From Ophelia neglecta (taxonomy: Eukaryota), in assembly GCA_965285935.1 (NCBI GenBank), contig OZ260663.1, forward strand, positions 56,792,001-56,856,000: a stretch of DNA of 64,000 nt, read 5' to 3'. A program made the position numbers and the translations under genes. The notes under the pieces were generated by a model. The model saw only the letters and a list, made by a program, of their open reading frames with translations, did no database searches and was not told where the DNA came from. Shown here piece after piece: positions 1 through 64,000 of the stretch (within the stretch, counting starts at the first letter, position 1; each line of letters starts with the position of its first letter).

Positions 1-160
1 AACGGGCTACGTGCAATAAACACTAGAAGTGTTTGTTAACAAGATGACCTCAAGTTTAAGTTAAAGAGCTATATGTGACTTGGTGGCTGATGAATTGCAT
101 CACAATAAAAAGCAACAATGACATTTGATAAACATGAGACACTGGTTTGATACATTCCAG

Positions 161-3100
161 GAGGCTTTTGAAATTCTTGGTTTCGATAGAACCGCCGAGG
201 TATTACCATCTTATAAAATCAGCATGTCCATCCTTCATTTTGGAGAAATGCAGTTCAAACAAAGAGGCGAACAGGCTGAGGTTGACGGGACAGGAGGTAA
301 AATATTCACTAGGATATGTATCAATACACGTGATAAAAAGTGTATTTTTATCGAATAACAACCTGTCTTAGTTTTAAAAAACAATCATATTTAGGAAATC
401 TTGCTTTTATGGATATATTCTTTCACGTTTTAGAGCATGTTTATTTCAGTATGCATATAGTTTATTTTATTGGCATAAAAAACCTTGCGCTGTAGGAGTC
501 AGTATATTCACCACTTCACACATAAACAATTCTCCAAGAACTCTATAAATAATAGGTGCATTTCTGCAATTTTTATATTATAATCTTATCGATTATTATT
601 TCAGAGGCTGAGAAAGTCGCCCATTTGTTAGGACTCAACGCTGCTGACCTACTGAAATCTCTGATTACACCCAAGGTGAAAGTCGGCACAGAATGGGTCA
701 CCAAAGGTCAAACTAAACCCCAAGTACAATTCAGCGTGCAGGCCTTGTCCAAAGCCATCTACGCCCGTTATTTCACCTGGCTCGTACACCGTTGCAACGG
801 GACCCTGGAGACAAAGGCCAAGCGTTCCTACTTCATCGGTGTGCTGGATATCGCCGGATTCGAGATCTTCGAGTTTAACACTTTCGAGCAGATGTGCATC
901 AACTACACCAACGAGTGCCTCCAGCAGTTCTTCAACCACCACATGTTCGTACTCGAGCAGGAGGAGTACAAGAAAGAAGGTATCGTCTGGACATTCATTG
1001 ATTTCGGTATGGACTTGCAGGCCACCATCGAGCTGATTGAGAAGGTAAATTCAACACATTTATATAGAAAAACGTATCAGACGACAACTATTCTTTACTA
1101 TCTAATCATTTTATTGACGACGCTGCTATTATACGCTGCATTCACAAATTAAAAGGAATATATAGCAAAGCTGATTTAAACGGCATTGCTCGATATTTAT
1201 AACTGACAAATAACGATACCGTGTCTTTGGTGGCCGCCAATCTGCATTTGTCGGAAGAATGTATTTGCACTTGAACCACGGTGTTACTATTTAAATCTCA
1301 ACCTTATTGTCATTTGACGAAAGCTAGCCCATTCTAACTCTTTCTGAATAATAGTTTTTATCTTTGATGTGTGGCAGTGACATCTTTATGTTATCGTTAC
1401 TTTCAGCCTATGGGTATTTTGTCCATCCTTCAAGAGGAATGCATGTTCCCCAAAGCTGATGATAAGACCTTCATTGCTAAGCTGTATGACAACCATCTTG
1501 GAAAGAGCACACAATTTGGCAAACCCAAAATGGCAAAGGGGGCCAAGTACGAGGCTCACTTTGAAATCTACCACTACGCTGGAACTGTACAGTACAATAT
1601 CAATGGCTGGCTCTTCAAGAACAGGGATCCTATCAATGACTGTGTGATTCAATTGATGGCACAGGCCAAGGATCCCATGTTGGCAAGCTTCTTCTTTGTA
1701 CCTGAGGGTATGTAGATTTTTGAGTCAAGACCTGTATATATTTACCTTGGGATGTAGCAATACAACATAATTCAAGACCAATGAACATCTGTAAATATAA
1801 AACCCCTTAAATGTCGTTCCTACTTAATGTATAATGCATATGGAATATACTCAGGCTCTCGTACATAAGTACTTAATACTGGTTTATTGTGATTATGTGT
1901 CATAGTCCAAGTTAATCTGCAAGTCTGAGGAAACATACAGGATAATAGTAGTAGTATTATAAGAATATTTTTAGAGGAGGTTGGTAGCACGAAAACGGAC
2001 AACCTACCTATTGCTGACTGTGTAACATGATCATATATTAAAATAATTATCAAAACTTGTTCCACTTTTACAGAGGAGGGTGGTGGTGGAAAGAAGAAGA
2101 AGAAGGGTGGTTCTATGCAGACCATCTCTGCTACTCACAAAGATCAGCTACACAAGTTGATGACCACCCTAAGGACAACTGCTCCTCACTTTGTACGTTG
2201 CATCATCCCCAATGAGGTCAAAACCCCTGGATTGATTGACGCCCACTTGGTCCTTCATCAGCTGCAGTGTAACGGTGTACTTGAGGGTATCCGTATCTGC
2301 CGTAAAGGCTTCCCTAACAGGGTGCTTTACTCTGAATTTAAGCAAAGGTATTAAATAAATCTTATTAAATATGTCAATAGAATCAAAGTGTTTACTTATA
2401 CATTATATGATTGAATTGTATGTGGTACTGTCTAAACCTGTCTATAAATTCCTTGGTTTCTTGCAGATACTCCATCCTTGCCCCCAACGCCGTGCCATCC
2501 GGGTTTGTCGACGGAAAAGAAGCCTCAGGCAAAGTTCTGGCGGCGGTCACTGACCTCGATCAGGAGTCGTACAGACTTGGACACACCAAGGTGTTTTTCA
2601 AAGCCGGTGTCCTCGGTCAGCTTGAGGAATGGCGCGAAGAGAAACTGACTAGGATCATCACCAACCTCCAAGGATGGATCAGAGGTTATCTGATGAGAGC
2701 AAACTACAACAAGCTATGTGAGCAACGGTAAGTATCAAACAACTGAAATGATCTTGCTAAACGGTCCACCGGCCATCTTTTGATTACTGATTTTGCTTTA
2801 TCTTTCGGCTATCCACATCCGTTTTTATGCATACAGCTTATACAACACCTACGAACGATCTATACACGACTTTATTTCCACATGACAGTAAGGCATTCAT
2901 CATCGTCCAGCGCAACATCCGCAAATGGCTGAGCCTCAAGACCTGGATCTGGTGGAAGATCTACACTCGTGTCAAGCCTCTGCTGAGCATTGCTCGTGCT
3001 GAAGATGAACAGAAGAAGATGCAGGAAGAATTCGAAAAAACTAAAGACGAGCTGAAGAAAATTGAAGCGAAGGCACAAGCACTCGAGGAGCAGAACACAT

Positions 3101-6100
3101 CTTTACTGCAACAGAAAAATGACCTATTCCTACAGATGCAGGTGAGTGTGGTGAAATAGAAATATTTTCTGTATAAAGCGAAAAATTTAGCATAACCAGC
3201 AGCAAAATCTACAAACTATATCTCTAAAATATATGAATTTTATAAAAGATGTCAGAGGAATCTTCTGGGGAATATGAAGAGAGAATTGAAATGTTGCTGA
3301 AGTTAAAACAAGACCAGATCGACAACATCAAAGATCTTGAAGAGCGTCTTTCGGAGGCAGAAGGTGATTTAATTTTTGCGCTAAGCATAAGTAAATATAG
3401 AAATGTGACATATTATATTTCATCTTCGAATATATAGAAATGTCGTTATTTTCCGTAATCACCTATAGAACCCAATAGAACTACGAAAATGGAATCTGAC
3501 TGAAACTATCTAGAGTGCATATATTTTACTTATTTACTATGTGCAGGTGACACGGAAGCCTTGGATGCTGCTAAGAGGAAAGCGGATGAAAAAATCAGTG
3601 GTTTGAAGGGCGATATTGAAAACCTGGAATTAGCTCTTAATAAGGCCGAAACTGAGAAGACAACCAGGGATAATCAAATCAAGACTCTGAATGAAGAAAT
3701 GGCCAGGCAGGATGAGGCGGTGCGTAGTTCATTATTTAAACTTTCTTAAACGCTCTTTACCATAAACTGATAGTATTGTCTAAACGGGTTTTTTCTACAA
3801 TGACGATTTTTCATGAACGGCACTGCACTCGTAACATAAATCATATTATAATAACCGTAATCAAACAGATCGCTAAGTTGAACAAAGAAAAAAAGAACAT
3901 GGACGAGGGTAGCAAGAAACTGGCCGAAGATCTTCAGGCGGAAGAAGATAAGTGCAACCATCTAAACAAGTTGAAACAGAAGATGGAACAAACCATTGAT
4001 GAGTTGGAAGACAACCTTGAACGTGAAAAGAAAGTCCGTGCCGATGTGGAGAAAGCTAAGAGAAAGGTAGAAGGCGAACTGAAGCAGACACAGGAGACTG
4101 TTGAGGAGCTGGAGAAGATCAAAGGTGACCTTGAAGGAAATGTCCGCAAGAAGGATGCTGAAATTAAGAACATGGAGAGCAAGCTGGAAGACGAACAGAG
4201 CATGGTATCCCAGCTACAGAAAAAGATCAAGGATCTCATGGCTCGCATCGAGGAGTTGGAAGAGGAGCTTGAAGCAGAGCGTGCGAACCGAGCTAAGGCC
4301 GAGAAACAGCGTAACCAGCTACAGGCGGAACTTGACGAGCTGAGTGAGAGACTTGACGAGGCTGGCGGTGCCACTCAGGCCCAGATGGACCTTAACAAGA
4401 AACGTGAGGCAGAGCTAAGTAAGCTGCGTCGTGATTTGGAGGAGTCGACTATACAGAATGAACAGACTATATCTAGTCTGCGCAAGAAGCAAAATGACAT
4501 GGCCGCCGACCTCCAGGACCAGGTTGACAATCTACAGAAGGGAAAGCAAAAGTAAGTTGCAAACTTTTTCACAATGGGAGTTCATAGTTTCACGTTTTAC
4601 TTTTTAGTTTTAAAATTGACCGTCACACATATTTAATGGTAAATAATTCTCACATCAGTTTCATTATTAATTAAAGTATATACGCCGTACCCATTTTACA
4701 TGTTTACTTCAAGTGATAATTTTTCACTTTCCAAAGGGCCGAAAAGGAAAGAAACCAACTAAAGGCCGAACTGGATGACGCTCAGTCACAGTTGGATCAT
4801 GTTAGCAAGCAAAAGGTACATGACAGTTTTGTTAAGTTTCAATACATCTCCTGAACAGTCTGGCCTTCTTCACGATTTCAGCTGAAGCAATGTCCTGGTA
4901 TAAGATTAATAAAAACATATATTTTAACCATTGTCCTCTAATTATTATACAGTCTGATGCTGAGAAATCTGGCAAGGGACTTCATGGTCAATTGGACGAT
5001 CTAAACCGACGTGTCGATGAAAGTAACGCACAACTGCAGGAGTTAAATGCTCTCAAAGCAAAGATGACCGCCGAAAATGCGGACCTACTGCGCCAGCTTG
5101 AGGAGTCTGAGAGCCAAAACAGCGCTCTTAGCAAAGCAAAACAAGCCCTTAGCAAGCAACTCGAGGAGGCTAAAGGTTCACTGGAGGACGAAACTCGCCA
5201 GCGCCAGAGACTTGCTGCGGACATGCGCAACCTACAGAGTGATTTTGATGCTGCACGTGATCAACTGGAAGAGGAATCTGAAGGCCGTGCCGACATGCAG
5301 CGTTTGTTAAATAAGGCCAACGGTGAGGCCCAAGAATGGCGCAGAAAATGTGAATCTGGTGAGGGTGGGGTCCGCTCCGAAGAGTTGGACGACCTCAAGA
5401 GGAAGATGAACGCTAAACTGGCTGATATGGAAGCCCAGATGGAAGCTGCCATGTCCAAAGCCGCTTCTGCCGAGAAAGCCAAACATAGGTTGGCAGGAGA
5501 GATGGAAGACCTTCAAATTGAGTGTGAGAGAGCCCAGGCTGTCGCTTCCCAGGCTGAAAAACGCCAGCGTGCCTTTGACAAGACCGTGGATGAATGGAAA
5601 CGCAAGGTGGCCGATCTTCAGGCAGAATTGGACACGGCATTGAAAGACGGCCGTGCCAGCGCCGCTGAGGTGTACCGCCTGAAAGCCCAGATAGACGAGG
5701 GAGGTGATGTCGTGGAGTCCCTTAGGAGAGAGAATAAAAATCTGGCTGGTATGCACATTGAACTTTTGCAATGAATATTATTACGATTATAACAGTCTAA
5801 AAAAAAATATATATATATATAGATCTCCCAGCGTTTTTCTGTTCTAAGCGAACGCGGTGCGAACTGCATCCATAAATGCTCATCGTCTTTGAACGATGAA
5901 TAATATTCCTTATTTTCAAAAGTCAAGAACTAAATAAGGAAATACATTTAAAACCTTGTCTTCGTAGTGCTAATAATTTAATATTATGTAAAATTTGAAT
6001 GTTTCAGAGGAGGTCCATGAACTGACTGATCAGCTGAGTGATGGGGGCCGCTCGGTTCACGAACTGGAGAAGATCCGTAAACGCCTTGAGATGGAAAAGG

Positions 6101-8309
6101 AGGAGCTTCAGTCGGCCCTGGAGGAGGCTGAAGCTGCCCTGGAGCAGGAGGAAGTCAAGGTACAGCGTGCCCAGCTGGAGATTAACCAGGTTCGCCAGGA
6201 TATCGACCGCCGCCTGGCAGAGAAGGATGAGGAATTCGAGAACACTCGTAAAAACCACCAGCGTCAAATGGATTCTGTCCAGGCCTCTCTGGAAGCTGAG
6301 AGCCGCGGCAGAGCCGAGGCCATCCGCGCCAAGAAGAAGCTGGAGTCCGACATCAACGAACTGGAAGTTGCTCTAGATGGTGCTAACAGGTACTAGTAAT
6401 CTTTATGTCACATTCAGCCTGCTATGGTTTTCTGCATCTGCTTCAGTTTAGGTTTCATTTTCGTCAATATTTTACTAGAAAGAGTTGTATAATAAATATT
6501 TCAATTTAATTGTTTTCTTTTAAGCTCATAAACTAAACAACAAATGACTAAATAGCGAATAGGAAATCACAATCAAAGTTCTTGTTATTACCAGGGCACG
6601 TGCCGAAGCTGAGAAGAATGCCAAGAAATATTCCGTGCAATGTCGCGAACTACAAACAGCCCTTGAAGATGAGCAGCGAGCTGTCTCCGATGCAAAAGAA
6701 CAATTCGGTTAGTAACGTATTAACAATTTTGCATTGCAAATACAATCCTTGCTTATTTACGTTTGTACAAACATGATTAAGTGGCATTGACACTGTTATA
6801 ATTTCACTTTCAGTGTCCTCCGAGCGCCGTAACCACATACTGGCTGGTGAGGTTGAGGAGATGCAAACCCAGTTGGAGTCCAGTGAACGTGCCCGCAAAG
6901 CCGCTGAGGCCGAGGCACATGAGGCCTCCGACCGTGTATCTGAACTGTCCACCCAGATTTCATCTCTCTCTGCACAGAAGAGGAAGCTGGATAACGATGT
7001 TCAAGCCATGCAAGTCGACCTAGAGGAGCTACATGGTGAGCTGAGAAGTGCTGAAGATGCTTCCAAACATGCCATGGCTGACGCTGCCAAACTGGGCGAG
7101 GAGCTTCGTCAAGAGCAAGAACATTCATCAAGCATTGAAAAGATGCGCCGCACACTGGAAGGCCAAGTTAAAGAACTCCAGGCCCGTCTCGATGAAGCCG
7201 AGGCTTCTTCTCTCAAGGGTGGCAAGAGAATGATCCAGAAACTGGAACAACGTGTACGCGAGCTGGAGGTTGAGCTGGACACTGAACAGAGGCGCCATGC
7301 TGACACCAGCAAGACCGTCCGCAAGCAGGACAGGCAAATGAAAGAACTTGCGTTTGCAGCTGACGAGGACAAGAAACAACAAGAACGCCTGTCCGATATG
7401 GTTGAGAGGCTGAATCAGAAGATCAAACTGTACAAGAGACAGGTCGAGGAAGCCGTGAGTATATCGCTAACTATTACTTTGTGCAGAAAATTCATTTCGG
7501 TTCTTTAATATTTATCCTTGTATGCATCGAAGGAGCCTGCCGTTCATTTGTTTAATTATTACTTAGTATAAACCAAAAAGTAGTTTGGGAGACCTATATT
7601 ATATCTTATGATATGTATGCTATCGTATTATAATTCTGTACGATTTATCTTCTGTGTTTTAAATTCAAAGGAGGAGATAGCTGCCGTGAACTTGGCCAAG
7701 TACCGTAAGGTTCAGCACGAGTTGGAGGACGCCGAGGAGCGTGCTGACATGGCTGAGAACACTCTGGCCAAACTCAGGGCCAGGAACCGTAGCTCTGTGT
7801 CTGCTACCAAGGTGATCACTGGGGTAAGTGTGCCAGCACGTATGGTGAATGAAATATTCTTTTTTACATTAACCATATTACATTGTGGTTTACCCATTAA
7901 TTTAGAAAACTATTCTATGTTCTCGGCATTGTGTTGAATAATCGGCCATCTTGCTATAATGATGTCCATGGCAATTTACGAGAGATCATTCTTTCAACAT
8001 CATCAGTAACATTATCAAAGCCGTTCTTTAAGCTATAAGTTATGTTCATGTTGTATAATTATGAAACCAAATCCAAATCCATTAAATGGCTATTATTCCT
8101 TTTTCGTTCGCCTAAAACGAATATGTATGGCTGTTGGGTTTTATAATTACTGAACCAATGTTTATCTGGAAATATGTCTAGACATTTTAAAGAATACTTC
8201 ATTATGAAGACTTAATCGTAATAAGCGAGTTTATCTTACATGTTTTTATATACATTTGCAGCCTGGAGTTAAGATGACTGTCAAGAGCAGGAGGGAGACA
8301 TCAGACTAA
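161..8309 (+). CDS. Striated-muscle-type myosin II heavy chain, paralogue A (5' end lies outside the window)
   Basis: Exons 161-296, 605-1044, 1407-1707, 2074-2347, 2467-2727, 2889-3141, 3249-3363, 3547-3719, 3869-4551, 4737-4815, 4953-5748, 6008-6389, 6595-6707, 6814-7454, 7671-7823, 8262-8309, all GT-AG and in phase. Motifs: switch II DIAGFE, relay [12 protein letters not shown]1/SH2 [21 protein letters not shown]/hook region, long heptad coiled-coil rod. Ends [15 protein letters not shown]. Confidence 0.96.
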
Positions 8310-8506
8310 ACGATCCAGTTAGAAATCAAAGGACCTGACGACGGACGGTAAGTTATAAAGTCTATGTATATATTCTGTGTGCCGTACTAACATGTTGCTG
8401 CATGTAAACTCTCTCCCCCCGTTTCTTGCACATTTAGCATAATAGTTGCAACCTAATAAAAATTAGATAAACTGTATAATTGTAAATTTGACTATTTTTC
8501 TTTCAG

Positions 8507-8545
8507 AATTTTTACAAGGACCTCCCTATGTGCCAATTATTTTAA
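8507..8545 (+). CDS. Putative alternative last coding exon of MHC-A (NFYKDLPMCQLF*)
   Basis: Strong acceptor (ctatttttctttcag) at 8506, in phase 0 with the donor after 7823. A counterpart of equal length exists in MHC-B. Confidence 0.55.
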   Translation, partial: NFYKDLPMCQLF

Positions 8546-9540
8546 CCCTGGTGTGAACTGATTTGTAGAATCTCCAACCAGTGTGCCTTAAGATGTCATC
8601 CATAATGCTCGACCTCTACACCAACTAAGTTGTGTTTCAAAGCAATGGAACGGTGAATTTTCTAAGAGAACTTTCAAAGATCGCTGGCCACTAACTGGAG
8701 TAGCGAATTAGATTAACATTTCCCCTCGTGTGTTTGGATCCCGTCATACACTCCCCAAGGCAAGTATCGACCATATGACGCCGATTGGACATTTGCCTCT
8801 CCCTGGACCATCGCGTGAGATTCCTACCAACACGGTGTAAAACATTCGTAAGAAATCGTAAACCAAAGCAATATAGACTCATTACGAATGGATTTCCTGG
8901 ACCTGGCTATTCTCGGGTGAATGCCATTTTGTTAACTGTGTTCAATCAAGTAAAAGAGCTATTTTGATCAGTACTTTGTCGTGTAAGTTAAAAACAAAAC
9001 ATATTTTAACTGCTACGAAAACACCTTGTAGAAATGAAATAAAGTAATGATTTGGGGATGAATCCAGTGACTTTGTTTTTTTATTTTAATGTCATATTTT
9101 ATAATTTATTAATATTCTAATTCTATGGGGGCAGTTGTAATACATCCGTTGAAAGTTGACTGTAATTTAGAGGCTCGTATAATGATTTGTTGGTTCACAA
9201 AATACTGCTGGCCTTAAGAAAATGGGGTCGTCAATAGCAAAAAATACCGATAATAAAAGTGAATGTTTACGTTTTGAAATATAAAGAAATAATACTGATA
9301 GTTGTGTTGTCATAAAAAATAGAACCTATCTAATAATAAGCTAAAACATTTTTACATAATAGTATAAATAGTATGTGATGTTGCGAAAGGTCTGGTTATT
9401 TCGGGCGTCATTTAATTTTATTATGAATCTAACAGAATCTATCGTCAATTTATGGGGATCTCAGTAGTACTCTAACCTAGTGAGACAAGCTAATCTTATC
9501 GAAAGATTGCAAGTAACAGATACTGAAGCCAAATAAATGA

Positions 9541-9547
9541 TATAAAA
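9541..9547 (+). promoter_or_regulatory. TATA box of the GNAT gene
   Basis: TATAAAA 145 bp upstream of the ATG|gtaagt that ends exon 1. Confidence 0.5.
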
Positions 9548-9685
9548 CGTGCTGCTGAACAACAGGTGTCATAGCAGATTTGACAGGACTGTGTGCTGGC
9601 GCCATCTTTAATTCTCCGGAGATATTTCTAGTCAAGAATTCCGATCCAAACCTAAGTGGCGACTGATTTTTGTGTGTGAAAAATA

Positions 9686-11305
9686 ATGGTAAGTTGGGGC
9701 TATGTCCGCCTGCATGATGAGTCTTCTTTTGAGTCAACTTTCGATATACCTGTTAAGAAGCAAGATTATTGATGAGCTTGTAATATGCGTTTTTAATTTA
9801 AATTCCCGGGTCCGTTTATTATAATTGCAAATTATAAGTGGCGAGAAATAAATCCACAAGAAAATTGAAGATGCTTGTCATTTGTAAATTCATTTATTCA
9901 GATTGAGTTTACACTGAAAGGTAACGAATGTGTCGTGTACCAGTTGGCGAGGGACACAGACGAGAAGTCACCTAAGTTTCAGGAATATTGGCAGATGGTA
10001 AAGAGCACGTGTGAGAGAGGAGACAACCAGGGCTACAATCAGTACATCACTCCGGAGGACTTCCTCAGTAAGCTGCGATGGGATGAGGCTGCCGTCTACT
10101 GTATAGAACGAGGTGGAAAGCTAGTGGCCGGAGTCATGGTCCGGCAGAGTCTCATGGCCCGGAGCGGAGCCAAATGTCTGGCCGCCCTCCACTTCTACCG
10201 TGTCAAGGAGTTTACCGGAAGTGAAGTCTACCGGGAGTTGGTGAGACTTGGCGAGAGTCTCGCCAAGAGTTTGGGGTACTCTTGTAACGAGACCTCGCTT
10301 TTTATTACCAATAAACCTGACGTGCTGGTTTTGAAACAAGAGGGTTACGAGTTCGCCGTGTGTATGGAAGACGTAATCACAGCCCCAAGAGGTCGCCTGA
10401 CCTGCTGTCTGACCATGTACAAAGATTTACAAGTCATCCCGCCTGTTGTGCGTATATTTACATGTAGTTAGTAAAAAAACTTTGGCCATTAACCTTTTTG
10501 CCTCAACAATATTCTAAAATTGTTCGAAAGGGTTTACCAACCTTGTTTATGTTCCTATATAATAAGTGAAAACAAAGGTACGCAAGAAGTTTGAGGTATT
10601 TTATTGAAAAATCATATCGAGTCTGGTAGTTTGTTTATTCAGGTACACGAGGTAACTCAGACCGAGCCCGACCGCCCCGAGGACTTCTTAGACATCAAGC
10701 CGCCACAGGTACCCTTCCTGCCTGTCGACGTCCCCCTGAAGAGCGGCGCCATGGTAACCATCCGGAACATGCGTAATGATGAGAGTATGTTGGTCTACAA
10801 CCTGTACCGTGACTCAGCCGGCCGTGGCGAGGGCTATGCCATCGACGAGTACAAGGGACTGACCGACTTCGTCAATGATTACATTTTGGTTTACTACACG
10901 GTGATGTTTTGTGACAAGGCGACTGGAGAGGTGATGGCAGCCTGTCAATATGGCCAAACGGTCTTTTCCCGCATTGCCCCTGGCGGAGATTGCCCTGTCT
11001 GTGATGCCCACTTGGTGATGACCCCTAAGTACATCGGCAAAGGCGAGGCCACGGAGCTGTGTGACTACATGCTCAGCGTCTGCAAGGAGTCAGGCTTCAC
11101 CTCGCAGACCAATGATACACTACTCACTCAGCTGAAAATGATTACGATTCTACGTAATTTGGGGTTTGCTCTGATTGGAGCCATCCCAAAAACCACCTAT
11201 GTTAAGGGCTTGGGCTGGATAGATTGCGTGTATCTGTATAAAGATATGAGAAACTATCCTACATTAAGTGAAGTAGTTAAGAAAATGCCAAAAAGCAAGG
11301 TTTAA
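9686..11305 (+). CDS. Tandem (two-domain) GNAT N-acetyltransferase, Mpr1/azetidine-2-carboxylate acetyltransferase-like, about 403 aa
   Basis: Exons 9686-9688 (ATG only, then gtaagt), 9902-10447, 10643-11305. The two halves are internally homologous, ending MYKDL and LYKDM. The C-domain has acetyl-CoA loop-like KYIGKGEA and LRNLGFALIGAIP...WIDCVYLYKD, typical of Mpr1-like GNATs. Family call is by recalled motif similarity. Confidence 0.75.
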
Positions 11306-14300
11306 ATACATCGCGTATACCAAACTGCGTGTATTAAAATTCTCTTGTTGCAGACGACAATTTGTTATATGAATTTATGAAAAGTTTGGCTAGGTCGGTG
11401 TGAATTAGCCATGTGCTATAAGCCTACTGCTAGCTTAGGACTATCTGTATACTGATAAGAATAAGGAGCAAATTTAGTTCATCTGTCCATAAGGTTTTCA
11501 AACAGATAAGTGAAATGTATTTACACATTCTAGATACAATGCATAATTTCTTGATTGCATTTATATTCCCGGTGACAAGTTATAATTTTTGATTGAATTG
11601 ACCATTTTATATCTCTGATTTATATTACCCAATGCTCTTAACATTTGGCCCTCTTGCCAACAGTTATTTAATGTCTAAATCCCATACCAATTGCGCTGAT
11701 AGGCTATGCCTTCTGGTGTTTATTTTGCGTCTGTTACGATTAAGTTGTTTAAAAGTATTTGTAATAAATTAAGTCGTATACTATAATTGTTATCCACCTT
11801 GCATATAAGCTACTATGAATTTGTGAATCAATAACTTTACGCAAAATACATATAAATTTTATAATCTTCTTTTTTATTTACCTGAGAACACTGCTAAAGC
11901 CATATCGCCTCGATAATATTAAAGAATTATATTACCATTTCAAAACGCATGGTGTAGGATTCGTCTGATTGGAGCAGTCGTTCAAACCACATTATATGAT
12001 ATAGTTGTAAAGTTAGGTTGGATCGATTGAGTGTATATTTCTACCTATACAAAATCTTTAAGATATGAAATATCCTTCTAAGCTTACTTATAATGAGCTT
12101 TAGAAATGCAATAACTATTTATTTACTTTTTTTTTTACAAATAACGGAAACGTTTAAATCGATCTATTTCAGGAGATAAAAATCTTGTTATAGGTAGTAA
12201 TCAGAAGAGGCGTATCTGGTGTATTGTGAATGACCATGTGCCTACAGCTCAGTGTTTATTGAAGACAGCACGTGATGATAAGAGCAATGGGCGTGTATAT
12301 GGCTTATCTGAACCACTGCTTTTGATATTTTCTGCGATCTATTTTACGTACATGACATGAATTTTAAAATCCCATTTTCTCTCCTTATTGATCCAACGTA
12401 ACATTTTTCCCGAAATAATCGAATCTGAATAGTAACTATATCGAAGATATAATCTAGCATTAGTTTCGAAATAAATCAAGTATTTCAAGCACATTGGCTT
12501 GGTTTTCTTATCGTTTATGTATTCAGACATTGACGAAATTATCCTAAAGTGCATATGTATTTAAATAAGGGAATGTATACCCCGCCGACAAAGCAAAATG
12601 GAAAAGGCGGAGAAGTCCAGTTAACCCATCCAATAATTACTTTATGTGTAATAATCATGTTTTAATCTACTACGTGTTGACAGAGGCTGGCAAATTGCTA
12701 AATTCCCCAGGGCTGTAAACAATGACTAACGGGTTTAAAATTTGTTTCTATTTCATTTGCAATATAAATCATCCATGACATATCTCATCACGTTTTCACG
12801 AGAAACATGTCAAGTTTCAGAAGTTTTTGAGTGGGGAAATGAAAATTAAGTTACTGAACATATAAACTGTATAAAACTTCCCCATGAATAAGGCTTCGTC
12901 TATCCTTATAATTTTATGTAAGGCAATGCATGTTCAAACATGACTAAATATCCCGGGATAGCCTTTAATAAGCACTATTACCGGATATACTGAACACGTT
13001 TATAAGCGGAACTTAAAAGGAAATAAAAGAAATATGAATCATGTGAAATATAGTAGAAGCAAACATTGGATGTCCTTATTAAACAACTACTTACTGCTAC
13101 GTGGAAAATTAATTCTCATCACATAATAATTTTTTTGTCGTTGTCCTGTTAAAATGCCTTCTATGCACAATTTTGCTCTTTTTAGGGTTTTGACTTTTTG
13201 TTCGCTCGCGCATGTTCTCTGCCCATCATGTAAGCTGTAGCTTGCACCTTTTCATTGGAAATCAACAAACTTGTTAGACTAGTTACTAGTAGTTCAAAAT
13301 TATAGGCCTACTGGATAGCCGAAAACTTCTATGTACACAAAGTATGCACACGGCGGTTTTTACAGAAAGTGTTCTCGCTAAAATACTTCTCACAAGAAAA
13401 TGCGGCCTTAGGCGCCATAAATTAATGTTTCTCTAAAAGGCATAAAATTTCCAGGAAAAATAGTATAGGAAACTACCAAATCGTTTGTCTGCATCCTTTT
13501 GCCAGGCCTATACCTCCTTGGTATAATCTTATCTTGAGACAGGAGTTAACCTGTGAAATGTATTAACTTTAAGGATCGTCTTACTTTAACAAAATTTCGC
13601 CTGAGAACCATTTTGAGGTTGAAAAGAAACAAATTGAGGTTGGCGGATATCCAAGGCCAAGGGTAGCGGCCGAGAAAAGACTGTCCATCAAATTTATTTA
13701 CATACTTACGTAAGTCGACATTTTCCCAATCATGGTTCCGGTGGAATTTTAAAAACACCGTATTCTCCTCTATAAATTTAAATTTCTGGTTAATTTTCAG
13801 AGCTTTTGTACTTTTCTGTAGACCGCCCAATCAGAAGTGAACAAACCAACATATTGACAGCGGCCATTAAATGTTTGAATCTTCCAATCACCATCTCAAT
13901 GTGTTCTTAATGTCGACACCACTGTATGGTAGTTACGTAAGTCTAACAGCCTGACTCTGTTATAGTTAAGGATTACGCCTAGGAACATATGGTCTGTGTG
14001 CCCACGCCTCATCACTGGCTATTTAAGATCTATGCTACCATCCTTTCTGCAGTTGTCTGCTGCCAAGAACATAAGTACGTACTTGTGTCTAATACAGCAG
14101 CTAATTACCACACAACAGCCTCTCTATAACGGTAATTTATTTGGCGCAGATCTAGATATACATTCACGTACCCACAACATATAATTATAATTAATATATT
14201 TGCAAATACACTTCCGTCGGAACAAATAACAGGAGGTGCATTATTAGAATATATAGATAATTTCAATGTATGAACGCGCTGGAAGATTTCCATAGATGGG

Positions 14301-14646
14301 CCATAGGCCTTATTTTTTTTCAACTTGTTCAACATTTTACTGACTTGCCTATAGTTTAGGGGTTGCTGTAAAGTTGTATAATATTTGTTTCAAAAAAAAA
14401 AGTTCTTCCCCACAAACTTGGAAAAACACTGCACGTTAATGATTGAATTAGAAGAAAATTGGTTTCGAAGTGATCTCCCTGCCCCGTATGTTCTCCGTGT
14501 GTGACTTGCACACGCACCAGAAGGATGGCTAACAGTGGCACATCTAATTATTAATCAGCCAGCCTCCCGTTAATCTCCGGGTCCCAGGAATAGCCTGTGT
14601 CGAGCTATGACTCTGGCAGTGCCGGGCACGCCCCTCAAGACGAGGG

Positions 14647-14699
14647 TATAAAGGCCGTTATGTCGGGAGCTCGTCTCACAGACGCCCTGCTCCCTAGAC
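14647..14699 (+). promoter_or_regulatory. Probable TATA box and short non-coding first exon of MHC-B
   Basis: GGGTATAAAGGC (TATA at 14647) in a locally GC-rich patch, followed by a consensus donor gtaagt at 14700. Acceptors at 15893 and 15926 precede the ATG at 15960. Confidence 0.55.
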
Positions 14700-15959
14700 G
14701 TAAGTACACTGTCTTACCTTAGACTCTTACCCTAGAACTTTCATTTCAAGCTTCAGGAGTATTTCTCCAATAGTATTTTGATTTTCCTACCGCTATCCGC
14801 ATCAACTCATAGAGTAATCGTTAGAGTAAGTTTTTTTTGGTTAAAGCAGCAATTGCTATATAGATTTAATCTCTTAAGAGCCGAGCCGTTGTAAAGCACG
14901 CTTTATAACTGCTTTAGAACACTTGCCTTATTTCTTATTAGATCGATAATAATGATGGTAGATTTGCCAAAATAGTGTTGACATTTTAATAGTAATCAAA
15001 ATAGTTGTAATATAAAGAATATACTGTAAATATTTGAAACGGATCATTCCCCCAATCTTGTACTTTTCTACTAATGACATCCTTTATTTCCACCTAGATA
15101 TCTCATATGCGATAATTAATGTTTTGTATTAGCTATATTGATATTGCGCCGTTATCATATCCTGTCCTGGGAAGGGGTCCGAAAGAGACTTTAAGGGGGG
15201 AATCGCCGGGCTCTGACCATTCCAGGCACGATTCTTTCTTCTTAACAGTCTTCACAAAATGGTGAATGACATTGCTGTATATATAAGAAAGTGTTCCGCA
15301 AAATTATGAAATTGACTTTTTGGTTGATTTGTTAGCTGACCGAAATTCAGCTCGGTCCATTGTGACAACTGAGCAGAAAAAAACGGAAAACCCGTGTAGT
15401 TCGATACTTAATATTCCTGCACCCCATGCACTTATAGCGTAACGCCACAATTTTAAGTCGAAAAGCAGAAGATGGACTTCGATAAAGAATACAGCTGCAT
15501 TTCTGAAGTTGGGCTTGAAATTAGGTTTACCCGCAATTATGTGTTCTGCAATAGGCCTACATTCTGTCACTCGTTTTTGAGGGGGGGGGGGGGGGTGGAG
15601 GATATATCCCCTGATCGCAGGCTGCCTTTAATCAACATACGCTATTTACTTATTGACAGGCCTTCATCTCATTATCTCTCTGTATTACACTTTTGATCGG
15701 TCCACTGCTATTTCCATCGAGCCTGCTGATATTCATCACAGTAAGCCCAGTCTTACGTAATCTAAGCTGATCTGCCAGGAATATCTTACATCGGAGTCCA
15801 GCACCCGATCACGGTTCTAACCCGCACGTGTCCACAGATTCCCGGCCATTCGGGCGATTATAGACTTTCGACTGTCTTTTTGTTTTTTTCCAGAGGCAGC
15901 ATCTCCACTTGTTCATTTATCTATAGAGGTCTTGGACTTCTTCTCTCCGACCAGCGACC

Positions 15960-16137
15960 ATGAATATGTTCGAGGGCGATCCCGATTTCGTTTTTCTCCA
16001 ACTGCCTAAGGCGAAGATGATGGAGATTCAGAGTAAGTGATAATCCTTTAGGGTTTAATTTCCTTTTTTTTCCATTGTTTATCTGATGTGAAATATATAT
16101 TTTTATCGATTGATTGATTGATTGGTAACTTGATTCA

Positions 16138-16194
<57 letters not shown>

Positions 16195-19100
16195 CAACAC
16201 TTTAACGATAGGCTTATGCAGTGTTTGAACAATGAAAACTAATGCATATTTCCTTATAATTCTATAGGCATATTATCATTATTATAATTCTTAACTATTT
16301 ACACACTAAACTTCCAGTTTGTAATAGGGGCCTACTGTATTTTAATGTTTTTTTTGTTTTGTTTTTAAATGTTTCCGCACTGTTAAAGATCAATTGTGTG
16401 TAAACTACATGTTGTATAACATAGTTAATGAAGCATATCATATCATATCATAGGCTATTTTCGAAAATTTATATTCAATTCTTTGTGGAAATGTACATTT
16501 AAATCTCAAATACAAGACATATGCTTGCAGTGCGGTTTGACTGTTTCTAACTAACATCCATCATTGTATGTACAAACCGATTAATTCCTTGAAAATATGG
16601 GTTTTTTATGCAATACATCTGGTTAGGACCCGAAAGCAAATTTTTCTCGAACATATGGAGGAGATGCATTATTTCCATGTGGCTTTGTAGGTCGTCCTTA
16701 CAATGGAAGTAAGAGCGTGTGGGTGCCCCAGGACAAAGAAGGGTTCATCCGGGCGGAAGTAGAGTCCACCCAGGGGGAGGATGTCACTGTCAAGACCGAG
16801 AACATGCAAGTAAGTAAATCGAGATGAATTTAGAGTATCGGGCATCCACATCCCTACACTAGGTCCCCCCCACCCCCACCCCACCCACCCCACCTCACCA
16901 CCCTCTCTCTCGGTTTACTGATGCTAAGAAAGACCTCATGGAGTTTGGAGGGCAATGGGTCAGTGTTTGCTGTATGTGCCACGATTTTTTACCTTAGGCC
17001 ATTTACTTACACACCATAGCTTAGAACGACGTAATATCGTAAGATTCCATGAGGTGATTCTGCTTTCTGTTTAGCTAGCAATCTAAAGTCTTTGTTAAAG
17101 GTCAAAATTCCATGATTTCTATGTTTGACTATTTTCCATGTCTTTATTAATGTAGTTAAAATGAATTTAACCGAATTGCATAAAAGTAAGAATGGCACTT
17201 TAATACTAAATCAAGTTCATCTTCAAGCATACGTTAATTACAAATAATTTGGGCATGGCTCTTTAAGTAGGACAGACCAAAAGCCTTCAATGTTCACGCT
17301 AGTTTGCATTGATCTATAAAAATCTATCGAACATAGTTACCGTATACGCCGCTATCCACATACCATTTGATTTTGGTAAATGCTATATTCCTGTCGCAAA
17401 TAACCAGAACTGAATCTCTGTTTTGCAGACGTTGACTATTCATAAAGATGAAATGCAGCAGATGAACCCACCTAAGTTCGACATGATTTCTGACATGGCC
17501 AACATGACCTTTCTGAACGAGGCATGTGTCCTGAACAATCTCCGACAGAGGTACACCAACTCTCTGATCTACACTTACTCGGGGCTGTTCTGTATTGCTG
17601 TCAACCCCTACCGTCGTCTGCCAATATACACCATGAAAGTCGTGAAAATGTACCAGGGTAAGAGGAAGACCGAGATGCCTCCTCATCTCTTCTCCATCGC
17701 TGATAACGCCTACGCCAACATGATCAGAGACCGCGAGAACCAGTCCTGTCTTATCACGTACGCTAAAAACACTTATTTCCTTATTTCTGTAAATTTATTG
17801 CACTTGGGCATGTAGGTTGCTCTTCTAACATAAAATGATACTACTTGAATTATTATTTATCACTACTAGATGCTTATGTCGAATGTGGAAATAGTTGAAG
17901 GTAGCATCTAGTTAAATTGACCATATCTCCCCAGTGGTGAGTCTGGAGCCGGTAAGACAGAGAACACCAAGAAGGTTATATCCTACTTCGCCCAGGTAGC
18001 CGCTGGTTCTAGTAAGGCTGAAGAAGAGGAATCCAAACAGGGAACCCTGGAAGACCGTATTGTACAGACCAACCCCGTCCTGGAGGCCTGGGGTAACGCC
18101 AAGACTGTTAGAAACAACAACTCATCACGTTTTGTACGCTAATTTTACTTAATTAAATTGAAATTTATAAGCTATGTCGCTTTATCTTATTAGAGACCGG
18201 AATTCTAGTGTAGCGGTTTATTCAAGTGGCACATTAATAAAGATTCCACAGACAAAATATGTTTTTGCTTCCCCAGGGTAAATTTATCCGTATCCATTTT
18301 GGACCCAATGGCAAAATAGCCGGATGTGACATCGAATCATGTAAGAAACATCCTATGATAAATAGAAAAAAACAACAATTCCTATTTAAGACACAACCAC
18401 AATCCAATTTATGCTGTAGGTCGAATTCGTTTAATATGTCCTATTAGAATAAGATCCTATTATAGTTTGTATCTATCTATGCTTGGATTAGATTTGCTGG
18501 AGAAGTCTCGTATCACCTATCAGATGCCGGGTCTTGAACGTAACTACCACATCTTTTACTGGATCATGTCGGGCCAAGTGCCGAAAACATCTGGTAAAAA
18601 TTACATCCTGCTTCGAACAGCTCATGTCTTTGTGTCGTATTCCATTAGGACACTTCCGGTTGCTTGAAATATTCGAACACGTTACCATATGTTGTGACCT
18701 ATATAATTGATTGCCAAAAACTCGCATTATTGCACTGTCGAACATTTTTACAGAGATGTGTCTGGTGAAAGAGGACCCAGGTTTGTATAATTTCATTAAC
18801 CAAGGAACTTTGTCCGTAGACAACATGGACGACAAGGAGGAAATGAGACTCGTAGACGTAGGTCGGCCTTTATTTGTGTATTTATTTATCAAAAATATGA
18901 TCTATCTGTATTCGTGGCAATTATAAGCACTCCCCTTTTAGATTTGTTCGAAGGTATCCTGTTTAGCATAACTGTGGAAGTATTTTTTATTTTAAATATC
19001 AATGTTGAAATTTCAATTCTCTAATACATACATTCATTGCACACACCATTCCTCCTTTCGTTTTGGCTACTAAAATTAAATTTTCTTTACAATGAAATTG

Positions 19101-22100
19101 ACATTCGTATCAATATCTCTTTAATAATAACCTGCCTTACAGGAATTCTGAAATAACTACGTGTGATAGATACGCGGATGAGAAGTTCACACAAGGCTGG
19201 CCTATGTGATGCTGATGACAGTTATCCAGATTATAATTCTTGTAGAATGATCACCATTCGTTTATTCTCCCCAGGAAGCATTTGCTGTGCTGGGATTCGA
19301 TGAGAGCTCGGAGAAGAACCCGTCGTACAGAATCACTAGCTCAGTTCTCCATTTTGGTCAAATGCAGTTCAAACAGAGGGGAGAGCAGGCAGAAACCGAC
19401 GGAACTGCTGGTCAGGACGCATGATTTATGACCGGTTCTTCCTTAATTCGATCCAATCCAATTTATGCTTAAATCTTTGAACATGCGGCCACATTATTTT
19501 TATTTCATATAATTCAACATGGGATTGTTAACCAAATTAAAGATTAACTGGCTTTTATTGTCAAGATATCCGTTGGACGCTTGTTGACTTAATATTGATA
19601 AAGTAACAGAAATGTAGGTTTAGAGTTTATTGCTATTCAGATGCCGAGAAGGTTGCCCATCTCCTGGGTGTTAACGCCTCTGATATGCTGAAGTCATTGC
19701 TCACTCCCAAGGTGAAAGTTGGCACTGAATGGGTAACCAAAGGTCAAACCATGGAGCAAGTCCAGTTTTCTGTACAAGCTTTGTCAAAATGTATATACGC
19801 CCGCTACTTCGGCTGGCTGGTGAGCCGTGTCAACCAAACCCTTGACACCAAACAGAAACGCCAGTACTTCATTGGTGTGCTGGATATCGCCGGATTTGAG
19901 ATCTTTGAATTTAATACATTCGAGCAGCTCTGCATCAACTACACCAACGAGTGCCTCCAGCAGTTCTTCAACCACCACATGTTCGTACTCGAGCAGGAGG
20001 AGTACAAGAAAGAAGGAATTGTGTGGCAGTTTATTGATTTCGGTATGGACCTCGCTGCTTGTATCGAACTGATCGAAAAGGTAGGTGCAAATAAAGATTT
20101 AGTTATTGTGTTGTGAGATGATAAGCTAGTGGCTCAATTTCTGCTATAACTTTCCCAAATTGTATTTCAATTTGTTTTCTAGCCTATGGGCATTCTGTCC
20201 ATCCTGCAAGAAGAATGTATGTTCCCGAAAGCCGATGATAAAACCTTCACTGCTAAGTTGTATGAAAACCACCTTGGCAAGAGCAAGATGTTTGGCAAAC
20301 CAAAGCCAAAGAAAGGGGCCAAGTACGAAGCCCACTTTGAACTGTACCACTACGCCGGTACCGTGCAGTACAACATCGGTGGATGGCTGAACAAAAACAA
20401 GGACCCCATCAATGAGTGTGTCAGTGGGACCTTCGCGAAGTCCAAGGAGCCCCTTGTTGCTGGTTTCTTTAAGCCTTCAGAGGAGCCGGCAGGTGGCAAA
20501 GGCACCAAGAAAAAGAAGGGTGGTGGCATGCAGACGATCTCGGCTGTGCACAAGGAGCAACTACATAAGTTAATGGCAACTCTGAGGACCACTTCTCCCC
20601 ATTTCGTTCGTTGCTTGATCCCCAACGAGTGCAAACAGCCAGGAATGGTGGAAGCTCATCTGGTTATGCATCAGCTGCAGTGTAATGGTGTTCTAGAGGG
20701 TATCCGTATCTGCCGTAAAGGCTTTCCCAACAGGATCATCTACTCAGAGTTTAAGCAAAGGTATCAATATCAAAAGTATATATAATATCAAATAAAGAGG
20801 CTAGCGATGTATTACAACATCAGTTAAAAGACAGTGGGTGAGCAAATCGTCCATTGTTATTCGTTTATTATCCTTTGTATTATCAACTTTCTTATTCGAT
20901 TATTTTCAGATACACTATCCTTGCTCCAAATGCAGTACCAGCCGGCTTCGTCGACGGCAAAGAAGCTTCCGGCAAAGTCCTGGCTGAAATCCCCGACTTT
21001 GACCAAGATTCATACAGATTAGGAAACACCAAAGTGTTTTTTAAAGCAGGTGTGCTGGGCCAGCTTGAAGAGTGGCGTGATGACAAGCTGACTACCATAA
21101 TGTCTAACCTTCAAGGATCGGTCAGAGGTTACCTGATGAGAGCCAACTACCAGAAGTTGTGCAACCAACGGTATGTTTGCCATCATTTTGTACTAAATAA
21201 TTACCAACATTCGGGCACATGTTATCTTATAATTATGCCATTTAAAACCTTCCATTTACAGCCAGGCATTTATGATCATCCAGCGCAACATCCGAAAATG
21301 GCTGAGCCTCAAGACCTGGATCTGGTGGAAGATCTACACTCGTGTCAAGCCCCTCCTGAGTATGGCCCGCGCTGAGGATGAGCAGAAGAAGATGCAGGAA
21401 GAATTCGAAAAGACGAAAGAAGAACTTGAAAAAGTTGAAAAGAAAGCAAAGGCTTTGGAAGAGCAAAGCGTTACTTTGCAACAACAAAAGAACGACTTGT
21501 CCATCCAGCTCCAGGTGTGATGACCAGTTTTGCTTAAACATGTTTATACTGTGTTACTATATCCATTTCCACATATCAGTCAATGCAATGGTAAAATAAT
21601 TTCCGCTAATATATTTTTGGAATTCAGATGGCAGAAGAAAGTCAAGCAGAAAATGAAGAAAGGTTGGAACAACTTTTGAAAGAAAAGAATGAGTTTAAAG
21701 ACCAAATGAGGGAATTTGAAGAGCGCATTGCCGAAACAGAAGGTTTTCTTTATTTTATCTAAGATACATATACCATTTATCTTTCAAATGACATAATATA
21801 GCACGCTAAGCAAAAACGTATTATAGGTAGTTTCGTATATGATTTTAAACCTTCAACGCATTTCAGTCTACATCTAATAGCAAAGAGCGCCCTTGCAAAT
21901 CATCAATCACTTTCAACGTTCCCTATAATAACTATTCCTAACTTATTTCTTATGACAAGGTGAGTCCGAGGCTCTAGAGTCTGCCAAGAAATCCGCTGAA
22001 GATACAATAAATAATATGAAAATAGTCAATGTAAACCTGGAACTTGCTCTGCACAAGGCAGAAATTGAAAAGCAAACCAAAGACAATCAGATTAAGACTC

Positions 22101-25100
22101 TGAACCAGGAGATGGCCAGGCAGGATGAACAAGTATGTATAATAAACCCAGTGTCCGCATTACTCGTTCCACACAAAGACAGGCAGAGCATCTTGTATGT
22201 TGGCCACTTGTTTTCAAATGTCACTGCGATAATTTGGCTTGGGCTTTACTTATATAATAGGTTATTTTATCATACTCATCTTTACAGATTGCTAAGTTGA
22301 ACAAAGACAAGAAAAGTATGGACGAAACCAACACAAAACTAATTGAAGACCTCCAGGCAGAGGAGGATAAAGCCAACCACCTAAATAAACTGAAGCAGAA
22401 AATGGAACAGGCTATCGATGAGTTAGAAGAGAACCTAGAACGTGAGAAGAAGTTCCGTGCGGATGTGGAAAAGGTAAAGAGGAAAGTGGAGGGCGAACTG
22501 AAACAAACCCAGGAGACCGTCGAGGAATTGGAGAAGATCAAGGGCGATCTGGAAGCAAACATCCGCAGAAAAGATACCGATATTAAGAACCTTGAGGGAA
22601 AGCTGGAAGATGACCATTCTCAGATGGCAGCTCAACAGAAGAAGATAAAAGAGCTGATGTCGCGCATTGAAGAGTCTGGCGAAGAGCTGGAAGCTGAGCG
22701 AACAAACCGCTCAAAGGTTGAAAAACAGCGCGGCATTCTTCAGGCCGAGCTGGACGGCCTGAGTGAGAAACTGGATGAAGCAGGCGGTGCCACACAGGCG
22801 CAGGTAGAACTTAACAAGAAACGAGAAGCGGACTTCACAAAACTGCGTCGCGACCTGGAAGAGGCAGTTCTACAAAATGAGCAAACCATTGGCGTCCTGC
22901 GTAAAAAACAAAACGATATGGTCGCCGAGCTTCAAGACCAGATCGACAACCTCCAGAAAGCCAAACAAAAGTACTTGTTAAATTTTTTTTCTTCATTATA
23001 ATAATTTCATGCACCAAAACGAGTGGAACCATCAGTAAATTATATAACAGTTAATATTTATATAGCCGCAAATTTTGAAATAGTATCACGAAGTTCATAA
23101 ATATGTTCTTTGCAGGACTGAAAAGGAGAAAAACATTTTGAAGTTTGACTGCGACGACATTCAGGCGCAGCTCGAAAGTGTGTCAAAACAGAAGGGCCAA
23201 GCCGAGAAAACAGCGAAGTCACTAAAAGGCCAGCTAGATGATACTAACAGCAAGCTTGATGAAGCCAACGGCCAGATGCAAGAATTAAATTCAGCGAAAT
23301 CACGCCTTCAGAATGAAAACGCTGACCTTGGACGCCAACTTGAGGAGGTAGAGAGCCAGCTTAGCGCTATGGCTAAGACCAAGCAAAGTGTTAGCAAGCA
23401 GCTCGAGGAGACAAAAGGTGCACTTGAAGATGAAACCCGCCAACGCCAAAAGCTTGCTGGCGAATTGCGTAATGTCCAGAGTGACTTCAATACTGCACGT
23501 GACCAGCTGGAGGAAGAATCCGAAGGCCGTGCTGACCTGCAACGTTTGCTGACCAAGGCCAACAACGAAGCGCAGGAGTGGCGTCGCAAATGTGAATCCG
23601 GTGAGGGGAGCGTCCGCTCCGAGGAATTGGATGACTTGACGAGGAAGATGAACGCCAAGCTGGCTGATATGGAAGCCCAGATGGAGGCTGCCATATCTAA
23701 AGCAGCTTCACTCGAGAAGGTAAAACACAGAATGACTGGCGAAATGGAAGACCTGCAGATTGATAGTGAAAGATCCCAATCTGTAGCCCATCAAGCGGAG
23801 AAGCGCCAGCGTGCCTTTGACAAGACAGTTGATGAGTGGAAGCGTAAGGTGGCCGACCTCCAGGCTGAATTGGAACGATCCCTCAAAGAGTCTCGCAGCA
23901 ACGCGGCTGAAGTTTATCGTATGAAGGCCCACATCGACGAAGAGGGTGCTGTGGAAGAAGCTCTGAGGAGAGAAAACAAGAATCTAGCTGGTGCGTCACC
24001 ATGGATTTGTACAATTCGTTACAATATATGAAGCTTCAATCCAAAGTAAATAAATTTCATTTTGAGTTCCGTTTGCATTCACTAAATTAAAACTTATTGT
24101 GCTTTATTATTCTTCCTTAGAGGAGATTCAAGAACTTACTGACCAGCTCGGTGAAGGAGGACGATCTGTCCATGAATTGGAGAAGATCCGTAAGCGTCTT
24201 GAGATGGAGAAGGAGGAACTGCAATCGGCCCTAGAGGATGCAGAGTCTGCTCTGGAGCAGGAAGAGATCAAAGTACAGCGTGCCCAACTGGAAATTCAGT
24301 CTGTCCGAAATGACATCGAGCGTCGACTTGCGGAGAAAGACGAGGAGTTCGAGAGCACACGTAAAAACCACCAACGAACCATCGAGTCAAGCCAAGCTAC
24401 TCTTGAGGCCGAAATCCGCGGCAGGGCCGAGGCGACACGTGCCAAAAAGAAACTCGAGTCCGACATCAATGAACTAGAAGTGGCTCTGGATGTAGCTATC
24501 AGGTCAGATTCGAAAGCATGCATATATTCCTTTTGCCAAGGTTTTACACTGGATTATATATGTTCAAGATTGGATTTATGGTTCTGGGAACGAATTCGTT
24601 GCTGTACATTTCAACCAAATATCATTTAATGATAATGTCTTTTGATTCCCAGGGCCCGCGCTGAGGCTGAGAAAAACACCAAGAAATACTCTCAGCAGTG
24701 CCAAGAGCTAGAACAGGCTCTAGACGAGGAGCAACGACGTGTGGCCGATGCCAAGGAGCTATTATGTACGTTTATAATCACATCATAAGAGGATGATTTT
24801 TAACTGCAAGTGGCTGACTTTCACCCGGTGTTATATTCGTTCTGCATAGGCCCTAGTTGTATATGAAACTCTTTAATTGAAATTTTTGGCTGAAGACTGT
24901 CCATATTGGAAGATACTCAATGATTTCCCCTATAATATTCCTATTTTGTCATGTTGGTGTTTTGTTTAAGCTGGCTCCGAACGTCGTAACAACCTGTTGG
25001 CTGGCGAGGTAGAAGAAACCCACACTCAGCTTGAGTCTAGTGAGCTTGCCCGTAAGGCAGCCGAGACTGAGCTTCACGAGGCCAGTGACCGAGTGTCCGA

Positions 25101-26249
25101 GCTCACCACACAAGTGGCAAGTCTCTCCGCCGCTAAGAGGAAGTTGGATAATGAAGTGCAGGCCATGCAGGTAAAATGCAAGATAATATCAAAAGTAAAA
25201 AGCAACTGAGTGATCACACCGACAGAAAATAAATCCAAAACATCATTTGATATAAGTAAAATTATGTGTCACATGACTTATATCAGGTTGAATGGGAAGA
25301 TCAAAGTGCTGAGCTGAAAACAGCTGAGGAGGCGGCGAAAAAGGCCATTGCTGATGCAACTCGTGTAGCCGAGGAGCTCCGTCAAGAACAGGACCACTCC
25401 AGTAGCATCGAGAAGATGAGGCGGTCCATGGAATGCCAGGTGAAGGAGCTCCAGGCTCGACTGGACGAGGCCGAGGCAAGCGTCTTAAAGGGCGGCCAGA
25501 GAATGATTCAAAAACTTGAACAGCGAGTCCGAGAACTGGAGGTCGAATTGGACAACGAGCAGCGGCGTCACGACGAAACCACAAAGAGCATGCGCAAACA
25601 AGACAGGCGCCTGAAAGAGTTTGCCTTCCAAGGAGATGAGGATAGAAAACAGCAAGAACGTTTACGGGAAATAGCCGATAAACTGCAACAGAAGATCAAA
25701 ACTTACAAGAGGCAGGTGGAAGAAGCGGTGAGTAGGCATTCAAATTATAAGAGCATCATCAATATCATATCTAGTCCACATGGACTATAGGCGAATATAG
25801 ACTATTAACTAACTATGGGTTCTACGCTCTGATGAAGTTTATTTCACGGTACGCACAGACAAGTTATTCACTTAATCCAAGAGTACAAGGTAAACTATTG
25901 TTTTTGTTGTAGGAGGAGTTAGCTGCCGTGAACTTGGCCAAGTACCGTAAGGTTCAGCACGAGGTGGAGGACGCCGAGGAGCGTGCTGACATCGCCGAGA
26001 ACACTCTGGCCAAACTCAGGGCCAAGAATCGCAGCTCGTCAGTTGTAAATAGCAGTCCAGTAAGTAAATATGTTTTAAAACATTACCTTTTGGGTTGCTT
26101 GTTCATTCGCTTTAATTACGTTTCATTGAGAAACTTGTGGTAAAGGATGGATGACGACAATATTAAAGTCCATTATTTTATATATTTTATAAATATATTC
26201 TATTCCGCAGAGTGCAATCAGAGTGACTATGAAAACGTCTGTGGATTGA
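15960..26249 (+). CDS. Striated-muscle-type myosin II heavy chain, paralogue B, complete (about 1941 aa)
   Basis: 22 exons: 15960-16032, 16691-16809, 17429-17757, 17935-18133, 18277-18340, 18492-18593, 18754-18857, 19275-19410, 19641-20080, 20183-20760, 20910-21170, 21262-21514, 21628-21742, 21960-22132, 22288-22970, 23116-23990, 24121-24502, 24653-24765, 24971-25170, 25287-25727, 25913-26059, 26211-26249 (sum 5826 nt). N-terminus [11 protein letters not shown]-loop GESGAGKT, switch I NNNSSRFG, switch II DIAGFE, rod, ends [12 protein letters not shown]. Confidence 0.96.
16108..16194. repeat. (GATT)n microsatellite in an MHC-B intron
   Basis: Interrupted run of GATT units seen directly. Confidence 0.95.
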
Positions 26250-37768: not shown

Positions 37769-39430
37769 TTAGTGCATTGGCCTCAGCATAACAACAGGGT
37801 CGAGGTCTTTCGGCAACTCCGATTTCTGCCATATTTTTGGCTTCTTTGCTACCGAACAGTCTTGGCTGGAAGAAATGGTTTCTTCTGCACTGATTTCTAT
37901 CTCGGGACCACTTCGGACAGAAATATTGGACTCCGATGTAGTTGCGTTTTCACTTTTGCTTTCCTCCTTGTTCTTTTTTGTACTGCATGAATCATAATCC
38001 GCTTTTCGCTTACCGCATTTAGTACACGATTCATCGTGTGTGTCATTTTTCGCAAGCCAGTGCAGCAGACGTTCGGTAAAATCAGTGCGCAATTCCATAG
38101 GAAGAAGACCGTCAGCGGAGAGGACATGAGGTAGGTAGACGACGGGAGGAGGGCGTCGATGATTTCTCCGGCAGCCATCAGGATGACAGCGTTTTTGGAT
38201 TCTTTTCTGTTTGCTGTTTTGTGCATGAATTGGTGCAAGTTTCTTCTCCAAGGTCTTAGCAGCACTAGAGGAGGGGCCAAGGTTAACCGAACCCGCATTG
38301 CTCGTACTAACAGGCTGCTCTTGGTGTTCCTCTGTGATGCTGTTGGCTTCGAGTAAGAATGACAACGAAGCAAGGCTTTGGCTTCTCATTGGTTCTTTTT
38401 CCAACTTCTCATGCATGCCTGCCTGATGCGCATTCAAGCGGCTGCCAAATGGGGCCTTTTTCGCGTTTGTCACCGCCTCATGCTCTCCCCTTCGCTCTTG
38501 AACCGGTGTTCTTACATCTTTTTCTTGCTTGGAAACCGGATGTTGATAGCAAGGAATCGGTTGAAGACTAAGAAACAATTGAGACTGACCATCGTCTCTC
38601 ACTTGGACATTGTGTACGCCACAGCGGGCCGGTACACAAGCTTTGGTCGGATGAACTGCCGAAACATTCATTTGCTGCGCCTGTAGTGCCAAAGGAGGAC
38701 ACTTCTGTTTGTTTATTGGTGGAAACACTCGTTGCGTTTGCCACAATTGCTTATGCACTGGAGCTCGATTGAGCTCACTCTGTTGGCTCACTCGGTTATT
38801 GAGTACCGAGGCTGGAACTCTACCACCTGCTGTTAGTCCGCTTCTGAGCGGCACAAGTTCCTGGTTTTCATATCTGCCTGGAAGTTGAGTATGTCTGTTT
38901 GAGACCGTTATCGCCGGCGGCCTATGCCTCTGGAAATCCCACTTGTGCTGGAAAAGCAGTTGGGGATGTAATCGGGTGAAATAAAGATGTGTATAGCCTA
39001 TCAAGTTAGTTCCAATGAAATCACCAATTAGGTGTGCTTCCTCGTCTAGCCGGGATATCTGTGAAGGAGGGATTCTTTGAAAGTCGAGTCTCTCCAGACA
39101 TACAAACAGCGTGCGTGCATTTGAGATGCGAAAACATCTAAGTGGACTCAATGCTGTAGGCATTCTTATCACATCAATCACTACTACTTTGCCGGAGGTA
39201 TCCCATTGGATGGCATCGATGCTACTGTCATTCACCATGTGCCATAGACGTTGAACGAGAAACCACGGGTCCGCGATGGTGGCGTCGGGCAGAGTACACC
39301 TCGACAGGGGTCGAGTCGTGGACGATTGAGGCGCCGTTACCCTACTGACTCGGCACCAGTGACGGAGGAAATCCTCGCCTCCGCTGTCATGACTATACGA
39401 CTTTGCGGCTTGGTAAGCCATTTTTTCCAT
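37769..39430 (-). CDS. Intronless 553-aa protein with a divergent HSF-type DNA-binding domain (HSF5/HSFX-like architecture)
   Basis: Long single ORF. Segment FLVQRLWHMVNDSSIDAIQWDTSGKVVVID...YTHLYFTRLHPQLL follows the HSF winged-helix pattern (KLWxMV...IxWxxxG...YxHxxFxR...LL). The rest is low-complexity, with basic NLS-like patches. Confidence 0.7.
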   Translation of the reverse strand: MEKMAYQAAKSYSHDSGGEDFLRHWCRVSRVTAPQSSTTRPLSRCTLPDATIADPWFLVQRLWHMVNDSSIDAIQWDTSGKVVVIDVIRMPTALSPLRCFRISNARTLFVCLERLDFQRIPPSQISRLDEEAHLIGDFIGTNLIGYTHLYFTRLHPQLLFQHKWDFQRHRPPAITVSNRHTQLPGRYENQELVPLRSGLTAGGRVPASVLNNRVSQQSELNRAPVHKQLWQTQRVFPPINKQKCPPLALQAQQMNVSAVHPTKACVPARCGVHNVQVRDDGQSQLFLSLQPIPCYQHPVSKQEKDVRTPVQERRGEHEAVTNAKKAPFGSRLNAHQAGMHEKLEKEPMRSQSLASLSFLLEANSITEEHQEQPVSTSNAGSVNLGPSSSAAKTLEKKLAPIHAQNSKQKRIQKRCHPDGCRRNHRRPPPVVYLPHVLSADGLLPMELRTDFTERLLHWLAKNDTHDESCTKCGKRKADYDSCSTKKNKEESKSENATTSESNISVRSGPEIEISAEETISSSQDCSVAKKPKIWQKSELPKDLDPVVMLRPMH

Positions 39431-40461
39431 AATTGGCCTGGTGATGTTAAAAAAAACGAACCTATTAAACCGTTTGAGAAATAAGCATGCTTCAATATGC
39501 CTATATCATAATTCCAACACTGTTGCTGAAAATCTTATTCTTAAAACAATAGACATGTGTCACTAAGACACTGTTGCCTAGAGACGGATGACGTTATTCC
39601 AATAACCCTAAATAGATAGCTTAAAATGACCTTTGGGAACGAACTGACAAAAGTCTTTCTTTCTCCTCAAATTCCACGGGGTAAATTTAAATATTATAGG
39701 CATAGTGGTTATTATTAAAAAAAAAGTGCGGCTATCTCATTGTGACCATACTATTAGGAAAGCTCTTTTAAAAATGAACCAGCCCTGGATGTTTCGTTTC
39801 TCTCATCTTAACGAGTAGTAAGATAATGTAATAAAAGGATTTCCCATATTATAGCATACCACAATGCAAAGATGAAAGTAGCGCACTACGACCGCAATCA
39901 TGCTTTAAAGTGAGAAAAGAGACTGCTTGTTAGCAGTATATATTATCTCCGGCTAGCCCTACTGCCAGAGTTTTAGGTCGTCAATAGGACTACAGACAAA
40001 AATCTATAGGCCTACTAGAGGCCGGGAAATCTTTCATACAATCAAACCTATCGAATTTTACCGGCGTTCAATTAGTTTTTTCCAGATTCTTTTTAAGCAG
40101 GAATTAAATGTGTCCTACTTTTTGTGTATGCAAAGTGGAACTCATAACATTCAAGGTTAAATATTTAACTGTTGGAAATAGAAAGTCGACGGCATGACTA
40201 CGTATTAATGACCTTGAGGCTTCGACTTTGGTGTCCAAGTAACACAACGGCAAGGAAACGTTTATTCCCACAGCGTGACGTCAGTAAGTAACATTGGAAG
40301 TCACTGTTCGACGTAATAAAGGAGAATTTTGTCTCTATGCATTATGGCACAGAATTTGTTTTTACATGTATTACATTAGGCCTATTTGGGTTTCTTTTAA
40401 TTCAGTTCAACCAGGCATTTTGTCAGACCTTTTAAGTGTGAGTGACAGAGTAATATATATA

Positions 40462-42340
40462 ATGAAGACGGTAATAGCTAGTTCAATTATTTTTATTCCT
40501 TTTTTCGTGGCCTTTGCGGAAACTGAAGGTAAGAAAAATTATAATTTACTAATATTTCTTGTAAGCCCAACTAACGGTACTTGACTATAATTATATAGCC
40601 TATAGTACGTTAGATTGTGCAATAGGGTAAATTGACACCCCTGCACTTGAGGGTAGGTTGGTTTGCGAATTAGGGAAGTTCATCGCATCCAAGCTTTGCT
40701 AGCTAAAAATTGCAGTCTTTAGCCTGAAAATTTAGTGAATTAAGACTTGACAAAATGAGGCTTAAATTATCTATTATAAAAGGCCGAAAATAAACCATTC
40801 AATTTGCCATGATTTTCTCCTGATCCAAACCTATATAAGGGACGCACCATTACTTACTTAGGGGGGGGGGGGGTTAAGTTTGTATTTACCTGTCAATTGG
40901 CCTTGAATAAGAAATAATAAGCTGAGAACTGTTTTACTTTGCAGTATTTCAGAATTATACCGGATTGACATACACGCGTTTCGAAGCAAAGGCTAAAAAT
41001 AAACATAATAATAGCCGTTATCGGCGCAGTGAATACAACTACGACTATGATTATGACTACTATGACGACGACTCCTACCCGGCCGGAGGTGATAAGGTAC
41101 TAAGTCACTGCGCATGTTTTTAAGCGTTGCTTTAAAAATGTACATATTAACCATCAAAAGTTATGTATATCTATCTTTAAACTTCACATGAATATAAATT
41201 TAGTGATCGCTTTTCATCCCTGCCTTTTTTGCTTTCTTTATCATATTATTTTGTTCAAGCGGCGTCCTGTGTTCGGCACTGTGCTGCGAAGTAATAAAAA
41301 AAAAAAACCTAACCCTAATCCTAGTCTCACCCTGCTTCCAGGGCACGCCAGAGTAGTAACTGGGCGCCCGTTGCGCCGAATACAGAGACCCCTTCGTGCA
41401 ATCGTCTTTGAACAATCATTAAATATATATTGCATGCATGTTAGCCTATACAGCCAGTTGGTACGGCCGATTACATAGTTATATGACAATAGTTTTTACT
41501 TAACAGAACGCTGAGGATTCTAGCTGGATTGAAAAAGTTAATAAGAAGTACAAGCGTCACATGATTTTAGGAGTAGTGCTGAGCACCCTTGGTTTGTGTA
41601 TATTGTGTTGCTGTTTTACGATATGCCGTAAAGTGTGTGGAGAGTGTTGTCGTTGTTGTAAAGACAACATCGGTAGCTGGTGTGACTCCATTCGCGGACG
41701 AGACCCCAGTAAGTTCACAATTTCGATATCCTATAATTATGTTAAACAAGTAACCATTTGATATTCGTATTTCTTGCAGTCGTATTCTACTTGCCATAAG
41801 GCCTATGTATAAGATTTTTTGGTCTCTCGGCTTTTAAGTCCCTGGGGACAAAATACACTATTTTTGGATATATACATTTATTGTATATACATATATACAT
41901 ATATGCATATACAGCTAATATTAGAAGTTCTGACTTCAATTAAACCCAGCAATAGTAAGCCATTGGATAATCTGATGTTAATATGCGCATATATTCCCCT
42001 GGCGTCTGGGTTTTTTCTTTAACTTTTCATTTGTATATTGTTCTTTAGTGCGTTTTTTTCCTATGTTCTTTTTACCTCCATTAAATGTAACGTTAAAAGT
42101 TAAAGTGTACATACTAATATTGTCATTGTAAATTGTAGATTACCGAAGTGTGTGTGATGCCTATAGACGATTGGATATCGAGCCTCCCAGTTACAAGGTA
42201 TGGGTGGAGCAGAAAAAGGCGTTCGGATGGAAAGATGATTTCTAGGGGTACTAATCCTCGTTCATGTCTAAACCACGGCCATATTATCCACACTAAATCC
42301 TTAAAATTACCAGAATATGATCTATGCACCTAAATGGTGA
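40462..42340 (+). CDS. Uncharacterised type I single-pass membrane protein, 168 aa
   Basis: Exons 40462-40528, 40945-41096, 41507-41708, 42139-42197, 42314-42340 join in frame through GT-AG sites (507 nt). Signal peptide MKTVIASSIIFIPFFVAFA, RYRR, SEYNYDYDYDYYDDDSY, TM MILGVVLSTLGLCILCCCFTIC, Cys cluster, PPSY. Confidence 0.75.
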
Positions 42341-45300
42341 AAGAATGTCACTCTTATTGATGACTTCAAACGGAAACTCCGCTTCATTTATAAAAGGAAA
42401 GTCAGTGGAAAAGGTAATCACTTTATCTATTTTAATGTTATGATATGTATTGTGTGTCGTTTCTTGGCCATTCATCTATTGTGATGGGCGTCGTATTATC
42501 TTATTGTTAGAAACCATGACAAATAAGTCAAGCAGGATTTATTCAGTATCACTGATGCTCTGTATACATGTGGTAGTTTATCTTCTTTATGTGCATAATT
42601 TGCAGTAATTTGCATAATTGTTTATTATTTTAATGCTCAGCATTTTAATTTTCGCTAATGCAGCTAATGATTATTAATCAGTATAAACTTTAAGGTATAA
42701 TATTATTCATAGTTTATTTGTTTAGATTTATCGATTTGATTATTGAGGGAAAATACATGTAACTGATGTGAAAATATGAAATAAATAATTTGTTTGTAAT
42801 ATTATTTGGTCACAATGAATTTTAAGGCGATGCATATTATACCTAGAAACCGTTAAACAAATGGATCCGGCGGATTTACACTGATTAAAGTAAATGGGAA
42901 TCGATAATTTCCTGAACTTTTTCAAACAATCTAATCTAGATAATCCTGCAGTTGATTTTCTTTTCCTTTCCTCATTTGATTTGACGAAAATACACCATTT
43001 GTGAATTTAAACAGGATGTTGAAATTACTTCTGAAAATATGTATTATTAGAGGTTTCAGTGCTACAGGAAAACAAAAGAAGCTATTAGTATCCAATTACA
43101 AAGAGTTCAAATCCCTTTATAAATTTTTTTCATGCTTGACCAGCAGTCAGATGTTATGGCAGTTCGAGGGCAGAGGAGTAGTAAGGCTTAACGCCACGCA
43201 TTTAGTAAAATTATTATGCCCAATTATAATACATCAAATACAATTTATTTTGGGCACATTTGCCTCTCCACGTTTTAACAAAGATAACCGAAGTGATATG
43301 TCAATTTTTTCGGCAGGAAAAAGGTGAAAATAATATTTCAATTCGGACGGGTATAATAGAGCTGCACTATTGCCATGAAAGTTCAGCATGACAATCAATT
43401 ATGAACTTACGCTTCTCAAGCTGTTAAACTTAATCATAATATTGAAAATGAGATAAGACAAGTATGGGTTGATGTAAATAACCTGAACATACAAGAGAAC
43501 GCGGCGATCGAAGTTCATGGTCGTCCCACTTACAAGAGGGAAATTTACTACAAAACAATAATATTGTATACTGGATTCACAGTTACATATTTTGTATATT
43601 ATGCTCCATGGCTTACTCGACTGTCTTTGCAAAAGATGGGTGCTCCATGTTCTCGTTCTTGTATTTTGACAATTCAATGCAGTCCCTTTGGACCTCTATT
43701 CAAAACTCCCTCACCTTCTGAACGGCATTGAAAATATACCGGCTAGTGGTCAGGTCGGCAGATGCATAGGGTATTTTCTTAATATTTAGTCTACCTGTTT
43801 GTTATTTAATTTCCGGCAGTAATTTTTCAAATGGCCCTTTGGTTTTCATATATTTCTTTCCTTTCCCCAAGTTGAAATATTATTGTAAGATGATATGGGA
43901 TCTACGTCGCCTTCTTTTCTGATGTTATATTGCATGAAACATAAACATAAACTAAGGGACATTTGAAGTGCCCCCTCGCTGTTTTTTTGATGCATCAACT
44001 GATCTATGTGATGACGTACAACCCATGGGAATCTCATCGGGTTGACCACACAGGTCGTCCTATGTTAGGCATTTTGTAAAAAAAAAATGGTTTAGTCATT
44101 TTTTGTGGATAGGTCCATGTTCAGAGTATTAAGGCATGTTTAGTCTAAGTTGACCGAAATACGTCCTTCGACCAATGTATTTATTTGTCACGTTCTTCTG
44201 AATCCCACAATTCTGTTGTTTCTGACAGATGATAATTAAAACTTAATAAAAACATTATTGGTAGCAATGCACTGTGGAGTTGGGTAGTCATTAATCTAAA
44301 CTAATCATAATCACAAACTACTTTTATTATTGTAGTAAAGTCGTAGCTCATACAAAATAAACACTTTCTCCGTAGACTCCATTTATTATCCAAAGATAGT
44401 GATGTGAAACATATAGGTCTAGATGTTTTAAGCGATGATCGACGTTGAAGAGCAATAATCTAATTACTATAACGAGTTCTACTGCCAATGCAATTAGCTA
44501 AACAAAGATTATGGAAAATTAAGGGCATTTTTGTATAATGCAATGGTTCATAATTGTTGTTAAGGAGGGGCTCAACATTCACCTCTTGACAATAATTCTG
44601 TCTGATCTATGCGTCGACTACCTAGTAGGTGCGCGTATTATTTTAATAACAGAAGTATCCACAGAAGTCGTCTGCTTGGGCTGGTTGGCCCAACGCGACA
44701 CAAAGGGACGAGTCATAAAAATCTTAAAATCTCTATACTGTTTACCTGACATGGCTTACCATGAAGATTAATTGTACAAGTTTGGTTCATTCAAAATATG
44801 ATAGGCCTATTTTATGGAGTCTCTATAGCGGACTTTGTTTATTGACGTTTGCGTTATCTCACTTAATATTGGGATCATTGGTATTAGCAGATTACATTCA
44901 GAAGTTTACTGATGGCCATTGATAATAACGGATCATTTATCTAAACCTGGCGATGGCAATTTGTAATGGTACAGTCGTTCAAATTCTTGTAGATGTCTTA
45001 ATATATTTTGCACGTGAGTATTAAGTCGGACATATATTATTCTGAAAATATCCCAAGTGAGTCCAGTTGCATAATGTTCTATAGATAGTGATTGTTCCTT
45101 TTACCGAGCTATAGTTGATGAACTAACGTTTGTGGTACCAAACACGTCCTATGTTTCAGCCACAATAAAATATAACCTAATGCAATTCGCCTGATTTGTT
45201 TCGTTGCGGTGATAGACGATTCTTGGTATTAGAATCTAATAATCGAAACCCACTTTTATTTGAAAACATTGGACAAAAATTGAACCACAAATCCTCCCTG

Positions 45301-45631
45301 GGCCCTCACATTCGATTTTCTGGATGGTATTTATATTCTTTCCAATGAAAATCGACTCGGACTTATTTCCAGCATAGCGAAAGTATTCAACCACCAATCG
45401 AAAGTGTTTTTCCTGTTTGAAGTTGGTCACTAAAATGATAATATTTTAATCATAGAAGTGAATTGCTTTCGTTTTGAGCGTGTATGTGTCGCATTTTTTG
45501 CTACATTATGAAAGCACGTGTGATCACTTAAATGAAAGTAGTGTGTATTGCAACCAAAGAAATAAGGTGTCACTGTAAGTTTTGGGACAACGGACATGTA
45601 ATAGTAACATTCGGATTCAGAATAAAAAATT

Positions 45632-45850
45632 CAGTGGCGGATTCACCCCCCCTCCCCCCCCCCCCCCACACACACACCACACCACCCCACCCCTTTTGCC
45701 AAACAGTGGGCCTGGACCAGGGCCTATTTCTGGACCCACGCAAGGTGCTTTCAGAGGGTTGGCAACGGGGACAAACCAGACATTTGCCTTGTAAGCCTCT
45801 GAAAATTTTGCACCCCCCCCCCCCCTCCTGATATCCTGGATCCGCCATCT
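45632..45850. mobile_element. Small non-autonomous DNA element (MITE-like)
   Basis: Imperfect terminal inverted repeats CAGTGGCGGAT...ATCCGCCA, each next to a poly-C tract; GC-rich island in AT-rich DNA. Confidence 0.6.
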
Positions 45851-45922
45851 AAAGTACATCAATGTTTCCCGCCTTGCTTTTGTAACATAACACACATGAA
45901 TCCGATTTCCGTCACAGTGACG

Positions 45923-48900
45923 ATGAAGATGCCTTCCTTAGGCCTCCGCCTATGTCTCAATCAGTTTGGTATTGAGACCTTTTTTATGTGTAGTACTGGT
46001 ACACTTCCACCTTTTTCTAAATGAATTTGGTGTGTCTCACAAATCACATCGGTTCTGTTCGTCCTTAAATTGTATTGTAGAACGAAATAAAGTCATCAAG
46101 GCAGGGTCCGACATTTTTTCCAGAGAAAGCTGCTCAATTATGACCTAGTTCATTTTAACATCACGTTCGCGGTGTTACCTCGTTCAGAGAGTTCGATCGG
46201 AGCTTCAATATGTATCTGTTCTAACTTTGATGTCCTTGTGATATATCTCAATACGAATACAGGATCTTTATAAGATTAATCATATCATAATACAACTAAC
46301 ACGTTATCAGTTATAAAGAGTTTTTATCGAAGTCTACAGACTTATTTTAAATTACATTCGAAGGCACTCGAGTCAGTATTTATTTTATTTCTCTTCGCTT
46401 TTTCCTGTACCATCTACTACGCTGATCAGACACCTATATACAGAATAAAACATGGATTCAAGAAAAAAGTGTGCTAAGTGCTTTAAGTGTGTTTCATCAT
46501 CACGTTGAATTCTCCCGGCAGTACATTCCTTTCAGTGTTCATTCCATATGTCATATCGCTGGTGAAGGGCGAGCCAAACCACCGTGGGTTTTATTGCAAT
46601 GATGAGAGCATCCGCTATCCTTACCATGAAGACACCGTCACGGTTGGCATGCTGCTCGGCGCTTGCTTCCTCTTGCCACTCGCCTCAGTAAGTACAATTC
46701 TATGAAACTGTGTATGTGGAGCAAACGGGTTTGTACGCCAAGCAGAACTACACCAGTTGCCTCGATTATTCCTTAGATTTGGCAAGAGTAGTTTGCAAAT
46801 CCATATCACATTTGCTTTATCACGGGGCAAACCCGACCATGGTATAAATCATATTCTCCTCAAACACGTCCTGCCTTGTATAAATGAATAAAAGGCATAT
46901 TGAGCCAATTCCCAACTGTATTCTGTAAAATTATGAGACGGCTTACACATCATAAACTCTCCTGTAGCAAATTTCATCTCTGTCGTACGATGACCACTAG
47001 CCTAATAGGTTTTGTGTTCCAATCTGCATCATGCAAACCTTTTGAATACTTCTCATTACAAGGGATATCAATTTTATGCCCTCTTTTTTATTATTGCATA
47101 ACAAGTTTGTTTGCTGCTTTTGGAAGTTGATGGATTGACGTGTGTTTGGCCTATGGCTGCTGGTTCATTGTGATTTCGGTTTATTCTTGATTGATGGTTT
47201 TCTCTGTCTTCGGGGTATTCACCCCCGTTTCTTAGAAGCCACCAGGTTTGACATCTATATAACGAGAACATACAGCGAAATACCTTTCCAATATTCCTAA
47301 ACAGCTTAATTGTAAAACTAAACTCAAATATAAGTTTATGTTTATTCTCCTGAACTAAATCAGAGCTACATATAGTAAACATATATACAATTCAGCGGGC
47401 ACAATATTCAGCAACTTATCAATTTAAAGATATATTCAGTATACGTTATGACATTCAAAGATAAATACATTCAACAGACATAGTGGCATTCATAGCGTTA
47501 CAATTCAATAGATCTGCTATATACGAATCAATCAATCTGGTATATACGAATATGAAAACATTACCTTGGCATATCTTCCGAAGGTAGTTACGACTAGTTC
47601 GACTAGGTCAACATAACTATTTACCATCTGACAACTTTCATCATTCCCAAGGAAGACTGGGACTAGCCGTGGAGAGTCTGACAGATTATACAGCATGACA
47701 AAGTCTGCCGGCCCTAGTAAATTTACTATGTCTTCCCACAGTATATTCCTCAAATCAGTGAGGACTAGGCACCCTCCGTCACAAAACATGTGTTCAAACG
47801 GGTTAATTACATACTCGTCACACAATACACACGAGACTTCTAAATTTTCATTAAACAGTGAGAAGAGATATACCAGATTCATGACATTATTAAGTAAAGA
47901 TGGACTGACCTTCGCAATCTCATACAAAACAGAAGGAGTTTCAATAAAATGCGGATGTATTTTTTGAAACATAGCGCAACCAGGCTTTGAAATAGCAACA
48001 GAATTTCGCTGGACTGACTCTTTGGATGCAATCGCCTCCTTTACAATTTGCTTCCACGTTTGTTTTGTAGGGAAACTTAGGGAGAAAAAAAATTGCAACC
48101 AAGTTTCCTGCAGATCATATTTTTGGAGAATCTCATAACATCGTGCACGAAACCTTTACAACTATCTTTGGTATCGGTGCAGTCATAATTCTGGAGTCGA
48201 ATTTCAAACAATGGCGCAGCTAGGTGAGTCTGTGGAAGTGTGGCGAGTTTTAGCATGAACATGAGCTTTTTCTGGTCTATGATCGATTCGATAGAGGTCC
48301 AGCCAATGGCTGACAAAGCAATCTCTGTGTGCGTCCGTGGTAAGAAACCTTGTATGGATTTCGCAGCTTTCCGATGGACAACTTCCAGTTGGCTGTTCTC
48401 TGATATCGACCGGTCATTCCAGATTTCAGCGCCGTGTGTCATCGAAGGGAGACATATTTGTGTCCACACCTTCGACGACGTTAATGGGTTAAGCCGGTTA
48501 TTGACGACACCAATGCCAGACAGCCCCCCAAATAACTGCCTACCCTTTTTACACATTGAATCTGTCCGAGAACTAGAGACAAAATTTGCCTTCAGTTCTA
48601 TTCCAACATGGGTAAGTCTAAAAACTTCTTCAATGGGTTTGCCATTAAGACACCATTGGCGATTTTCTTTGTTTTTTCTATGTTGAGCAGTGCTTTCTCC
48701 AAATACAACGACTTGACTTTTTGATGGCGAGAAAATTAACCTCCATTTACGGCTATATTCTCCGGCCATATTCAGCATCCTTTGAAGGCCGTCATGTGTA
48801 GCAGAGAGGAGTGCAGTGTCATCTGCCAGTGTAGGAGTTCCAACGTCCACCCCTCTGACTTGGAGTCCGTCTCCCGTTTGTGTCATCGTTTCATGTAAAT

Positions 48901-51900
48901 CGTAGTAGGCTATAGCCATAAACAATGTTGATAATACTCCACCCTGTTTAATGCTACGTGTGACTGGGAAGTAGTCAGAATATTCTCCGCTTACCCAAAC
49001 ACACGAACTTGAGCCATCGAGCCATTCCCTGATCAATCTCCACAGCCAGCCGCGAATCCCAAGCTTAAACAGCTTGAGTAGTAGACCGTCCCACCATACT
49101 TGATCAAAAGCTTTTTCTATATCAAGAAATGCAGCAAATACTTTGCCTCCGCGTTCATTGAAAAACCGAATGCTCTCCTGTACACTGAAAGTCAGGAGTA
49201 CATTATTTGACTGTTTTTTGCAATGTTGCAGTGGACCGAGGAAACAGTTCTCTTTCATCCAGGGCTCTAAACGCGTCCTAACAATTTTTTCCAAGAGTTT
49301 GTTCAAGACTGACTTCAGAGATATACCCCTGTATGAGTTTTTGTCCGTCTTGTCCTTCTTTTTACCCTTGTAGAGGGGGACAATCACACCTTGCTTCAAG
49401 GAACGAGGTATATGGCATGTGAGAATGATATCATTATAGAGCATGGCCAGTAGTTTATATAAGCTGCGACTTCCGTATTTCAGGTGCTCATAAACTAGTC
49501 CATCTCGTCCCGATGCCTTGCCGTTGGGGAGAGATTTTGCTATCTTTTCCACTTCTTCTGCAGAGATAGATTCCAACGGAATGTCACAATCATGCTCTGG
49601 CGAATCAGCTGATTCTGTACAAATCTGCAGTTCACTTTTCACAGTATTTGCAAAATCATTATCAAAACAGTCTGACTCATTAACTTGCTCATTCAAAAGC
49701 GTCTCAAAATGCGAGGCCCACATATTTCGGAGGTCAACCGGAGTCGAATAAGTCACTCCCTCTGATTTTATTAGATGGAGCCCTTCATCTGTGACTCGTT
49801 TACTGCGGACATAGCGCCAGAATGCTTCTAGGGAGGTGTTCATTGTGATTTCGGTTTATTCTTGATTGATGGTTTTCTCTGTCTTCCGGGTATTCACCCC
49901 CGTTTCTTAGAAGCCACCAGGTTTGACATCTATATAACGAGAACATACAGCGAAATACCTTTCCAATATTCCTAAACAGCTTAATTGTAAAACTCAACTC
50001 AAATATAGAATTAGCTGTACCACATTACTAAGTAATAAACATTTGACTTCTAGATGTTTATATAGCAGCGTTTACGGCATGTCAGTTTCCATTTAACAAG
50101 CTAAATCTGTATTAAAAACACTTATGCTTGACTTACTAGCTGTCAGGAACGCCTGCTTGTACCGTTGTTGAAACGTATAATATCACGTGATATGTAAAAT
50201 AAGGCGTGTTATACGCAATATTAAGCAGTACCCGTAAAGGATTCAGGACTTAGATTCCAATCTAACCTTTCGAAATAGAATCCAATTCGCGTAGCAATTG
50301 TAGAAACAAGAGACGGCCTGTTGTGCACATGGCTTTATAGAAAGGACGGAAACACTATGGCACGGGCACCTAACTTCACTGGCAAAAAGATTATCTATAT
50401 ACATGTTAAAGTCAAGCAACTTGTCTGAATGGTTCGATCAGTAGGGCAAATCTTAGCGTTAGTGACCGGCGATAGTACCTATTTTGGCCGAAAATTGATA
50501 TGTACAATGGTCGTGTGTGGTAACGAATACGCAGAAATCAGTTTGTCCACTGTAACGTTACTTATTTTGATGATTTTTGGTCATGACGTTTAAAACTGGG
50601 ACAGAACGTTTTGTGCACTTTTGTTCAAAGAGTGCGGCTTGTAAGCTGCATAATCGTGTTATACTAATCATCTCGGCTACTATCAAACCGATCATACTTC
50701 TGCGATCACTGCTGATTCCATATTATCGGTTTTGCTCTTACAGTTTATCGCCGTGGAGCTTCCATACCATCGAGTTGACGGCGAAAGAAGACGTTGGCTC
50801 CTGAAGGCTTTCAAAAATGTGGCCAAGTTGATGGGACTTTACCTGTATGGATTTGTGGTCGCAATAGGTCTGACTGAGGCGGGAAAGCTCACCATTGGTC
50901 GTCTGCGACCTCATTTCATAGATGTGTGTCAACCAGACTTCTCTAAAATCAATTGCTCCCAGGGGTGAGTTTGAGTGCTTTGTGTCGTTGGTAAGATTTG
51001 TTCAAAGTAAAGAATGGTAGGGGAAGCAAAGAATCCGGTAATGCAAGAATCCAATAATGCGATAGGCCTATATTATTATTAATTGGTACAATGGAATACA
51101 AAGGTTCTTTTTCAGTACAGGGTGGCAAAGATTCAATTGTACTTTAGTGTACATGTATAGATTACTTTATAGGTACATGCATAATTTATTTTATAGGTAC
51201 ATAGAGGATACCATGTGTATGAATACAGAGAGTACAATCCTGCGTGAGGCCAGAAAATCTTTTCCATCTGGTCATGCTACATTTGGGTTTTACATTGCAA
51301 CGTTTCTGGCTGTAAGCCCAACCTTTTGCCTTAACTGCTTAACTATTGCTTAAATTAACAATATTGGTAAGAAACAGAGAGAAACAAATGGTAATGATAG
51401 GCTCAACATTTAAGCAAAAGTAAATGCCCAAAGCCCAGCCTTTATTTTGGTAACAATTGGTGACCTTCAACTTGTATGGGAAAAACAGAGTTCACCGGGG
51501 AAAGGCCAACATTCCCACCTCAAGAATGTCCCTAAAGTGGGTTAAGTTCCCCGTTAATCGATTAACCGTAAACCGTAGGTCAACATGACATCATGTCCTA
51601 ATTCATGCATGTTCATAATTATATTTTCGACATTGATTTCAGTATTACTACCAGCAGCGTATCCGGCTGAAGTTTTCGGTGTTACTCAAACCGACTCTTC
51701 AAGCTATTCTCATCCTGGCAGCTATTTTTTGTACCCTCTCACGGGTTATGGACAACAAACACCACCCCGGGGACGTGGCTGTTGGAGCTCTCATAGGAAT
51801 GCTGGTTGCATTCTGGATGGTGAGTGTACGGGTGAAAACTAAATTGATATTTTTTTTTTTTTTCATATCATATAGCTATGGTATTGTTCACATCGGTTGA

Positions 51901-52186
51901 AACTGATGACTTTAACAATGCTCAGTTTTTCAGTAAGTCGTTAAGTGTAATTTAACCTTTTTTGTATCGTTTTGCAAAGCTTATAGATCTACTCTATCTA
52001 GCTTCACTTTTTGTTCATTTCCAGATATTTTCATTGGGCAAATTATTAGGCTACAGGCAATATCATGTAGGATTGTATAAGGGAGAAGGCGAAGATGGGC
52101 AGCCACACTTCTTCGGGCTAAATTTACAAGACACCGACGACCTAGGTTTAGGTCGGCAACGTGCTGGCCTAGATGAGTGCGTCTAG
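45923..52186 (+). CDS. Phospholipid phosphatase (PAP2/PLPP1-3/wunen family), about 300 aa
   Basis: Exons 45923-45998, 46536-46687, 50744-50964, 51197-51311, 51643-51819, 52025-52186. RGFYCNDESIRYPY and catalytic motifs C1 KLTIGRLRP, C2 PSGH, C3 SRVMDNKHHPGD. The first exon is the least certain. Confidence 0.9.
47163..47332. repeat. 170-bp direct repeat, copy 1 (flanks the LINE 3' end)
   Basis: Matches 49838-50007 with 2 substitutions by eye. Confidence 0.95.
47333..49837 (-). mobile_element. 5'-truncated non-LTR retrotransposon (LINE) in PLPP intron 2, antisense to the host gene
   Basis: RT motifs KASGRDG, YRGISL, FLDIEKAFDQV, IKQGGVLS, LADD in ORF 48077-49843. One frameshift near 48130 continues into ORF 47532-48098, which has a CxxC...H...C knuckle. 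No endonuclease domain. The 3' end reads GAATAAACATAAACT. Clade not determined. Confidence 0.92.
49838..50007. repeat. 170-bp direct repeat, copy 2 (flanks the LINE 5' truncation point)
   Basis: Matches 47163-47332. Confidence 0.95.
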
Positions 52187-53938
52187 TCGTCGAGTTTTCA
52201 GTCGTCAATCTTCTGCACGTTACAGTGTCTGAAATGCAAATAAGTTTATAGGTGTATGCAATACTGCCGATTGTTTCAAAGGAGATTTTAAAATGTATAA
52301 TAATTTATTTCACACGAAACATGAGCACTAAAGGATATCGATAAAAACACTTTGCAAACACAACACAAGCCCAGAAACTGTTGTTGGACTTTATTAAGGA
52401 TGATTTAAAACTGCGCTACGGTCACTGTTTAATCAAGTGATTAAATCTAAAAACCATCTTTAATAAGTGATGGCCTATGTAGTATACGCATCTAGTAGAA
52501 CATAAATAACACAGCACAACATTTTGGACCACAAACGTTGTATAAGTATATGATATCATATTGGTTAACAATAGCGCGATGGAAAATTTATCATAAAAAA
52601 GCAATACAGAACATCATGCGAATTATAGGTGGACTATCGAATTTATGGTCATAAAATGGAAACCGAATGCTTTGATAAAGGCCTACTGGATACTCGGCAG
52701 ACGAGGCAAAATCATGTATCACAAATTACCCTTTATTTGGTCCGAATTCATCAGAAACCGTCAGCCGCAGACCCAGAAAATCAATCTATGTTATCTAACT
52801 ATAATTAAGTTTGTATAGGAATACATAATAAAAAATAACAATGAAAGATATCGCTTGAAGAATGAGTTAGTCAACGGTTTTCATGATGAGAGTTGGATCA
52901 TTAAAGTCGGTGGTCAGCGTTTAAAGATCATAAAATTGGAGAAGGCACATTTAAGCAATTCTTTGAGCCGCCGAAAAGCCACCTGCGAATGCTACCTGCG
53001 TTTCCTACTTTGAGGTCATCATTTCCATTAAATTTAATATGATGACAACACAATAGAAAAATACAGGTGGCACTGAGAATTATAAATACCGTCACACTGC
53101 GATACCACTATTTTCCTTCTATCTAGCCAACTACGAACCTGTCATAAGTACCTAAATAATATTGCTAAAAATGCTGGACAGACCAGTGCATACTAAAATC
53201 CAATTTTAAATTTGCAAAACCTGAGTGTTCTTTTCAAATTCGGACATGCCCGACTGGATCCACCTATCACAAGCGATGGATTACACAATACCTCCCATGG
53301 CCAAAAGTGGCATCCGCTAGGTGTAAGCTTTTTATCAGTCAATTGATGAATAAGGTAAGTAAGCTGAAAAAAAAACACAATTAATTCAGGAACCTGTAAA
53401 AAATGGGTTAGCTACAAAGACAACTGCACAAAAGCAGTATGCAAAAAAAAAACATATTCCATTGAAACTAAAGATTTTGCGTCTTATTTTCGAGCCTACC
53501 CACGGTGCGTATGCGATGGTCCGGATGCGGGTTGAATCATATACCCCGAAGTAGTGCATGCTTATCATTCGCCTCGCTTTAAGTCTATCATAGAGATTTG
53601 TCGACATCACTGATGACATGATTACATATCTGAATATAATAAGTTATCACTTATAGCCATCGGTTGTTTTCTCATAACATGTGTACTTATATATAATTAC
53701 CTGCAAGTTATATATCAGTTATGCTTGAGCGGTAGAAGTCTTTCCGGTAGACTTCGCTAAGTCGTCTCAAGGTAGGACAGGGTAGTTAAACTTTTTATAT
53801 CATATGATCGTATCAAAATAAGCAATCGTTTTTGCTGATTGGAAACGTTGATTTCATTTAATGTATATCTAGATAGGCCTATATTGGTTATTTATTTCAA
53901 CTTTTAAAGCAATATAGTTTTATTGGTATGATTTTCAG

Positions 53939-55604
53939 ATGCTGCAGTCCAAATATTTAGTTTGCATATTTGCGTTTACACTTTGGGGTACAGGTATGCC
54001 AACAATTATATATATATTCCCTTTGAAATGTAAACGTTTGGTAACAAATATCAGTAACCATTAATAGTTGTATGTATTGTAAAGATACAGCCGCCCTAAA
54101 ATTATCAATTTTCGCCAGTGTTCAATTCTAGTACTGAATAGAGACATACAGTTCGGTATAATTTCGCGCTGCACCAATTTGCGCACCTGTCTTGAGGTAT
54201 TAATTCATAGTGATTCGGGATTTGACATTTCTCCGTTCTTCGGGATCAAGGATTTTCATACACTATGACCTGGAAGTGTTCAGTTTAATTTTCATGTGAA
54301 TCGGGAAACACTTTTCTAATTTATAGTGAAATAGGAAATGGCTTAAATGGGAAATAGATTATCCCTTATGACTAGAAACATTCAGAAGTCAAATGTCCGT
54401 GATTCGGTTACCCCTTTTCCTAACGGTGAAACGGGAAAACCATCCACCCCAAACCCGCCCCAACCCTCTTGAATGGTTTAAAAAAATTCGGAGTGAGTTC
54501 GCGATGTAAAAGCGTTTCATTTAAAATGATCATAAAAAAGATTTAAACAAGTGTTGCAAGGATTCTTTAAACCGAACACATTCAAAAACGTATTGAGAAT
54601 CACCATTTGCAAATCAATCCGCCATCCCTACCCCTAACCCGGGAATAAATACGGCTAGTGTTATTTTATGCTATGGAGGTTATAACCATTTCAACTCGTA
54701 TAACAACTATGCATTCTATCTACCCGCAGCTAGATGCCTACGTTTTCCGGTAGTAGGAGACTGGGGGGCCAATCCTTCCTCTAGTACCCGCACTCGATAC
54801 CAGAGGGAGGTAGCAGCTGTCATGAACAGCTGGTGTGCCAATGGTGGCTGCGACTTTGTTGTATCAACCGGCGACAACTTCTATCCGGCGGGGGTGACTT
54901 CAGTAAACGACAGGCGATTTGACGTGAGCTGGAATGACATTTACACCGGGTCAGCCATAAGAGGGCTCACGTGGTACATGAGCGTGGGCAATCACGATCA
55001 CCACTATGACAACGATGGCAGGGAATGGCTCCAGGTTCAATACTCCCTCCAAAGGAACGAAAGATGGTGGCAACCAGACCTGTATTATTCCTTCCAACTT
55101 CAAGCATCAGGCAAACTTGTTCATTTTATTGTCCTCGACAGCCAGTCCCTTCGTAAACGCACGAATGACCACAATGCACAGATAGCATGGCTTGAAACTC
55201 AGCTGCGCTCCTCAAGCGCAGATTGGAAAATCATCATCGTGCACCATCCGGCATACACATCCGGCAACTACGGTCCCGGAAGCAGCACCATACGCAATAG
55301 AGTGATGCCATTGGCAGATCGGTACGGCGTGGACGTGTTATTCACAGGACACGACCACAATCTGCAGCACATTTCCAAAACGGATGGCTCGGGCGTAGAT
55401 CACGTGGTGTCCGGTGGTGGCAGTGCGGGTTTGTACTCTCAGCGGTCTGCTCACGTGACTGATCTCCGGAACCGAGGGTACACCGTAAGGCATTTCACCC
55501 TACAATATGGTTTTGTAGGAGTCGAGATTAACTCCAGTCGTATCAAGATGCAGTTCTACGACAGATACAACAATAACGTGTACACCTATAGAAGATATGC
55601 CTAA
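53939..55604 (+). CDS. Purple acid phosphatase, ACP5/TRAP-like, secreted or lysosomal (about 309 aa)
   Basis: Signal-peptide exon 53939-53993 plus exon 54730-55604. Metal-binding motifs GDWG, GDNFY, GNHD, VHHP, GHDH. Confidence 0.92.
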
Positions 55605-55715
55605 TGAAGACAGAATTCAGGCAAATATCGTAAAGTTTGTTTTTTACGTGTACACCTATAGAAGATATGCTTAATAAAGAAAGCATTCAGCTAAATATCG
55701 TAAAGTTTGTTTTTT
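55576..55715. repeat. 70-bp tandem duplication spanning the ACP5-like stop codon
   Basis: 55576-55645 and 55646-55715 are near-identical (ACGTGTACACCTATAGAAGATATGC...GTAAAGTTTGTTTTTT). Confidence 0.9.
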
Positions 55716-57503
55716 GTTAAGCTTTGCTAAGCGATGTGGTATGTATCGAACGTCCAGTCCCTTCTCCGGGATCAAGTCACTGGGTGGTTCAACACTCCTC
55801 TTGGGGTGTTAAGGAGTACATATATTCATATATAGAAAGGGGAAAAAAGGTCTAATGCGGTATATCTATATATATATAAAATTGTTATTATTATTATTTC
55901 AGTGGGATAGTTATCAAAATTTTAGGATCCACTAACTGTAAAGATAGCATACATTTAATGCTGCAGGCACATCCCTTGAGGCATCAACAAACCGATTCTG
56001 TATTTATGGATATGATATGGATCCAATCAACAATGATTCTACGCATTGACATCAATTACGTTACATTTATCAATGTAATGTCAACGTATATAACAAAACA
56101 TTTAAAAATAGCATTAACATGAATTAAATGTTACCATTTCAAGATATTAAAACAAAATAAGGGCGAAGACTATTACTGTTTTTAACATAATTTCCATTAC
56201 ACAATACTACTGTAGACGTTACTATTAGAAGTAGGTAATACAAATAAGCCCGAAACTAATTTGTCATCAACAAATAGGTAAAAAGCACCCTCATGTTCTT
56301 TTTGTCCGATAATTAAAATTATATCTGTTTGATTCAGTCTCAAAGTTTCAAAAGCTAAAAGGAGGAAGTGAAGTACAGTAGTATAATTGTACTTATTATT
56401 CTACCACCCATGACTTCGATATGGGATTGGGGGATTATTAATCATTGTACATAATATTTGCTGATACAATGGATAACAATGGTGCAATATTCATTCCTGG
56501 CCAGTGTTTCACTAAAAACGCCCGAGGTAATTTTCGCTAGCTCCATACTTTTTGAATATGGAGATTTGGATTAATGTACTTTTTTTCTCTCAATAAATCA
56601 TAGATACAACTTTTTGCTTATTGCTCTACAAGGTAATAGGAAAAATACCATAAGAAATGTTGTTTTTTATTCAGAAATACAATAATTGAAAAAGCAGAAT
56701 ATTTTTTAACCTTAATGTAACAAGTTACGTTCACTCGTCTCGTGTTTCAGAAAAGCGAAAGTATCTAAACTTATAGGAAATATTTCGCTTCAGATATCTA
56801 CCCTATTAATAACCACTCGAGGTGAGAGCAATCAATTCTTTGCCTTATTAGGCACCAATAACAACAAATTAACAATAATGACTTAAACTACACATATGAT
56901 CATCCATATGTAAAACACTTATAGAAATTGTCACTAAACCCTGAGAACTCAGCCCTTGCTCATTTCCCCGATTATGCAAACCACCCCTGCCACAGTAACC
57001 GGTAACATTTTGCGGTCGCACTGATAAAGGCTTATAATATAGTGACTTTTCAACCAATTAAACAAGTTAGCAAACATCCCTTCTTGTTTTTTACACAAGT
57101 GTTAGCACAGGGCGGAAGTGATTGAAACAAAATCCATTTTGTACTGTATTATGCCTGTGTAATTTTACGTTTTAAGTTTTTTTTTTTTGAATATATAGGT
57201 AATTGCTTTTTCTTCAAATATAACACGCTTAATTTTAGTATATTCAGTTTTGTTCGAGTATTTCCTTCCACCGTTATCTATAATTATGTACACTGACTGT
57301 CCAAAATATAAATACCATGCAATATATATAGCACTAATAAGAAAATATAAATCTTGTTGCGTTTAAACAAAATTTTCCCAACTTTACATTTCGAAATATG
57401 ACTTAAATACATGCAAGTATTTTTTAATAACATATGCAAGTTCATTCATAAATAAATGCGTGTTTTAAATGGGCTTTTTCACTTATAATATGGAATAAAA
57501 AAT

Positions 57504-60500
57504 TCACCAGTCGAGTTTCATATCTGCCTTGCTCCATTCATATTTACCGCCTCTCTTATAGAACATTTTCTGGTCAAACCCACTACGATCCATGGCGGCT
57601 TCTACACCAACGTCCAAGATGGAGGGAGAGGGAACCTTGGCTCCGCCACTACAGTCCAGAAAACGCATCTGAAAGAATGCAATACCACCTGGTCAGTCGA
57701 ATGATAGCTGACTATGATTAACTGTTGAAGTCAGTACTACTATGTGTATAACCATGCACGTCGATTTCATTTACTGCAGAATGTGAATTCATAAAACATG
57801 TTGTTATGACATGCAGGGTATGCTTACACATTCGTCCAAAATCAGGTAAGAGTTCTGCATCTGAAATATTAAGATTACTAATTAAAGTTAATAAAGTATT
57901 TTTGTGTATTCTTCGGAAGACCATGGTGGGAATCCTATCGGGAGCCTCTCCATGAGAAAAATATTAATGATTAATAAGTAGCAGGATTTATCTAGTCTAT
58001 TTCAGCCACTGGCAATATAAACTTTGTTACGCTAGAAACTTGCAAAGTCTTTTGCATTAAGAAATAAAAGTTCTAATTTGAGATCCATTTCTTTCTAATT
58101 CTTCTATTAAGTAGGCTTATTTGATATGTACCTTCTCGTTTGATTCTGGTACCAAACAGCTGAAATGATTGTGTCTGTCAATAAATTGCCGGAAGTGATC
58201 CTCGCTGATGACGTATCTCTCCGCATTCCGCTTGGCGTCGTCTCCACAGTTCTCGCCTTCCAGCAGCAAACACTGAAACACCTGTGTGGGGAATACACCA
58301 TCGATTATTCAATGTGCCATAATCCTCTAAAACTCTTCCAGAGTTTTGGGTAAATCCGATAATCAATAGGTTATGCAATACTCAATTGGAGGAATCCATT
58401 ATTTGCAAAATGGGGGATCGAGGGTAGGGGGGCTAGATGATTTGCTGTTAAGAAAAAAAAAGTTTTACATATTCCTACAAAATAAGTTTGTTTGTCATAT
58501 TTAGGCATCCTCTCCTATGCTTTTTTTGCCAAAAACCAAATCTTAGGCTGCGCTGGGAGAAAACTGGCCGCCAACATTTAAATGGCAAATATTCGACATG
58601 GGTGAGTTTACAAGCCTGGCTGTTGCAATTGCAGTCTGCTGGGTGTGACCTTACATCATTTGAATATTCAGATGACACTAATCTTTAAGAATTGCATAAA
58701 ACTCACACCCCTTTATTATCCCATAAAACGGATACTTTTAGACTTTCAGTATATAAAAATGACCATTCTGGAAAATGCTGTGCGGTTTTAATTTCTGGCC
58801 GTGTGCATCACAGACGCTTAAGTCAGTTTATTCTATTCTTTTTTACCCTTATGCTCTGTATAGTCGATTGACTTAGTAGAAGGTATAAAAGAAAAATAAA
58901 TGGTGTACACGGTGGCCAAGTTTGGTTTTGATCTAAAACTTATGTGTGCAAATTAGTATTCGCCTTTCGGTTGTTAAATGATATCATCTGATACTGTTAG
59001 CCGCCACTATGAAGTTACTTGTAATGCTTTCCTTTTACCTTCCATCGGATAGGGTTAAGCAGCTGCACACCGTCAGACATGTCCTCGTCATGATTGTATG
59101 TATTGACAACCGTGTTCAGCTTAAACGCAACCTGTTCAAAAACATTCAAAATACAAAACAGGATTCATTATTTTAGATTTAATGAAGGTAAACGTTGTTT
59201 GGCATATATATTAACAGTGTCAATATTAATTCCTTCTTCTTTATGGTTATCCTATCTAGTAGAGGAATCTCATGTAAATGGTGCTTCCTTATTGTGTATA
59301 AACATATCCAACTTCTTCCACGATTGGTGCTCTCAGTCTTTTTTCGGGCAATTTGTATGTATTAATGCTTTTAGGTTAGCGAAAATATGTGCAGTTAGTC
59401 TAGACTGAACTTAACTCATAGTCTATAGTTAAACATGTCCGAAAATATTTCTTTAAATCTATAAATGTGTCAGAATTCTTTATGTTGAAAATCCATTGCA
59501 GCTGCAAATTTACTTGCAGAGTACCCTACCTTCGTAATCATCATCTATCTCAAAACCTTTCAAATTGTGAAAGAAGTAGGGCCTATTGGTTGGAAGAGCA
59601 GACAACCAACCTCATTGAAACAAAAGGTCGAGTTTTTAACATTTTAAAAGCTCATCCTCGAACCAGAGTACGTTAAAAGTGGCCACATCACGCCTCGCTC
59701 GTACCATCTTAGATATAGTAACGTGAGTATAAACAACTAGGCCTATTATTGAAGAACTACTTTATCAAAAAACCAAAATATTTCCTACACAAAAACAACA
59801 TTGTTGTGACGTCAGCAATAACACTAACAATCTGAAATTGACCTGGTAGGAACTATCCATTTATTAGTCCAGATTACATTTATGTTCTTAGTGTTATAGA
59901 ACTCCGCTCTCATGTTTATTGTATGTCATTGGTTATTAAATGGATTGTTGCCAAAGATTTGAAGGATGCGGAAATGTGGATACCTTGTAATCAAAACACC
60001 AGTTTCGCACTCGAATCAGACTGTCAAGGTGGTTTTTCTGCCCCTGTTGTCTACCAATGAGCGCGTTGGTTTCCGGGGAAAAACTGTCACAAGATAGTGC
60101 CAAAATATCTAGGAACTCGCCTGTAAATAAAATGTTTGGAATAAGATCTTATTATGAAAAAAAGGTAACCGTTACATTTGCTAAGGCGAGGAAGTGGGTA
60201 AGGAAGGGTCCAATTACCTTAATGTGACGGAACTCGGTTATAAAAATCTAACGTCCCTTTTCCCTATAGCTTCGGAAACCAAAATAAAGTCATGACATCT
60301 GCCTTCTCCCACCCCACCCACAGCCCCACCCCCATCACCACCCCCATTATATGATAGCTGTATTTTTTGATTCCATTTCTTCAATTCTTAAATGTACCGT
60401 ATTTTGTGAACCATTTTTCCCTGATGACACTGCCATTGCTGACTATGCTGACGCTGGAAATACCAAGTTCTTGTTTGCAGAATTTCACTAAATCACCGAC

Positions 60501-61781
60501 ATACTCTCCTCGTTTTTCCAGAAAGGGTTCTCCACCAGAAAAATTAATCTTCTCCATGCCTGCCATTGGGAAAATAAACAAATATATTTAAAGAAAAAAA
60601 CACTGTGTTAAAGGTTCGAAATTGATCACATGGTCGTTTTATCATAATTAATTTTGTAGTCATAATATGGAATTGGGGATTGGCAACGAACTAAGGTACT
60701 TTTATGCATAAAATTGTTAAATGTATCATATTGCATTAAATAATCAATTATGGTCACTATGGCAATCGTTTTTCAGGCTTCACACAAATATTCAAGTTTA
60801 ATCAGTATAACCCGAAAGAGATTATTAACACAAAAATTTCATAGATCAGTTATTTATCCCACAGCAAATGTTTCGACAGGACAATCTGCATATTTCCTGA
60901 AAATGAGGCAAACAAGTTTAAATCTAGGGGTTTATTGACCTTTGACCCCGGGAGATTGAGCCAAATGACCTCTGGTGGCAACTTTTCACCACCACAAACT
61001 GAAATTAACATTATTTTTACCAAATATTAGGGATAATATAAGGGGCCCACTTTCAAACTTAAACTGACTCGCTTTACACGTGAAAATGGAAAATTAAGGT
61101 TGAAAATAGGGAATAAATGGGATAAAGGGCAAATGGGGCAAATAATGCCTTTTCGCATGCACGCCACCACGTTTGGCTGCTCGGAAAGTAACAATTCATA
61201 ATTGGTACATTGAGTAGCCCATTGCTATGACATTATTCAAATATCAAGTTGATCCCTCCAGCTTACAGTCACGTGTGATTTTAAAGAGTTATATTTTAAG
61301 TCTCACCTGCTTTTGCGAGCATGCGCAGTCCTTCCTTGGCCTTCTCTAAAGGAAGGACAAAAGAGGTCTTGGCAGTGTGGAAGCAGAAGCCACAACTATA
61401 GTTACACTGTCTTGTAAAGTGGTAGTTGACGCTCACAGGAACAGTGGACGGTTTAGCTACACGGCCATTGAATTTGCCTACAATTTCCGACATTTTCAAG
61501 TCAGTTATTGTATCCGTTTTCCTGTGATTTATATCCGCGAGCTTTTTGTTCTTTGATACCTTGATCAGTTGATGCCTTTTTACGATAGAGACGACTCTAA
61601 GTAGTCCAACAGTTAAAGTTACCCAAAGAAACACGCCGATTAACAAAACTGCCCCAATAAAACGGCAGCCATTCATTTGGTAGTGCATGGCAAACGTATT
61701 ATATGTCAAATCGCCAAAATTAGTCAGCCACTGTGGCATCCTACGACTTACATTTGCCACTTCTTGATTTATTTCGTCCAT
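57504..61781 (-). CDS. RSAD2: Viperin (radical SAM antiviral protein), about 404 aa
   Basis: Exons 61781-61307, 60559-60398, 60120-59984, 59131-59039, 58281-58132, 57860-57828, 57668-57504. Motifs [24 protein letters not shown] (CxxxCxxC), [33 protein letters not shown], terminal KLDW. Confidence 0.97.
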
Positions 61782-61847
61782 TGTCACCGTGTTGATCAAC
61801 CGTTCACCGATAAATGTACCACTCTTTAATCTGTCGGTGTCACGGTA

Positions 61848-61976
61848 TTTATACTTATTTTACTTGTTTAGTGGTAGCCTAGTTATAACCGAGAGCGCCT
61901 CTACGAGAGCGCAAGTGCAACGCATACGTTGAACTTTCCCCATGCATGGCAATGCGTTTCACAAGTATCGATTTCC
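61848..61976 (-). promoter_or_regulatory. Viperin proximal promoter: TATA box, kB-like and ISRE-like motifs
   Basis: TATAAA on the minus strand at 61853-61848. GGGGAAAGTTC (minus) at 61941-61931. AGTATCGATTTCC at 61964-61976 is one mismatch from the ISRE consensus AGTTTCNNTTTCY. Confidence 0.45.
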
Positions 61977-62773
61977 CGGCTTCAACATTTTTTTAAAAAA
62001 CAGGTCTAAACGTACACTTGGTTTTGTATTAGAGCTAGTGATTTTCCAGAGGCCTGACATTCCCTTTATCAACCAAATTGATTGAGGCTATACATCTTCT
62101 ACATAACATCTCAGGCCTTTGGTTTTAATTATAGGCCAAACGTTAGGCCAACATATGGACAAGCCGTTATTGATCTATCAGTCAATCAAATAAATTGACT
62201 GCTTGATCTACTATAGGCTTATAGGCGGTTTTAATATTATGAAGAGAAAAGGCCTAAACGTTGATTGCTGTGTTCAGTTAAGTAAGCCCCTTACAATACG
62301 CCTTAAAATTATAACGTTCATTGAGAGTAGATTTTTTTTCAGACGTGCCTGTTCCCTACAAGTAGAGCCCAGCCAATGGGGCATTAATGTTTACACAAAG
62401 GGCGCTGAAGGACTGTGAACTGCGTCCTCATCAGAGTCGTCGTTTATGCCTGGTTGGCTGGGCCTTATACGGTCCGCGGAGACACGTATGAAATATCTAA
62501 AACTCTCTATTAGCACAGCTGTACCTCTATGTGTGTCCTCCAAAAAAAACCTCGCAAGACGTTTTTAAGAAGTTTTCTTGCATTTCTGATTTTTAGGTCT
62601 GCAAATATTATACACCGTGTCAATATTTAGCTTGTCAATTTTTTTATTTATGAATGGGCAAAGTAAACGATTGCAAATTCCTGTCATTTCGAACAGTTGA
62701 TTCGTGTTTGTAGCCTTATAGTAGAGACGCAGGGCTAGCAAGGCGCATTTATCATAATAAAGCAGTTGCAAGC

Positions 62774-62787
62774 GGGATTTCCCAGAA
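62774..62787. promoter_or_regulatory. Overlapping NF-kB and GAS consensus sites about 1 kb upstream of viperin
   Basis: GGGATTTCCC (62774-62783) overlaps TTCCCAGAA (62779-62787). Confidence 0.4.
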
Positions 62788-63217
62788 AATGAGACGATTG
62801 GAAAAACCAGCAATTCTTCTGCTAGACCAACGGTTTGTGGCATTACGAAAGTAGACTATTTTTGGTTTCGTATAAAGCAATGCTTGCCGGGCCAGATGAC
62901 ATCGTTAAGGTATTTGGTCTTTTCTTTAAAATGCGGAAGCCTAGCTACCACCCAAGTGAATGCGTACATGCACGCATACATATATTTTTATATAGGGCCT
63001 ACCGTCTAGATCTCGAAACTATAGTGCTATTGTCTTAATGGTGGAACTCGTGAGTAGATTGAACCTAAACGTAAAAGTATACATTCGGGTCAAGATATAC
63101 TTATATTTATATAGACCCTATTTGGCCTATATCCTAAGCTGTCATCTGCAGACTGGTAGAGTTTGTTTACTGTACTTAAATAGAGCCTGACTACTTGTGG
63201 TTCAGCAGTGTCTAGAC

Positions 63218-63281
63218 ATCAATGATTGGTGTATCAGTCCTCGGTGTAGCTACACCGAGTACTGATACACCCATCATTGAT
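63218..63281. repeat. 64-bp near-perfect palindrome
   Basis: ATCAATGATTGGTGTATCAGTCCTCGGTGTAG / CTACACCGAGTACTGATACACCCATCATTGAT: 32-bp arms, 2 mismatches, no spacer. Confidence 0.9.
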
Positions 63282-64000
63282 AAAAATAGGCCTATAATAA
63301 TCTAGATATCAAACTTAGCCACTTTATCGATCAATTTAGGCCTATGCGGCCGTCAATAGGTCTAAAGGTGAGAATTAAGTCATAAGGTTTTTTTTTTACA
63401 GATTTTGTTATTTAAGGTGCATCAATATGCTTGCAACAGTCCAGCAGCAGTTTGTACGTGGAGGTATTCTATTTATTAAAGGTACATTTGTTTCATAAGG
63501 CCTAAAGGACCTGTACGCGTGGTTAACAAGGTGACGTTACGACAGGGTCAGAACACACGTAGAGGTAAGAGGGAATTTACAACAGCTTTTACGAACGTGG
63601 TAAGGTCTTCGTTTAACGTATTAAACGGGCTCTACCAGTCTCTGAAAGAGCATTTGCTTTATATAATACTGATCATACATTATCTATTATTGACATTACA
63701 GTACTACTTCATTGCACATAATTCACTTTCAGAATAGTACTTGTTTTTGACAAAATGCTCCTACTCAAATGATAGTATCTCAAACGGGTAGTTTTTAAAA
63801 TCAATAACAATAATAATTAATAAAAAATTAAGTAGTTTAAGCACAACAAAAACTATAAATGGAAACAAAATAGAGTCTGCAATGGAGACTGCGTATTGAA
63901 GCTTTCGGGAAACCCACCCTATTCGGGTCGAGCTTGCCCGTGCGAACGTTTTTACGCATACGTTGGCTTTGGGAAACTGGCCCGATGTAGGTCACGACCG

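What the first reader, a model, noticed from the sequence alone, without database searches (positions are those of the whole stretch)
40462..42340. Orphan receptor-like protein: a furin-unmasked Tyr/Asp peptide on a Cys-rich, PPxY-bearing membrane anchor
Seen: five small exons, only partly visible in the ORF track, encode a signal peptide, a basic propeptide with N-glycan sequons (NYT, NNS), RYRR, SEYNYDYDYDYYDDDSY, a short stalk with KKYKR, a TM helix, a cluster of about ten Cys, YRSV and YRRL motifs, and PPSY. Known: RxRR is a furin site; Tyr among acidic residues is the tyrosine-sulfation context, and PSGL-1 exposes sulfotyrosines right after a furin site; juxtamembrane Cys clusters are often palmitoylated; PPxY binds Nedd4-family WW domains, as in PRRG and Shisa-like proteins. 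Inference: an undescribed adhesion ligand, mini-receptor or tethered peptide precursor whose polyanionic tip is masked by the basic propeptide and could be shed at KYKR. Best candidate here for a new system.
Basis: partly seen in the sequence, partly recalled or inferred. Interest (0 to 1): 0.7.

Follow-up and report, generated by a model that had tools for sequence, protein, structure and literature searches.

The report
Orphan worm membrane protein, tyrosine-acid tip
A single-copy gene, probably from an annelid worm, is predicted to encode a small membrane protein with no relative found, whose outer tyrosine/aspartate patch is likely sulfated and may be uncovered by furin, while its likely fat-anchored inner tail would recruit Nedd4-type ligases to pull the protein and its catch into the cell.

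Summary
Exons 1-4 and every motif named are in the sequence. The gene is very probably real: splice sites are strong, and simulated DNA gave no such layout in 100 Mb under strict criteria, and 2 weaker look-alikes in 85 Mb under loose ones. The fifth exon is unresolved; coding statistics favour read-through of exon 4. The host is probably an annelid with no close sequenced relative. The gene is single-copy and no homologue was found, so motif conservation could not be tested. It fails defining tests for Shisa-like, PRRG and PSGL-1. Best reading: a palmitoylated PPxY membrane adaptor of the Comm/PRRG/WBP1L kind whose ectodomain is a short, likely sulfated Tyr/Asp patch acting as a heparin-like catch. 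New here: the cysteines lie on one face of a predicted amphipathic helix. Shedding at KYKR and a PSGL-1-like adhesion role are unlikely. Moderate-low interest: a real orphan, mechanism inferred only.

The parts
40462..40528 (+). Exon 1: ATG, predicted signal peptide (aa 1-19, A-x-A cleavage by rule of thumb), phase-1 donor
   Evidence: donor 10.1 bits, top 0.1% of 28772 GT sites
40945..41096 (+). Exon 2: putative propeptide with two sequons, furin-type site, Tyr/Asp patch; phase 1 to 0
   Evidence: acceptor 5.3, donor 7.3; coding signal, 2.6-3.7% of null segments as high
41016..41027 (+). RYRR furin-type site (aa 47-50), Ser at P1'; sequon N44 three residues before it
   Evidence: shuffle p=0.043
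41028..41078 (+). Tyr/Asp patch (aa 51-67): 7 Tyr, 7 acidic; 13 consecutive N-A-Y codons with mixed C/T third positions
   Evidence: only such run in 256 kb; only exact pattern match in the genome
41507..41708 (+). Exon 3: short stalk with KKYKR, TM helix, Cys-rich juxtamembrane helix; phase 0 to 1
   Evidence: (acceptor 10.4, donor 8.1)
41561..41626 (+). Predicted transmembrane helix (aa 92-113) with 5 Cys in its C-terminal half
   Evidence: (19-residue hydropathy 2.4)
41630..41695 (+). Predicted amphipathic helix (aa 115-136) with Cys, Trp and Ile on one face: candidate S-acylated membrane-surface helix
   Evidence: (low-confidence model)
42139..42197 (+). Exon 4 core: YRSV (42141), YRRL (42162), PPSY (42183-42194)
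   Evidence: (acceptor 5.7)
42198..42245 (+). Preferred C-terminus: read-through of exon 4, 15 residues to TAG (175 aa protein)
42314..42340 (+).
   Evidence: (sites 7.9 and 7.6) for; (no coding signal) against
40276..40283 (.). CRE-type palindrome TGACGTCA between this gene and the divergent HSF-like gene; possible shared promoter (label recalled, untested)
   Evidence: sequence; HSF-like ATG at 39430

Best explanation
This is a single-copy four- or five-exon gene for a predicted type I membrane protein of about 170 residues that likely works as a small capture-and-internalise adaptor: a likely sulfated Tyr/Asp patch outside would bind a basic partner, and a likely palmitoylated PPSY tail inside would send the complex inward. 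Shown in the sequence: the exons, motifs, single copy and Cys periodicity. Inferred steps: (1) the signal peptide sets N-out topology; (2) Golgi TPST sulfates some of the 7 Tyr, giving a heparin-like patch of charge -7 to -14; (3) furin cuts after RYRR and removes a 31-residue propeptide whose basic end (7 K/R) could mask the patch; (4) S-acylation pins the Cys face of the juxtamembrane helix to the inner leaflet; (5) YxxPhi and PPSY bring AP-2 and a Nedd4-family ligase, routing the protein and its partner to endosomes or lysosomes, as Comm, PRRG4 and WBP1L do for their clients. The partner is unknown.
For: Splice sites lie within the range of 23 myosin introns, with donors in the top 0.1-1.7% of 28772 GT sites. 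Layout null: 0 in 100 Mb strict; loose criteria gave 36 SP+TM, 2 with a PY motif and 0 with 6 or more Cys in 85 Mb, and in the real 256 kb only this gene passes SP+TM. 0 of 20 allelic differences fall in the CDS, which is 22% of the stretch (p=0.007 as sites). The patch has mixed synonymous codons (9 C, 4 T), unlike the 5 other genome matches, which lie in (GAT/TAT)n-type microsatellites. Amphipathic moment with Cys counted as hydrophobic: p=0.0004-0.004 over all windows. PPxY shuffle p=0.005. Two TPST genes and an ITCH/WWP-type WW domain are encoded. Precedent from passages read: sulfotyrosine clusters in acidic N-termini mimic sulfated glycans (PMC9372746; PMC7310474); WBP1L is glycosylated, palmitoylated and binds NEDD4-family ligases through PY motifs (PMC6991692); PRRG/Comm layout (PMC5578492).
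Against: No homologue was found, so no motif is shown to be conserved. Coding signal is weak in exons 1, 3 and 4 (13-51% of null segments as high). The 20 differences form 7 clusters from one sample (p=0.17). Amphipathicity is not significant on the Eisenberg scale (p=0.10-0.20). Furin site, YxxPhi pair and sequons are near chance (p=0.04, 0.06, 0.20). A sequon three residues before RYRR could hinder cleavage (inference). More basic residues lie before the helix (5 in 10) than after it (3 in 10), unusual for N-out topology. Competing acceptors score higher than those used: 40952 (7.8, out of frame) and 41779 (7.5, 71-nt intron, tail without PPSY). My crude gene finder ranked highest models that cut the TM/Cys stretch out as a 72-nt intron with weak sites. 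In PSGL-1 the value of propeptide cleavage is itself unclear. TPST and WW ligases are general in animals and do not single out this protein.
Confidence: 0.38

Rival explanations
1. Ordinary fast-evolving PPxY adaptor: only the TM helix, Cys helix and PPSY tail matter (Comm-like sorting of a client through membrane contact); the Tyr/Asp run is a slippage-born spacer and RYRR is incidental.
For: The patch has the form of a microsatellite, and pure versions occur elsewhere in the genome. The furin site is near chance (p=0.043) while PPxY is not (p=0.005). Comm1 regulation of Robo1 needs Robo's TM domain (PMC5578492 passage).
Against: Exon 2 has the best coding signal of the internal exons; the patch begins exactly after RYRR; its codons are synonymously mixed; the basic end of the propeptide (7 K/R) matches the patch (7 acidic) in number.
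Confidence: 0.3
2. Membrane-tethered precursor of a released Tyr/Asp peptide (a sulfated signal, or a matrix, mineral-binding or DOPA-type adhesive peptide) cut at RYRR and at KYKR.
For: Two basic sites flank a 40-residue piece; solitary and clustered sulfotyrosines occur in peptide hormones and matrix proteins (PMC9372746 passages).
Against: KYKR lacks Arg at P4 and ends one residue before the helix, probably out of reach of a convertase (inference); single peptide copy, no Gly-Lys-Arg amidation signal (sequence).
Confidence: 0.1
3. PSGL-1-like cell adhesion ligand for a lectin-type receptor.
For: Same order of signal peptide, RxRR and Tyr/acidic N-terminus as PSGL-1 (PMC2174952 passages).
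Against: No mucin stalk (24 residues against 250-280), no T[D/E]PP[D/E] O-glycan motif; the patch would sit within a few nm of the membrane; the tail carries internalisation motifs.
Confidence: 0.07
4. Membrane-remodelling or fusion-assisting microprotein, built like reovirus FAST proteins (tiny ectodomain, acylation, amphipathic helix, PPxY), perhaps in germ cells, given its head-to-head HSF-like neighbour.
For: After furin cleavage the ectodomain is about 41 residues; acylatable Cys and an amphipathic helix follow the TM; FAST p14 has a PPXY (PMC7412057 passages).
Against: FAST ectodomains are amphiphilic fusion peptides and the polybasic cluster is cytoplasmic; here the tip is acidic and the basic cluster precedes the helix. 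No viral relative. The germ-line link is recall only.
Confidence: 0.05
5. The gene model is wrong in substance: another splice pattern (secreted form without the TM, or a tail without PPSY), an inverted topology with a luminal disulfide-bonded Cys domain, or a decaying gene.
For: Stronger competing acceptors; the top-ranked crude models skip 41592-41663; charge bias around the helix.
Against: The skipped piece has weak sites (3.4, 2.8) and is shorter than any of 23 myosin introns (91 nt or more); the coding model was trained on Cys-poor proteins; no stop or frameshift in the model; null rates.
Confidence: 0.1

Closest known systems
PRRG1-4 (transmembrane Gla proteins) and Drosophila Commissureless (PMC5578492: passages and section 7 read)
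   Same: Signal peptide, propeptide removed to expose a modified anionic N-terminus, one TM with a Cys near its inner end, short PY-motif tail; Phe at -16 from the cleavage site.
   Different: No Gla domain: 1 Glu in the patch, no ectodomain Cys, Asn at -10 and -6 instead of Ala and Leu; one PY motif, not two; 12-Cys cluster; no sequence match.
Shisa-like/STMC6 adaptors: Shisa, WBP1L, CYYR1, VOPP1, TMEM92 (PMC10531659, PMC6991692: passages read; Pei and Grishin 2012 not held)
   Same: Short type I protein, N-glycan sequons, Cys at the inner end of the TM (palmitoylated in WBP1L), PPxY tail for NEDD4-family ligases.
   Different: No six-Cys ectodomain; tail not Pro-rich; the intron before the TM is phase 0 and 18 codons upstream, against phase 2 at the TM in this genome's own Shisa-like genes.
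PSGL-1 (PMC2174952: passages read)
   Same: Signal peptide, RX[R/K]R propeptide site, Tyr in an acidic context at the mature N-terminus.
   Different: No mucin stalk or O-glycan Thr motif; 7 Tyr against 1-3; different tail.
Sulfotyrosine-rich acidic N-termini of fibromodulin, osteoadherin and GPIHBP1 (PMC9372746, PMC7310474: passages read)
   Same: Tract of many Tyr among Asp/Glu, proposed heparin mimic binding basic clusters; such tracts arose convergently.
   Different: Those sit on folded secreted or GPI-anchored proteins; here the tract is nearly the whole ectodomain of a TM protein with an internalisation tail.

Membership tests
Shisa-like (STMC6) | Extracellular six-Cys domain C*C*CC*CC or Shisa_N | tested here: not met
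   No Cys before the TM; no Pfam hit; not among 19 Shisa_N, 2 CYYR1 or 3 WBP-1 matches in the genome
Shisa-like (STMC6) | Signal peptide, single TM, Cys at the inner end of the TM | tested here: met
   (hydropathy and motif scan; no SignalP or DeepTMHMM available)
Shisa-like (STMC6) | PY motif in a Pro-rich tail | tested here: inconclusive
   One PPSY present; tail not Pro-rich
Shisa-like (STMC6) | Shared intron pattern (not a published criterion): phase 2 directly before the TM | tested here: not met
   Phase 2 in 9 of 9 own-genome loci examined (9 of the 16 over cut-off); phase 0 here
PRRG / Commissureless | Gla domain rich in Glu with conserved Cys | tested here: not met
   1 Glu in the patch, no Cys; no Gla hit; genome search for PF00594 empty and uninformative
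PRRG / Commissureless | Carboxylase propeptide: Phe -16, Ala -10, Leu -6 | tested here: not met
   1 of 3 (F35; N41 and N45 fail), read
PRRG / Commissureless | PPxY plus extended LPSY(D/E)xA motif | tested here: not met
   Only PPSY (definition)
PSGL-1 | Propeptide site followed by Tyr in an acidic context | tested here: met
PSGL-1 | Mucin domain of 250-280 aa and T[D/E]PP[D/E] motif | tested here: not met
   24-residue stalk without Thr (definition)
PSGL-1 | Actual sulfation and selectin binding | not testable with these tools
   needs expression and mass spectrometry
FAST fusogens | Cytoplasmic polybasic cluster, amphiphilic ectodomain, viral origin | tested here: not met
   Basic cluster on the N-side, acidic tip, intron-bearing gene
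Palmitoylated PPxY adaptors (functional class) | S-acylation and WW-ligase binding | not testable with these tools
   Motifs present; biochemical test needed

The most novel reading that the evidence does not exclude
A protein-only stand-in for a heparan-sulfate proteoglycan: a minimal receptor whose whole ectodomain is a poly-sulfotyrosine heparin mimic, kept masked by its own basic propeptide until furin cuts, which then captures basic growth factors, proteases or defence peptides and clears them by Nedd4-dependent internalisation.
Probability: 0.12. Interest if true: 0.65.

Novelty: new variant of a known kind. Interest (0 to 1): 0.33.

Why it matters
If true, it would show a third way to build a PPxY membrane adaptor (a sulfotyrosine patch in place of the six-Cys or Gla module), probably born from a microsatellite, and give a very small model for zymogen-like masking of a sulfotyrosine patch, a point left open for PSGL-1. 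As it stands it is one orphan gene in a poorly sampled lineage; small TM-Cys-PY proteins are common (16 Shisa_N loci over cut-off in this genome alone), so the base rate for an ordinary adaptor is high.

Tried and rejected
RNA evidence: no RNA holder listed; the three runs bridge the introns without joints and so behave as DNA of one sample. WW domain with exon-4 peptide complex prediction: no verdict, score 0.01, no evidence either way. Homologue searches were made exon by exon only, never with the whole spliced protein, which lowers sensitivity: exon 3 gave 0 of 5 candidates, 0 at E 0.001 among 1.84 billion representatives, none in metagenome or viral contigs, only E 0.27 or weaker in PDB; exon 2 gave 0 of 4 candidates. 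Own genome: besides the gene itself, 5 matches at E 0.2-3 for exon 3 were noise, none for exons 2 and 4. The ESM Atlas gave no answer, so a feature-based search is still open. The single-sequence model of exon 3 (pLDDT 66, pTM 0.35) was too poor for a fold search. The bacterial promoter scan was irrelevant. A Thr-rich mucin-like reading of exon 2 in another frame needs an acceptor at 41029 scoring -0.4: rejected. A 64-codon alternative frame of exon 4 holds LPEY, showing that PY-like words arise by chance; it needs the weaker donor 41633: rejected. A YxNM motif appears only across the exon 4/5 junction, so no weight was put on it. Gla search uninformative. Pei and Grishin 2012 was not held; family definitions come from papers citing it. 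No supplements were read. Literature searches listed no paper whose title or abstract start describes such a protein.

Full report
Observation. The sequence holds an ATG at 40462 and exons 40462-40528, 40945-41096, 41507-41708 and 42139 onward, which join in frame over GT-AG introns of 416, 410 and 430 nt with phases 1, 0, 1. The C-terminus is open: splicing at 42198 to 42314 gives 168 aa, read-through to 42245 gives 175 aa.

Is it a gene? I trained splice matrices on 23 of 25 introns of the two myosin genes in the window (two ambiguous ones dropped). The donors score 10.1, 7.3, 8.1 and 7.9 bits (top 0.1-1.7% of 28772 GT sites in 256 kb) and the acceptors 5.3, 10.4, 5.7 and 7.6, within the myosin range. 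A search for chains with a signal-peptide exon, at least four exons, 140 or more residues and a later TM found only this gene in the real 256 kb. In Markov-simulated DNA it found none in 100 Mb at strict cut-offs; at loose cut-offs 85 Mb gave 588 chains, 36 with a TM, 2 with a PY motif and none with six Cys. The criteria were chosen after seeing the gene. A codon-phase model supports exon 2 (2.6-3.7% of null segments as high) and the read-through (1.6-6.8%), is neutral on exons 1, 3 and 4 (13-51%), and does not support exon 5 (83-90%). With exon 3 intact, read-through scored 24.0 against 17.5 for the five-exon model at the highest intron penalty. Against the model: two competing acceptors score higher than those used (40952, out of frame; 41779, a 71-nt intron and a tail without PPSY), and the crude gene finder preferred cutting out 41592-41663, which has weak sites (3.4, 2.8) and is probably an artefact of Cys-poor training. 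In contigs of three runs from one sample, 0 of 20 differences fall in the CDS: p=0.007 as sites, 0.17 as 7 clusters.

Host and relatives. The genome is 762 Mb. Its COI reads under table 5 and its best named matches are polychaete annelids at 80-81% identity, so it is probably an annelid without close sequenced kin. The gene is single-copy by exon and pattern searches. No homologue was found for exon 3 or exon 2, and no Pfam family matches any exon at a meaningful level. These were single-exon queries of 34-67 residues, so absence is weak. Neighbours are a Ras-family gene, a divergent single-exon HSF-like gene 1.03 kb upstream, and a PAP2 gene; none explains the gene.

Anatomy. The propeptide (aa 20-50) is net +4, with all 7 K/R in its last 17 residues, against 7 acidic residues in the patch. 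The patch is 13 consecutive N-A-Y codons with 9 C and 4 T at third positions; it is the only such run in 256 kb, and the 5 other one-mismatch matches in the genome lie in (GAT/TAT)n-type microsatellites, against 10 for the reversed control. I infer a slippage-born repeat held in a reading frame long enough to diverge at silent sites. After the TM, Cys, Trp and Ile fall on one face of a helix at aa 115-136: p=0.0004-0.004 when Cys counts as hydrophobic, as it would when acylated, and p=0.10-0.20 on the Eisenberg scale; the low-confidence model also has a helix there. Shuffle probabilities are 0.005 for PPxY, 0.043 for the furin site, 0.058 for two YxxPhi and 0.20 for two sequons. KYKR lacks the P4 Arg and abuts the helix, so shedding there is doubtful. 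The basic residues before the TM (5 in 10, against 3 after) are atypical for a type I protein and leave topology to be tested. The genome encodes two TPSTs and an ITCH/WWP-type WW domain; this makes the mechanism possible, not specific.

Mechanism. I commit, at 0.38, to a capture-and-internalise adaptor: sulfation of the patch, furin removal of a masking propeptide, S-acylation of the helix, and AP-2/Nedd4-family sorting through YxxPhi and PPSY. Every one of these steps is inferred. The main rival (0.30) keeps the inner half and treats the outer half as a spacer. A released peptide (0.10), a wrong model or topology (0.10), a PSGL-1-like ligand (0.07) and a FAST-like membrane remodeller (0.05) follow.

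Comparison. It works like PRRG/Comm and WBP1L-type adaptors but is a member of neither. Shisa-like proteins are defined by a six-Cys ectodomain (PMC10531659, PMC6991692, PMC5578492; passages), absent here. The genome's own Shisa-like genes (16 of 19 matches over cut-off) have a phase-2 intron after the Cys-domain exon in 9 of 9 examined, directly before the TM in the 8 where I found the TM exon, against phase 0 here. PRRG needs a Gla domain and Phe/Ala/Leu at -16/-10/-6 (section read); only the Phe matches. PSGL-1 needs a 250-280-residue mucin stalk and an O-glycosylated Thr (passages). The patch best resembles the heparin-mimicking tracts of fibromodulin and osteoadherin (passages). FAST proteins share size, acylation and an amphipathic helix but not the charge layout (passages). 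Convertase P4 preference, the positive-inside rule, AP-2 use of YxxPhi and the CRE label are recalled, not from calls.

Novelty and verdict. Searches listed no paper describing this combination, and the scan holds no note on look-alike DNA. It is a new variant of a known kind: a real, lineage-restricted gene with an unusual tip, whose function rests on motifs alone. Interest 0.33.

Noticed in passing
window 1-8000 and 17400-26150; G000:C5 about 56.72-56.82 Mb: Tandem cluster of at least four myosin heavy-chain genes, one on the opposite strand (name recalled from sequence); the two in the window differ in three intron positions.
   Followed up: partly
window 37769-39430 (-): Single-exon 553-codon gene with a divergent HSF DNA-binding domain (Pfam E 9e-6), head-to-head with the target at 1.03 kb.
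   Followed up: partly
G000:C9:19.39-19.49 Mb (L040, L043-L048): Tandem array of seven Shisa_N loci, several with Pro/Gly/Tyr-rich tails; 16 Shisa_N loci over cut-off in the genome.
   Followed up: partly
L014:7167-9080 and L015:826-2532: Cellular RNA-dependent RNA polymerase (RdRP, PF05183) gene in two long exons about 40 kb before the window.
   Followed up: no
window 47532-49855 (-): LINE-like reverse transcriptase ORFs (RVT_1) inside an intron of the PAP2 gene, with a repeated flank at about 47270 and 49900.
   Followed up: no
G000 genome-wide; L055, L056: 89 Sulfotransfer_3 matches, a large expansion, including two TPST genes on C12.
   Followed up: partly
window 60300-61860 (-), 54597-55604 (+), 9869-11305 (+), 28500-32000 (+): Radical-SAM gene resembling viperin (name recalled), single-exon metallophosphoesterase, two GNAT-like ORFs and a GST-like gene.
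   Followed up: no
L009: Mitochondrial order nad3-nad2-cox1-nad4L-nad4 (gene names recalled from motifs); cox1 followed by nad4L looks unusual for an annelid (recalled).
   Followed up: no
L020:247-1011: 255-codon ORF just beyond the window with no Pfam match.
   Followed up: no
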